DNA of 63,083 nt, the filler included, from Stramenopiles sp. TOSAG23-3 (Eukaryota): assembly GCA_900128585.1 (NCBI GenBank). It is 7 parts of 7 records of this genome, joined end to end, with 100 filler letters (N's around TTAATTAATTAA, not from the genome) between each part and the next. Parts side by side here need not be neighbours in the genome. Positions count along the whole stretch, not along the records: positions 28,719 to 42,958 come from LT642579.1; 6 more parts are not named here. One strand, given 5' to 3'. Below are positions 1 to 63,083 of the stretch, piece by piece. The notes beneath the pieces are model-generated. The model had not been told where the DNA came from, made no database searches, and saw nothing but the letters and a program-made list of their open reading frames with translations. The position numbers were made by a program, and so were the translations under genes. The stretch's first letter is position 1. Every line of letters begins with the position of its first letter.

Positions 1-38
1 GTCTCTCCGCTTCTCATAACGAGATACGGGTTCACGAA

Positions 39-3000
39 ATGAGACTTGTTTCTTTAAGGAACCGACTAATAAACATCCAACATGTCAGTCGGGTACATTA
101 TACTATGCTGGGAAGTTCGCAAAGCAGCCGCGAAACGTTGCGCAAGCTTGAAAAAATGCAGAATGTGATAGATGATGGAGAAATCGAAATAGAGAGGAAA
201 GCTACGGCAATTGACAAAGAAAAGTATGATATGAAAAGTCTAACGGACGATGCAAAGATCAGCGCAGAAAGCCACATGAAGCATTTGCAAGATGAATTGG
301 ACAAATTCCAGGAAGAAGTGGAGAGTAAAAAGTATGAACTAGAACAGCTCCTGTTGAAACAGCTGCACGACACGGAAGAGGCTCTGCAAACAGTGAGTGA
401 AGATGCGAACGATTTAAAATTCAACAAACGCAAGGAGGACCTGATGTCATTGCTTCACCATGTTCATGAGAGAGACGACATGCTCAACGAAGAACTCGAA
501 ATCATTCGCTGTGACAAATTGGAGGATATTAGCAGAAACATGCCGGTTGACAAATATGAGGCGAAAACAAGGAGTGTTAAGGCCAGGCAGGATCAATTAA
601 ACATTGAAAAAGTCGCCCTCGAGCATGAAATGGAAGACTTGGTGAACACCCATGAAAAAGCTCGCAAAGCGAAATTGGAAAGGCTGCAGGCAAAGTCAGA
701 ATTGGAAGCTGCCGAGTCGTTGACAGGAAAAATGGAAAACAATAATATGGAAAACGTCAGAAAACTGGAAATTCGCCACCTGGAACTATCCAAGCGCAAC
801 AAGCAATTGGATGCTGATGAACAGAAGTTGGTAGAAGCCGCAAAACGTGCCATGTCGCTCCCCCCGGCCGAGAGAGCAATCGAAGAGCAAATCATTGCTA
901 CCGCTAAACTTAACATGCAGTTAAAGAGAGAAGAAATCCAACTGGAAACTGATGAAATCGATGCCTCTGCTACAAAAATCATGAAAATTATAGAAGGGAC
1001 CAGTATGGCCGTGATTACCAGGCAGAAGGAGGGTCTTTTAGCAATGTTTCTTCGTTCTTTGGACCATGAAAATTTTCAATTAAATGAGCGGTCCGCTATC
1101 TTAAACCACGAGCTCCGTGAGATTCAGCACAGGCTCAAGCAAGACGTGGTACCAGAGCAAGCTGTGCTGGTGGATCGGGAAGAGCAACTTAAATCCCAAT
1201 TGGAAGAAATAAAGAACGAGAAAGAGAGGATCGACGAACAGACTGTAAAAATAGCAGAGATTGCAAGCAGAGAGAAAGAGATTGCATTAGAAGCCCGAAA
1301 GGCAATTGTTGACCATGCGGAGAGGCAAAAACTAGAAAATTTATACAATGAAATTGACACTAGAATGGAAAGATTTAAAGAGGAATTTAACACCGCGGCT
1401 GCACTCCTTAATCGACTCCGTCGGCGGCGCCACTGGGGGGCTTGAGGCTGTCAATGAAGTTTCACAGGAGATTTATGCAATTATGTCTGAAGCCGACGAA
1501 GAGAAGCGCATGAGGAGGCAAACGCATAGCGAACAGATGCTGGAACTTCATAGCGCCGCAGAAGCCGCCAAAGAAAATCTGTACAGTAAACTAGCGAAGA
1601 TGAAAAGCCACCGCAGAGCTTTATTGGGCGAACTAAACAAGCTGACGGACAAACAATCCCCGGAAGGCCGCCAATTATTGGAAAATTTTAACTCTGAAGC
1701 AAAAGCGCTCGGTGCAAGTATGAAAAATCTAAACGTTGATGTTCACCGAATTGACCTTGAAATGCGGGAAAGCGAACGTGATGCAAGAAAACGCCTGAGA
1801 GATGAGGAAGGAAGAGTAAACCAGCGTGTTCTTGAGGGGCTCAGTAATGTCGAGGCTACCGTACATAGTGCCACTGAAAATCTTCAACAAAAGCGAAAGA
1901 AGCTGCGCAAAACAAGAGAAGAAATGGAAGAAAATATCAAGACAGAATTGGCAGAAGCGGTAGAGGCCCTGCAAAAGAATTATGCTAAGAAACTGACGGA
2001 AGAAGGGCAAAAATTGCAAGACGATGAACGGCAAATCAAATCCGAAATAGTGCACAATCAAGATTTAATGGCCAGTGCTTCAGATGAAGATACTGTAGAT
2101 TTACAAAAGAAAATCGTGCTTCTAAACGACAAACTATCCGTTTTATCGTCGGCGCAGGTAAATTTATCCGAGCTTCGAAGGAAATCTGACCAGTCCATAA
2201 ACGACCAGGCCGCTCGCCACGAAAAAGGTATTCGAGCAAAATACGAAAAAGAAGTAAACGGGCTGGAAGAGGGCGTGAAACGAGCTGTGAAGATGCTAGA
2301 ATTTGAGAATAAAAAGATCGAAACCGGTAAAAACAGAACTCATGATATGGAAGAGACACTCCTGAAACATACCCAGCTCGATGTAGATGAAGCGGAACGT
2401 GATAAAAAAGGGCTTGAAGTTGCGAAGGAGTTGGAGCAAATAGACCCCGATGATCCCAAGCTGAAACAGCTCCACGCAGAAATGAACAAAGTGCATCAAA
2501 GCACGGACGATTTGCAGAGAGATCGCGAAGAACTAAACAGCAAACAGCATCACGACGAGTCTGCTGAGGTAGAATCGGTCGCCGACAGCGATCTAGACCA
2601 AGCGATACAATTTGATACTTCTCCGGACCAGGCGCCCCGGCCTGATGATGACTCGAGCCAACAAGCACAATCAGGGTCAGCTGCACTAGCTGCTGTCGGT
2701 CAACTGGACCTCCAAGCTCTGAGCCCGATGCCATCGGAAGAGCAAATCAAAGCTCTTGATGATGTCAGAAAAGAGATCGCAAAGATTGAACGTCAGAAAA
2801 CCGTCAATGAAGAGCAAATTTCTAAAATGAAAGAAGAAATGAAGCGACTTGAGGCTGAACTGGAGGAAAATGGTACCGCAAACGCGAAAGGAAAAAGTAA
2901 AGATCTTGAAGGCAAAAGTGGCGATGAAAGCGAGGATTTCGAGGATAAGGAAGACGAGCTGGGAGGCGAAGAAGCTCCGGAAGAATCGCCAGAAACAAAA

Positions 3001-4680
3001 TCGAAACTGGAGCGCGTCGATACACTAAAACTGAAAATCCAAGGGGCCGTTATCGCGCAAGCTAAGTTGAACAAACAGGGAGCAGAATTCAGCAAGATGA
3101 AAGATGAGCTGGACTCGAACAAACGTTTCATAGACAAACTTAAGGTTTCAAGGGCAGCTGAGGGATTCGCCCCCGCAGCAGGTCAGCCTGCCTCAAAAGA
3201 TAGCACCAACGAAGACCCAAAATTAAAGGCGGCCAAAAAAGTGGAGGTGGAATTTTCTGTAAAGTTGGAAGTTGAAAAGAAGAAGCGTGCCGCGATGGAA
3301 GAAGAAGATGTTCAAATTGCGAAGGAGCAGCGAGACAAAGAGATTGACCGTCTGGAAGGCGAACGTGCAGCTCTCGAAAAGCAGCGAGAGGAGGCTGTTC
3401 AGTCCGTCCAACAGATTGCGGCAGAGAAAGAGGAGCAACAAAAGCTTGTCGATGAAAAGAAAATACCTAAAGCATCATTAAAGCAGCTCCTTTTGAAACA
3501 CATGAATCACTTAAAAGCAGTGGAAAAATTCAACCTGAAACTGAAGACATTGCAAGCCAAAGAAGAAAAGATTCACGCGGACCATTCGGCAGCTGTCGCC
3601 AAAGCCAAAATTGAGAAGCAAAAGCACATTGGAAAACTGTTGAGAAAACACAAAAAGGCACTAGATCGCATAGCCTTAATCGAAGCAGAACGCCGACGCA
3701 TCAATCAGCTGGAGAAAAAAATCAGAGACGACAAATCTGCGGCAGATAAAAAATCAGCTTTGTTGAAGAAGAATCGTTTCTCCAATTTGATGAAAAAACA
3801 CAAACAAGAATTTAAGCTTAAGGGCCAATCTACGAAGCAAAGCATGCAGATGGACGCGCTGCGAGAGGGCATGCGGACTGCGAGAGAGAGGATCGCGAAG
3901 GATCGCGCAAATGCTGAGCAGCTCCGTGCTGAATTAGAAAAAGAAAAGGAGCGGTACAGAAAGCGAAGTTGGATTCGGCTGCCCCAGAAATCCGAGATAC
4001 AGTCGGCAACCCGCATTCAATCCTGGCACCGAGGCAACAAGTCCCGGGCATTAATGCCAATGCATCGCATCGAAAAGGCAAAAGCCGATGCCCGAAGAGG
4101 CGCTGCTGCTACCAGGATACAATCACTCTTTCGCGGTTATGTCGGAAGAGAAAAAGCAAAGTTTCGCCAAAAGCTAGCTGATATGGGAATGGTATACCAG
4201 TGGAAACGAGGGCCGGTCGAAGAAGATGACAAGATTAAATCCGTTGGGATCAATACGGAGCTAGGCATCGTGTCCAACGAAGAACCAGAGGGGGGCAGAA
4301 AATTATTACTGCACTCTGGAAGCGGCTCATTATCTGCCCATCCGTCCCAGTCGCACGCCCTTGTTGCACCAGATTCGTTAATGTCTACTGCCAGGTCGGA
4401 TATATTGAGTGATTGGAGCGTCGATTCCATGGAAAGCATTTCCATGAAGCCCCGTTCCGGCTCCAGGTCCGGAGACTTGTACCGCCACACCGAGGGCGAC
4501 AAAGCAGTGGAAGTTCGATCCGGCGCGGCATTGAAGAATTTTCCAAGTGTTCCCGCCGTTGATCCATATTCAAACATGTTCCCTGCCAACCGAGCCGATT
4601 TAATCAATCAAGCAATCGGGGTGCTCGTTGGGAACGAGCAAAAAGGGATCAGTAAAGGAAGGAAACATCGACGTCGTTAA
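39..4680 (+). CDS. Very long coiled-coil protein with C-terminal IQ (calmodulin-binding) motifs; split into two overlapping ORFs (39..1445 and 1348..4680) by an apparent frameshift near 1385-1400; probably 5'-partial
   Basis: E/K/L-rich heptad sequence on both sides of the overlap; IQ motifs ATRIQSWHRGNKSR and ATRIQSLFRGYVGR; frame is open back to the contig start. Confidence 0.7.
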
Positions 4681-4731
4681 AAAGGATAAAAACGGTTTAT
4701 AATTCGTAAGAATTATATAATTTACTTTAAC

Positions 4732-4885
4732 AAACAAAAAATTGGCTGTTATTTAGAGTCCGAGAAGGCGCACACGAGGCCCAATTATTTCAACGAAACA
4801 AAATTACAGAATCAAGTTAGGATTAGGGTATGAGGAAGCTAAATTTAATTAATTACTTCAATATAACAGCCAATTTTCTTGTTTT
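4732..4885. repeat. MITE-like short element with ~21-bp terminal inverted repeats (copy 1)
   Basis: aaacaaaaaattggctgttat (4732-4752) is the near reverse complement of ataacagccaattttcttgtttt (4863-4885); related copies at 14497-14773 and 43059-43106. Confidence 0.6.
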
Positions 4886-5031
4886 ATTCAAAAACATAAC
4901 ATTTTATATTTGATGAAATGAAAATCGGGTCGGTGCGATATAGTTAGACGTGTTGTGCATGGCGTGTTATCGTTTCTTGGGCAATGCTGGAAGCTCCATT
5001 AACTAATAAATCATCATTTGGTATGGGTGAT

Positions 5032-6018
5032 TCATCCAGTGTACTCAAAAGTCCCATGAATCCATATGCGTGTCATCTGCGCCCCAGTACTTCTATTTGC
5101 AATAACCCTTTCGACGTGCCGGGTGTCCACTGCTTTAAACCCAAACTCACGGAAGGTTTTAACCAACGCGCTTAGATCAAAAAAATAGGTCAAGGTCCCG
5201 TCCTGGCGAACGTAAAAATTATTTTCTAACCTATTTTCGTGAGAGAATTTTAACTGGGTGTGATCGCAGCGGGCATAATCCCTAAAGAGAAGCTTGCCCC
5301 CTGGTTTCATAACCTTAGCAATATTTCGAATCGCCACAGTCTGGCGTTCTGGGGGGACTGCAGACAAAGAAAAAATCATCATGACGATATCTAATCCCCC
5401 CGGAACCTTTTGCAAAATTTCTTCTTCCCACACGCTAGCAGTAGAATCTAAAGACATATCAGAGACAAAGGCGTGCATACGCTGCTTTGCACTAGCCGGC
5501 AGCGGGGTGGAATTAAGCAATTGGATCGCTTTGGGGCTAAAATCAGTTGCAAATATTTCCAACCCGCTGTGCGAAGCAAGAAGTGGCAACACAGTGTTTC
5601 CAACCCCGCAACCCGCTTCCAGCAGGGTCCTCGGTTTGTTGTCCACCCGGGCGCGTTCCAGTTCCGGAAATTCATCTTCCATGTAATGGCGGTCCTTGAA
5701 AAAATTTGTCCTGTGACGAGAGTAAAAATCATCCCAGTTTTTTGCAGCTTGTGCGTCCTCGGAATATTTATTTCTCAAAAATGTTGACACGTTCCCTTGA
5801 GATTCCCTAGCCCTGACCTTTTCATCCAGTTTCATTTTCGTGTCTATGTTCACCGAATGGCCAATGACAGCCGACGAGGTCCCTTTTTGCCCCGCCTTCC
5901 CCTTTCGCCGAGAACCACCACCCAATCGGACTCCAGAGAATGCAGTGTTGATATTTTGATAGCAGCGTATTGCGCCATGTTCTGCGCCAGTGACTGTTGT
6001 GCAAGGCTTTGGGGCCAT
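5032..6018 (-). CDS. tRNA N3-methylcytidine methyltransferase, METTL2/METTL6 family
   Basis: Motifs WDDFY..H..NFFKDRHY, LEAGCGVGNT, DFSPKAI, FSLSAV, KPGGKLLFRDY, YVRQDGTLTYFF; start placed at ATG 6018 (ORF extends to 6087). Confidence 0.92.
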   Translation of the reverse strand: MAPKPCTTVTGAEHGAIRCYQNINTAFSGVRLGGGSRRKGKAGQKGTSSAVIGHSVNIDTKMKLDEKVRARESQGNVSTFLRNKYSEDAQAAKNWDDFYSRHRTNFFKDRHYMEDEFPELERARVDNKPRTLLEAGCGVGNTVLPLLASHSGLEIFATDFSPKAIQLLNSTPLPASAKQRMHAFVSDMSLDSTASVWEEEILQKVPGGLDIVMMIFSLSAVPPERQTVAIRNIAKVMKPGGKLLFRDYARCDHTQLKFSHENRLENNFYVRQDGTLTYFFDLSALVKTFREFGFKAVDTRHVERVIANRSTGAQMTRIWIHGTFEYTG

Positions 6019-7116
6019 ATTGTACAACCTCAGTCGCGCTCTGTCCTGGTGGTACCTGAAATGGTACAGGAAATCACACATCTTCACGAATATCTTTTAT
6101 TTTAATGCACCGCTCCAGTGAGATAATTTCACTATTTTTATATTCGTAGAACATTTCTTTCTCTTTTTATAAAAGATACGGTACGAGGCTGGTGGTGGGG
6201 GGGGGGATCATCAATCTAAATTTAATATTATTTTGGATTAGTCGTCGTCTTAACATCAAATAATCATCATCATCACACTCCTCTTCTTTTCACTTCTCTC
6301 TCCTCCATCTAATATTTCTATATAGCTATAGAGTGTGGATTATTACCAAAATATTTATTTCAGAAGGAAGAAGAAGAAGAACATCATCATCATTCTATAT
6401 TATAATTCTATCTCCTCGTACTGGTAGACGACTATCATCCATCAGAAAAAAATAAAAAGTTGACAGCAAAAGTTTGGGCTATCAAAACTATATTATATAT
6501 ACTTGTTTATACAATAAGAATATTAATTTTACTTGAATTCTTTTTCATTTGTGTTGTAGAGTACGAGTAGACGAAAATAAAGAAGAAGATGGCAAATTTT
6601 TTTAAAAGTAAAACTAAAACTAAGAAAATCTGACTATTCCTGTTTTGATGCTATTTCGATGTGCCAAATGTTTCCTTGTTATTACCTGTTTTTTGAACCA
6701 AATGTTTTTAGCCGAAAAACAAACAGGGTATAGAGCAAAGGAAATTTTAAAAAAAAGAAAACATAACGGGAAGAAGAAGAAGAATATCCAAAAAAAATAA
6801 TTGAAAGAGAATGTATTAATATATATTCTGTAAAAAAATAGCTACACAGCATCTATTAAATTATAATATTACACAAATTTTTTTTTCTTCTCTCCTCCTC
6901 ACTCAACAACAACTAGATGTTGCTTGCCGGACATCGTCACGTGTGTGGGATATGGGACTTTCTTTCAGGACTTTCTTTCTTAGAAAGATAGTTTTTACCT
7001 GAAAAACGATCTGGAAGGATTCGATATTATCCGAAAAAGAAAGATTTTTGTTTTTATGCATTGCAACGTCGGCTTAAAGCCTCTAATTGCGTTATTTGTA
7101 GTCGTCTAACAGAACT

Positions 7117-7893
7117 ATGTCGTCGCGTAGTGGGTCACATGGGTCAAATACCAACAACAACAATAACAATAACCAAAAAGACGGTTGCGGGAAGAATACC
7201 AACAATAGTACCTGTGATCATGGTGATGGTGCTTTATTTATAGCAATTCTTGTGCCAGTGCTTGTTGTTGGAATTGGACTACTCTTTTTCTTTCTGCATC
7301 GTCGTGAAAGATTGCGTCGTCGACTGCCACTATTTGGAAGCCCTCCACAAGATCGCTTAGGTCCTGCGCTCGCTGGGGTTGTTTCAGGACCTGAACCACA
7401 ACAACAGAGTAAGCATCTCATCCAGATGCAGCAGCAGATGATGTTAAATTCTGCAAGTCCCGCAATAGCGATACAAGCAGCATCACAGGCAAGCCAAGAC
7501 GCGCAACAAACGGTTCAGGCAAACCACCAAGTGATAAACCAACTCCTGGCTAACCCCCTAGTACTTCAACAAATGCAAGCTATGGGCCTTCAGGCTAACC
7601 CCCAAGCACTTCAACAAATGCAAGCGATGGGCCTTCAGGCAAACCACCAAGCGGTAAACCAACTCCTGAATAACCCCCAACTACTTCAACAAATGCAAGC
7701 GATGGCGTCATCGGCTGGCCAACAGCAATATCCACAAATGCCAGGGATGCCCCCACCAGTGCCAGGTGCCCCTCAAGGTTTCCCTCCAACTATGCCAGGG
7801 ATGACTGCACCAACAGCGCACGACAAACAAGTTCTCGAAGCTTCTCCAGATGCAGAAGAAAACTCCCCGGACGGGATGGACAAAAAATTCTAG
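7117..7893 (+). CDS. Single-pass membrane protein with Gln/Pro-rich cytoplasmic tail and internal repeats
   Basis: Hydrophobic segment ALFIAILVPVLVVGIGLLFFFL followed by basic HRRERLRRR; repeated ANPxxLQQMQAM units. Confidence 0.7.
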   Translation: MSSRSGSHGSNTNNNNNNNQKDGCGKNTNNSTCDHGDGALFIAILVPVLVVGIGLLFFFLHRRERLRRRLPLFGSPPQDRLGPALAGVVSGPEPQQQSKHLIQMQQQMMLNSASPAIAIQAASQASQDAQQTVQANHQVINQLLANPLVLQQMQAMGLQANPQALQQMQAMGLQANHQAVNQLLNNPQLLQQMQAMASSAGQQQYPQMPGMPPPVPGAPQGFPPTMPGMTAPTAHDKQVLEASPDAEENSPDGMDKKF

Positions 7894-8725
7894 GCGAGCG
7901 TGCTGATAAGATGTAATTTATAGAAAAACTTTAAAAGTTTTAAAAGAATTATAGTATCTATATACGTATTTAGATTTAAAAAAAAAACTGAAGACTTAAT
8001 TCAGTTTATCTAAAATTTACATGCTTCGTAATTCTTAAAAAGTAAAAACACAATATACCCTTACGAATAAATTAGTTCCCTTGTTCTGGACCATATCTTG
8101 ACCCCCTAAAAAAAATTGTCGTCCCCATTTACAAATTGTCCCCAAAGTAAAACATACACTTTAAGTTTATGCAGTCATGTTTTATATTTTAATATACCAA
8201 GTAGCACAGCAGTAAAATCGTTTGCACAAAAAAATTATGATACGTAACTGGTATAATAATAACATCAAATAACAATTCTGTTATCGATGATGTACCCTTG
8301 GTAATACGAACTGAGAAGAAAAAAAAAGGTGTTCTTCTTCTTTCTTCTTCAACTTGAAGAAGAAGATATTAATATTACATTAAAGAAAATACAGGTAATT
8401 AGGTTGACTACCTGACGGGTACGGTACAGGTACGAAGAAGAAAAAACATCATCATGAAGAAGAAAAAGACTTTTTTTTTTTTTAAATAATAATAATAATA
8501 AAAATTATTATAATAATGAGATGTAAAAAAGTAAAAAAGATAATGTGAAAAAATACTTATATCAGTTTAGTTCGATTATACTACTTTTTTTACAGGAAAT
8601 CGACAACAGTTTATCATTCTGGTATTGCAGGTACGTAAAATGCATCTTACCGCGAAAATCTTCCTTTCTGGGAAAGGTCAAAATATTTTTATAATTATTA
8701 CTGCAGGCTCGCGAAACGTAACGAC

Positions 8726-11700
8726 ATGTCTTCTGAGCAGTCTGCAGTGAGGGTTTTTGCACGGTTCCGTCCACCTCGGGCGAACCACGAGGACGTAGGA
8801 CCTGAATTGTTGATTTCAGAGAGTGATGCTAGTGTCCGACTAGGAAAGAAAGCGTCGCTTCGAACCGGTGGCGCTGGTGGAGGAACATTTCGCTTCGACG
8901 GTGTGTTTCCTCGAGATATCAATCAGGAAAAACTTTTTGGTGACGTCGGAAAGAATTTAATCCAAGACACCCTAGAAGGTTACAACTCCTCGATTATTGC
9001 ATATGGACAAACTGGCTCCGGAAAAACGCACACTATGTTTGGACCCGGGTGGGATGAAAATGGTGAGTCAAGGATGAAAGAGGCTTCTTCAGACACAAAT
9101 ACTTTAGAGTCGCATAGTGGTTTAGTTCCCCGAATAGCTGTTAATTTGTTCCAAGGCATTGCACTGAAAATTGCAAAGAATAGCAAGGTTGACGTAGACG
9201 TGCAAATTTCAGTCATCGAGATTTACAACGAACAGATAAGGGATTTGCTGTTCGAGCCAGAATTTCCTGACACAGAAGCCACAGAGGAGATGAAAACAGA
9301 TGATAAACGGAAAAATCAAAAGCTGAAAATAAGGGAGTCGAAACGAAGAGGGGTGTATTTGGACGGTGTAACGAAGCGGCGAATTGGCTCTGCTTCTGAA
9401 GTCTTGCAAGCGATTCGGTACGGTGGGGCCTCCAGGGCTGTGGCGAGCACCGCGATGAACGACCGGAGCTCCCGTTCCCATGTTGTGGTCAGCATTCATG
9501 TTTTGCAACGAGTTGACGAAAGCGACGGGCTTTGCAGCACAACAAGGTCCCAGCTTAACCTGGTGGATTTAGCTGGGAGCGAGCGCGTAGGAAAGACTCA
9601 TGCTAGTGGGCAGACACTCAAAGAAGCCCAGAGCATCAACCAAAGCCTTAGCGCCCTGGGAAACTGCATGAGAGCTTTGACCCAGCCGATTTCAAAACGA
9701 AAAAACCGGGATGGGTCTTTAAAACAGAATCACATCCCTTACCGTGACTCAAAACTGACCCATTTGCTTAAATCAAGTCTTGGGGGAAACGCCAAAACGA
9801 CCCTGATAATTGCTGTGGCTTCCGACATGGAGAATTTAGAGGAGACTATTTCTACTTTTAGGTTTGGGGTACGCGCAAAGAGAATCCAAAACAAGGCCAG
9901 AGCAAACAAGTCAATGACCCTTCAAGAACTTCATCTAAAGCTGCAAATTCTCACCCAAGAGGTATCATCGTTAAAGAAAGAAAACAAAGCTCTAAAGAAG
10001 GAGATGGGGGAACGCCCTCAAGAAGGAAGCGATGCTAGCGATGTGCTAGCTATTCTACGCAACGAGGTACGAGAAAAAGATAGTGCATTTTCCGCTCAGA
10101 AAATTGCTGCCGAGAGTACGGGGCACAAATTGAAGGAAGCCAACGAAAAGTTAGCCGTCCTAGAGGCGTCTTGGAAGGACATGCAAACGTACAGCGCACA
10201 GCTGTTAGAGCAACTAAACGATGCGGACGAGCAGCAAGTAAAACTTGAGGAAGCGCTTGCACATTCATCCAGCAAGAACGACGAGGGTGCTGCTTCGGAG
10301 GAGGCAAGGAGGGCTGAAGAAGAGGAACTCAAAGCGATAGCTGCGACAGTAGCCCGGGACACCGAAGAACTGGAAGCATGGCGGACGGAGCTGTTTGCGT
10401 GGAAAGCACAAACAAAAAAAGAGTTTGACGACATTGAAGAAACTATAGCAGAGAAAGATAAGGAGCATGCGCTGGCGATGGAAAAACTGGAACTGTGGAA
10501 AGTAAAACTAACGTCGGAGACTGAAGACTTGGAGACAAAAAAAGCGCTGATGTCGACAGAATGGGAAGAAATAACTTCACTAAAGGACGAGATAAACGAA
10601 GAACGCGAGAGTACTGCTAAAATGAAGGAGGAGCTAGACCTGGACAGAAACAATTTAGACCAATATCGTGTGTCGTTGACGAAAGACTACGAGGAATTCG
10701 AAGCCCACAAGGCACAGCTTATGGAGACTTTCCAAACGCGGGAGAAAGAAATAAATGAAATCGAATTACAGGTCAAGATGAAACAAACGGAGCTAACCGA
10801 GGAATTAAAAATTAAGGCGGCAAACAAAGATTGGCACGCTGAAATGATGGAATGGCGGGAGCGGATTGTTCACGAGTACGAAGAAAACACAAAATCTGTG
10901 GAAGAGTCCAGGCAAAAGCTTGCATCCGCAGAGAAGCAGTTCAATCTGGAAAAAGAGGATCTTGAAATGCGTGAAAAGGATCTTGGTGTTGCGTCGAAAT
11001 CCCTCGCCACGGAACAGAATGAAGCAAGATCCGCAGAAATTAAACTGAAAGAATTGGAAGAGACTTTAAAGCAGAAAGAATCGTCGTTGTTACGCAGAGA
11101 AGATGAACAAAAAAAAGAGGCTGTGGCGTTTGAGAAAATTATTCGCGAGCAAAACACAACCCTGAAAGAGCGCGAGGAGACTTGTAGTGAGAAAGAATCG
11201 AACTTTAAAAAGACTTTTGATGAATTTCAGAAAAATCGAATGGAATTTATAAAGGAAAGAGAAAACTTAAATGAAGAAAAAACCAAGTTTATGGAAGAGA
11301 AAAGGGCTAGCCGTGTCGGTAAAGGCGAGGATCTCGGTGTCATCATCGACGATGAAAATCGTAGAGCTAAGTCTATGCCAAATGTTGAAGGATTTAACGA
11401 TTTAACGCAAAGCCAACCATCAAAACCGAGCGCGGCTTTACCTACAACAAACAGCCTTGGTGAAGTAGAAAGCAAGTCTCCAAAGCAAATGACCCGCATG
11501 CAGCGCTTGCGAAGATTAAGCTTTCTTCGTAAACAGCAGCAGGTGAAGACTTCGGACGTCAAAGCCGTTGATAATAATTCCGAAGCGAAAATGCTAGCAC
11601 AGAGTCCTCCTAAAAAGGGTAAAGCTCCTACAAGTCAAAGTGGTTCGGCCGAAAGTCCCAGTTCCAGTAAAAATAAGGGTGAACAAATAAGTCCCCCGTC

Positions 11701-12553
11701 TAAATTGTCTAATATACAGCGCCTGAGGCGTCTAAGCCAGCTCCGGGCAATGAAACAAAACAACGGTGCATCTAAGCCTTCTCCGGAAGGTGGGACTCAA
11801 ACACATGGTAAAAACCTGCGTCAGAAAGAAGTTGGTGAAACCGTTTCAACGGACGATAGCGCAGACGTTAAGGAGGCGGAAAAGGTCATTCAGGCCTCGA
11901 GTGCGGCGTTAAAAGTTAGGGAGGAGAAAACAAACGCTTCAAATGAAGAAGATGGAAAAAGTAATTTGCTATCGCAGCGGAAAGCCGAGCACGAACGTGA
12001 TCGATTACGATTGGAAATAGATAATTGCACACGGCTAATTGACCATTTAAAGAAGCAAGGGGATGAAGATAAGAATCGAATAAACGATCTAGAACAGCAA
12101 CTAATAAGCCTATACGCGTCTATCGAATTGCACCAAAAAGAAGAGAGGGAATATCACGAACGTATTGCAAGAGCCGCAAAGGTAGCCCAAAACAAGATGG
12201 AAGAAGATGACAGGGCATTTGCTCGAAGGTTGTCCCAGCAAATCAACTCTGGAGGCTTGGTGCAAGACCTTGCAATGTCCCCGGAGGAAGAGCGGCGACC
12301 ATCAGCAACAGCACAGACTTTCGAGAGGTTTGAAATTGATCAAAGTTATATCCCTACGCCTGAACGTCGCCGCCATTCTTCAAGAGTGGAGCAGTTGGAT
12401 GACGATAGTAACAGCGACAGTGACACGGATAGTGAATCGCAGAATTCGCGAACGCCTATTGCGGTCACCCCACCACCTCGCAGAACAAGCTTTTTCTCAG
12501 GCTTGTTTGGGCGACGGGGAGGATCGAACAATAACGGTGAAAATTCACAATAA
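8726..12553 (+). CDS. Kinesin with N-terminal motor domain (kinesin-1-like) and long coiled-coil stalk
   Basis: P-loop AYGQTGSGKT, switch I NDRSSRSH, switch II LVDLAGSE, HIPYRDSKLT. Confidence 0.97.
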   Translation: MSSEQSAVRVFARFRPPRANHEDVGPELLISESDASVRLGKKASLRTGGAGGGTFRFDGVFPRDINQEKLFGDVGKNLIQDTLEGYNSSIIAYGQTGSGKTHTMFGPGWDENGESRMKEASSDTNTLESHSGLVPRIAVNLFQGIALKIAKNSKVDVDVQISVIEIYNEQIRDLLFEPEFPDTEATEEMKTDDKRKNQKLKIRESKRRGVYLDGVTKRRIGSASEVLQAIRYGGASRAVASTAMNDRSSRSHVVVSIHVLQRVDESDGLCSTTRSQLNLVDLAGSERVGKTHASGQTLKEAQSINQSLSALGNCMRALTQPISKRKNRDGSLKQNHIPYRDSKLTHLLKSSLGGNAKTTLIIAVASDMENLEETISTFRFGVRAKRIQNKARANKSMTLQELHLKLQILTQEVSSLKKENKALKKEMGERPQEGSDASDVLAILRNEVREKDSAFSAQKIAAESTGHKLKEANEKLAVLEASWKDMQTYSAQLLEQLNDADEQQVKLEEALAHSSSKNDEGAASEEARRAEEEELKAIAATVARDTEELEAWRTELFAWKAQTKKEFDDIEETIAEKDKEHALAMEKLELWKVKLTSETEDLETKKALMSTEWEEITSLKDEINEERESTAKMKEELDLDRNNLDQYRVSLTKDYEEFEAHKAQLMETFQTREKEINEIELQVKMKQTELTEELKIKAANKDWHAEMMEWRERIVHEYEENTKSVEESRQKLASAEKQFNLEKEDLEMREKDLGVASKSLATEQNEARSAEIKLKELEETLKQKESSLLRREDEQKKEAVAFEKIIREQNTTLKEREETCSEKESNFKKTFDEFQKNRMEFIKERENLNEEKTKFMEEKRASRVGKGEDLGVIIDDENRRAKSMPNVEGFNDLTQSQPSKPSAALPTTNSLGEVESKSPKQMTRMQRLRRLSFLRKQQQVKTSDVKAVDNNSEAKMLAQSPPKKGKAPTSQSGSAESPSSSKNKGEQISPPSKLSNIQRLRRLSQLRAMKQNNGASKPSPEGGTQTHGKNLRQKEVGETVSTDDSADVKEAEKVIQASSAALKVREEKTNASNEEDGKSNLLSQRKAEHERDRLRLEIDNCTRLIDHLKKQGDEDKNRINDLEQQLISLYASIELHQKEEREYHERIARAAKVAQNKMEEDDRAFARRLSQQINSGGLVQDLAMSPEEERRPSATAQTFERFEIDQSYIPTPERRRHSSRVEQLDDDSNSDSDTDSESQNSRTPIAVTPPPRRTSFFSGLFGRRGGSNNNGENSQ

Positions 12554-12680
12554 AAAATCTGTTTCGCTATGAATTATATCGTAAATCGTTTTACACGTGT
12601 TCAAGTGGTAGGCGACTATTTACTAAACATTCGTTTTATACATGTTCCAATACACACAACATTTTTCTCTCTCCCGTTTT

Positions 12681-14165
12681 TCAACCAATAGGCGGTGCAG
12701 AATTTACTCGCCTCTCACTCCTCCACGAACTGGGAAACGAGTAAAACCACAGCCAGAATGCGCCAACAGCGCGAACGCTGTTAAGGCAAGTCTTTCCTAT
12801 CCACAAATAAAACAACGAATGATACGCACTCACGGTTGTAACGACAAAAATTGCGGGAGAAAATACCAAAACGCATGCCACGAACATTAAATTGCGAACA
12901 AAAGAAAATGCCTGAGCTGCATAAATGAGACCGTCCAGTACAAACACACATGCATTGATAATTTGCATGAAACTCAGTATGGGCCAAACTAGTATTAGTA
13001 GATCCTTTGTGTGGCCATCATGGACGTGAAAAAGCGTAAATATATCGTCTTCAAACGCAAACAACACAAGTCCCGCAACCAACCCAGTAGAAATTCCATA
13101 CAGCAACAATAAGTTCCGCAGGACGATTACTTGCTTAAATTTGCCCGGGTCACTCCCAGCCAAAAGTTTCGCACCAAGCATAGTCCCAACGTCAGCGAAG
13201 CCGTCGCAAAAGTAAGAAGTGACCATCCATAGTGTTAAAACAATCTGGTGGGCCGCAAGGGCATCGGTGCCAAGGTTCCCGGCAACAACGCTCATAGCAT
13301 AAACAGACCCCGTCAACAGAACAGACCGGATAGTCGTGTCGCGAGATGCTGTAAAGTATTCTACAAATGTCTCTGTGCAATTCCCCCCAGTCTCGGTCTC
13401 GTCTCCGTCATCCAACAAAACTGTAGAAAGCAATTCGCTATTTTCCTTTTCTGTCGACTGCCTACGATGACAGCACTGGCATATTTCAATTGCCCCCTGG
13501 GCGCGCTCTGGTGGAAGCAGCACTACTAAAACCATAGCTAAAACGCTCCCAAATATCGACGTAACCAGCCTCCCGATGGTTGCTTCTAGCAGCCCACCGC
13601 GTAATACTTCCAACGCATAGAACTGGGAAAATACTTCAACGATAGAAACTACCACTGCAAGAGACGCAAGACTCTTCAAACGCATATAACCGCTTAAGCA
13701 GCCAGAGCAGACACGCTGCACCATCATGAACGGTATTGTAATCAGCCTTATATTGTAAGGGGTTGCAGCAATGTTTTGCACACTCTCCGAAAGCCCCATA
13801 ATGTAGAACACGTGCTCCCGTAGATAAAATAACGCAAACGCGCAGGCCGTTCCTACAAAAATTGCCGTCAGCACTGCGATTAGGAATTGTCGCCCCACAT
13901 TCCTCCAATCATTACCCCCTACAGCTTTTGATACTTGGGCCATGGTTACCGTTACGAGAAAGTTAAATATGTTCAGCACAAAAGTGCATGTTGCGGAAAT
14001 GGCCGCGTACGCCGCAAGATTTTCTCGCGGCAACGCCCTGGCGATAAGCGCAAGCTCAAAAAACAGAGCGACGGGGAAAGAGCTTTCATTAATGATAGAG
14101 AATAGAGAAAGGCGCAACAACTTCAAACTTGTTGCAAGGTCATAGTTTAGGCCTTGGGCGGGCAT
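12681..14165 (-). CDS. MATE (DinF-like) family transporter
   Basis: About 12 hydrophobic segments in two halves; LGTDALAAHQIV and FVLDGL motifs. Confidence 0.88.
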   Translation of the reverse strand: MPAQGLNYDLATSLKLLRLSLFSIINESSFPVALFFELALIARALPRENLAAYAAISATCTFVLNIFNFLVTVTMAQVSKAVGGNDWRNVGRQFLIAVLTAIFVGTACAFALFYLREHVFYIMGLSESVQNIAATPYNIRLITIPFMMVQRVCSGCLSGYMRLKSLASLAVVVSIVEVFSQFYALEVLRGGLLEATIGRLVTSIFGSVLAMVLVVLLPPERAQGAIEICQCCHRRQSTEKENSELLSTVLLDDGDETETGGNCTETFVEYFTASRDTTIRSVLLTGSVYAMSVVAGNLGTDALAAHQIVLTLWMVTSYFCDGFADVGTMLGAKLLAGSDPGKFKQVIVLRNLLLLYGISTGLVAGLVLFAFEDDIFTLFHVHDGHTKDLLILVWPILSFMQIINACVFVLDGLIYAAQAFSFVRNLMFVACVLVFSPAIFVVTTVSAYHSLFYLWIGKTCLNSVRAVGAFWLWFYSFPSSWRSERRVNSAPPIG

Positions 14166-14269
14166 CTTGGGCTTAATGAATGGTTGCCTATTTGAATATC
14201 TTTGTTTTTTCTACTCGTATTTTTCATTCTACTATTTAAATTTGTCAATGTAATAAAAAGTGAACATTT

Positions 14270-14369
14270 NNNNNNNNNNNNNNNNNNNNNNNNNNNNNNN
14301 NNNNNNNNNNNNNTTAATTAATTAANNNNNNNNNNNNNNNNNNNNNNNNNNNNNNNNNNNNNNNNNNNN
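14270..14369. other. Artificial contig linker (N44-TTAATTAATTAA-N44)
   Basis: Identical 100-nt spacer with six-frame stop sequence recurs six times. Confidence 0.98.
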
Positions 14370-14496
14370 ACATAAACCTGTGTAAATGTATTTTCTGAAG
14401 ATCCAAGTCTACTAAGAGTATCATGGATTTTCCACTTCAGGGCGTATTTTAAATAAAAACAAATATGGCTGTGATTTAAGTACGAACTAAATTTAA

Positions 14497-14773
14497 AAAA
14501 CAAGAAAATTGGCTGTTATTTAAGTAATTAATTTAAAATTTATCTTCTTCATATACCACCGCAAGTTTTTCTGCTCCTTTTTGTCCACTAGAGGTTTACG
14601 TTCCTTCATATATGTATCATATGATAAGTTACTGCGAGTTTATCTCTGCTCCTATCGTATGATATCATATGATTTTACTAAAACGTATATTATTGATTAA
14701 AAAACTCTAAAACAAACAAATTATATAGTAAAAACTCTAAATAACTCTAAATAACCGCCAGTATTTTGGTTTT
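14497..14773. repeat. MITE-like element copy 2 (opposite orientation to copy 1)
   Basis: 14502-14557 aagaaaattggctgttatttaagtaattaatt...cttcttcatatacc resembles the reverse complement of 4827-4880; right end actctaaataaccgccagtattttggtttt resembles the reverse complement of the copy-1 left end. Confidence 0.55.
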
Positions 14774-15081
14774 AACACCAAATGGAAATATTCACTTACA
14801 CAGTATAATTTAGATGAACTTATAATTAGTTTTTTTTAAAAACATGGGGTGTGTAATTACTCCAGAACGAGACTATCATTCTCTCCTCGTACTCCATGCA
14901 GCACTATAATCCGAACGAAGTAAATAATCTTTAAAAAAAGTAAAAAGAATCTTCACAAGTACTCTCGAATCATAAAAATCAAAATAAAAAAATAATTCTT
15001 TTTAGAGAAAAAAGCAAGCTAGCCCACACAAGTAACATGACATGTGCCATTCATCTCTGTAAAGCCTTTCGCCCGCAAGAT

Positions 15082-16080
15082 TTACTTGTCCTTCTTCGCA
15101 CCAGCCTCTTTTGCCTTCTTTCGAAGGAACGCCTTGCGAACACCATGGTGGTGTTTGAGGAAAAACCAAACTGCAACGGAATCCGGAAGCACTTCGAAGA
15201 TCCATTCGCAAAATGCATGGAACCAGTACGGGGTGATGATAGGCCCAGCGAACGGTCTTCCTAAATGGCCTATGGCTGCCCGCGCCCAAGCCTTTGGGGA
15301 CGGCGCCATAAGGCTTGCGCGGCGAATACGAGACATGCGGGAAGCAACAAAGTGCGGCACGTGGCACTCCACGTTGATGCCCTTGCCTTTCAATTCGTGG
15401 TGGAGGGATTTCGAAAAGTAAGCAACGTATGCCTTCGTTCCCGAATACACGGCGTACAGGGGATCGCCGGCCGGCCCGGTGCCCGCGTAAGAGGTAACGT
15501 TGATGATGTCACCCTTTGCACCGCTGGCCGCCCACATGTCCAGCACGATGCGGGTCATGCGGGTCAGCGCGCTCACGTTCAGGTTAATCAATACGTCAAT
15601 ACGGTTGGGGTCCACGTCGGTAAAGTACATGGCACTTTCGTACGAAATGCCGGCATTGTTGACCAGTACGGCGACGTTGACTTCGGCCAACAGTGTTGCG
15701 ATCCCATCCCAGTTCTTCGTACTCATATCCCCAAGGTCGGCCTGGTGCAGGATAATATCAACGTCCGGGTACTTCGCTTCGATGTACTCTTTGGTGGCCA
15801 TGAGGGTGTCCTCTTTGTACTTCGGGTCGTTGCTCCTCATGGTGCGGGCGGTCAGGACCAGGTTCAAGCCTTGGCGTGCAAGCTCTTCGGCATACCCACG
15901 TCCAATCCCCCGGTTACCCCCCGTAACAACGGCGTAGGACCCCTTTGGGTACTTGGACCTAAGGTTTGTCGCGGGAAGCAAGATCCGCGCGACCACTTTC
16001 AGCAAGTATACCGCCCAGGTAATGAGCGTAAACGTGCCCGCGTAGTACACCGCAGTATCCCAAGTTGGTAGTTCCATCAT
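15082..16080 (-). CDS. Short-chain dehydrogenase/reductase, very-long-chain 3-oxoacyl-CoA reductase (KCR/HSD17B12-like)
   Basis: N-terminal TM helix, VVTGGNRGIG, LVNNAG, catalytic YSGTK, AEELARQGLN. Confidence 0.92.
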   Translation of the reverse strand: MMELPTWDTAVYYAGTFTLITWAVYLLKVVARILLPATNLRSKYPKGSYAVVTGGNRGIGRGYAEELARQGLNLVLTARTMRSNDPKYKEDTLMATKEYIEAKYPDVDIILHQADLGDMSTKNWDGIATLLAEVNVAVLVNNAGISYESAMYFTDVDPNRIDVLINLNVSALTRMTRIVLDMWAASGAKGDIINVTSYAGTGPAGDPLYAVYSGTKAYVAYFSKSLHHELKGKGINVECHVPHFVASRMSRIRRASLMAPSPKAWARAAIGHLGRPFAGPIITPYWFHAFCEWIFEVLPDSVAVWFFLKHHHGVRKAFLRKKAKEAGAKKDK

Positions 16081-16337
16081 CGATCTTTTTGTTATTTGTT
16101 GGTAAAATATATATATATTATAAACTAACTAAACTTAAAAATTAAATGAGATCATTTTTATTTCTAAAGGAACTTCACCTTCAATACTTTTTTATTATCT
16201 AATTCAAACCAATTGTTCTTATTTAAAGAATATATATATCTCCATCAAAAATCAAAAAGTCCTTTTTTATTTATCATCTCTCTCGTCGTCGTCTCTCGTC
16301 TCTCGTCGTCGTGTCTTCTCACATCCATCCTCCGTCC

Positions 16338-16655
16338 CTCCTTCTTCCTTCCTTCTTTTCTTTCTTCTTCTTCTTTCTTCTTCTTCTTTCTTCTTCTTCC
16401 TTCTTTCTTCTTTCTTCTTTCTTCTTCTTCTTTCTTCTTCTTCTTCTTCTTCTTCTTCTTCCTTCTTCTTCTTCTTCCTTCTTTTCTTTCTTCTTCTTCT
16501 TTCTTCTTCTTCTTTCTTCTTCTTCTTTCTTCTTCTTCTTTCTTCTTCTTCTTTCTTCTTCTTTCTTCTTCTTCTTCTTTTCTTCTTTCTTCTTCTTCTT
16601 CTTTCTTCTTTTATTTCTTTCTTCTTCTCTTTTCTTCTTTTCTTCTTCTTTCTCT
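16338..16655. repeat. Imperfect (TTC)n microsatellite / polypyrimidine tract of about 300 bp
   Basis: Directly visible TTC reiteration. Confidence 0.95.
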
Positions 16656-16959
16656 CGTCCCTTCTTTGTTGGTGCTCCTTCCGGCAAAAATAGTAAATAA
16701 ATAATACAAATACAGTAGATGTCAGTTTGATTTTTTTTCTAAAAAATTCCCATAACGGAGTTTCTTGTTCCATCAAAAGTTGCTACTATGATATGATATA
16801 ATAAGGATTGTTTTTTTAACGCTTTTAAGAATTTTTGTTTTTTTAAGAATTAGTCTCTTTAATAATTTTAAAACTTGCTGAAATTCATCTTCCTTCAAAA
16901 GATTAAATGATATGGGACGGAATTTGAGAAAACGAAATAACACTTACCCTCTTCTCCCA

Positions 16960-18192
16960 CTACATTTCATCGAGAACGTTTACCCCGGGAAGTACCTTTC
17001 CTTCCAAAAGTTCCAAACTAGCCCCCCCGCCGGTGGATATGTGAGACATGCTTTCCGCGAGTCCACTTTTTTCTACTGCGGCTACCGAATCGCCACCCCC
17101 GATGACGGTGATGCCGCCATTCTGGGTGCTGAGCTCAGCCATGGTCTCTGCAACTGCAAACGTACCCTTTGAGAACGCGTCGAATTCAAAAACCCCCATG
17201 GGGCCGTTCCACACGACGGTGGACGAGTTGAGCAACTTCTCACGGAACAGGTCAATCGACTTTGGCCCAATGTCCAGCCCCATCCAGCCGTCCTGGATTC
17301 CACCTGCGCTTTGCGCATCCATGTCCACCTGGTCCGATTTGGCGTCCGCGTCGTATTTGTCTGCAATGGCGACGTCGACGGGAAGCACAAGGTCTACCCC
17401 CTTGGACTTTGCCTTCTCCAAGATCTGCTTTGCCATGGGCACAAACTCTTCTTCTACCAAGGAGTCACCGGTCGGCAAGCCCTGGGCACGGTAGAACGTA
17501 AAAATCATACCACCGCCGAGCAGCAACGTGTCGCACTTGTCGAGAAGGCTCTCCAGGACGGTTATTTTTGTGCTCACCTTTGCGCCCCCGACCACCGCGG
17601 CGAACGGTCTCTTTGGCTCATCCAGTGCACCGTATAAAAATTGGAGCTCCTTCTCCATCAAGAAGCCGCCGACGCTCGTCGAGACGTGGTCTGCAATCCC
17701 GGCCGTGGAGGCGTGGGCGCGGTGGGCGGTCCCAAAGGCGTCATTTACAAACATGTCCGCCCCCGTGCTTTCGGCCAGCGCAGCGGCGAACTCGGGGTCA
17801 TTCTTCTCCTCGCCCTCGTAGAACCGAACGTTTTCTAACAGGACAACGTCGGATGGGAGCATGAAATCCGTCGCTTCCTTCACCTGTTCGCCCACGCAGT
17901 CGCTCAGGATGGTCACGTCGGTGTCCAGAAGCTCGCCCAAGCGTTCTCCCATAGGCCTGAGCCGCATGTCTTCGTTAACTTTCCCCTTGGGTCGCCCGGC
18001 GTGTGATGCCACGATGACACGGGCTCCTGCATCTCGCAAGTGTTTGATCGTGGGAACGACCGAACGAATCCTTGTATCGTCAGAAATAACCTTTTCCGCG
18101 CTGTTCTTGTCGAAGGGAACGTTTAAGTCCGCACGCACAAAGACTCGCGCGCCCCGAAGGACATTCGTAGAGGCAAGGGTTTTCTTCAACAT
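16960..18192 (-). CDS. PGK: Phosphoglycerate kinase
   Basis: [67 protein letters not shown]. Confidence 0.98.
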
Positions 18193-18923
18193 GCTTTAGT
18201 CAGCTGGCTAAAACGGTGCACTTGAAACAACGTGTATGGCAAAAAAAAATCCAACACGATAAAATCAATAGAATCTGTCACTCCACTCTATGGACAAAAA
18301 CCATCCTCTGTCATTTGATCAACAGCACTCGCTTGTTGAACGCTCAATAAATACAAAAAGGTTCGTTTTTCGTATTGTTGTCGCGTCTTCTTTCTTCTTC
18401 TTTCTTCCTTCTTTCTTTTTTTGATTGTTGATATTATATTTGATGATGACGCGCTGAAATTATGAAGAAGAAGGGGATGTAATAAATATCCCTATCAAAA
18501 CACATTAGAATATAAAACGAATAAAAGGTGTTGTGGTTGTGGTGGGTCGGTGCGACGGTCATCATCTTCTTATTATTTTATTTTTTTATAATAATACTTC
18601 TTCTTCTTATTAATATTGGTGTATTAATAATAATAAAATTAATAATCATCATCATCACTTCTTCACTTCTTTCTTCTTTCTTCTTCTTCTTCTTCTTGGA
18701 TTTTTTTTTTAACAAAATATTTAAAACCACCTTTTCTTCCTTTTTTCTGTTCGTTCCTTTCTTCTTTTTTTTACTTAACACAACTTATTTAATGGAAATA
18801 AAAAGAAAGAAACACATACCCAAGTAAGTACGTAGTATTTAAATTGTTAATTCCTTTTTTTTTTCTAGTTTAGAGTTTAGTTTAGTTAGGGTGTGGTGCA
18901 CGAGACCAACAAAATAAGCTTTA

Positions 18924-20033
18924 ATGGAGCCAATGGGCGAAACCGACAATGTCGCAAGGCCGTTGTCGGTTGCTGGAATGACCAGTGCTGCCCCCATAGT
19001 AAATAAAAGTCTTCCTACAGGGACAGCGATAACCCGTAAACCTAGTGATAATGATGACTGGGGCGCACCGGCAATGGCCCCACACTCCTTGTCTAGTATG
19101 GTGGAGGGAGAGGGAGAGAAAAAAGAGGAAGAGGATGGTGCGTCAGTTGCTCACGGTGTGAAAGTCCACGTGCCCGACGAATTTGAGGAAGTGGAAGAAG
19201 TACCAACTGGGCAAGCGCCACTGCGACACCCTTCTTCTAGTAATGCATGGGATGCCGCTGAGTTATCGGCTGCTGAAAAGGAACACAATATTGTGAGAAA
19301 GGAGTCTGTAGCAGCCAACCATCGAATTAGTGTAGCGGTACAAAATGGGCACAAAATAGTACGGAAAGAGTCTGCTGTTGCCCCACGAATTAGCGTCGCC
19401 GTGGAGAGTGGCCGGAGAATTACACGGGGGAAGACGAATGTCTGGAGCGAAGACGACCTACGCGGTAAGAACGAACACTCTATCGAGGTGCAAAAGGAGC
19501 AGCGGCTGGTCATGTCGAAAGCAACGTCCGTGGGGTCCGCGTTGAGAAACAAAGAAAAAATAAAGCAGTTGCGGCGAATGGAGGCAAAAGCAGCAGAAGA
19601 AAAATTACGCAAGCAGCGGGCACTGGACGAAAAAGCTCGCCTCGAAGCAAAACGGAAAGAAATTGAGAAGAAGAAGGAGGAAAAAGCAAAGTGTAGAATC
19701 ATGCCCACTGCTGAATTCTCTTCAAAAGTCTGCAAGCTTCGAATATTGTGTTTTTCATCTTTTGGCGAAGAAAAAATCAAAATAGACCACAACAACAACC
19801 GGTTAGAATTTTACGACCCACGCACCGGCCGTCTGCCAAAAGAATGCAACATATGCAACGGGACTATTTCCCGATGCAACGACACGGAGTTCTCTTTTAC
19901 GGCCTTCGGCGCCTCCGGGAAAACATATACTTTTCGTTCCCCAACCAAACTTGAATGCGACAATTTCATCAATGCCCTGGAAAAAGCACTTCATGCAACG
20001 ACAGTCTTGGGGTTTAACATTTCTGGTCTATAA
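18924..20033 (+). CDS. Hypothetical protein with disordered N-terminus, coiled coil and a possible C-terminal PH-like domain
   Basis: 369-aa ORF with coding-like composition between AT-rich spacers; C-terminal KTYTFRSPTKLECDNFINAL resembles the last strand and helix of PH domains. Confidence 0.6.
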   Translation: MEPMGETDNVARPLSVAGMTSAAPIVNKSLPTGTAITRKPSDNDDWGAPAMAPHSLSSMVEGEGEKKEEEDGASVAHGVKVHVPDEFEEVEEVPTGQAPLRHPSSSNAWDAAELSAAEKEHNIVRKESVAANHRISVAVQNGHKIVRKESAVAPRISVAVESGRRITRGKTNVWSEDDLRGKNEHSIEVQKEQRLVMSKATSVGSALRNKEKIKQLRRMEAKAAEEKLRKQRALDEKARLEAKRKEIEKKKEEKAKCRIMPTAEFSSKVCKLRILCFSSFGEEKIKIDHNNNRLEFYDPRTGRLPKECNICNGTISRCNDTEFSFTAFGASGKTYTFRSPTKLECDNFINALEKALHATTVLGFNISGL

Positions 20034-20203
20034 AAAGTTTAATTTTTGCCAGTAGTGTAAAATTACCCAAAAGTATTTAAAGTAAAGCATGGGTATCAGA
20101 TTATTCTTACAAGCTCTTGTACCAATTTCAGAATTACATACTTGGTATATAGAGACAGTACGGCAAACGATTCGCGAAGTTGATATTTGGATTTGTTCAA
20201 TTC

Positions 20204-20259
20204 TGAAATTGGTGCACCGCGAGATACATCATATAGCAAGGAAAAAATAGAAAATCGGA
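20204..20259 (+). repeat. Dispersed 56-bp repeat, second copy at 57218-57273
   Basis: tgaaattggtgcaccgcgagatacat...ggaaaaaatagaaaatcgga present on two contigs with about 3 mismatches. Confidence 0.85.
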
Positions 20260-20368
20260 ATATTTCACTAAACCAAACAATTATAACTAGACTAAATATA
20301 ATTCAATAAAATACAAGGCGTAGTCTAGGATCTAGGAAGTGCGGTCAAGAACTGTACTCGTATAGCTA

Positions 20369-20779
20369 TTTGGATAATAAATTATTATTTGCTTAAAGTT
20401 GGGCATCTCTTCTTTTGTTATTTATTACCTGTTAGTTCGTCTGTTAAAAATATTTCCTTTGTTTGTTGGTTAGTCCTAATAATAATTTATATATAATTAT
20501 TATTTGTTGTTCTTTTTGGATAATTTGTAAGTTCAAACACAGGCCACAGCATTGAAATAAAATTTTAAAGTTTATAACTCCTTTTTTAATTTTTTTGGAT
20601 AATTATATTATTTGTTGTTCTTTTTGGATAATTTGTAAGTTCAAACACAGGCCACAGCATTGAAATAAAATTTTATATATAAATTATAATAAAACTTCAA
20701 TTTGGATAATAAATTATTATTTGCTTAAAAGTTGGACATCTCTTTGTTATTTACCTGTTAGTTCGTCTGTTAAAAATAT
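20369..20779 (+). repeat. Local direct duplications arranged A-B-B-A (units about 75-85 bp)
   Basis: A at ~20369-20452 and ~20701-20779; B at ~20492-20566 and ~20599-20675. Confidence 0.8.
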
Positions 20780-21251
20780 GTGTATTTTCTTTTTTTTTAT
20801 TATATCCTCGTTCGTATTGTATATTATTTTTGAATGGTTTTTATTAAGCCTATAATAATACTATTATTTCAATAATGATGTTTTTTACTACTACCACCGG
20901 TATAGCATCATTCTACAATGGCCACTTCTGATCTTCTTTCTTCTTCGCTACTATAATTATTATTTATTTATATTTATTATTAGTAGTCGTCTAAGAAATA
21001 ATAATAAAATATAAATAATAATAATTAATACCACCGCGGCCGGACCCACCGGTATCTTTTGTTTTGCACAATATGAAAGATGCAAAAATTAAACATTTTA
21101 GTGTGCTTTGGAAGATAAAGATCAAGAGAGAGAGAGAACAAGATTCTATATATTTATTGAAGCAAAAGAAATCGATACACTCAAACAAACTCACCCACAT
21201 AAACAACCCCCACAAGAGGAATCGAGAGCTTTATTACTGTTCGGTCGGAAA

Positions 21252-23231
21252 ATGCCTTTTCTCATCGTCAACCATACTCCGCTAAGTACGTCAAGTAATT
21301 ACCTATCTGTCGTGCTTCGTGGACATGTCACAAAATCTGCTGTCCATGCCATTAAAGAAGCCATAGTCGCCCTACGACAGAGCGATTTAGAGTTGGTTCG
21401 GTTGCCTTTGCTCCGAGTTGAACGGGGAGTGTGGCAGTTCAACGCAACTTGCAAATACATCCACCATGCAACTGTGCTTTACAACTGTTTTTTTCAACCA
21501 CTGGAAAAACTTGAATGGCTGAACACAGAAATCTTGACAGATCAGCGAAGACATTTTGAAGGGGTACAGGCCCTGATCAGCGCCGCAAAGACAGCCGAGG
21601 CGGTACAACAGTTGCTACCGCTCCCATTCAGACCACCAAATATCCCAAGGCAGGAGTTAAAACTATTGCAGAAAGTTGAACCCCTGCAAGGTTTCAAATC
21701 CGTTGTGTACGCAAAGAGCGTTGAGGAAGAACCGGGACCATACCGGCCATTTACTGGCGTTGTGTTTGGCGGTGGCGGCGCTGTCGTCGAGCCAAACCCC
21801 ATGGGCTCGTTCGATGTTCTGGAACATACTATTATGTCGCTGGAAGATCGTGACTACATTGTAATCGGTTGTGGCTGGGAGTTCCAATCAGCTTCCACTA
21901 CAGCATCGCCTGTCCAAAAAATGCTGGCTGGGGAAGACCCTTTTGACCTGGATTTGAAAGTTTACCAGCTGAATAAATACGGGGACATAATGGGCGAGGA
22001 GATCTCCCCAAAAAAGTCTAGAAATTGCAGCGGTATATCAATGTGGCCCGATAGTAAAACGGGGATCGGAGACCATTTCGACGACGAGCGGGTCCTGATT
22101 CAAATGAACAAACTGCACCCCAATGTGAGGAGCTTGCTCTTTACCTTATCCATAACGTCTGGGCCTACAAGTTTTAATCGCATCAATAATCTGTATTTGA
22201 GGATGGTTGATTGCAGTAAGGGGGTCAACGAACTGGAACTTTGGCGGTACAACTTGGACCAGCTATCAGCCCCAGACTATTATGCCTCGGTCGTAGCATG
22301 TCGCATTAGTAATGAAGACCAGATGGGATGGAAAGCGGAGACGTTGGGGAAGTTCTTTCGCTCGAGGGTGCTTGCTCGACCCCAGGTTGTGTATGGCGAT
22401 GTATTGACGCATATAAACCACAAGCCTGTCAACCCGTGCACGTGGGTCGGTTCAAACTCCTTTTCATACAACATGTCAATGCTGCGTAAGGCTTTGATGT
22501 TCAACGTTTGCACGTTAACATTTAAGAGGCCCGAAAAACGATTGAATTCAGCAACTGCTCACATCGGAAATGCGTTTATGGATAAAGTAGGAGAAAGCTT
22601 TGATATTACTTTCGATCCCGATGGTGACTCTGACTGTGGCATAACATTTCGCGAATATTCGTCCTCAGTTATTGTTAAGTCTGTAGACCATCGAAAGTAC
22701 AACCCAAAGTACGACCTCAACCTGTCCAGTACTGGCATTACCAAACCATGCGCAAAGCCAACGAAGATACGATTTAGTAACATTGAAGCCAGGGTGCCGG
22801 CGATGGACCGCGGCGGAACCACCGACGTTTACCTGAAGGTTGGCGTTAAAGTTCCGTCGACCCGTTCAAGCATGTTCGGAAAAGGTTTTGAAACAGAAAA
22901 GCTGGTAAAAACCAAACCAGTGAAAACCCAGTGCCCCGCAAATGTGAAGTTCGACGGAGTGGTGCTCGAAATTCCGTTGAAGAGTTCTGTCGGGGTAGTC
23001 CCACGCTGCACGTTCGAAGTCTATGATTGTGATTCAATGTCCAAAGACGACATAATCCTAAGGCACGATTTCGATATCACCTATAGGTTTGTCGATAGCA
23101 ACAGAGAGAGCATTGAAGCGAACCCCGATTTTGTCTGCGAGATTGAAGACATGAAGGCTAATGTAGGTTTCACAAAAGCTGATTGTACACTTCGTGTCAC
23201 AGCGGAGCTTCTGTTTGACCCAGTAGACTGA
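21252..23231 (+). CDS. Protein with central TerD-like domain and C-terminal C2 domain
   Basis: TerD-like: GCGWE, DLDL, DSKTGIGDHFDDERVLI, FNRINNLYLRMVD, ELWRYNL. C2: VPAMDRGGTTDVY, EVYDCDSMSKDDII. First ATG at 21252. Confidence 0.78.
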   Translation: MPFLIVNHTPLSTSSNYLSVVLRGHVTKSAVHAIKEAIVALRQSDLELVRLPLLRVERGVWQFNATCKYIHHATVLYNCFFQPLEKLEWLNTEILTDQRRHFEGVQALISAAKTAEAVQQLLPLPFRPPNIPRQELKLLQKVEPLQGFKSVVYAKSVEEEPGPYRPFTGVVFGGGGAVVEPNPMGSFDVLEHTIMSLEDRDYIVIGCGWEFQSASTTASPVQKMLAGEDPFDLDLKVYQLNKYGDIMGEEISPKKSRNCSGISMWPDSKTGIGDHFDDERVLIQMNKLHPNVRSLLFTLSITSGPTSFNRINNLYLRMVDCSKGVNELELWRYNLDQLSAPDYYASVVACRISNEDQMGWKAETLGKFFRSRVLARPQVVYGDVLTHINHKPVNPCTWVGSNSFSYNMSMLRKALMFNVCTLTFKRPEKRLNSATAHIGNAFMDKVGESFDITFDPDGDSDCGITFREYSSSVIVKSVDHRKYNPKYDLNLSSTGITKPCAKPTKIRFSNIEARVPAMDRGGTTDVYLKVGVKVPSTRSSMFGKGFETEKLVKTKPVKTQCPANVKFDGVVLEIPLKSSVGVVPRCTFEVYDCDSMSKDDIILRHDFDITYRFVDSNRESIEANPDFVCEIEDMKANVGFTKADCTLRVTAELLFDPVD

Positions 23232-23766
23232 TTCTTTTCAGCAAAGAGCAAACAAACTTCTCCTGAAGAAGAAAACTATCATCCCCCCAAAAAAATCGGA
23301 GTGATTCCATATTGAGTTATAAAAACACTTAACACAGTACAACAATATTATATTTAATAAGTTCTATTTATATATGAAATAAATATATTGATATTAAGGT
23401 TTAAGGACAACATATAAATTCTCCGTCCGCGCATCAGAGATAGAAGAAGTGTACGGAGGAGGATCTTCTTCTCTCATAATTTTTTTATTATTAATTATTT
23501 ATCATCATCTCTCTCTCTCTCCCCCTCAACAATAAAAGAATCCAATGATGATGTTGTTCAATCCTGTACTACCGGTACGTCGTTTTGTTCCGAGTACAAA
23601 AGATTATGTATAATGATATAATGAACCAATCGATTACCCGCCACATGACAGAAAGTGCAACAAACCCCCCCAACCTTCCGTACATATTCCGTAAAATACA
23701 CGGAGGATTCTGCACTCGATTTCATATTCGCGTTTGAAAATCTTCCCTTGCTTTCCACCGGTGAAA

Positions 23767-24954
23767 ATGTACTCTGTCGAACACGTAAAGTGGCAGGCCA
23801 GGTTGGTATTAGTCGGGGCAGTGTCGCTGTTGTCTTTGTTCCGTTTGTCGGATGCGGTAGCGTCTGGGCCGAATACTCCCTTAGAGGGCAACGGGCTGTC
23901 TGCTGTGAAATTGGACGAAGAGAATTTCCCTTTGTTGGTGAATGGGGATAACTCTGCAATCGTTTTGTTCGCCGCACCGTGGTGCTACCACAGCCAGAAA
24001 GTGTACCCTGAGTTCGCCAAGTTGGCCTCAACTTATTCATTGAAGGATGGCGTTTTAGTCGCGCACGTGAAGGCGGACGAAGAAAAAAGTATAATGAAGA
24101 AGTACGAAGTAAACGGCTTCCCGGCCATTAAATGGTTCCAAGGCGGACAGTTGGTAGACACGGGTGTTTCGTACACTGGTGGTAGAACCGCGGAGGACAT
24201 GGTAGAGTTCGTAAACAGTCGCCTCGGCCTGGACAAGAAACTCAAATCGCCGCCGGAGCATACGGAGTCGTTGACACCGAATAGCTTCGATAGCTTTTCG
24301 TTGGACCCTAACCGGGGAGTCCTGGTATATTTTTACGCCGCATGGAGTGACTTTTCCAAAGAGATGCTGACCAACTTCGAAATTGCTGCCTATTCCTACC
24401 GGTCGGACAAGAGTGTAGTGCTTGCAAAAATGGACGTAGAAAAGTACCCCGAATTCGCATTGAAATATAGCGTTACCACTTACCCGACGATCCTGTACTT
24501 TTCGAAAGGCGAAGATGCGGCCGTTCCAATACTGTACAACGAGGGGTTCGGCGTGCAAAATTACCTGGACTACCTGAACGATTTGAACGGATTGCACAGA
24601 ATGTCTGGAGGGGACATCCTAGACCACGCTGGTCTAACCACGGAATTGAAGGATGAGGCGGCGCGCTTCATGGATCATATATTTTCCGACGACGCATCCA
24701 GCGCCGCGGAAAGCCTGAAGAAGTTTGAAGCGTTTGCGGAAGATGAATCGGAGACAGGCAGCTCCAAAGACGACGAAAATAGTGCACTGTGGGACTATTT
24801 TGCACATGTGGCCGAATCGACCGTAAAGAATGGTAAGAAATGGCCATCCTCCGAGCTTGAGCGCTTGTTGGAGCTGATCAACAGTGATGCCGTCAGCCAT
24901 GTAAAGAAATCTGAATTTATGCTGAAGCGGAACGTTTTGAAGTGCTTTCAATGA
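23767..24954 (+). CDS. Protein disulfide isomerase-like protein (two thioredoxin domains plus ERp29-type C-terminal helical domain) with degenerate active sites
   Basis: Signal-like hydrophobic N-terminus; FAAPWCYHS, FYAAWSDFS, GFPAIKWF, YTGGRT, TYPTILYF; C-terminal ELERL...KRNVL. Confidence 0.85.
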   Translation: MYSVEHVKWQARLVLVGAVSLLSLFRLSDAVASGPNTPLEGNGLSAVKLDEENFPLLVNGDNSAIVLFAAPWCYHSQKVYPEFAKLASTYSLKDGVLVAHVKADEEKSIMKKYEVNGFPAIKWFQGGQLVDTGVSYTGGRTAEDMVEFVNSRLGLDKKLKSPPEHTESLTPNSFDSFSLDPNRGVLVYFYAAWSDFSKEMLTNFEIAAYSYRSDKSVVLAKMDVEKYPEFALKYSVTTYPTILYFSKGEDAAVPILYNEGFGVQNYLDYLNDLNGLHRMSGGDILDHAGLTTELKDEAARFMDHIFSDDASSAAESLKKFEAFAEDESETGSSKDDENSALWDYFAHVAESTVKNGKKWPSSELERLLELINSDAVSHVKKSEFMLKRNVLKCFQ

Positions 24955-25120
24955 GAGAGGCATTTTGTGTAAGAATCTTCATAAAATTCTTAAGCTAAGA
25001 CGTTCTTACGTGTGCGACGAAGTACTCTTATTATCGTACACTCACCCCTACAAAATATTTAAAAAATGTTCGCAATTCTTACGAAGTACGAACGCTCGTA
25101 CTCGTAAGAAACACCGACTC

Positions 25121-27265
25121 TCAGTCATCGCTCAGCCCACGATGGCGAAGCAGGGCATCGATGGAAGGTGCTCGGCCTCTAAATGTCTTGTACACCTCTG
25201 CTGGGTGTTCGCCTCCGCCCATTTCCAAGATGGTGCTTCTAAATTTCTGACCGATGCGCTGGATTTCATCCTCATTGTCCAGGCCACCCTCTTCGAAAGA
25301 GGCGAATGCATCGGCGGCCATGACCTCTGCCCAAAGATAACTGTAGTAACCGGCTGCGTACCCTCCAGCAAAAATGTGAGAAAACGCACAAAGCGACTTA
25401 TCCTCTTCGATTTTCGCGAAGACAGAATAGTTTTGCTCTGAGATTGTCTTTGATAGACGATACGCCCCCTCGGCCCCACCAGCAATATCGTATTCGGAAG
25501 TGTGCAACGCAATATCGAGTCTGCTGTAGAAAAGTTGGCGTAGTATATTTATCCCGCCGTTGTGCTTTCTTGCACTGCAAATTTTTTCGAATGTCTCCAC
25601 TGGAATCGTTTCGCCAGTCTCGTAATGCCTGGCAAATTTATCTACGGTCTGTTTGTGGTAACACCAGTTTTCCATAAATTGCGACGGAATTTCCACGGCA
25701 TCAAACTCCACGTTCGCAATTCCAGATGCCCCTTCGTACCCCACCCGCGTTAGCATGTGCTGCAGACCGTGACCAAATTCGTGAAAAAGGGTCGTGACCT
25801 CGCGGAGAGTCATCAACGAAGGCTTGTCCCCAACAGGGGGCGACCCGTTGCAGACCAAGTACGCCACAGGCAATGTGCCGGCAAGCTTGCTCCGCTGCCG
25901 ACAAATCCCCATCCACGCGCCCCCCGATTTTTCCGCTGGTCGGGAGAAAGGGTCCAAATAAAACGAAGCCAATACTTCTTTTGTGTCGGGGGCAACTACA
26001 CTGTAAAACCTGCAATCTTTGTGCCAAAGTTGCACTTTCTCTTCACGGAACGAGTTTGTTTCCACAATTTCAACCCCAAACATTGATTTAGTAAGGGAAA
26101 ACATCCCCTGCAAGACGCTGTCCAACGAGAAATACGGCCGCAATTCTTCTTCGCTGTAAGAAAACAGTTCCTCTCTCTGCCGTTCCGACCAGTACGAGAC
26201 GTCCCATAATTTCAATGAAAAACCGTCGTCCTTTTGAACGTTTTTCGCAAAAATCTCAAGGGCTTCCAGCTCTCTCTTCGCGGAGGGGTAGGCGACCTTT
26301 CGCATCTTCTCCAAAAGGCCGACTACCGCTTGTACATTTTCAGCCATTTTACTTTCCAGGCTAAGGTCCGCGTAGTTTCGAAAACCGAGAAGCTCTGCCT
26401 GCTCTTGCTTCAACTCCAGGATTTTGGAAAACACATCTTCGTTGGTGTCCGACGCTCTCGCCACGTAAGCTTTGTACGTTTCTTCTCGCAAGCTCCTGTT
26501 TGCCGCGTGCTTGAGTACCTCCACAACAAGAGTATCTTCAAGGGAAAGTTTCCATGGCCCTGCTTCTGGATCCTCTGCTCCTGCAGCGGCGGCCGCCATC
26601 GAGAGGGCGGACGCGGGCATCCCGGCCAAGTCCTCCTTGTTCACAATTTCTTTCCCCCAAGACTTTGTAGCGTCTATAACATTGTTTCCAAACTGGGCCG
26701 ACAGTTGAGCAAGCTCGACTACGATCTCATTGTACCGTGCCTGTTCGTCACCCTCCAGAGCCACACCACCCAATTTCATGGAGCGAATGTTCGACTCCAC
26801 AATTCGCTGCTGCGGTCGATCCAAAGCGTCCCAGCATTTCGACGCAAGGTCTTCGTACAGTTGGAGCAGTGGCAAACTCTGATTTGTTTGGATTATGGTC
26901 TGCATGAAGAGGGGAATGCTTTTCTCGTGGGCTTCTCTCAAAGCATCCGAGTTTTGCACTGCTTGTAAATGGCTTACCATGCCCATGCTATCAGACAATT
27001 TCTGCGTGCAGCGTTGCAGTTCCTCCACGTAACTCCAAGAAGGCGAATAGCCGTCTGACGAAATTGAGCTTTCCAAGGAGGCCAGATCTGACGCCACGTC
27101 GTCAACCAAAGATTTCATGGCAGGCTCTACGTGTTCCACTGCGAATTCAGAGAATGGTGGCAGCGTGTTGGACCTTAAGAGGACGTTTGCGTTGCCGCTG
27201 AACCACCTGGCTCCAACCACCGCCCGCGTCACCGCTTGCTTCAAAGTTCTTCCAATCCCAATCAT
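25121..27265 (-). CDS. Oligopeptidase A (M3 family), probably mitochondrion-targeted
   Basis: TLFHEFGHGLQH, DAVEIPSQFMENW, FSHIFAGGYAAGYYSYLWAE, KSGGAWM; presequence-like MIGIGRTLKQAVTRAVVGARWFS. Confidence 0.95.
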   Translation of the reverse strand: MIGIGRTLKQAVTRAVVGARWFSGNANVLLRSNTLPPFSEFAVEHVEPAMKSLVDDVASDLASLESSISSDGYSPSWSYVEELQRCTQKLSDSMGMVSHLQAVQNSDALREAHEKSIPLFMQTIIQTNQSLPLLQLYEDLASKCWDALDRPQQRIVESNIRSMKLGGVALEGDEQARYNEIVVELAQLSAQFGNNVIDATKSWGKEIVNKEDLAGMPASALSMAAAAAGAEDPEAGPWKLSLEDTLVVEVLKHAANRSLREETYKAYVARASDTNEDVFSKILELKQEQAELLGFRNYADLSLESKMAENVQAVVGLLEKMRKVAYPSAKRELEALEIFAKNVQKDDGFSLKLWDVSYWSERQREELFSYSEEELRPYFSLDSVLQGMFSLTKSMFGVEIVETNSFREEKVQLWHKDCRFYSVVAPDTKEVLASFYLDPFSRPAEKSGGAWMGICRQRSKLAGTLPVAYLVCNGSPPVGDKPSLMTLREVTTLFHEFGHGLQHMLTRVGYEGASGIANVEFDAVEIPSQFMENWCYHKQTVDKFARHYETGETIPVETFEKICSARKHNGGINILRQLFYSRLDIALHTSEYDIAGGAEGAYRLSKTISEQNYSVFAKIEEDKSLCAFSHIFAGGYAAGYYSYLWAEVMAADAFASFEEGGLDNEDEIQRIGQKFRSTILEMGGGEHPAEVYKTFRGRAPSIDALLRHRGLSDD

Positions 27266-27915
27266 AGTCCGTTTCGTTCCCAAACCTTCCCAACGAAAAC
27301 AAGAGCATGCGCAAAAAGGTTTTTTAATATCTAAAGAACACCGACGGTTGATGATTGAATCCGGCGGTGGTATAATATAGAAGAGAAGCAACAAAAAACA
27401 AGAAAAAAGAAGAAAAGAAAAAAAAACAACAACAACAGATAATAATTATTATAAAATTAATCAATCGCAAAACGAATAATGCTGCTACCTTCTTCTTAAT
27501 TAATTCCTTCTTCTTCTTCTACCTTTTTATACTTACTAATTAGGGCTAATAACATGGAGTATACGACATAATAAGAATACATCTTAAATTGAGCCAATCA
27601 AGTAGAATAACTAAAATCCCCTGGCAGAGTGTCACATTGTATTCTTAATTTAATATATAACTATAAATAATATTTTAAAATGGTGGTTCGGCGAAGAAAT
27701 GATCTGATTGATTATTTATTAAATACATAATTCACATTATAAAGTAAAGAGTAAAGAGTAAGTCATCTATTTCCAAAGAAGAAGAAAGAAGGATGAAACT
27801 TTCATGGACTTTATTAGACGACTATAAATAATTTAGCCTATTGAGCCTGTTACCAGTACTAACGTAATGTAAACGTAAACGAATGAATATAAAACAAAGG
27901 GATATATAATAGAAC

Positions 27916-28611
27916 TTATATGCTCGTGGCTTTTTTGTTTTTGTCAGTGTAAAGTTCCAACCCGTCTCTTTCTACCAAAATCTTGACAGATTGATGCATA
28001 TTGATGACATCATAGACAGCATCATGGTGTTCCGTTTCTTCCATTTCTTCACCCGTGGCAAAACGATACAATTCTTTCAAGGTAGGATTCTTGAGTCTCC
28101 CTTTTGGGTTTCTGGCACCAACGATATGTTTCGTCGATTTCATGGTACAAACGACTTTCATCTTTTTCTCCATATGACGCAACATGTCATCACAATGGTT
28201 ACGCACCAACTCACTTTTCAAGACATTAACATCAAATGCAGCATTGTGTGCGGCAACATAACTGGCTCTCGAAAACAAAGGATACATATCTTCTTGCATA
28301 CATTGTGCAAACTCCATTCCTTGTTCCAAAGTCTGTTCTTTGGTAATACCATGTATCTGGTGACTTTCCGCAGATATGTCAAAATCATTCGCTTTGATGA
28401 AAGCAGATTGTGATTCCAAAGGTGTTAAGTCCTTTGCATCACATAACATTGCAGATATCTGAATGATTCTGCAGCTGTTGTACTTTGTCAAATCGCGATA
28501 ATGGGGTGTTTTCCACGGATTCCTTTCATCTCTTTGGGGCAACCCGGACGTTTCCAAGTCGATGAATACGATGCATTTTGGCGCATTGTCTATTGGAAGT
28601 CTTTCACTCAT
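27916..28611 (-). CDS. DEDDh 3'-5' exonuclease (DnaQ/epsilon-like)
   Basis: ExoI DLETSGL, IHGIT, ExoII AHNAAFD, ExoIII HDAVYD. Confidence 0.92.
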   Translation of the reverse strand: MSERLPIDNAPKCIVFIDLETSGLPQRDERNPWKTPHYRDLTKYNSCRIIQISAMLCDAKDLTPLESQSAFIKANDFDISAESHQIHGITKEQTLEQGMEFAQCMQEDMYPLFSRASYVAAHNAAFDVNVLKSELVRNHCDDMLRHMEKKMKVVCTMKSTKHIVGARNPKGRLKNPTLKELYRFATGEEMEETEHHDAVYDVINMHQSVKILVERDGLELYTDKNKKATSI

Positions 28612-28618
28612 TGTGTTC

Positions 28619-28718
28619 NNNNNNNNNNNNNNNNNNNNNNNNNNNNNNNNNNNNNNNNNNNNTTAATTAATTAANNNNNNNNNNNNNNNNNNNNNNNNNN
28701 NNNNNNNNNNNNNNNNNN
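28619..28718. other. Artificial contig linker
   Basis: N44-TTAATTAATTAA-N44. Confidence 0.98.
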
Positions 28719-28797
28719 ACATACGTTGGGTCGATACGAAGAGATTCGCCTTTGTTCCCGGTGAGATTTATGCGACTGTGGCCCTCCAAATATTTTG

Positions 28798-29356
28798 TGG
28801 TGTAGAAACGTACCACACGAAGAATCATGAACAGATAAAGCATCTCTTGTTGGGTCATGTTCGTGCCATTCGAGGACACCCGGATTTAAAAGACGCATAC
28901 ATAATTAACTTTTTTGAATCCAACCTCGGATTAGAAGCCTCGCATATGCAGCATATGATACGGAATGAAAGACGATGCTATACACAGTACGAGAAAGGAA
29001 AGTGTGGGGTACTGACGACCAACGAACGGAAGGAGAATTACACGCACGCCTTTTTGAATTATTTCAACACGGAAGCAGTCCATTTTTTGAAAGACTGGGT
29101 GTGCGTGAATCCATTCGAAGACGCGAACGAAAGGCATACAAAAATAAAAGATGAACTGAAAAAACAATTATTAACTTTTCAAAAAATGGTGCTTACAAAC
29201 GACAATGCTCCCTATAAGATAGCAAAGCACGTATACAGTGGTAAAGTTAAACCCGGGATGAACGACGATATCATCATGACTATACTGTTCACAACATGGT
29301 GGAGCATTGAATTCATGCAAAAGCGTATTCAAGCTCCCTATGAAACCTTTATTTAA
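28798..29356 (+). CDS. Terminase large subunit, C-terminal RNase H-like nuclease domain of herpesvirus UL15 type; 5'-truncated
   Basis: FFESNLG corresponds to UL15 AVEGN; YSGKVKPGMNDDIIM corresponds to UL15 SGK...DDL; the first acidic motif is missing because the gene is cut near 28797. Confidence 0.8.
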
Positions 29357-29613
29357 AACTCGGCTTCCATGCTAAAGGTATTGGCAACCTCCTTGTAGCC
29401 GCCTACGTACACACCATCCTTAAACACCATAGGGAAAGAGGATGGAGACTTATCGGTCAATGACCAGATAAAATCAAGAAATTCATCGACTTCTTCAAGG
29501 TATTCATCGCAGTTGACGTACTTTGCTTTTGGAAGTAGTTTTTTCACCTCCGTACAAGACGGGCAAAGTGATTTTGTGTAAATAGTGTATCCTTCGGTTG
29601 GTTTGATGTACAT
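29353..29613 (-). CDS. Glutaredoxin
   Basis: YTIYTKSLCPSC, SFPMVF, YVGGY. Confidence 0.92.
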   Translation of the reverse strand: MYIKPTEGYTIYTKSLCPSCTEVKKLLPKAKYVNCDEYLEEVDEFLDFIWSLTDKSPSSFPMVFKDGVYVGGYKEVANTFSMEAEF

Positions 29614-29750
29614 TGTTTATAGTGTTCTATTAACGTATAAGTAGTACCAATAAATGATTTTTTACAGTTTTCACATTTTACCACTTGAGGCATTTGATTA
29701 CACTTGAAGTTACTAATATACTGGTCACACTAATATACTGGTCACAACTA

Positions 29751-30090
29751 CCCACTTTTTACGATGATGTGTAGGTCATCAGAAAAGTCGCGTGCCTACC
29801 ACAAATTAAATGCCCACTTTTTACGATGATGTGTAGGTCAACAATTCCCTATCTAAAGATATTTAGTCTACATTTTAGAGAAATTCTGCACTTCCATAGA
29901 TGCCCACTTTTTACGATGATGTGTAGGTCAACATTTCCCTATCTACAATATTTAGTCTACAATTGTCATCATAAAAGTCTACCACAAATTAAATAAATCA
30001 TTTCCATATCTACAATATTTACATTTGGAGGATCAAGATGATGTGTAGGTCAACATTTCCCTATCTAAAGATATTTAGTCTACATTTTAG
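29751..30090 (+). repeat. Left repeat array: 28-bp cccactttttacgatgatgtgtaggtca x3 plus a partial copy, with repeated secondary modules
   Basis: Copies at 29751, 29813, 29903 and partial at 30037; module acatttccctatctaaagatatttagtctaca follows three of them. Confidence 0.95.
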
Positions 30091-30117
30091 TAGAAAGTTT
30101 CAGTGTGTTTCAACGCA

Positions 30118-30205
30118 CTAATAATAATTAATAATAATTAATAATAATTAATAATAATTAATAATAATTTATATAATTAATAATAATTAACAATAATAAA
30201 AATTA
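30118..30205. repeat. Almost pure AT tract of 10-bp ataataatta units
   Basis: Directly visible, immediately after the left array. Confidence 0.9.
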
Positions 30206-30332
30206 ACAAGAATTTATAATAAGTAATAATTGCATCTAAAGTTACCGTACTTGTTAAAGAACCAAGAAAGAGACAGTTGAAGTCTATTTTCAACTATATA
30301 TAAGTGCGAAAAAAAGGAAACTTTTGAAAAAA

Positions 30333-32105
30333 ATGGAAATCGAAACAAAAGTCGAACAACACGCACCTCCTCCGCGTCTACCGTGGCGCTCGCTACGTAG
30401 ATGGAAATTTGTGGCGGCGGCCATCGCGCTCGTTGGCCTACTCGTAGGATGCGTATTCCTATTTGTTGCCTACCTCTTCGGACGAAATACGAAGCTCGGT
30501 CGCCCGGTTGTTGTGTTTGTATTATGCATGTTCACGGCCGTGCTTGCTTTCATTTGTACACTTTACATGAAATTTCGTAAAGCCTTTGCCGGAGATATTG
30601 ACGAAAAACCGTACGATCGACGGTGGCCTACTAAGAAACTATTTGGCCTCGACCTCGACCCGGCTCCGCTGTACGAAATACTGTCACCAAACGGCAAGTA
30701 TTACCTAAGACGACTGTATGGCGTGGAAATATTGGAAAGCGCGTATCAAATCTATAACTTTGGTTTGTTCGCTTGTAGGTTAGGCCGCCCATACCTTACG
30801 ACATATTGCGGAGTTATGACCACCGCCGCAATTTTTCAACTCTGGCAAGTTCGATTCGTAAGAAAACCAATTGACAACACAGGGAAAAATCTGGAAGTGA
30901 TTGTGGATATATTCTTAGAGCTCTGGTGCACGGCATATCCTGTCATTATCATTTATTTCGTGCACGAAATTTATTTCACCGATTCGGAGATTGTTCAAAT
31001 CTTGTTCATCCCGTTTTTTGCCTTTGTCATGAAGCTTCGGCTGGTAATAAACAACGAAATCGTACTCGTCTTGGATAACGTGAGGACTATCGAAGCAACC
31101 GCCCATTTGCCGGAAAAGGAGAAAAAGAAACGGCGACGAACGTCCTTTGCACTCAGAGAAGAATCACTCAAGAGAATTCAAAACGAAAAATTTGGGATAC
31201 GATGGAGACAAGGCCTTTTGTTTTTTTATGGGTTGTTTGCGTTGTTTTACGTAGCACTCTTCTTCGTTCAAATCGGGAATCTCTTTATTCCGCAACCGGG
31301 CCATTTTGACTATTGTCTAGTAAACGTTCCTTCCTGCACGCACTGGTTTTATGGCGAGAACAACTGCTTGCATATAAGTCACTTGAGAACGACGGACGAA
31401 CCGTCAGATCCCATTCTGAAGAAGTTTTCGAGTAGCACCGCCGCCGTGAAGATTGGGGTCAGCAATTTAAACGAGTTGAAGCTTTTGGAGCCATTTCAAA
31501 AAAGTCGAAAGATAGTAATATATAAAAGCAACGCGTCAAGAATTGATATCGACTTGAACGATTTTAAAGAGCTTATCACTGTGAATTGGAATTCGTTCAA
31601 TGCGACGACAGCACACACGTCGTTTTATGAAAACAGCGTAAGGCGCGTAAGCTATTCGGACATGCCAAATATGGTGATAAAGGATTTTAAACTACCGAAC
31701 GGGGAAGTGTTTGAGTTGATGCGTGTTGGGACGCGTTTAAAACGTATTGAAGCCCCGGTCCTGTTCTCGTTAACGCTAGCCAATTACGGAATCGACAAAT
31801 TACCAGAGGGGTTGAATCTAAAAGGGGCTGTTGCACTGAAACTACCGGGTAATAATTTTACGTCGGTCGATATACCAACAAGACATGTACTGGATTTACG
31901 CGACAATCGTATCACAGAGTTTTCGACAAGAGCAGAGTATAGCTATGGATTCGGAAACCCGACTTGTCCGGACGATTGGAAATGCGATAAGTTTTGTCAC
32001 CCATATTGTAGTAATTTCATGCACTTGAAGGAAGAAGAAAAATCGTGTACGTTAGATTGCGTGCGTTACTGTGGTAAGGGTAAATGTAAACATTTTTTAA
32101 ATTAG
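30333..32105 (+). CDS. Multi-pass membrane protein with C-terminal leucine-rich repeats and Cys-rich cap; homolog of 57385..59216
   Basis: About 6-7 hydrophobic segments; LRR-like LTLANYGIDKLP, LKLPGNNFTSV, LDLRDNRITEF, FGNPTC; shared NGKYY block. Confidence 0.85.
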   Translation: MEIETKVEQHAPPPRLPWRSLRRWKFVAAAIALVGLLVGCVFLFVAYLFGRNTKLGRPVVVFVLCMFTAVLAFICTLYMKFRKAFAGDIDEKPYDRRWPTKKLFGLDLDPAPLYEILSPNGKYYLRRLYGVEILESAYQIYNFGLFACRLGRPYLTTYCGVMTTAAIFQLWQVRFVRKPIDNTGKNLEVIVDIFLELWCTAYPVIIIYFVHEIYFTDSEIVQILFIPFFAFVMKLRLVINNEIVLVLDNVRTIEATAHLPEKEKKKRRRTSFALREESLKRIQNEKFGIRWRQGLLFFYGLFALFYVALFFVQIGNLFIPQPGHFDYCLVNVPSCTHWFYGENNCLHISHLRTTDEPSDPILKKFSSSTAAVKIGVSNLNELKLLEPFQKSRKIVIYKSNASRIDIDLNDFKELITVNWNSFNATTAHTSFYENSVRRVSYSDMPNMVIKDFKLPNGEVFELMRVGTRLKRIEAPVLFSLTLANYGIDKLPEGLNLKGAVALKLPGNNFTSVDIPTRHVLDLRDNRITEFSTRAEYSYGFGNPTCPDDWKCDKFCHPYCSNFMHLKEEEKSCTLDCVRYCGKGKCKHFLN

Positions 32106-34198
32106 TTAAAAGAACAACCGCCCAAACACGTGTAAAAGATCGCCACTACTAACAAAACTGAATCCTTGTATGGCGACACCAATATATTCTTTGCCCCATC
32201 GTCCACGCGGTGAGCTTTAAGCGATGTGCTCAGCGTCACGAGATAATGTATCAAAATGCTCCAGTGCTTTCCGGTCAAGTAACAATAAACCGCGAAGCCC
32301 GTTACCGGTATCATCATCGCCCATTTTCTTTCCATGCAAAATATTTGGAGGGCCACAGTCGCATAAATCTCACCGGGAACAAAGGCGAATCTCTTCGTAT
32401 CGACCCAACGTATGTTCTCACCGGGAACAAAGGCGAATCTCTTCGTATCGACCCAACGTATGTAGACAATCGTTACCACTGTCCAGAAGTAGTGCGGACT
32501 GAAGAATAAAATTCTCAAAACAACGGCTACACCAACAAAGAATCCAAGGAGAAACTGTTCGTCAGACTCGTCTCGGTACGGTATGTACAGATCCATCGCG
32601 AAGATGACAACGCTCCAAAAGAGAACTTCACACCATGTCTGCTTTTTCACCTTCACCTTGTTCTTCCGCTCGGCGACCACTTTTTCGTACTCCGCCAACA
32701 CTTTTTTACCTTGAAAGTGCATTCCTTTGTATTCCAACTCTCGGCTACCGGTGCGACGTTCTCTTACGTCTATCGAAGTTTCTTCTGTCTCTTCAGGTGG
32801 ATCAGCAGGTGGATCAGCAGGCGGATCACCTACAGGCCTGTCTCCCGAATATAACAATCCGTAAGAATATCGATTGTGGATTCGTTGTCCTAACAGTGTT
32901 AAGTCGTCATGGATACCGTCTACGTTCGTTATCACAATATTCATTGTGACTTCTTCGTACCGTAATAGTTTTGGAAATACTTTCCACGGTGGCAGTTTCT
33001 CGAAATATATTATTCGAGCGTCCGCATTTTCTCCATAGTTTTCAATCATCTTATTGGACTCGTACACTTTTAATCTTTCATGAGTTGCGCAATGCCAGTC
33101 GTACATAAAGAACATAGCGTCTTGGCCATACCGTCGGTATAGTTCGTTTGCGGCCACCCTAAGAGAGTTTTCGTCTGGGTCGTGTCGTGGCATCTTCATC
33201 CAGAATTTAAAAACTCGAAAGAAAAATGCCTCCTTCGAATGACGCGATATTGTTACGGGTTCCGCCATAAAATCGTCGTGTTCTGCATGTAACCAGTCTG
33301 GTATTTCGTTTTTAATGATCGAGTCGGGGTCTGAAGGTGTAAGTGACGGTTCGGTTTCATCTTCTTTTGCAACGTAAGCCGAATGATATGCCGATTTCTC
33401 TTCTTGCTTAATTTTTTTCACAAATTCGTCCACTTGCACCGCTTGCACGGCCTTTCTTTTTTTCTCTTTTTTCGGACTATCAAACAAACCGGGCGGGATA
33501 AGCCACGAATCATCGTCCTCCTCCTTCTCCAGAGATACAATCAAATCCTCCATGACGTCCAAGATACCCAACGGTGAATCCGTCCAAATTTGGTCGCATG
33601 CAAATTCTAGCCACCTGTCGCGTGGAAGCTCCATCATACACTTTGAACGTACGCGTTGTAGTTCGTCGCTACCGGGCCAACTCCCATCTTTTAAAGCGAC
33701 AGGTCCCTGATTTTTTGGGACTTTAAGAACGTCGTACGATGTTAAGGAACGCACAAACATACCCTTTAGCTCGTGGGAACATTTGATTGCTATCGTACGG
33801 TTCTTCAGTCGATGACGTGGCCGATCGTCCGTTTCGTTTACCACAACGCCGTTTCGATCTACTGCAAGCGCAAGTATCCACGGCAAAGCGCTACGCCAGC
33901 TTACAGACGTTGTTACTATGTGTTCCAACAGCAAATATTTGCACGTGTTTTCAAATTTTATTGCATTGAACAAGACGCGCTCGTTGTCCACACTCAAGTG
34001 GCAGTTGTAAGCGAGAAATCCATCGTCTTGTCTCCCGTGCGGACAACCGATATTTGTCAACGTTTGCTTCAGGGACGTCGATTCCAGTTCAGTGATCGGG
34101 TCTACCAGCGCACATCGGTCCTCGTACGTCGGGTGGCCATAGATAACCTTGACATTCTCAGGCGCTAGATCAAGTTCAAAATCATCGAAAGGCTCCAT
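32102..34198 (-). CDS. Hypothetical viral protein with several C-terminal transmembrane segments
   Basis: 700-aa ORF; hydrophobic C-terminal region; in-frame 48-bp duplication and DPPA x3; stop overlaps the LRR gene stop by 4 nt. Confidence 0.75.
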   Translation of the reverse strand: MEPFDDFELDLAPENVKVIYGHPTYEDRCALVDPITELESTSLKQTLTNIGCPHGRQDDGFLAYNCHLSVDNERVLFNAIKFENTCKYLLLEHIVTTSVSWRSALPWILALAVDRNGVVVNETDDRPRHRLKNRTIAIKCSHELKGMFVRSLTSYDVLKVPKNQGPVALKDGSWPGSDELQRVRSKCMMELPRDRWLEFACDQIWTDSPLGILDVMEDLIVSLEKEEDDDSWLIPPGLFDSPKKEKKRKAVQAVQVDEFVKKIKQEEKSAYHSAYVAKEDETEPSLTPSDPDSIIKNEIPDWLHAEHDDFMAEPVTISRHSKEAFFFRVFKFWMKMPRHDPDENSLRVAANELYRRYGQDAMFFMYDWHCATHERLKVYESNKMIENYGENADARIIYFEKLPPWKVFPKLLRYEEVTMNIVITNVDGIHDDLTLLGQRIHNRYSYGLLYSGDRPVGDPPADPPADPPEETEETSIDVRERRTGSRELEYKGMHFQGKKVLAEYEKVVAERKNKVKVKKQTWCEVLFWSVVIFAMDLYIPYRDESDEQFLLGFFVGVAVVLRILFFSPHYFWTVVTIVYIRWVDTKRFAFVPGENIRWVDTKRFAFVPGEIYATVALQIFCMERKWAMMIPVTGFAVYCYLTGKHWSILIHYLVTLSTSLKAHRVDDGAKNILVSPYKDSVLLVVAIFYTCLGGCSFN
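32368..32463. repeat. Perfect 48-bp tandem duplication inside CDS
   Basis: tctcaccgggaacaaaggcgaatctcttcgtatcgacccaacgtatgt x2. Confidence 0.97.
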
Positions 34199-34357
34199 GA
34201 CCACGCTGTGGGTAGTTGATTTTTCCTTGTTTTGAGTTCATCTTTCCACTTTCTAGGTCGTTTGGCAGATTTATCATATTAAGTACGGTCCGCAAAGATT
34301 GTGTTTCTGGTAGGAAAAAAATGATGAATAGTTTAAAATAATAGAGACATTTCTACC

Positions 34358-34625
34358 AACACATCATCGTAAAAAGTGGGACTGTTTCTATACTAACACA
34401 TCATCGTAAAAAATGGGACTAATTTTATACTAAAACATCATCGTAAAAAATGGGACTGTTTCTATACTAACACATCATCGTAAAAAGTGGGACTAATTTT
34501 ATACTAAAACATCATCGTAAAAAATGGGACTGTTTCTATACTAACACACCATCGTAAAAAATGGGACGTTTTGATATATTTTTTTTAAAGTAACCTGTAC
34601 TAACACACCATCGTAAAAAATGGGA
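34358..34625 (-). repeat. Right repeat array: six tandem 37-bp units plus a displaced seventh; core is the reverse complement of the left-array motif
   Basis: Units start at 34358, 34395, 34432, 34469, 34506, 34543 and 34602; core acacatcatcgtaaaaa(g/a)tggg. Confidence 0.97.
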
Positions 34626-34927
34626 TTATTTAGGCCGCGGAGGTTTTAGTGGCCACTCGTTTGTTGTAACGAAAAGACCTATTTACCGTACAATTAGTAT
34701 ATGGAAATACTTTAAAAAGAAAACAACACTATAAAATATGCCAAAAAAACGATGAATGGTGTAAGCGTATTCCCATGCAAAAGCGCTGTTTTCCGAAAAA
34801 AAAACGTATCATCTATTATTAAACCCTACGGTTGACCCTATATTTTCACTACGATTTGTCTTCATTTTCAAAGGTAAAGTACATTAAACATTTGACTATC
34901 GTCACCTTCAAGTAGAAAAGTCTAGAA

Positions 34928-35080
34928 ATGCGTCTGAGAATTCGAGTAGCATGTAAATAGCAGGGCGATTGATGCGTCTGAGAATTCGAGTAGCATGTAA
35001 ATAGCAGGGCATTAAGAAGAATAAAAATATAAATCTACACTGACCTAAAGAATAAATTTTATAAATCTACACTGACCTAA
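34928..35080 (+). repeat. Two pairs of direct repeats (39 bp x2 and 21 bp x2)
   Basis: atgcgtctgagaattcgagtagcatgtaaatagcagggc at 34928 and 34972; tataaatctacactgacctaa at 35028 and 35060. Confidence 0.92.
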
Positions 35081-35173
35081 CGACACGGTATTATACCCAA
35101 TACTTCGGTATTTCGACCGGTATGTAAAATTACCATTTCTCTCCGTATTCAAACAACAAAAATAACAAAAACA

Positions 35174-35734
35174 ATGAGTTTAACAAGAACAATGAATCTA
35201 ATCAAAAACATCGACGAATTTGAGAATAAGAACTGGCGAAGTACATCCCCGGGAAGTTTTCATCCCAGCGATGCGCCACAAGCCTTTTTGACGACGCTCA
35301 AAGATAGTGTGGAGGTTACTCTTGATGAGCTTGCTGTGGGCGCAACCTTCTTCTACGAGTCGTTTCCAACCTCCTACCCCGGGAAATATTATAAGTTTGA
35401 AAAGGACAGAATGGACCGGAAGGGGCAAGTCTGCACATGGCTTTCGAAAGACAATGAATTTATGATGAATAAAATGGAAGACACCTACTGTTTTTCGATA
35501 TATGACACGGAGACGAAAGTCTATGTCCTGCTCGACGAGAAGCAACGCTCTTTTTCACCGGACCCGGGCGACGACGACGAGATGGACTTCTCTCTCAAGT
35601 CATTCGATGCGAGTGGGTTGTCGGTATCCTCGAACGACCGTATCGCCGACCTTGAGAAGCAGGTGGCAATTTTGACCGACGAAACGAATTGGTTGAAACA
35701 GCAGCTCCACAAATTTTACATTACTAATCAGTAG
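35174..35734 (+). CDS. Hypothetical viral protein with short C-terminal coiled coil
   Basis: 186-aa ORF after A-rich leader; RIADLEKQVAILTDETNWLKQQL. Confidence 0.7.
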   Translation: MSLTRTMNLIKNIDEFENKNWRSTSPGSFHPSDAPQAFLTTLKDSVEVTLDELAVGATFFYESFPTSYPGKYYKFEKDRMDRKGQVCTWLSKDNEFMMNKMEDTYCFSIYDTETKVYVLLDEKQRSFSPDPGDDDEMDFSLKSFDASGLSVSSNDRIADLEKQVAILTDETNWLKQQLHKFYITNQ

Positions 35735-35819
35735 ACGTATATATATATTTCCACCCCACAAACGGACGAAGCGTGTAAAACAATTATAAATCGTATTTAT
35801 ATTCTTTAGACATTTTTAA

Positions 35820-36578
35820 ATGAATACGTTTGAACATACCAGACGTCCTCGTTTTTTTCAAATCCCGAAACAAACCGAAGAATTTACTATTACGTGGAAT
35901 GGGAAACAAGTAAAAGCGCGCGGTAGTAAGATACTCTACGATCTCTTAATCCAATTCAAAAGCGTAAAATACTCTCAGACCGAAGTAAAAAGTAAAGATA
36001 CTCTGATCGTGCAAACACTACAAACACAGTACGGAACCGTCGATAGAACCAATATGCTCTTTGCGCAGATGCAATTAAAAGCACAAGAAGGCATCCTCGA
36101 TTCCATGTTGACCGAAATTAATACCGTTTTCTTTCAAAAGCGACTGCAACCGATTTTAGGTAAGATCGACATTATCTTCAGCACGTTAGAAAGCGGTATC
36201 GCCGGGTCCACCACCATTCTGAAAAACACCGTTCTTATTGAAATAAATTTACTACAATTTATCGCGTGGTTCAACGTTTTGAAAGGTCAACGAAAACAGT
36301 CCATGGGTACAGAGAACTGTGACTCCATTTTGAAATGTATATTGAAAACGCTTCAACACGAACTTGTCCATGCCATTTGTATACTCTGCTCGCCCACTAT
36401 CTATGTCAATGGCAAGACTATAGGTAGCTTCTGTACTCTTAATGTAAAGGGCGATACTAGTAATGCTGCCACTGGACACTCTACATGGTACATGGATTTA
36501 CTGGGGAATATTTTTGGTCAGAAAAATGACTTCCATGACAACTATACGTACCGTCAGAAAGCAAAATTAAGGGTATAA
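35820..36578 (+). CDS. Putative SprT-like zinc metalloprotease
   Basis: TLQHELVHA followed downstream by GHSTWY, the HExxH...H arrangement of SprT-like domains. Confidence 0.6.
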   Translation: MNTFEHTRRPRFFQIPKQTEEFTITWNGKQVKARGSKILYDLLIQFKSVKYSQTEVKSKDTLIVQTLQTQYGTVDRTNMLFAQMQLKAQEGILDSMLTEINTVFFQKRLQPILGKIDIIFSTLESGIAGSTTILKNTVLIEINLLQFIAWFNVLKGQRKQSMGTENCDSILKCILKTLQHELVHAICILCSPTIYVNGKTIGSFCTLNVKGDTSNAATGHSTWYMDLLGNIFGQKNDFHDNYTYRQKAKLRV

Positions 36579-36599
36579 ATATTATTTATTAGTATCTAT

Positions 36600-36932
36600 A
36601 TGCCTAAAGTTACTGAACAAATATACGAAGACGCCAAAAGCAAATTTTTAACCTTACAACCTGAAATAAATGAGATGGCGATGAAATTAAAAGAACTGAA
36701 GAAACAGAAGACCCGGTGCGTGTCCATTATCAAACGCTATATGGTCATGCAAGATAAATATTTCCTTAAAGTTGGACCATTTGAAGTATCTAGAGAAAAG
36801 GTACAACGTTGTGGCTTTAACGAGAATAGAATGCGTAAATTTTTAAGGAAGAAGCAACTTGAAGAAGATTACAAGGAAGAATACACTAAAATCGGAACGA
36901 AATTCAAGCTAAACCGGGTAGACGCCGTGTAG
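36600..36932 (+). CDS. Small basic coiled-coil hypothetical viral protein
   Basis: Tightly packed ORF with TATAAA 26 nt upstream. Confidence 0.7.
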   Translation: MPKVTEQIYEDAKSKFLTLQPEINEMAMKLKELKKQKTRCVSIIKRYMVMQDKYFLKVGPFEVSREKVQRCGFNENRMRKFLRKKQLEEDYKEEYTKIGTKFKLNRVDAV

Positions 36933-36962
36933 ACCTATAAATACTACTAAATTGTACAGTAA

Positions 36963-37511
36963 ATGCCTAAATGCGTAAATCTTAATAAACTAATTACAGA
37001 TAACAAAAGAAAACAGTTTACCAGATGCGGTAATATTAAATTAATGTTTGATACACAAAGTATACTAAATAACCTAACAGCAAGAATAAGACGTCAGGAC
37101 ACTGTATTTGTTATGGGGTGTGCAGCTTGGTTTACGAATTCCCGTATTATTAAGGCCCTATCAGAATTAAAAGGTGTGTCCGTTATATGTACTCGAGATA
37201 AAGTAGCTCGACTAAAAAGTACGAAACTAAAATACAGAACACTACCACAGCATGACGGAATACCGACTGTTTTAGTAGTTGGATGCGGGAGAGGACGGAA
37301 GGCTTCTTTAATGCACCACAAATTTTTAATTGGTATGAACGAAAAGCAAATACCAATTTGGGTTAGTACGGGTAGTTTTAACTTGACGGAATCAGCAACC
37401 TCTAACATAGAAAACATGATGATTATCGAAAACAAGGAAATAGCAAAAGCATTCTTAGAAGAATTTCAACGACTGTACCCCTTGGCGAAAAAACTTAGTC
37501 TTAAAGTCTAA
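36963..37511 (+). CDS. Phospholipase D superfamily single-domain nuclease (Nuc/Zucchini-like)
   Basis: AAWFT, MHHKFLI, TGSFNLT, NIENM; the canonical HKD Asp is absent. Confidence 0.88.
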   Translation: MPKCVNLNKLITDNKRKQFTRCGNIKLMFDTQSILNNLTARIRRQDTVFVMGCAAWFTNSRIIKALSELKGVSVICTRDKVARLKSTKLKYRTLPQHDGIPTVLVVGCGRGRKASLMHHKFLIGMNEKQIPIWVSTGSFNLTESATSNIENMMIIENKEIAKAFLEEFQRLYPLAKKLSLKV

Positions 37512-37530
37512 ACTAAAGAGAAAATCAACT

Positions 37531-38436
37531 ATGAGTGTGGAGCCCGGCCCCATGGAGCTACGGGTCTTGGTAGACCAAGCGTACCAAAGAGTGAACGACT
37601 ATGACTTAATCAACGCGGCTCTTGCAGGCAAACGAGTATGGGTTCAGTTACCGGATGGCGTGTACTATTTGGCGACAGTAAGGCGCGGCTTTACGTACAT
37701 GCCGGGCGAGGAGGACGAGTTTAGGACACACGTGGAACTCGAGTACGCGAACCCGGACGAGTCCTCTATGGTTAGTTCAACAGAGAATTTTCGACACGAC
37801 TCGTTTATTATCCAGAACTCGCAAATAGTTGATTTTAACAACTTTTTGGAAGCAGAAAGAGGGCGAAGGGCAGCCGTCATTGTACCTAGAGCGTTCGAGT
37901 ACGATGGCGCGTACCTTATCGGCCACTTTCATCCTGATAACGCTCTCCTAGTTGTCCTTCTGAACGACCCCGAAACGGACCACCCCCTTATTACTCGGGC
38001 AGAGTGGGGTATGTTGCAAGAATACCTTCATAAGGAGACGGTAGCACGCGAACGATACTTAGTTTACAACGTATTTGGACGAGAAAACGACCACACTATG
38101 TACAACGAACAAGTCTTTCCGGCGTATGAAGAGGAACGAGTAGCACGAAATCAAATTTTTGAACATTTTTTGCACGAAAGCATACGGCAAGATTCCCCCG
38201 GAACGATCTCACGGTTTCAGTTGTGTCACGGAGTACTAGAGTCAACGACGCGCTCACCGTTTATGGATACTCACGCGGCACATTGTCCTTTCGTCGTGGT
38301 GAAAGCCAAGGACGACGATATTCTCTTTGAACGAGAAAACCATTGGGTTGTCTATCCAGAGGATGCACCGGAAGCGCAGCAGTTTGTCGAAACCGAACCT
38401 TCCATGGAAATCGAACCGGAAGGTATACCGGAGTAA
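37531..38436 (+). CDS. Acidic hypothetical viral protein
   Basis: 301-aa ORF filling the gap in a co-directional gene run. Confidence 0.7.
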   Translation: MSVEPGPMELRVLVDQAYQRVNDYDLINAALAGKRVWVQLPDGVYYLATVRRGFTYMPGEEDEFRTHVELEYANPDESSMVSSTENFRHDSFIIQNSQIVDFNNFLEAERGRRAAVIVPRAFEYDGAYLIGHFHPDNALLVVLLNDPETDHPLITRAEWGMLQEYLHKETVARERYLVYNVFGRENDHTMYNEQVFPAYEEERVARNQIFEHFLHESIRQDSPGTISRFQLCHGVLESTTRSPFMDTHAAHCPFVVVKAKDDDILFERENHWVVYPEDAPEAQQFVETEPSMEIEPEGIPE

Positions 38437-38470
38437 ATAAGATGTATAAGTATCCTTAATATGTTTTAAA

Positions 38471-39276
38471 ATGGGCCAAACGAATATGACTGCAAGACAA
38501 CTAATGAACACCAAGCCATTTAAGGTATCAGAGAACACGCTTGTTAATTCTATTCCAGTGGTGTGCTACGTTGTAAAAGCGGGATTAATATTTTACGTCA
38601 AGGCGTTTATAGCACGTAAATTTTCGTTCAATCGTGTAGATATATATGGTAACACGCCCCTCCATTACGCCGCCAGTACGAAACGATCGAAACTTGTTAG
38701 TCTGTTTGTTGAAATGGGACTGAGTACTTGTCTAACTAATAAACGCGGCCAGACGCCATTAATGATTGCGATTTTAAACAAACGGTACGACCACATTCCT
38801 ATGTTAAGAGACGCAATGTTTGTCCGGGACGCTCAGTACAATGGCCCCATTCACCATGCTATTTTAGAAGAAGACGTTCGATTGTTGCATGCTCTCGTTT
38901 TAAATACACCACCTCTACCAAAAACATGGATTCTAACCTTTACACATCCAAAAGACTACCATTTAAATTATTTCCCTCAGGCTGAATCGTTGCCAGCTCT
39001 TTCGTTGGCTATTTCTTATATGAAATTTACCATGGTAAAGGAATTGATACAGCTGGGAGCAATGCATCGTATAGCAATCAAACACCATTGAGAATTTTGA
39101 ACGGAATCGCTAGAAATTTGCGGTATGGTGGTACGTTTAAAACAGATAGGTGTACACAAAAAGACGTGAAAAGAATGTGGGGTGTCTTAGAAGACGATAC
39201 GAATATCAATCGTACAACGTACAACTTCTCGGATAAACATACTGGATTATTAAGTGGGAATTGTACATATATTTAA
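38471..39276 (+). CDS. Ankyrin-repeat protein with probable frameshift at ~39060 (ORFs 38471..39091 and 39088..39276)
   Basis: GNTPLHYAA, GQTPLMIA, NGPIHHA; LIQLGA continues in the shifted frame as NASYSNQTPL. Confidence 0.8.
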
Positions 39277-39620
39277 TTAAATATTCTTTTTACATCGTCT
39301 ATCAGACAATCAATTCGAGCTTTCATGGTTATATCGTTTTCATATGTTTTTTGCAACGATTGCAGCCCTTTTATAGAATCGCTTACGTGTGTTTTTACTC
39401 TTTCGGCCTGTGTTTCTAACAACGCCTCCGCGTCTTTGTAAAGATCCTTTATTCTATTAAAATCGGATTCTCTATTTGCTCCATAATACCAACGGTACAA
39501 AAATTCTGGTATAGTAGTGGAAGGATTGATTTCAAAATGCGTTCGTCTTGTTCCTAACTTTTCAAAAGGCTGTAGTTTACTTAGGATCTTTAAATTGACC
39601 CATATGGATTCTTCTTCCAT
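39273..39620 (-). CDS. Hypothetical protein resembling a small family seen in large eukaryotic DNA viruses
   Basis: NLKILSKLQ...RWYYGANRE...GLQSLQKTY pattern (recalled resemblance only); TATAAA 26 nt before ATG 39620. Confidence 0.65.
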   Translation of the reverse strand: MEEESIWVNLKILSKLQPFEKLGTRRTHFEINPSTTIPEFLYRWYYGANRESDFNRIKDLYKDAEALLETQAERVKTHVSDSIKGLQSLQKTYENDITMKARIDCLIDDVKRIFN

Positions 39621-39621
39621 T

Positions 39622-40194
39622 TTAAATATTCTCATCCGCATTTATACCAAACAACGATTGTTGCTCTTCATTTTCCATAAAACTTGGCTTTTTACCAACT
39701 GGCAGAGAAATAGGTATTCTGGGCATGCTAATTGCTACTATGTAAATGGTATGGATAACCTGCACCACTATAAATCCAACTATGTCCATTTCGGTCAATA
39801 AAAAAATACCAAATACAATAATATTTACGACCGACAAATCCATTCGTAAGTCTCTCCACGATTTTTCCTTGAATTCTTCTGTGCATGATTCGTCCAAAGT
39901 GGTGAACGAAAAAAGAGAAAACAAAACATACAAAGTAGATCCAACCAGAAGAAGAACGCCACTGCCAATACGGTTGTTAAAATACTGATCTAGTAAAATG
40001 CACAAAATATTAATCAGTGACAACATCCCTAGGAAAGCAGGTCGGTCTTCGTACGCATACCATACGAATAACAAAATCGTGGTCAGTCCAAACCCGTACA
40101 ATAGTGGATTTTCATACCATACCCATTCGCCGATTGCATAAATACATATACTTATCCCGGTAAAAAGACTGTACACTAACGACTCGTAATGCAT
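39622..40194 (-). CDS. Small multi-pass membrane hypothetical protein
   Basis: About 6 hydrophobic segments; TATAAA 28 nt upstream. Confidence 0.7.
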   Translation of the reverse strand: MHYESLVYSLFTGISICIYAIGEWVWYENPLLYGFGLTTILLFVWYAYEDRPAFLGMLSLINILCILLDQYFNNRIGSGVLLLVGSTLYVLFSLFSFTTLDESCTEEFKEKSWRDLRMDLSVVNIIVFGIFLLTEMDIVGFIVVQVIHTIYIVAISMPRIPISLPVGKKPSFMENEEQQSLFGINADENI

Positions 40195-40222
40195 ACTAAT
40201 GCAATGATTTAATATATTTATA

Positions 40223-42749
40223 CTACTTAAAAGTACCTACTTTTACACGCACAAACTTCTTATCTTTTAAAACATTCTTTGCCTTATTTGCATCCTCAGC
40301 AGACAATTTTTCTATTGTCTCTTTGTATGTATTTATTCGGTCTACGGAACCGTACGCCAGTTTTGTGTGATGAATAGCGTTTGCAAGAGCGCCGGGGGTA
40401 TCGTATTGTACCATAAGACTACCAGTAATATTTTGTTTTTGAATTTCAACTTCATCAACAGTCAATACATCATTTTTCCATTTCGCCAACACCTTTTCCG
40501 TCTCTACAATACCTTCCTCTAACTTACTAGGAGCGAATGTTCCGGTGACAACTAATAGACCACAACCTTTCATTTTCTTCAATTGAGCGTTTATGCCATA
40601 TGTTAACCCATGCTTATCTCTCACTATCTTCATCAATCTACCTGTAAAACCATTCCCCAAGACACCTACGGCTAGTTTTAAAGCATCCGAATACTCCACA
40701 ACCATACCATACTTTAACACGGTAGACGATTTTCCCTCCATGTGTTCCTCCACATCCATCAATTTCTCTACCAAACTATTTTTGTACTCGAGGTTCCATG
40801 TGGCCTTGTTCTCCAGAGGAATACTCTCTCTTGAAATTATAGTTGCGACCAGAGGCGCGGACTCTAACTTGGAATGAGCTTCCTTCACTTCATTCAATTT
40901 CATCCCGCTTACCCGGTAGCACAACTCGTCCATGGAAACCATATAGTTTGGATCGTCCTTCTTAAAAAGACTTTGGTTCAGTTTTATTTTCGCAATCGTG
41001 TTTACGTTGTTTTTTGAACCGTACAATTCCGACACCCATTTTCGTTGCAAATAGTTGAAAGTTTTTTCCTCCAACAAAGGTTTCTGTAGTTCGCCCATTA
41101 TAAAATTACTAGCAACGGTTCGTTGTGATACTGGAATCGTAACCATGGAATGAATGGCCCCGGAGGACGCCATAATATTTCGTTGAATGTTTTTCTCGGA
41201 AATAAAATTGGCGACCATTGGTTCAGTGCAAGCTACTTTCTTTACTTTAAACCCCTTTGTCATCATCTTTGATAGCATACTATTCACGGCGTAGGACTTT
41301 TCTGCCGTTTGAAGCGATACACGCACGTCCATTACATCCGATTCGTACGGTGTCCATCCCTCTTGTGCTTCAAAATCTTTACTTGCAACCTCTTTGATAT
41401 CGTTGATATCTTTAAAGGGTTTTGTATTATACACATTGTATGTTGCCACCTCAATTTCGGTCGCTGGCGTTTCATTGGCTTGAAGTCCCCTCAAATATCC
41501 CACCGTACTTCGGTCGTAATTAAATATATCTTTGGAAACACGCACGATATCGTCTATCGTTACTTCTCCTAATATTTTATTTCGCTGAAACACATCAAAG
41601 GCGTCACCACGCGCAATTGCCTCGTTGATTGCCATTGCAGTTTTCCGCGTGCCCATCATCTCATTCTTCCATTTATTCTTTAAAACAGTCTTTGCACGCT
41701 CTAACGATTCACCATCGTTGAACGATTGCAAGTCGCGTGTTATTTCCATAAGTTTACTCTCGGCAGTTTTTAATGCTTCTTCGCTATTTTGGTTTGTCGT
41801 AGCCCAGAGACAAAAGAGATACGGGTCTCGCATACGCTCCCATTCGGCTAAGATATCGTGGATATGACACGACTGATCTTTTTTATACTTCTCAGACATT
41901 GCGGTGGGACCATGGGCAATAATCTTAGATATAACATCCAGTACAATAGCGTCCTTGTGTAAGCCATTTGGGGCTTTGAATGCAGCACACATAAGCGCAC
42001 AGTTTGTTGGACGTTTAATCATCACTCTACGTTGACCCATTTGAGTGGGCTCTGTAGTTAGCATCTCAGGTACGGCCTGTTTATCCTCTTTGTCAAAGTA
42101 TTTGTCAATCATCTTTAATACATCGTCCTTCTTAAAATTACCACAGAAGGTATAGGTCGCGTTAGATGGCCTGTAAAACGTATCGTGGAATTTCTTTAAG
42201 GCCACGGCGCCGATTGTTTCCACCTCGCTTTTAAATCCAATCGTAGAGTGATGATACGGATGGGCGTTGAAAGCAGTTGCCATAATTTGCTTTTGAAGTA
42301 CCTCGAAATCATTATTGTTTCCACGTTCCATCTCATTACGTACTACAGTCATCTCTTTATCCAATTCAGACTTGCACAGCAGAGGCTGGTACATTCGATC
42401 GGCTTCTCGTGCAATAACATCCTCTAAATGTTCCGATTCTATCCGATTCTATTACAGAAAAATAATTCGTTCTGTCATTGTATGTTGTCGCGTTCATGTA
42501 AGCTCCCATCTCTTCCAGTTTCCACATACCATTTTTTCCGTGAAACTTTACACTACCTTTAAACATACCGTGTTCTAAATAATGAGTTCCACCCCTTACA
42601 CCCAATCCCTCGTTTCTCGACCCGACGTGATAGGTAATATTGGCCGTAGTAACCTTTAATCCGGGTTTAGGATAGAGTAGTACTGTCAACCCACTTTTGT
42701 GCTTTAATTCGTATAAATCATTCGCTTCTCGTACAGGGGTAAACGACAT
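40223..42749 (-). pseudogene. M16 (insulinase/PqqL-like) zinc peptidase interrupted by a 10-bp tandem duplication
   Basis: HYLEH (HxxEH), NATT..DRTNY, FYRPSN, VRDKHGLTYGI; tccgattcta x2 at 42432-42451 shifts the frame and removing one copy joins the two ORFs. Confidence 0.88.
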
Positions 42750-42958
42750 TTTATTTAAAAGTATGTTATCTTATATACTGTTTCTAAACCGTCGCCTCAA
42801 TCTTTACAACGGTCTGTGTATACGGAATCCATCGACATCTCATGTTCTTTTTTTGATCCTCTGTTAACTTATACTCTTTAGTAAAGTGTTTTACTACATC
42901 TCCAATGGGTTTCGTTGAGTTCTCCTTCAAATATCTTAAAAATTCCTTTTTTAAAACC

Positions 42959-43058
42959 NNNNNNNNNNNNNNNNNNNNNNNNNNNNNNNNNNNNNNNNNN
43001 NNTTAATTAATTAANNNNNNNNNNNNNNNNNNNNNNNNNNNNNNNNNNNNNNNNNNNN
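42959..43058. other. Artificial contig linker
   Basis: N44-TTAATTAATTAA-N44. Confidence 0.98.
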
Positions 43059-43106
43059 GCGAGGAAGATAAAATTTTAATTTTACTTTAAATAACAGACA
43101 ACTTTC
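43059..43106 (+). repeat. Partial right end of the MITE-like element (copy 3) at a contig edge
   Basis: gaggaagataaaattttaattttactttaaataacagacaactttc resembles 4832-4878. Confidence 0.5.
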
Positions 43107-43187
43107 ACGAAAGCTGTTCGGGCTGCAGCATGGTTGAAGACGGGCAAAGAGCACAATTTCAGGCTGTGATTGGTCTGGTCAAGCCGC

Positions 43188-43994
43188 TTAAAAGCTCGTG
43201 GGGATATTGCTTTGGGTTCTGTCCCCCTTTCCGGTGGCAGGAATCGGCGCAGCTTTGGCAACGTCTTTGTTCCCGTCTTTCTTGTAGGGTTCGCTTGATC
43301 CGTAGTCGCTTCGTTCTACGTTCACCCATGCTGATTGCTTACCTGCTTTATGACTAAACCATTTTTGTCCATACCTTCTTCCATTCGACTTCATGTCGTT
43401 TTCGACCTGTTCCGCCAAGAAATTCCAAGAATAGCTCTTCTTTCCGTGGAAATTTCCCGCCTCGTTAAATTCTTTAATAACGTAGTTATACCCCATTTTG
43501 TCACAAAACGCAGCAGCGTCGGCGGAAGTCTCAAACCTCATAGAAAACTGGCCGACTGGGTCGCCTGAACTATAATAACCCATCAGGTGGTTGACCCATC
43601 TTGGCTTGTTTCCAAACTCGAGTTTCCACGCCTTTGTGTTTTGCCGACCGGTGGTGGACGCGGCACGAGCCGGGCGGTAAATAGTCACAGTTCTCTCTTT
43701 AATGGCGTTTGGAATACCAGCTAGTTGAGCGAGCTGACCGTCGGTGGCGTTAGACTCTTGTGCGACAGGGCTTATGGTCCGGGCCGTCCAAGGCGTTACC
43801 GTACTATCCCGAACAAAGTGGTTTTGCTCAAGGCGCATTGCATTGTTTGCTGCCTTTTCAGCCAAGGCGACTTCATCCGCCTCACCCTCTGTAGAAAAAT
43901 TGAGGGAAGGGGTGCAGGCAATGGCCGGTTGGCGACGGCCAAGCGACCTGGCAGCTGCACGAATAGCGACACGTCTGGTTGACGAGAATAACAT
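43188..43994 (-). CDS. NDUFS4: Mitochondrial complex I subunit NDUFS4 (18 kDa) with presequence
   Basis: RTVTIYRPAR, WKLEF, RWVNHLMGYYSSGDP, KKSYSWNF; Arg/Ala/Ser-rich N-terminus. Confidence 0.9.
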   Translation of the reverse strand: MLFSSTRRVAIRAAARSLGRRQPAIACTPSLNFSTEGEADEVALAEKAANNAMRLEQNHFVRDSTVTPWTARTISPVAQESNATDGQLAQLAGIPNAIKERTVTIYRPARAASTTGRQNTKAWKLEFGNKPRWVNHLMGYYSSGDPVGQFSMRFETSADAAAFCDKMGYNYVIKEFNEAGNFHGKKSYSWNFLAEQVENDMKSNGRRYGQKWFSHKAGKQSAWVNVERSDYGSSEPYKKDGNKDVAKAAPIPATGKGDRTQSNIPTSF

Positions 43995-44879
43995 TTTGGA
44001 AAGAATATTTAAAAAGTATGCAAATGTCTGCCAAAAGAGTCAAACGAGCCACTCTAACCAATTCCTAAACTATTTTCAATCACCATATCTATATGCATAC
44101 TCTATACACTCGACAAACCATAATAATGAATAATTCCTTCCCTCCCCTATAAAAATAATAATTATTATTTTTTTTTTATTGCCTCCTCCGTGTAGTTCGT
44201 TTGTTAAATAGATGTGGTTTGGGTTCTACGGTGATCCTTCGTTTAAGTACGAAAAGGGAAATAGCATTACACAATACATAGTTAAGGAGATGTATATTTC
44301 GTCCATATTTATTTATCACTTTTGGTATAAATAATATTCGTAATGTTATTGTATTATTATCTTTAAAATAACAATTATAAGTTGATATGATAGAACGACT
44401 AACACAATTCATTTATCGATTTAATTTAATTTAATTTAATTTAATCCTTAATTTATGAAGCGAAGCGATGTGGAAAGAAAACTTCTTTATTTGTATAATA
44501 TATGTATATAACATTATATAATAATATGCAACATTGAGTAGTACAAATAATTTGAATTTAATATATAAATATTGAGTTCATCCCTTTTGCTTTGTTTAAA
44601 GATTGAAGAGTGCTGTGTGCTTCTTATTGAGATCTTTTTCGTTTGATGCTTGGTGATACGTTACGATTTGGGTGATTCTCATGAAAACACCCATTTCTTT
44701 GTAGTAGAGGTAGAAATAGCATTGTAGGAATATAAATATAGAAGCACAGCATTAGCTTCTTTTTTTGTTCTCTGTCATCTCTCTTTTTTGTTGTTGGTTA
44801 ATACATTTATATTATATATTTGAAAGTCATATTTTTCCTATCACTCAATTATTCTTATTATATTTTTCCATTTTTACAC

Positions 44880-46757
44880 CTACCTTCGACGACTTCCTTC
44901 TCCACCTCCTCGACGTTTATTCCCGTGAATAGAACTGTACGATGAAGCACTTTGCCGGTTCCTTCTAGTGGTACCATGGGAGTTTGTCGCTGCACTATGG
45001 GTAGAAAACGCCGATGGCGACTTTTTCGTCGTGCGAGTTGGCAGTTTCGCAAAACTAACGGCAGACTCTGCAGACGGCGATTGTGCGAGCGATGATTGGC
45101 CTGGGTGAACTGCGGGTAAGTCTGTGGTGCCGGAAGGGGGAGACCCCAGTTGGCTCAATATGTCGCTGTGCTGCTGCAGGGAAAAGTCTTTCGTCGACGA
45201 GCCTGGGGGTGCCATTCCTGGGGGGTACTGCATATGACTCACCCCGCTTGAGTACGGACCCGAGTGGTGCCCATAGCTAGGTTCGCTCGATTTGCCACTA
45301 TTCACTACTGGCGGGGGAGAAATATTCTTTTTTGTGGCCGATGGCACACCGTGCAGCTGAGGCAAAGAGGTCGACGTGGCAAAAAACTGTCCAGGTTTGA
45401 CGAATTGGTTATTTGCAGCCATGTGCCGGGAGTGAGTTTCGTAACTTTCTCGCATCATTTGCTCATGGCGTTGCCATCGCATGTTTAGCAGCTGGGTCCG
45501 GCATTCCAACTCAGTCTTCAAACGCTCAATTTCCAGCTGCGCCTCTAATTTCGCGTCCTCGCGTGCGGATTTCACCAAGCGCTTACCCTGCTCCAGCTTT
45601 CGTTGCAACTCGCGAATTTCAGCATCCTTCGCTTTCACCGCTTCGTCGACTTGTATCACGACCAGTTCCGCTTTCTGCTTGCGCTGTTCGGATTCCTTCA
45701 ATTTCTCCATCAAATCCTCTATATTTTGGGACAGCCGGGCGCGCATGTCCCTCTCCTCGGCCAACTCATCTTGCACCTTTCGCAAGTCGTTCCTTGCAAT
45801 TCCCAGCTCTTCTTCGTACCCACTTTTTTCACTGACGATTCGGAACGCTTCCTCTTTTCGGAGCCGTTCTTTCTGCGTGTTGACCAGCATTTCCTTGGCT
45901 TTGTCCAGCTCCATCGACGAAGATTTGATCTCCTCCTTCAGTTCTTTCGCTAAAAAATGGGCCTCGTTCTTTTTTGGGGGTGGCGGCCGTTTCTTCCTTT
46001 TTGATCGTGACATTGGCCTGAAGCTGGAGCTTGGGGAAACTGGGGGGGGGGGGGGGGGGGAGGTGCCCTTCGCCTCTTTCTCTTCCCTAATTTTTAGTAC
46101 CCTTTCCTTTGCAACCTTCTTCCGTTGAATGGACTGGATTTTTGTCGCAGCCGCGCTTTTTGAATCGTGATCCTTCTTTATTTTCTCTAGCTCTTCCTCG
46201 TCGTCGTAGTATAATTTCACACCCCGCGAAGCAGCTTCTTTTTCTTCTTTCTCTAATAGTTCCTGCAATTCCGTCGCAGTCATTTCGTGGACAGGCTTTG
46301 AGCCAACGGCCTTTATTTTCTCGATCTGTACCTGTGGTATCACCAGCTGTTCCTTTTTGTTGCCTGCGTCTGCGGGGGCGTCTACCCGCTCACCCTCCTC
46401 GGTTTCAGACCCCTCAAGGCCGGTGTCGTTCTCATCTACTTTCGGCCTTTCCGTTACACCTCCCTCTCGGTTCGGTGTCTCCACTGGACCTTCTTTTGGC
46501 ACCTCCACTGATTTTTCTTTCGTTGTCTCCACTGGACCTTCTTTTTCTATACTGGCGCGACGCTCCTCAAAATCTACCCTTGCAACCCGCCCACGCTGCA
46601 AGGCCTGGATTTTCGTCGCGGCCTCCTTCTGCCGTGTTTTGAATTGTTCCAACTGTATCGGGCTCTTCTTTTTCCCCGGCCGGCTGTTCACCGATGACCG
46701 TTTTTTCTTCTTTCCTTTCTTCCCCATACTTTCTTCAAATGTACAAATATATGGCAC
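44880..46757 (-). CDS. IQ-motif coiled-coil protein
   Basis: AATKIQALQRGRVAR, AATKIQSIQRKKVAK, poly-Pro (G run at 46042-46059) and a long coiled coil. Confidence 0.8.
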   Translation of the reverse strand: MPYICTFEESMGKKGKKKKRSSVNSRPGKKKSPIQLEQFKTRQKEAATKIQALQRGRVARVDFEERRASIEKEGPVETTKEKSVEVPKEGPVETPNREGGVTERPKVDENDTGLEGSETEEGERVDAPADAGNKKEQLVIPQVQIEKIKAVGSKPVHEMTATELQELLEKEEKEAASRGVKLYYDDEEELEKIKKDHDSKSAAATKIQSIQRKKVAKERVLKIREEKEAKGTSPPPPPPVSPSSSFRPMSRSKRKKRPPPPKKNEAHFLAKELKEEIKSSSMELDKAKEMLVNTQKERLRKEEAFRIVSEKSGYEEELGIARNDLRKVQDELAEERDMRARLSQNIEDLMEKLKESEQRKQKAELVVIQVDEAVKAKDAEIRELQRKLEQGKRLVKSAREDAKLEAQLEIERLKTELECRTQLLNMRWQRHEQMMRESYETHSRHMAANNQFVKPGQFFATSTSLPQLHGVPSATKKNISPPPVVNSGKSSEPSYGHHSGPYSSGVSHMQYPPGMAPPGSSTKDFSLQQHSDILSQLGSPPSGTTDLPAVHPGQSSLAQSPSAESAVSFAKLPTRTTKKSPSAFSTHSAATNSHGTTRRNRQSASSYSSIHGNKRRGGGEGSRRR

Positions 46758-48263
46758 CTAATTTCTCCCCGAACCACACACCATGTAACAATTCGTTCTT
46801 GAAGTGGTACTTGGTATTCCAACGTTAAAAAACGTCTCTCTCGCACTAAAGTAATGAAAGTGACTTTTCGTTTGCATGTCTGAATTCTGCATTTTTTAAT
46901 GGTAACAGGATGATTGCGTTGTTGTTGTTATTATATCATAGTTGTGTTGGATGATGATAGAAGATAGAAGATCGATAAAAATAGAAGAAGAAGAAAAAAT
47001 ATGCCATATTTTATTTAATTATAACGGTATAAGGAGAAGAAAAGAAGTAGAAAAGAAGAAGAAAACAACTTGCAAGACGTCTATATTTAGTCGTTCTATA
47101 AAATCAATACAAGCAGTGGTGTACATATTCCTTTGTATTTCCTCGTAGAATATTATATTATATATTATTATACTGTAACGAATATTAGTCAAAAAAAGTA
47201 ATACAATGTGTAGATACAGTTTAAATTATGTATTATAAGCTACTACAATAAAAATAAATACTCCTACTCTCTTACGAGGCGTATACAATGTATACTATTT
47301 TATAATAATAAATTAAAAAAAAATAAAAAAAAAAGCCAAATCAACTTACTATAGGAATAGTAGGAAGAAACGTGTGAAGAACAGTTCGCATAATTAATTG
47401 ATAAAATTACATTGTTGTTCTCTTTTATTTTGTATATTATATAATATTTATATATTATTAAACATAAAGCACTTTACGTTAAATAACAGTTTCATCATTT
47501 TTTATTATTCATTCATTTATTAATCAATTCTTTCTTCTTCAACAACAAATACAATAAGTATAATGCATTGTGTAGCGTGTAGCTACAATTTGACGATTCT
47601 ACTAAAAAAAAAAAAAGAATAAATTAATTTGCAGAATTGAATTCACATCATGCTATTCCCTTACTAAAAACAGTCGACTGTGTCTGGACTACTTTGTACT
47701 ACTACTATATCCTCGTTTTATTTTTTTTGATTGACCAAGAGATGATTTTATTATTGAAATATACAGGTACATAGCAAAGATGAATTGAAGAAAAGGATAT
47801 AAATTTTATTTTGAAGATAAAATATAATAATAAAATGTTTTTTCTTCTTTTTCTTGTTATTTTAAAGTATGATGATGCTGCTGTTTGTATAATGCGGCGG
47901 TGATGCGATATAATATTTATAGTAAAAATTAAAAAAAAATGCGTGCGTGTGTTTTTCTCTTCCTCATCCTTTTTTTATTTTTTTATTATTACTACTACCG
48001 GTATTATTATATTTTTTGGTGTGTGTTCAATCATCAAGTTGTTAGCCACCATATTCACATTATTTTCTTTCCCAATCGTGAGATGAAAACGTTGCGCAGA
48101 CTATAGTTGTCAGACTCGATAACATTTGGGAGAAAAAGGGCAGTGTATGAAACAACATAGGTATTCACTGAGTGTGTGTGTTGAAGCGGTGGTATTTGGA
48201 TAGATTTGAGTGAGTAGGAAGAGGTGAGAGTTGGCATTAAAGAGAGCACGAACTTATAGGTAT

Positions 48264-51131
48264 ATGGAGCCCCATAATGCTGATGGCGGTGCCGGGGGTC
48301 CTGGCAAAAACAGTATTGTGAGTAACGAGGGTTGTGGAGGGAGTGAGCAGCCCCCTGGATCCCCTATAGTCATGGCCAAAAAGTCTTCCGGGTTTGTCCC
48401 CCCGCCCCACCTTGATTTAGATAACGAGGCCCCTCCCCCACCGCCAACGGCAGACGGGGAAAGCGCGGAACGGTCTCGCGTCGCTGCTCAAGACCCTGTG
48501 TCGGATGAACTGTCGTACTTTGCGCAAGCAAAACAGTCTGCTATCCACAAACACTTGGCTAGCCGGGTCTCGGGTATCATTGGATCTATCCCGGATGGCT
48601 GGAACCTGCGGGACTTTGTGAACGCGTCGTCGTCCATGAGCGAGAGTTTCTCGTCTTACTCGAACCTGGGGAGAAGTTTAATAGGCACTGCTGTCGGGTT
48701 CAACGACTTGTATGGGGATGCAGTGGACAAAGAGATGGAGTGGAGGGAGCCGTGGGTTGAAATCGATAGCAGCGATTTCCGCGCTCGTTTGGCTGGTTCT
48801 CCGAGCGATAGGATGCAAAGCCGATACTTTGAGAGTGACTCGGGGCTAAAAATGTTGGTGGGAGAAACCGTTTTGGACAAAGTGTCGGCGTATAATTTAG
48901 CCGGCAGGGGACGGTCTGATGGGACAGGCTCTGAGGGACCGAGCCTGGGCACGTTGTACCTTACGAACTTTCGGCTCTTGTTCCATTGCGCATCCGCCCA
49001 ATGGGAAGTCCCGTTAGGATCCGTTGCGTCCGTGAGCGACAGCCCCGGCCACCAGTCCGGCCCAAAATTCATATGCACGTTGGAGATCACGACCAAAACG
49101 TTCTTGCATTACTCCATAGGGTTCACTTTTGATATTTCGAACTACAAAATTTACCACAGGCTGGTTTGCCCGCCCACGTCCGCGGCGATGCAGCTCTCGA
49201 AAAGCATAAGCATAGCAGGGATGACGAGGCATGAACAGGAAAGCAGCGACCTGGCCGACGAAAGCCTTTTTGCATTTCACTATAACCCGGGCGTATCCCG
49301 CCATGGCCATATTGTTCCAGGGTGGGCAAAACTGGACTTGGACGACGAGTACACCAGGCTTGGTTTGACAAAGAACGAGGAGTACAATGCGAACGATGTG
49401 CTTGGCTCATTGGCGGGGACATCACACCCCTGGCGACTAACGGCCATAAACGAGGACTACAAGCTATGCCCAACGTACCCTGCCAAGTTTATTGTTCCTC
49501 GCGCAATTGGCGACGAACAGTTAGAACGTATCGGGTCCTTCAGAAGCAAAGGGCGAATCCCAGCCATAGTGTACCGGCACCCGAATGATGCTACGATTAG
49601 TCGGTGTGCGCAGCCAATGGTCGGAATTGTGCGCCGGGCACGCTGTCCGGATGACGAAAAGTACATCAAACAGCTGATTCCATCGTCGGAAAAAGATGTG
49701 TACATCATTGATTGCAGGTCGCAGGCTGCGGCGTACGGCAATTTGGCGGCGGGGCGAGGCTTCGAATTTTCGGCAAACTATGGTGGGTCTAAGCTGCTGT
49801 TCATGAACATTGAAAACATCCATGCCATGCGAGACTCTTGCAGACGTCTGCTGGAATTAGGCAAATCGGCGTGGCGCAGCTGTGGAGATGGGGACCCGAG
49901 ATGGTGGTCGCACCTTGAGGCCACGAGATGGCTGGAACATGTAAGGTCGCTCCTTTGCGCCGCGTCCATGGTTGCCCGTATCGTTGCGGGGGGGCACTCT
50001 TCTCTGATTCACTGTTCGGACGGATGGGATCGAACTCCCCAGCTCAGTGCTTTGGCCCAGATTTTGCTAGACCCGTACTACCGATCGATTAGGGGGTTTG
50101 CCGTCCTTGTTGAAAAGGAGTGGTGTGCGTTCGGCCATCAATTCGCTACTAGATCAGGCCACAGCCACGAAAATTTCTTTGAGAGCGACGAGTGCTCGCC
50201 AATATTTTTACAATTTATCGATTGTGTTTTTCAACTGGTGTCGCAATTTCCGTGTTCTTTTGAGTTTAACGAACAATTTTTGATAGCACTCCTGGACGAG
50301 GTATACGCAAACAAAACTGGGACGTTTTTAGGGGATTGTGAAGGCGCCCGCATTGACGCCGGCGTGCCGGAGAAGTGTATCTCGGCCTGGGCTTTGTTGT
50401 TACCGCCCCACAAACACGGTTCCTGGAACTACCGGACCCATAACTATGTGAACCCGATTTACGAAGGTTTTGGGGTCGCGGTGGCAAAAGAGAGGGATGG
50501 TGTGAAGAAGTTTCGGGTCCAACAGACCATTGGTGCAGATGGTGACATTGTCATGCACGATGAGCAGCGGCTTAATGATGGCAAAAACATACTTGTTCCT
50601 GATTGCCATCAAAGTAAGATTAAGATTTGGAACGGATATTACTTTCGCCAAATGAAAGAGGACGCGGAAGCTATCGATCACCAGGGTATTTCAAGCTCAA
50701 ACGTGCGAACCGTTTCCATGGATTCCCAGGTCAGGGGCATTTTCGGGAATACCGAAGTCCTGGCGATGCAGTCGTTGCGATTAAGAAGGGAGGTCGACAA
50801 GCTGAAAAATGAATTAAGAAAAATGCACGAGCTTGCGCGTCAAGAAGTGTACGACGACGTAGAGGGCTTCATCAATGTTCGAGGTAGTGGCACAAGGTCC
50901 AGAGGTGGTTCTTTGCCGGCAAGCTCTCACCGTCCTTTGCCTCGGCCGCGCGGTAATACTGCATCAACGCGATCGTCGTCGCGGTCGAAAGGCAGCAGTC
51001 TGCATAATTTGATTCAACATTTTCCGCGCTGGACATCAAGGGGGATTCGGGGTAGTAGTAGTGGAACCAAACAGCAGAAAGGAGGTGGCCAAACAGTGGA
51101 ACCATGGCGAAGAAGGGCTTCCCAGACCTGA
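48264..51131 (+). CDS. Myotubularin-family phosphoinositide 3-phosphatase (catalytically intact)
   Basis: GRAM-like GTLYLTNFRL, LCPTYP, FRSKGRIP, HCSDGWDRT, EKEWCAFGHQF, QFPCSFEFNE. Confidence 0.96.
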   Translation: MEPHNADGGAGGPGKNSIVSNEGCGGSEQPPGSPIVMAKKSSGFVPPPHLDLDNEAPPPPPTADGESAERSRVAAQDPVSDELSYFAQAKQSAIHKHLASRVSGIIGSIPDGWNLRDFVNASSSMSESFSSYSNLGRSLIGTAVGFNDLYGDAVDKEMEWREPWVEIDSSDFRARLAGSPSDRMQSRYFESDSGLKMLVGETVLDKVSAYNLAGRGRSDGTGSEGPSLGTLYLTNFRLLFHCASAQWEVPLGSVASVSDSPGHQSGPKFICTLEITTKTFLHYSIGFTFDISNYKIYHRLVCPPTSAAMQLSKSISIAGMTRHEQESSDLADESLFAFHYNPGVSRHGHIVPGWAKLDLDDEYTRLGLTKNEEYNANDVLGSLAGTSHPWRLTAINEDYKLCPTYPAKFIVPRAIGDEQLERIGSFRSKGRIPAIVYRHPNDATISRCAQPMVGIVRRARCPDDEKYIKQLIPSSEKDVYIIDCRSQAAAYGNLAAGRGFEFSANYGGSKLLFMNIENIHAMRDSCRRLLELGKSAWRSCGDGDPRWWSHLEATRWLEHVRSLLCAASMVARIVAGGHSSLIHCSDGWDRTPQLSALAQILLDPYYRSIRGFAVLVEKEWCAFGHQFATRSGHSHENFFESDECSPIFLQFIDCVFQLVSQFPCSFEFNEQFLIALLDEVYANKTGTFLGDCEGARIDAGVPEKCISAWALLLPPHKHGSWNYRTHNYVNPIYEGFGVAVAKERDGVKKFRVQQTIGADGDIVMHDEQRLNDGKNILVPDCHQSKIKIWNGYYFRQMKEDAEAIDHQGISSSNVRTVSMDSQVRGIFGNTEVLAMQSLRLRREVDKLKNELRKMHELARQEVYDDVEGFINVRGSGTRSRGGSLPASSHRPLPRPRGNTASTRSSSRSKGSSLHNLIQHFPRWTSRGIRGSSSGTKQQKGGGQTVEPWRRRASQT

Positions 51132-51476
51132 GAGAGGGGTGGTGCCCAAATTACAACGTGTAAAAATTATTAAAATTTAAAAAAACATTAAGTTTTAGAA
51201 TTTACTAAAAACAACATATATTTGCGCTGTTATTATTATTGTGTACTGCATCGTACTTTAATCAATTTACCTTCGTCGTTAGTTAAATTAAAATGTGGAG
51301 TGATAAAGCAAAATCTCAGGAGCAGAGATAAGTTCGCAGTATACGAAGAAGATAATTTATACTCAATTGTTTGAACTCAAATTTTTGATGTAAAGTACGG
51401 AAACACAAACAGTCGGTCCTCCCGCACGCGGTACGTTGTGTACACCAGGCTCGTTTCAAAGGAGCTGCCTCAGCTG

Positions 51477-52568
51477 CTATTTCAAATTCTTTGGCGGCGT
51501 TCGTTTTCGTCTCGAAGAGGGGGTTTTGGCCCGTTTTGTCTGTTGCTTCTTTTTCCCCCTTTCCCCTTTTCCTTTCCCCAACGCCTTTGGATTGCGAACC
51601 AACAAACCAGCCAACCATTCCACAATCAGCTCTGCAATTTTCTCATGCTGTGGTTCTTTCGATAACCCGTGCCAAAAACCAAGATGGGTGACCCATGCCA
51701 ATTTTTTGTTGGCACCGCTGGGAGTTCCGTCGTAGAACATTTGCGAGCCTTCAGGGTCGGTCATGGTATCTTCCTCGGAATGTATAACTAAGTGTGGGCA
51801 ACTAACCTTGTGGGCATCCTCGATCGCTTTATCAACCGCCCAGAAAAATTCAGTAGCCATGCGGGCACGGACTCGGCCATCATAATTTAGTGGGTCTGCA
51901 TCATGCTCTGCACCAATATCAGGATGAAAAGGATTTTTGGACTTTGAGCCTACTGGTAAAGAGGGCCAACACGCTGAAATACAAGCAGAGAAGGGCAAAA
52001 GAACTTTGTTTGCCGGCTTACGCTTGATCCGTTCAAGGCGTAACATCGGTGCCGCAAGTATTAGCCCGTCCAGATCTTCACTGAGCTGCTCAGCAACGTG
52101 CGAAACAATACAGCCCCCCATTGACAAACCTAGCACGTACACTTTTCCGCCTTTTTCCTTCGCTTTGCAGTGGTAATAAAACTGCTTCGTGTCATTGGTG
52201 AAATCTTGAAACCGGTTAACATGCGCCCTATACCCTTTTAAGCCTTCGCTGAGACCATGACTTTGCAGGTCGAAGCCGTAAACGTTCAGCCCGGTCTCGT
52301 TGAAGGACTCAATCCAACTATTTTTATATGTATTATTTGGAAAACTAGTAAACTCCCAGTGCCAGTGGCAACCGTAACCGTGGACCAGAAGAATAGCCCC
52401 GCGTGGTTTCTTTGTAAGAGCAGGGTAAAAGTAAGTTGCAAGACGAAGACCCTGCGCGTTAAGAAAGGAACCCGTCTCTGGGTCACAGTCTTCCATTCCG
52501 AGATACCCACTCAAGGACGGCTCTGTCTCTCCCAATAGCGGCGAACGGTCGCTCGCGAAAGAAGCCAT
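51477..52568 (-). CDS. Alpha/beta hydrolase, monoacylglycerol lipase/lysophospholipase family
   Basis: LLVHGYG, DLQSHGLSEG, nucleophile GLSMGG. Confidence 0.92.
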   Translation of the reverse strand: MASFASDRSPLLGETEPSLSGYLGMEDCDPETGSFLNAQGLRLATYFYPALTKKPRGAILLVHGYGCHWHWEFTSFPNNTYKNSWIESFNETGLNVYGFDLQSHGLSEGLKGYRAHVNRFQDFTNDTKQFYYHCKAKEKGGKVYVLGLSMGGCIVSHVAEQLSEDLDGLILAAPMLRLERIKRKPANKVLLPFSACISACWPSLPVGSKSKNPFHPDIGAEHDADPLNYDGRVRARMATEFFWAVDKAIEDAHKVSCPHLVIHSEEDTMTDPEGSQMFYDGTPSGANKKLAWVTHLGFWHGLSKEPQHEKIAELIVEWLAGLLVRNPKALGKGKGERGKKKQQTKRAKTPSSRRKRTPPKNLK

Positions 52569-53461
52569 TACCGTGTTACACTCACTCAATGAAAATAATG
52601 ATGAAATAACGATAATTGCAATTTCTTCTGTTATCAAAGTATCAACTGGCCCGTACAAAGTATTTTTTTCATTCTCACATTATTATATTTGCATGACATC
52701 TCGTTTGTTGGTCTGTATATAAATGTCTGTGTATTTTTAAAAAAATAATAATAATAATATAAATATATAATAATCTAAATAATAAAGAAGAAGAAAGAAC
52801 AACAAACAACATCAACCACATCATCATATCATCATCATCTCATTCCAAATAATATAATAATAATAATTAAAAAATATCTTTTCCTCTTTCTTCTCCTTCT
52901 CTTCTCCTCCTCATTCTTCCCTTGGTGGTGTGGGAGAATATGAATGGAAATATCGTCTATTATTATACCGATACTATTCCCTTTTTTTTTTTACTTCCAG
53001 CTCCCAAATACTGTGTAGCCCCAATATTACCTTTTACTATACAAATTATTATACTTATGGAAATTATATTGGTACCTATTAAGTCTAATATTATATAAAT
53101 TGAATTTATCCCCCAAAAAATTACCAGATTACCGTTGATGTGTGTGTGAAAATAGAGCTATTTATATTGTCATATTACAGTATTTACATATAAATAATAT
53201 ATAAATAATATGGGTTAAATTTTGAGAGAGGAGGGATTATACCTGGTACAGGTACCTGGTACCAAGGTCCTCCTCCTTCTATTCTTCTTCTTCTCGTTGT
53301 TTTCATTAATATAATAATTGAAAAACAAAAACGATACACTTGACACAATTCTGCTCCACGAACGATTTTTGCATGTTCTAACAATTTCACATGCACCGTT
53401 AAATTAGTATTATTAAAGCGTAAAAGCAAACCGTGCAAGAAATGGGTCACTCAGTATATAA

Positions 53462-56041
53462 ATGCCTGGTTGTCAAGTGTCCGTAACGAAAGCTCCGCGC
53501 TCAGCGTTGCAAAACTTATCGCATGAGGAGTTAGCGAAAAGAAGAAAAAAAGGGGATGCATCTTTGGCGGGCCAGCTTAGAAAAGGATCGATCGTGTCCG
53601 TCAACCCTCCCCCATTCCCTAAAGACCCATTCAAAAACGTTATAACGTTACCGGGGCCCCGAAAACATAGGAAGCCTAAAGTAGAAAGGTTTTTGGATGG
53701 GAAGTCATCAATATACAGTGTCGCCTACGCAATTGACGAAAGGCACAAAATCCAAGCCAACCACAAAGCACGCGTTGCGGCAGCAAAGCAATGGTCTTAC
53801 GGGGATAAATTAGAGTTTGTAAAACAGGAAAATAAACGTTTTAGAGAGCAACCCTCTCTGCCTAAGGCAGTCAACATTAAATTAAGAATTACAAGGGTGG
53901 GAGCAATCCAACTGACAAAATATGGCTACCAAGCGTTCCGGTTTGAGACGATTCCAGAGTGTATTTGCTTTTACAAATCGCACGGCTCTGGGTCTGAAAA
54001 TACCTATCAAGACAATAATGAGAATGCTCAGAACAATAAGGGAATGGGCTTGCATGATGAAGTGCTAAGGAGTTGTGTCCGTACTCACTTTGTGTGTTTT
54101 TACCACTCTGGAACACTTTACACATTTAATGCAAAATGCTTGGATGGCTTTGAGGCGTTCGAGCTGATGGTGCGTGCAAAATACCCATATCTACAGCGGG
54201 GTCCAAAGCCGAAAAAGCCAGTGAAGAAAGGGCAATTGAAGAAGCGTGTTTACAAAAAGCCCGAAGCGCTGCGGGCCTCCAAAGAACCAACGGATTTCAA
54301 CAAAAAGCAAACGCATGTAAAAATAAAAGCTGGTCCCTCGTTTCACAACACCAGCTATCTCCAAGACTCCTTAGTGCCAAGAAAACAGAAGAAGGCAAAG
54401 TTGTCTTTGACAGAAGCCCGATTAAAGCAACGTGAAAAAAACAATAGAAAACGACTGCAAGACAAACCATCTGAAATGTCAAACTCTGCCCCGGGGCAAG
54501 ATGATAGTAGGGATGAAAAGCATATATTCCCCACCGTTAAAACCGTTAAAAATACTCTAGAGTCTGAGCATCTCAACACGAGCATACGCAAGCCCGCCAT
54601 CCGAAGCACGGCGCAGTTGGACTATGACGACTATGTTACGGAAGATTTATCTTACAATTCAGCAGATGAAGACTCCGTGGATATGAGCGATTTAGCGCAT
54701 TTAAAAGGCAGAACAGTGTGCGATTTTGATGAAGTAAATCACGGGCCCGTTCGTCGTACTGGGAGACGGAAGCTCCCACCAAGGCCTGCAACTGCACATA
54801 TTATGCCAAGGACGCCCAAAAGAAATGACAAGGAACAAGGCAATACAAGAGCTGGTAGAAATCTAACAGCACTACCCCATAAACATAGGCAACGTCCATC
54901 TTCCTCGATAGTTACCCAAAAGGCTTTGGAAAGAAACACGTTCATGGGGCGGCAAAGACCTGCCTCTCAAGGCCATCACTTGGCACCGTTTGACAAACAT
55001 AAGATTCCTCCCCGCCCATATTCAGCAGCGATTTCACACGCGAGCGCCTTTTCGGATGCTTCTGATGATAATCCAAGCATTTTTAGACCCAACAGTGGAA
55101 TAGATTGGTCAAGACCAAACAGTGGGAAGTTTTCGGTTGCAACTTCCTCTCGTCCAAGTACTGCATCATCAGAAGTCAGAAATCAAAGTGCCTCGCGGTC
55201 CAGGCCCAGTAGTGCGGCTACTTGGTCTAGACCAAATAGTGGAAAACTTTCTCTCGCAACGTCATCTCGTCCCAGCACTGCATCATCTTCAATCGATGAA
55301 ATGGACGGAAACAATGGGAAACTCTCTATAATGACGTCATCTCGTCCCAGCACTGCAACGTCTTTGCTCACAGAGAGAGAGATCGCCATCCTTGAAAGTA
55401 AACAATTACGGCCTAGTAGTGCATCAAGTTGGTCCTGCACAAACAGTGGGAATTTTTTGCAACACTTGCGTGTTCGGCCAAGCACTGATGGATCCTCTAA
55501 CTCCCCAGATCGTTCAAAATTACGGCCGGGGATAATATCACGCCCGGTTCGTGCCTCGCTCTCGGACTCTTTGTCCAGGCCATCGTCGGCCATATCATCG
55601 TCCAACTTTATTAACGATGGGAAAGGCAGTACTGTAAAGATTGACTTTAAATTCAACGAAATCATTTGGCAGAGAAAATCTATTATGGTAAAAGACGATG
55701 TGTGCGATGATGAAGACAATCTGCCAACAAAAGTTAAAGTAGATCTTCTTCTTGTACATAAAATGAAGTCACAGCCGGCACAAAAATTACCTGTTGTTTT
55801 AGCACCGCACAGACGGTGGAAAGATAAAAAAAAGAAGACTTTAATCCATGTCTATGAAACAAAGCAGTGGGCGAGAGAGAAGGAGGAAGCTATGACAGAC
55901 AATATTATGGCAGAAATTAAAGCTGAAGAGCAAGCGCAAGATCGACAGCGCCCACGGCAAGAAGCTGAAATCCACACTGGAAGTCGACGGATGAAATGGG
56001 TTCATAGAATGAAGAAGCGTTTTTTTCGACGACGAAGCTAA
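53462..56041 (+). CDS. Basic low-complexity protein with many RP[S/N/A][S/T]A-type repeats
   Basis: 859-aa ORF; WSRPNSGK...TSSRPSTAS repeated at DNA level in 55105-55360. Confidence 0.75.
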   Translation: MPGCQVSVTKAPRSALQNLSHEELAKRRKKGDASLAGQLRKGSIVSVNPPPFPKDPFKNVITLPGPRKHRKPKVERFLDGKSSIYSVAYAIDERHKIQANHKARVAAAKQWSYGDKLEFVKQENKRFREQPSLPKAVNIKLRITRVGAIQLTKYGYQAFRFETIPECICFYKSHGSGSENTYQDNNENAQNNKGMGLHDEVLRSCVRTHFVCFYHSGTLYTFNAKCLDGFEAFELMVRAKYPYLQRGPKPKKPVKKGQLKKRVYKKPEALRASKEPTDFNKKQTHVKIKAGPSFHNTSYLQDSLVPRKQKKAKLSLTEARLKQREKNNRKRLQDKPSEMSNSAPGQDDSRDEKHIFPTVKTVKNTLESEHLNTSIRKPAIRSTAQLDYDDYVTEDLSYNSADEDSVDMSDLAHLKGRTVCDFDEVNHGPVRRTGRRKLPPRPATAHIMPRTPKRNDKEQGNTRAGRNLTALPHKHRQRPSSSIVTQKALERNTFMGRQRPASQGHHLAPFDKHKIPPRPYSAAISHASAFSDASDDNPSIFRPNSGIDWSRPNSGKFSVATSSRPSTASSEVRNQSASRSRPSSAATWSRPNSGKLSLATSSRPSTASSSIDEMDGNNGKLSIMTSSRPSTATSLLTEREIAILESKQLRPSSASSWSCTNSGNFLQHLRVRPSTDGSSNSPDRSKLRPGIISRPVRASLSDSLSRPSSAISSSNFINDGKGSTVKIDFKFNEIIWQRKSIMVKDDVCDDEDNLPTKVKVDLLLVHKMKSQPAQKLPVVLAPHRRWKDKKKKTLIHVYETKQWAREKEEAMTDNIMAEIKAEEQAQDRQRPRQEAEIHTGSRRMKWVHRMKKRFFRRRS

Positions 56042-56114
56042 AACAGGCTCTCTCTCCCTGTTAAAACAATTTAAATAAACAATTAAGAAAAGGTATTATA
56101 AATTATTTTGACAA

Positions 56115-56360
56115 ATCCTGGCGGCGTCGGCCCCAATCGGGTACTACGCAAACTCGGGGTGGTCATCGCACAGCGTAAACAAATATACTTGGATCGATAT
56201 CGTAAACAAGGTGTACCAAGAGGCAGAGGAAGGCTGCTTTGAGACACTCAAGGAAGCAGTGGCCAAGATCCAAGACACTGGGGCGACGGTAGAGGGACGG
56301 GCAAAGTTGGCCAGCATCTTTCATCTTTGCAAACCGTTAGACGCGGCTCGCCCGTTATAG
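56115..56360 (+). pseudogene. Internal fragment of a serine peptidase S28 (Pro-X carboxypeptidase-like) gene with no start codon
   Basis: Manual translation ILAASAPIGYY...WIDIVNKVY...GCFETLKEAVAKI...GRAKLASIFHLCKPL matches the S28 pattern (LAASAP, FxLCxPL). Confidence 0.75.
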
Positions 56361-56374
56361 TCCTCCTCTGCGGA

Positions 56375-57010
56375 CTAGTAGCCGGTGAGAGTCGCGTGCT
56401 TAAGCTCCACCTCTTTGCTCAAGTCGAAGCGTTTGCTGAAGGCGGCCACGTCGCGGTACTTATCCCAGGCCGAAACGACCAGATCGGAGCCATACTGCTT
56501 CGCGTACGTGCATACCATCGTGCGAATCGACTCGCCGACAGCACCTTTGTAGGGAAACTTCTTGGGATTGTTGACCCAGGCTAGGGTGTCCTCGACGGCC
56601 GTCGCGCGGTTGCCCTTGGGACTGAATTCGAAAAGGAGTGTGCTATCCACCGCCATCGACAAGTCGGTAAGGCTGTTTTTTAAGCGCACAATTGGCTCCA
56701 GGAAAGCAGGGTCATGCGTTCGTGCGAGAGTCAAGCACAGCAACAGAACCCATGAGCACTTGAGCCGAATCGCCGAGGGGTCTTTCAAGATGAGAAGAAT
56801 GATGGCGTGCGCGAGGTCGACGTGCCCAGCATGCTTGGTGAAGCACAGCTGCTTGACCACCACGTGGCGGTCATAGGTGCTCACGGCATCAGAGGCCCAG
56901 TAATCCGCTGCAGGCATAGCTTTCCCCATTTTCCGCATGTGAACAAGGGCCTCCATGATGGGTGCTGTTCTCGTCGCAAGGGCAGAACGCGGGCGAGACG
57001 ATGCGCGCAA
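56375..57010 (-). CDS. Hypothetical protein or gene fragment, GC-rich
   Basis: 211-aa ORF with coding-like composition and no recognised motif. Confidence 0.4.
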   Translation of the reverse strand: MRASSRPRSALATRTAPIMEALVHMRKMGKAMPAADYWASDAVSTYDRHVVVKQLCFTKHAGHVDLAHAIILLILKDPSAIRLKCSWVLLLCLTLARTHDPAFLEPIVRLKNSLTDLSMAVDSTLLFEFSPKGNRATAVEDTLAWVNNPKKFPYKGAVGESIRTMVCTYAKQYGSDLVVSAWDKYRDVAAFSKRFDLSKEVELKHATLTGY

Positions 57011-57217
57011 GGAGGGTAAGGGCGTGCGTTGTTGATTTTCTTCTACTACGTCGTATTACTATTCTTCTTCATCATCATTCACAACATACAACAAACAACA
57101 ACAAAAAACAATAATAATAATAATATTTAAAGATTGCGAAAGAGGAGAGAGGTGTGTAGAACTATTATTCCAAAAAAAGACAATAATAATTTAAACTTTA
57201 AGAAGAACAGAACATTG

Positions 57218-57273
57218 TGAAATTGGTGCACCGCGAGATACATGACATAGCAGGGAAAAAATAGAAAATCGGA
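57218..57273 (+). repeat. Second copy of dispersed 56-bp repeat, at contig end
   Basis: Matches 20204-20259. Confidence 0.85.
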
Positions 57274-57282
57274 CTTGGTAAT

Positions 57283-57382
57283 NNNNNNNNNNNNNNNNNN
57301 NNNNNNNNNNNNNNNNNNNNNNNNNNTTAATTAATTAANNNNNNNNNNNNNNNNNNNNNNNNNNNNNNNNNNNNNNNNNNNN
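57283..57382. other. Artificial contig linker
   Basis: N44-TTAATTAATTAA-N44. Confidence 0.98.
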
Positions 57383-57384
57383 AT

Positions 57385-59216
57385 TCAACGAGGGCAATCG
57401 CCTTTATCGTATTGACAAGATTTTGTATTGCATCCCGAGTCCAACTTTGGTTTAATGCCGGGTTTTAAACGGCTGGAATAGTAAAAATTGTAATCATTAT
57501 CATCGCAGGCGGAATCACCAAGAAAATAAGAGGGGCAGTCTATTGAGCACTGTCGTTCACAAAGCCCTTTCGACATTTTCAAATTATTGGGCAAGACCAG
57601 TTCTTTGCACAGTGGGTTGCCTTCAAGGTAAAAGTACTCCATGTTGTTCCACTGGTTTACCGATTCAGGCAAATTGGTCAAATTGTTATGCCGCATGTCT
57701 ACCCTTTTTAGCAGTGCTAAATTGCCTATTGATTGTGGTAAAAACCGTAATGTATTGTTCGAAATGTATAGATCCTCCAATAGCAGCAATTTTTCTATGC
57801 CACTTGGTAAAGCAACAAGGTAATTCTGGGAGACCTGAAAATAAATTACACTGTGCAAGTTTGCGATGGTCTTTGGCAACGCGTTTAGACGATTGTCATT
57901 AGCTATTAAGTGAGTTAAACTTTTCAAATCCCCAACACTATCTGGAAGCGCTACCAAATTATTGTTGAAGACAAGTAATTTCAGCAATTTGTTAAGCTCT
58001 CCTAAGTCGTCTGGCAATGTGCCCAGCCTATTTCCAAACACTCCCAGCCATACCAATCGTTTGTGGCTCTTTCCAAATGACGGGGTCAATTTTTTTAATT
58101 CGCCAGTGTATATTCCCAACTTATACAGCGCTGATAATTTTCCAAATGATTCTGGCAATGTTGCTTGGGAGTAATTTGTCATTTCTAACACAGCACAATC
58201 GCACTGTCCAACGATCGGGTTGTTACAAAATGGAACTGGTACTTGACACCCGTTCCATACCTCTTGTGTAAACAGACTATTGCATTCTTCGGTTGTTGGC
58301 TGTGAGGCTAGTTGAATACACACAATGGCGACAAAAGTCAAACAAAAACCAACGTTGAGCGCGATGATGCTGTAGCGAAGCCATTTTGGAAAATTTAGTA
58401 ACTGTGCCCGAAAGGCCGCCTTGTTCTGCGCCAAACCAAGGACGCTGTTGCGCTTCCGCGAGCGCCTTGCTTCGTTTCTTTCTCCGGCAAGCCTCTGCAA
58501 ATCAATCTTAAAGTAATCTTCCCAAACATCGTGCAATTTCGAGAGCAACGACAGGGTGGGGAAGAGCAGTATAAAAATTAAATCTGAAAGTTCCAGCGGA
58601 AGTCCAAGTACAAATCGCACATACACAAGTGGGAATGCAATGCAAAACTTGTCTGTTACTATGTCTAACAACAGCAGTTTGTTCCGTACGTCCTGTGAAC
58701 CTATGGACAAGGTGTACCGAACATTGATCAACAACTCAAGAACCAGAACGGTACAGAAAAATGACGTCAGTACCACCGGAATCAAACACAGGTAAATCTT
58801 GATCAACGCATACAATTGCTGTGCGTGCTCGTACGCTTCTGTGAAATACATTTTAGACATATAATACTTTCCATTGACGTCAAAAACTTCATTGTAACGA
58901 GCGAACATGGACTTTAAAGCAATAGCAAATTTCGTCTGGACACAATCGTTCTCTTTTTTGCTTTCCTCTACTTTGCTGCCTCTTGGGCAAATTGCTATGA
59001 ACGTGCGCACGGCAAAGGAAGCAACTATCAGTTCTGGGAGAACACCAAGCATAAAGAGAACCCATAGCCCGTCTCGTTTGAATCCATGACTGTAAGAATG
59101 AAAAATAAATAAATTGACACCGCCCACAATCAGCATGATCAAAGATATCAACAGGCTTTCGCAGCCCCATATGATCCGGCATTTCTGGCACCGAGAAAGT
59201 TGTGAAGTTTCCCCTT
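57385..59216 (-). CDS. Multi-pass membrane protein with canonical LRRs and C-terminal LNR/Notch-like Cys motif; 5'-partial
   Basis: About 7 hydrophobic segments; LxxLxxxNNxLxxLPxxIG repeats; CSIDCPSYFLGDSACD...CNTKSCQYDKGDC; frame open to the contig edge. Confidence 0.92.
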
Positions 59217-59316
59217 NNNNNNNNNNNNNNNNNNNNNNNNNNNNNNNNNNNNNNNNNNNNTTAATTAATTAANNNNNNNNNNNNNNNNNNNNNNNNNNNN
59301 NNNNNNNNNNNNNNNN
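59217..59316. other. Artificial contig linker
   Basis: N44-TTAATTAATTAA-N44. Confidence 0.98.
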
Positions 59317-59381
59317 TTTTTCTTATATTTCCGTAAATTTTCAAACCATACGCACAAAGGGTGCGCCCCGCCGTCGGAATG

Positions 59382-60710
59382 CTAAATATCATTGACGTTT
59401 GGGTTAATGTCTGCAATGGCAACTGCCGCTGGGTTTGACGAGCCGATATGCTCGGGCGAATCCTCTTCGTCACGTGGCGCTTTTTCAGGGCTATCAAACT
59501 CGGGCACAAACGCCTTGAGGCGGTTCAAATTGTCTTCCCTGTTCTTCACACTAGACCTCGTCCGATTTGTACTGTTGTTGCTGCTCTGTACACTACTACT
59601 ACGAGTGGACGTAAACGTGGTTCTAATGACTCGATTTGCGACCTGTATGTTTCCCGCGGCACTTCCTTCCCCGCCTTTATATTTTACAGAGTACTGCGAG
59701 GCTACCCGCCTCGCTTCATTCCGATTCGTCAATGTTCGAATCAGCACTAAAACCATTAAGATTTCCAAGACCTTCTCCGGCAGCTTCATGTACTCAAACT
59801 GAACATTGTCACAATATTTCAAGGCAGCGTTAAGGGTTCGCATGAAAAATGCAACGGCATGGCAGAGCCAAAACACGCACATGATTATTACTTCAGCGAC
59901 AATAAACGTTCGGAGTCTGGCAAATGTCCTCTGCAACGGGGTCAAAAGGGCCCTGTTCGATCCCGACTGGCGATTCGCAATTGCTGTTTTCAACCGGTCC
60001 AGCATTTGGACACCATATGGTAAAGCGAAAACAAATATAAAGGCGTACACCGAAATTGCAAACAGCCGGAGCACTTTGGCACCGGTGTCCACGAAATCGT
60101 TTCGGTTGTCGACCGCGTCGATCGAGCGCAGGATGTATTCCATGAACCGGGTAACGGCCAGCACACATATCACTGAACGGGCCCGGTACTGGGAATACCT
60201 AGCGGTTTCTCGTCTATTCTGGGGCAACAAACTTTGTTGCACTGCTATCCACGACTGGAAAAGGAGTAAAAATGCCGCAGTAAAGCACACGTCCCTAACG
60301 AACAAGAAAAATTCTTTCAGAAAACTGTTCACGTAAACAGTTTGGTCGTTCTTGTCAATTTCGCAGCAGTCAATGTTTGGGTTGTACGTGACGTCAATAA
60401 AGTACTCGCACATTTTGACCACAAAGTACGCCGCTCTAAAGACAGAACCGAACAGTATGAAAAGGGTGATAGAGGTCCCCGTATGCCTCACGTATTTCTC
60501 TACGCTTTGCCAAGACCTCCATACTATTTTATGGTCCACTCCCCCCCGCCATACATTGTACACACAATATAGACAAATAAGAAAATGAATTACGCACCCA
60601 GCCGTTTGAATGACGAAAGAGGCCTCTTCGTACGCTCTATTATCGTTGAAAGTCTGGCACGTGAAGTCGTCGCACGTGCCATTCCGAGAAATAGGACAAA
60701 CAGGTGCCAT
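59382..60710 (-). CDS. Seven-transmembrane (GPCR-like) protein
   Basis: Seven hydrophobic segments, Cys/N-glycosylation-site N-terminus, Ser/Thr-rich C-tail. Confidence 0.72.
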   Translation of the reverse strand: MAPVCPISRNGTCDDFTCQTFNDNRAYEEASFVIQTAGCVIHFLICLYCVYNVWRGGVDHKIVWRSWQSVEKYVRHTGTSITLFILFGSVFRAAYFVVKMCEYFIDVTYNPNIDCCEIDKNDQTVYVNSFLKEFFLFVRDVCFTAAFLLLFQSWIAVQQSLLPQNRRETARYSQYRARSVICVLAVTRFMEYILRSIDAVDNRNDFVDTGAKVLRLFAISVYAFIFVFALPYGVQMLDRLKTAIANRQSGSNRALLTPLQRTFARLRTFIVAEVIIMCVFWLCHAVAFFMRTLNAALKYCDNVQFEYMKLPEKVLEILMVLVLIRTLTNRNEARRVASQYSVKYKGGEGSAAGNIQVANRVIRTTFTSTRSSSVQSSNNSTNRTRSSVKNREDNLNRLKAFVPEFDSPEKAPRDEEDSPEHIGSSNPAAVAIADINPNVNDI

Positions 60711-61150
60711 CTCAGACAGACCACCGCACCAACAACCCTTCCGTAGTCTTCTCCAATTAAACGATGCTGGTCCAACCTTACGAACCGTTTCTTTATTGGT
60801 TTGGTTGTGTTGAAACCAAACGCTTTATGGTTTTAATTCATGTACCTATACTTTCTAATATTTGAATGTACAAATAAAAATACAAAAAATAGATTTTTTT
60901 CATTCTTCTTCTTCTTTTTTTTTTTATTATAATAAATAAATAAATAATATCTGCCCTCCTCTCCCTCTTCTTCCTCTCGTCGTAGCCTACCTACCTCCTA
61001 CCTCCTCCTTCGTAATTATTAATGAACCTTCGTATCTATTTATAAACGGTGCTCTGATAATGTAAACACACAAAATACATTGAATACTATACAAGAGAAA
61101 TAGAATTATAATACAATGAGTAGAAGAGCATAAAAATATAAATATCCTTT

Positions 61151-61250
61151 NNNNNNNNNNNNNNNNNNNNNNNNNNNNNNNNNNNNNNNNNNNNTTAATT
61201 AATTAANNNNNNNNNNNNNNNNNNNNNNNNNNNNNNNNNNNNNNNNNNNN
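61151..61250. other. Artificial contig linker
   Basis: N44-TTAATTAATTAA-N44. Confidence 0.98.
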
Positions 61251-63083
61251 GGGGGCAACACAGGTGGTACAGTTTTTCGGTAGTAGACATGGCGGGGGAA
61301 ATTGATTCTCGCCTTGTCTCCATTGATAGATGAGGGATCGATCTCCTCAAAACTGGGCATATTGCCCGCAGGCTTATGTCTCCTGGTCGGGGTTCTGCAT
61401 ATTTGTTTAAGCCTCGTGGATAAAGACATTCAAATAGCGCTGCGGCGAAGGCTCCCGGCAGAACGTCGCTTAGTAGCGAAAAGCCCATTCCTCCCTTTCG
61501 TCGAGGGAAAGTGAATCTTATCTTGTCCTCCCTTTGCAGCATGTCCGCTTTGTATCTACCAGTGACTTGTAGAGCTTGCTCCCAGAACCATGAGTCGATG
61601 TATTCGACTATTGTTTGTTGGGGGTCTGGGACGTGTAGCCGAGCGTATGTGTTTGGGCTGCGTTTTTTTAGGTATTCGATGATGGGGCGGACGGGCCCTT
61701 TGAAGTTCGATGGCCTTATCCCTCTGCAGAAGTGATGAAATCTCGTCCGTAGACAGAAGTTCAGTATCTGGAAACGAGCGTGGTTGGACTTGATGTCCTC
61801 CTGTGCTTTCTCCCACGTTTTGATTGTTCTGTTCAACTGTTGGAGCATTAAGGTCTGAGTGAGCCGGCTGTCGTTTTCTTTTTCGATTGGAATCCCTAGT
61901 AGCTCCACTCCGTCTATTCCCTCCACTTGCGACGAGAACTTGAGGTGATGTTCGGGCGGTACTAGTAGCGAGTAGGCTTTTCCGGTTTGGTCGTTTTCGC
62001 TCAGATTGTGAGTGGGGTAGGCTTGTTCTTGTCTGTTTTCGCGCTCCGCCTGCAGAGTGAAGTCGTATTCGCTTCTTTCAGGTAGTTTCCTCAGGCTCGC
62101 GAAGGCGTCCATTAATTGATAGTCCAATTCCTCCGCCGATAGGCCCATGCTAAACGCTTTGTTTTTGGAGGGCTTGAACACCGAACTGTTGTATAGCAAA
62201 TTCAGGTAGGCGTACCTGCAGTATATTAGAACTGCTATGACTGGGGGTGCGACTACCACCAAGTCGTCGGCGTAGGCGATTAGGAGCCAGTCGGTGGCTT
62301 CCTTGCCTTTCCTGGTGTGGGGTCCGTGGTCCCTGCGCCACTTACGCGCTAGGTGGTTCATGAATTCGATTGTAAGGCGTAGGACTTTTTTCTGACCACA
62401 CGAATACATTGTCATGCCGATTGGGTCTCCCTGCTGTGTGCCTTGTCGTGACTTGATCCATCTGATGTTGGACGTTTTGGAGGTGGCCCTGTCAAGGACT
62501 GGGACTCCGTCTCCGGCCTGCGCGATGATGATGTCCGCATCATTTCCATAGGTTAAGTGGAGGTATTTGATGTACCCTGGTACTGATTCCCCCATTTGGG
62601 ATATGGCCGACTTCCTACTTAGGGTGTTGAATGCGTTCTTGGCGTCCGGGAATAGTCCCACGAAGTGAGGGTGTCTTTCCAGTGTGTTTCTGACCGCAAA
62701 GACGACCTTGGTTGTACCGTTTGACTGTAGCGCTGTTTGCGAGGGTCCGAGTGCTTTTATGGCTTCCGCTTTCAGCCATTGTGATACGAATCGTCCCGCG
62801 ATGCGTCGGAGGGTTTCTCCGATTGCGATGGGTCGTTGACCGCTGGGCTTCTTTTTTATCATTATGAGCTTTGCGCTCCTTATGACTGCGTTAACGTTCG
62901 TGTCCGTTCCCCTGGGGACCTGGGCCGTTGCGATTTTGTATATGATCCTCACCAATCCGTGTAGGGCCGGGTGTTGGTGCAGCTCTGCTATGTGGCGCTT
63001 CGGGGTGCCGTTCCAGTCCTGTTCTGAGATTCGCCTTGCTAAAGGTTGCAGGTCCGCGTTTCGAAGTCCCGTCAGTGCGCCTG
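61251..63083 (-). mobile_element. Non-LTR retrotransposon reverse transcriptase region, CRE/SLACS-like; partial at both ends
   Basis: RPIAIGETLRR, DAKNAFN, GTQQGDPIG, AYADD, LLGIPI, FPRRKGGMG; frame open across the entire contig. Confidence 0.92.

Follow-up and report, generated by a model that had tools for sequence, protein, structure and literature searches.

Does the receptor-like gene at 30333–32105 belong to a virus, and if so, was it taken from the host lineage whose genes lie in the same assembly? The window, the whole 63,083-nucleotide stretch of Stramenopiles sp. TOSAG23-3 DNA analysed here, consists of seven unrelated pieces. The gene, called V below, lies in piece 3 (14 kb), and a similar gene, H, lies in contig 5. 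The original prediction was that V is a virus-encoded homolog of H, possibly a captured mimic or decoy, that arose by gene transfer between host lineage and virus. Positions are collected in Table 1.

Table 1. Features of piece 3 and of the contig-5 gene, in window coordinates
Feature	Position	Strand	Description
V gene	30333-32105	+	590 aa from ATG; viral membrane protein, V-type clade of the multi-pass LRR family
Promoter-like motif CTATATATAAG	30294..30304	+	Some 30-36 nt ahead of the V start codon; from sequence
V membrane module	30333..31292	+	Residues 1-320; seven hydrophobic or long helices, conserved NGKYY motif, basic KKRRR loop
V Cys cap (CLVNVPSC...C) and diverged LRR solenoid	31293..31952	+	Residues 321-540; from structure match
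V C-terminal Cys-rich tail	31953..32102	+	Residues 541-590; GNPxCPDxWxC...C pattern, no LNR
H gene	57385..59216	-	Cellular member of the same family as V; canonical LRRs and weak LNR-like end
Lineage-specific island, ~7 kb	29614..36599	.	V and the 698-aa, 186-aa and 252-aa ORFs
698-aa ORF	32102-34198	-	In island
186-aa ORF	35174-35734		In island
252-aa ORF	35820-36578		In island
Glutaredoxin gene, conserved viral flank	29353..29613	-	Pfam PF00462; 56-63% identity in 5 viral loci
Conserved viral block	36600..42749	.	Small ORF, PLD-like, ankyrin, two small ORFs, M16 peptidase
301-aa ORF	37531-38436		Lineage-specific, inside the conserved block

V and H align collinearly over nearly their full length (composition-adjusted BLASTP, 74.7 bits, E = 3e-18, 138/593 identities, 23%), and all six pairs of matching blocks quoted in the original prediction fall opposite each other in this alignment. 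Family-level comparison confirms the claimed co-linear similarity as full-length homology. Aligning the V family (8 sequences) to the H family (18 sequences) with hhalign gives a probability of 99.7% and E = 1.5e-26 over 423 columns, and a profile built only from V-type sequences matches 18 of 18 H-type proteins (P0008–P0025) at 59.8–80.5 bits. Similarity peaks in the membrane module rather than in the LRRs. By itself, the module gives E = 1.1e-13 (22% identity, 297 residues), so the similarity is significant beyond the LRRs, which settles a doubt raised with the prediction. The first 70 residues past the CxVxVPxC motif give E = 8.7e-5 and the Cys tail alone 0.006; the middle LRR part by itself has no BLASTP match. 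Some of the conserved motifs shared in collinear order are polar (NGKYY, E132, E135, Q139, D192, the RRR loop and CxVxVPxC). Alignment A6 shows no variation at G121, Y123, Y124 and Q139, and CxVxVPxC, which is CLVNVPSC at residue 328 of V, is found in all of P0001–P0025. On these alignments, V is homologous to the stramenopile multi-pass LRR-LNR (H-type) family. The H ORF itself runs from 57385 to 59151 on the minus strand and stays open to the piece boundary at 59216; H is therefore truncated at its 5' end. P0008, which is 92% identical to H, has 632 aa.

Gene content and order identify piece 3 as giant-virus DNA (Nucleocytoviricota). Nine of the 14 piece-3 ORFs queried (10 with both halves of the split M16 gene) match IMG/VR loci, in conserved order and at 25–81% identity. 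The matching records are G001 (179 kb, with terminal repeats), G004, L002, L003 and L005, and all five are syntenic with the conserved viral block, for which there are also Pfam assignments. G001 encodes PolB, RPB2, thymidylate synthase, kinases, RabGAP and a PI3/4-kinase (72 ORFs scanned). Pfam finds no hallmark gene (PolB, RNA polymerase, capsid) inside the 14-kb piece. The NCLDV capsid model PF04451 matches in 0 of four related records, all of them fragments, and the control was also silent. IMG/VR scans with the single M16 protein or with the 698-aa protein returned nothing, but loci were recovered with M16 alignment A1. The motif TATA(TA)A[AG] at −55 to −16 precedes 76/150 ORFs in G001, 57/116 in G004 and 7/13 in piece 3, V included, compared with 0/18 for ORFs of host pieces, 2/40 for ORFs of host-family loci and 1–6% for random 40-mers. 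The Mimivirus-type early motif AAAATTGA is not enriched and has 0 copies in piece 3. The placement of V on viral DNA thus holds, given the synteny with IMG/VR records and the promoter-like motif that they have in common.

A tandem duplication of 10 bp shifts the reading frame of the M16 gene, of which an intact copy, 99% identical, is present elsewhere. With the gene broken in this way, piece 3 may be a decaying integrated copy or may contain assembly errors. The contig behind piece 3 has a relative of 47.9 kb. In a word index, 20 runs contain part of 29300–34300, two of which are possible sources, but this is no evidence of expression or habitat. The 18 further runs hold 7–47% of the words of this interval, with the same restriction on what an index can say, and the 8% held by one oligo-dT RNA run is likewise an index value and not evidence of expression. 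A literature search for giant viruses of MAST-4 gave a single relevant result: PMC6792449 describes a giant-virus assembly out of a MAST-4-dominated cell sort, its host not established.

V occupies a variable part of the viral genome, together with the virus's own promoter-like motif. The flanks of the island, glutaredoxin and the ORF at 36600, are only 129–532 bp apart in 4/4 related viral records; tblastn matched 0/4 island ORFs at that locus in these records, and V has no match in any of the four whole records. The 698-aa ORF neighbouring V contains an in-frame duplication.

H is an ordinary cellular member of a large, apparently undescribed receptor-like family of stramenopile protists. 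The family comprises 372 representatives at E ≤ 1e-3 when clustered at 50% identity. EukProt names of H-type members include 'Stramenopile-MAST_4', and the nearest ESM Atlas clusters are 100% Eukaryota, mostly Oomycota, some of them carrying LRR_8 plus LNR. The Oomycota clusters are auto-named 'LNR domain-containing protein' or 'WLGC domain-containing protein' there. H-type genes are multi-copy (18 loci under five assembly or sample name prefixes, at most 8 per prefix). The 49 ORFs adjoining these loci include UBA-E1, eIF2B-epsilon, Ras, Whirly, M76 and DEAD-helicase, and the viral motif is present at 0/18 H-type genes. Because H relatives sit beside housekeeping genes and lack the viral motif, the possibility that contig 5 is itself viral does not apply, and its gene is of host type as supposed. 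A literature search did not find a description of the family, which supplementary gene lists might name; it is not mentioned in the sections of PMC8163842, PMC2770060 and PMC3874173 that were available.

The AF2 model of V is good (pLDDT 92.4, pTM 0.89), though H-type sequences, which have canonical LRRs, dominate the alignment behind it. A first model, from a V-only alignment (8 sequences), was poor (pLDDT 59.8), and every Foldseek match to it lay above E = 1e-3. Helices in the good model span residues 24–48, 58–86, 124–149, 152–172, 182–210, 217–255 and 289–316, and hydropathy gives five to eight hydrophobic segments ahead of the LRR. Three strongly basic loops (~78–123, 173–181 and 256–286) lie on the same side only with seven crossings, which puts the Cys-rich LRR domain on the opposite side. 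By the positive-inside rule, V probably has seven helices, with the N-terminus inside and the Cys-capped LRR outside. VIA-align matches model residues 322–555 to LRR structures (Z 15.8–12.9, 185–255 residues aligned), and in a PDB sequence search the V-type part of the profile matches SHOC-2 LRRs at E = 4e-5. Profile A6 found LRR proteins only in that search, with the membrane module unmatched, and the module alone gave no usable named match in ESM Atlas. As far as these searches reach, the membrane module of the family belongs to no Pfam family and has no relative of solved structure. PF26605 (WLGC) appeared in no Pfam scan, though the Pfam copy used may not contain it. A predicted complex of H-type and V membrane modules, run without alignments or controls, scored 0.01 against a mark of 0.34 and is no evidence either way.

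The LRRs of V had been called degenerate and its Cys end shortened. A Pfam scan assigns LRR_14, LRR_8 and others to H but no LRR family to V; an LRR regular expression matches 7 times in H and 0 times in V. No LRR family is found in P0003 or P0224, and P0219 has LRR_4 only, below the cut-off (E = 0.0096). Degeneracy is therefore correct as a description of sequence but not as decay, since the outer domain is conserved in the V-type clade. Mean identity inside V-type is 35% in the membrane module, 34% in the cap and LRR and 45% in the tail; the LRR part is thus conserved like the membrane module and is not decaying. The shortened Cys end stands without qualification: the tail has ~50 aa in V and ~80 aa in H, and a Pfam scan of V shows no LNR. 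H itself matches LNR at 15 bits, below the Pfam cut-off of 21.2 bits, which the H-type protein P0253 passes at 24.5 bits. Tail Cys columns are near-invariant across the V-type clade, and model confidence in the V tail is low. V-type lacks the canonical LRR consensus, the LNR end and the CxxC motif at the N-terminus, all of which appear to have been lost in the clade.

Phylogeny, proposed as a check on the transfer, gives V-type a fully supported clade of its own. FastTree separates the V-type sequences (18 representatives) from 98 H-type rows by a long branch with support 100, and IQ-TREE under LG+C20 (V-type 13 against 40 rows) also gives this branch support 100; the tree is unrooted and its representatives were taken at 50% identity. 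In the membrane module, V-type and H-type sequences share 18% identity on average. The clade contains three subclades only 26–30% identical to V. The closest sequences to V are P0001 (95%, same virus) and P0002 (78%), and the next relative is 48–50% identical. Tree and conservation together suggest that V-type is a separate, already diversified clade under outer-domain constraint. An AU test does not reject joining V-type to the 8-row clade with H (delta lnL 21.2, p = 0.159). What looks old and separate could therefore instead have been captured within the host's own clade and then have evolved fast, and to that extent an origin beside the H clade is retained. The seven V relatives found by word-index search come from metagenome sources only (lgn, ena, tara and metaclust), none from eukprot, ncbi or jgi, whereas H-type matches do occur in eukprot, ncbi or jgi genomes. 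IMG/VR pattern scans with V alone, the V family (A3), the H family (A4) and V-type subclades (A9, A10) found no family gene, and prokaryote genome contigs scanned for misbinned V-type genes contained none. The viral context of V-type genes is seen within one virus lineage only.

Several explanations can be set against these results. Both proteins are repeat-bearing membrane proteins, for which scores can inflate, and the V/H similarity could in principle be an artefact of hydrophobic composition and repeats. We give this practically no credence: BLAST was composition-adjusted, the collinear motifs include polar residues, a single joint model reaches pLDDT 92.4, and the module-only BLASTP (E = 1.1e-13) and hhalign (E = 1.5e-26) results refute it. 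Recent capture, with V a mimic or decoy of a contig-5-type receptor whose LRRs decay since the membrane module alone matters, is the closest to the original prediction. It fits the shared architecture of V and H, their presence in one assembly window and the AU result (p = 0.159). We nevertheless consider it very improbable, given the V–H identity of 23% (18% on average between V-type and H-type membrane modules), the depth of V-type with its subclades at 26–30% identity to V, and an LRR part conserved equally with the membrane module. Of the proposed host–virus transfer, the homology, the viral piece 3 and the cellular H stand; recent copying of H does not, at 18–23% identity and with a separate clade.

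If V-type were instead a cellular protist subfamily with diverged LRRs, the virus would have taken one gene fairly recently, and P0003–P0006, P0200 and others would be cellular. The failure to find V-type genes in the IMG/VR scans or in the four related viral records agrees with this, as do the lineage-specific island around V and the cellular nature of the family as a whole. We regard it as rather unlikely, because the seven word-index relatives are metagenome-only, unlike H-type, and because beyond P0001 (95%) and P0002 (78%) the nearest relative is only 48–50% identical. The M16 frameshift, set against an intact copy elsewhere that is 99% identical, and the in-frame duplication in the adjoining 698-aa ORF would also be expected if piece 3 were an endogenous giant-virus insertion in a protist genome and V a fossil. 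This too seems improbable: V has an unbroken ORF that shares 95% identity with P0001, a sequence present on 8 contigs; the remaining piece-3 ORFs are open, with promoter motifs kept at 7/13; 18 further runs hold 7–47% of the words, by index only; and host DNA is not visible within the 14-kb piece.

Our preferred explanation, which we hold to be probable, is that V, a functional gene in a marine giant virus, goes back to an old capture, from a eukaryote, of a predicted 7TM-LRR surface protein. V would descend from a eukaryotic gene without being a recent copy of H. Its protein would consist of the membrane module, an outward, disulfide-capped LRR solenoid and a Cys-rich tail, and during infection it would be inserted into a host membrane, either at the cell surface or where virions assemble. 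The LRR domain may bind a conserved external partner, while the membrane module would act as in the cellular family, by signal relay or oligomerisation. The outcome would be that a host surface-sensing function is replaced or disturbed. An extension that we think quite unlikely is that the whole V-type clade is a giant-virus family of inverted-topology 7TM proteins with a re-tooled LRR ectodomain, blinding or usurping stramenopile surface sensing. If V-type is viral throughout, these proteins would be on infected stramenopile cells or on viral membranes, where they could halt feeding, block further infection or bind the next host. They would then form a virus–host receptor pair in grazers not yet culturable, and a rare virus-owned receptor family evolving beside a host receptor family.

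Giant viruses are known to acquire host genes, and a captured gene in one is not itself surprising. The case is useful in bringing out a large, apparently undescribed multi-pass LRR(-LNR) family of ~370 clusters at 50% identity in MAST-4 and oomycetes, a range that rests on names or nearest-cluster taxa. One member of this family, re-shaped but constrained, is retained by a giant virus linked with a marine grazer not in culture, which points to a cell-surface pathway that the virus must touch. The virus-specific promoter-like motif and the syntenic core also offer simple tests to sort viral from host contigs in single-cell or binned assemblies.

Among known systems, the H-type stramenopile LRR-LNR proteins are nearest to V, with the same membrane module, CxVxVPxC cap, LRR solenoid and Cys-rich end. 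V differs in being virus-encoded and in having neither Pfam-recognised LRRs, nor the N-terminal CxxC, nor the LNR end. The volume-regulated anion channel LRRC8 (SWELL1), like V, begins with a membrane domain and ends in an LRR. Its pannexin-like pore domain has four TM helices, and its LRR is cytosolic and carries no disulfide caps, whereas V has about seven helices and a Cys-capped, probably external LRR. It is the top Foldseek match to the whole V model in the PDB (E = 7.7e-4), but a TM-score of 0.19 and an rmsd of 37 Å mean that the two do not superpose. We do not accept homology on these values, with the PDB sequence search giving no membrane-module match. LGR-type GPCRs combine an LRR with seven helices as V does, and LGR4/5 ectodomains are among the matches to the V LRR fold. 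The order is reversed, however: the V LRR is C-terminal, the topology of V is predicted to be N-in and C-out, and V matches no 7tm family in Pfam at E ≤ 0.1. Plant and animal LRR receptor kinases, RLPs and TLRs are single-pass proteins with a kinase or TIR domain or a short tail. V differs in the five to eight hydrophobic segments that precede its LRR, and Pfam finds no kinase or TIR in it.

Viral proteins offer two further comparisons. The best BFVD matches to V are soluble LRR proteins of giant viruses and entomopoxviruses (E = 8e-3 to 0.25), which align to the LRR part only, over 105–397 columns with gaps included. Among the best 50 matches listed, none reaches E = 1e-3 and none has the membrane module. 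One 624-column row, to a phage tail fibre, is spurious (rmsd 62.5 Å). Some viruses encode copies of surface receptors of their hosts, poxvirus decoy receptors among them; these are soluble or have a single pass, and they are close to the host genes. Like them, V would be a host-derived receptor-like gene retained by a large DNA virus; it differs from them in being multi-pass and very diverged.

V and H are homologous along nearly their whole length. BLASTP gives a near full-length alignment (74.7 bits, E 3e-18, 23% identity) between V, a piece 3 ORF with a membrane module, an LRR-like part and a Cys tail, and H, the LRR receptor-like ORF of piece 5; it contains all the matching blocks quoted in the original prediction. 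For a region-wise comparison, both proteins were split at their common CxVxVPxC motif. The N-terminal membrane module (E 1.1e-13), the cap region (E 8.7e-5) and the Cys tail (E 0.006) each match; the middle LRR part gives no pairwise match. The predicted similarity outside the LRRs is therefore real, and the repeats do not carry the signal. Comparing 8 V relatives with 18 H relatives, hhalign reports a probability of 99.7% (E 1.5e-26, 423 columns), and a V-only profile picks up 18/18 H relatives at 59.8–80.5 bits. Pfam finds LRR_14, LRR_8, LRR_13 and LRR_4 in H, with a sub-threshold LNR at its end; a Pfam scan of V returns only noise.

The window (63,083 bases) is seven pieces, not a single locus, with spacers of N44 + TTAATTAATTAA + N44 between them. 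On pieces 1, 2 and 4 the genes are ordinary eukaryotic ones (kinesin, MATE, phosphoglycerate kinase, TerD, M3 oligopeptidase, RNase T-type exonuclease, myotubularin and NDUFS4), and piece 7 is a reverse transcriptase.

Pieces and features by position along the window
Feature	Position	Strand	Remark
Pieces 1 and 2	1-14269; 14370-28618
Piece 3	28719-42958
Piece 4	43059-57282
Piece 5	57383-59216		'contig 5' of the original prediction
Pieces 6 and 7	59317-61150; 61251-63083
V	30333-32105	+	ORF, 590 aa
Motif upstream of V	30294-30304		CTATATATAAG, ~30 nt before the V ATG
Island ORF	32102-34198	-	698 aa; adjoins V, ends where V ends; no Pfam family; multi-pass C-terminal part; 15-residue in-frame tandem duplication (IRWVDTKRFAFVPGE twice)
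ORF between PLD-like and ankyrin genes	37531-38436		301 aa
M16 gene	40223-42749	-	in two frames
Duplication in M16 gene	42430-42450		10-bp tandem (TAGAATCGGA twice)
H	57385-59151	-	ORF, open up to the piece end at 59216
Piece 6 ORF	59382-60710	-	442-aa multi-pass membrane protein, Ser/Asn-rich tail, no Pfam family
K/R/E-run ORF	16267-16773	-	nearly all K/R/E runs; probably low-complexity DNA, not a gene

The piece 3 ORFs are short and tightly packed; Pfam assigns a glutaredoxin, a PLD-like protein, an ankyrin and an M16 peptidase, leaves the remainder unassigned, and finds no hallmark viral gene in the 14 kb. Environmental sequences supply ~90 unnamed relatives of the M16 protein (36–99% identity); the next best, named matches are bacterial at 28–31%. 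An alignment of the environmental relatives led to six IMG/VR contigs of 16–179 kb, including G001 (179 kb, with terminal repeats) and G004 (134 kb). We searched piece 3 proteins with tblastn against these two whole records and four further loci (L002, L003, L005 and L006). A block of M16, a small membrane ORF, the 39273 ORF, ankyrin, PLD, the 36600 ORF and glutaredoxin is conserved in order at 25–81% identity; the 28946 ORF is a further member, farther off. The Pfam tally of 72 G001 ORFs marks a eukaryote-infecting giant virus: DNA polymerase B, RNA polymerase Rpb2 domains, thymidylate synthase, protein kinases, SNF2 helicase, RabGAP-TBC, PI3/4-kinase, FYVE, RING and heliorhodopsin. G001 (loci L007-L015) additionally encodes a GT64 glycosyltransferase. 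The NCLDV capsid family was seen in 0/4 related records, which are 26–50% complete fragments, and the control was silent too.

Upstream sequence gives an independent line. Within 100 nt upstream of G001 and G004 ORFs, 7-mers like GTATATA, TATAAAT and TATATAA are 8–9x enriched. Scored as TATA(TA)A[AG] at -55 to -16 from the ATG, the promoter-like motif precedes 76/150 ORFs in G001, 57/116 in G004 and 7/13 in piece 3, V among them; counts are 0/18 on host pieces 1, 2 and 4, 2/40 in five host-family loci and 1.3–6.3% in random 40-mers. Synteny and motif together identify piece 3 as giant-virus DNA, and from its upstream sequence V seems tied to the expression signals of the virus itself. Present at roughly half of ORFs (G001/G004 loci L007-L022 and window 28719-42958), the motif also offers a convenient way to tell viral contigs from host ones.

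V lies where this virus departs from its relatives. The gap between the 36600-type ORF and glutaredoxin is 129–532 bp in 4/4 related records with both flanks and 6,987 bp in the window, where it holds V and ORFs of 698, 186 and 252 aa, none with a match in the related records; V itself is found in 0/4 whole related viral records. Since the flanks adjoin in relatives and the interval ORFs lack matches there, we place V in a lineage-specific island of variable gene content. Glutaredoxin and the 28946-type ORF are adjacent in the window and 3–8 kb apart in related records. The 301-aa ORF, missing from the related viral records (PLD-like/ankyrin distance in G001, 48 bp), is a second small lineage-specific insertion. 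The duplication that breaks the M16 gene into two frames could mean a real pseudogene, an amplification artefact or an assembly artefact; an intact copy exists elsewhere (P0080, 838 aa, 99% identity).

Were contig 5 itself viral, V and H would be viral paralogs. Piece 5 carries the H gene alone, so we judged this on H relatives. A word-index search with H returned 72 proteins, of which the first 18 (P0008-P0025) have the membrane module; two of these bear EukProt names, one 'Stramenopile-MAST_4'. With the H-family alignment as query, 18 loci were found on metagenome and WGS contigs, falling by common contig-name prefix into groups of 8, 3, 4, 2 and 1. With up to 8 loci per prefix and one tandem pair (L027:5432-7453 and L027:9998-12043), the family is multi-copy; the pair indicates that this cellular family has duplicated locally. 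The 49 ORFs beside H-type genes include ubiquitin-activating E1, eIF2B-epsilon, Ras, DEAD helicase, Whirly, peptidase M76, UCH and cNMP-binding proteins. Only 3 non-family ORFs, among 72 of at least 120 aa in H-type loci, show weak similarity to giant-virus ORF sets, and the viral promoter-like motif precedes 0/18 H-type genes. On this evidence H-type genes are cellular, and the refuting case of a viral contig 5 does not hold.

One H-type subgroup has ~100 nt of strongly conserved upstream sequence across contigs of 33–49% GC (L024:9873-9982, L025:316-425, L032:9795-9904, L035:960-1069, L039:331-440 and partly L030): CACCGTCTAATAAA, then AAAATTGA x2 immediately before the ATG. AAAATTGA is also the core of the Mimivirus early promoter. 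A second subgroup (L031, L034 and L038) has a common upstream AATGCGGCACCCTCAAA. These stretches may be family-specific regulatory or 5'UTR elements.

The family is large. A6, a membrane-module profile from both groups in which V-type C-terminal columns were also turned into profile positions, matched 372 proteins at E<=1e-3 among 1.84 billion representatives (277 at <=1e-10, 139 at <=1e-30). We scored the best 147 new matches and P0001-P0025 against V-only and H-only profiles. More than 100 representatives are H-type, with 4–10 canonical repeats. Profile scores set apart a V-type group (V, P0001-P0007, P0200, P0201, P0216, P0219, P0224-P0226, P0231, P0233, P0238, P0252 and three fragments) in whose members canonical LRR motifs are scarce or missing. 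The ESM Atlas clusters nearest V, as embedding leads and not alignments, are 100% Eukaryota, mostly Oomycota where the phylum is known, and some carry LRR_8 + LNR or a 'WLGC' domain.

Unrooted trees were built from membrane-module columns, excluding rows <430 aa or >900 aa. In FastTree (116 rows x 342 columns), a branch (support 100, stem 0.97) separates the 18 V-type rows from the 98 H-type rows, which fall into two large groups. IQ-TREE (LG+C20, 53 chosen rows) recovers the split (SH-aLRT 100) and places H deep within an 8-row clade with the word-index relatives P0009, P0011, P0013, P0016, P0019 and P0020, plus P0205; the MAST-4-named P0015 falls in the corresponding FastTree clade. Forcing V-type to group with this clade, picked after the tree was seen, puts the original prediction to an AU test; it costs 21.2 log-likelihood units, yet the test does not reject it (p 0.159). 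V-type comprises three subclades just 26–30% identical to V. Given these, the support-100 split and the 23% identity, V did not arise by recent copying of H; the original prediction stands in its observation of V/H similarity and only in part in its interpretation. V-type may have split before the H-type radiation or arisen within H-type and then evolved fast.

Mean pairwise identity within V-type is 35% for the membrane module, 34% for cap + LRR and 45% for the tail, versus 18%, 18% and 28% between V-type and H-type. Among 115 family members, positions at least 90% kept include G121, C148, D192, P203, P227 and Q283, cap C328, C335 and C345, D521 and R523 in the last repeat, and C545 and C551. 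By these identities the V-type outer domain is re-shaped yet conserved, not a decaying relic.

A model of V from its 8 relatives only was poor (pLDDT 59.8); one from 115 family members reached pLDDT 92.4 and pTM 0.89 with a deep alignment of mostly H-type sequences. The latter has helices at 24-48, 58-86, 124-149, 152-172, 182-210, 217-255, 261-286 and 289-316; residues 328 to 538 form regular short strands, and the tail is low in confidence. In an all-against-representatives search, residues 322-555 match LRR proteins (Z 15.8–12.9, rmsd 2.9–5.6 A, 185–255 residues), and the V-type end of A6 matches SHOC-2 repeats (E 4e-5). BFVD viral structures match in the LRR part only, all above E 1e-3. 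The best whole-chain Foldseek matches are LRRC8 channels (E 7.7e-4); with a TM-score of 0.19 and an rmsd of 37 A, the likeness is one of architecture and not demonstrated kinship. No Pfam family covers the membrane module, its sequence matches no solved structure, and none of its Atlas neighbours is named. Both V and H have three strongly basic stretches: one follows helix 2, another follows helix 4, and the third surrounds the KKRRR/RSRKR loop. For all three to face the same side, helices 124-149 and 152-172 must both span the membrane. We therefore predict seven crossings that leave the N-terminus inside and put the Cys-capped LRR domain outside, in keeping with the cysteine-rich caps and with the LNR end of H-type proteins.

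The viral V gene is thus intact and has the promoter-like motif of the virus ahead of it; it is a homolog of the cellular multi-pass LRR proteins and a member of its own constrained clade. Because the family is overwhelmingly cellular and V sits in an accessory island, we infer capture from a eukaryote. The protein would be inserted into a membrane, either of the infected cell or of the virion, with its LRR domain facing out, where it could bind a conserved partner and replace or disturb the role of host H-type proteins. Since the V-type ectodomain is conserved, it is less likely to act as a decoy for fast-changing ligands. Association with host family members by way of the membrane module is a speculative possibility. 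The virus-host link of piece 3 rests only on V and H sequences sharing one window. PMC6792449 reports a giant-virus assembly from a MAST-4-dominated cell sort, with its host not established.

The literature searched held no published description of the multi-pass LRR family. The inferred topology of V and H is the reverse of that of GPCRs. Giant-virus gene capture and viral LRR proteins are already known; new here is that a virus encodes a multi-pass LRR receptor-like protein whose host counterparts form a large uncharacterised family.
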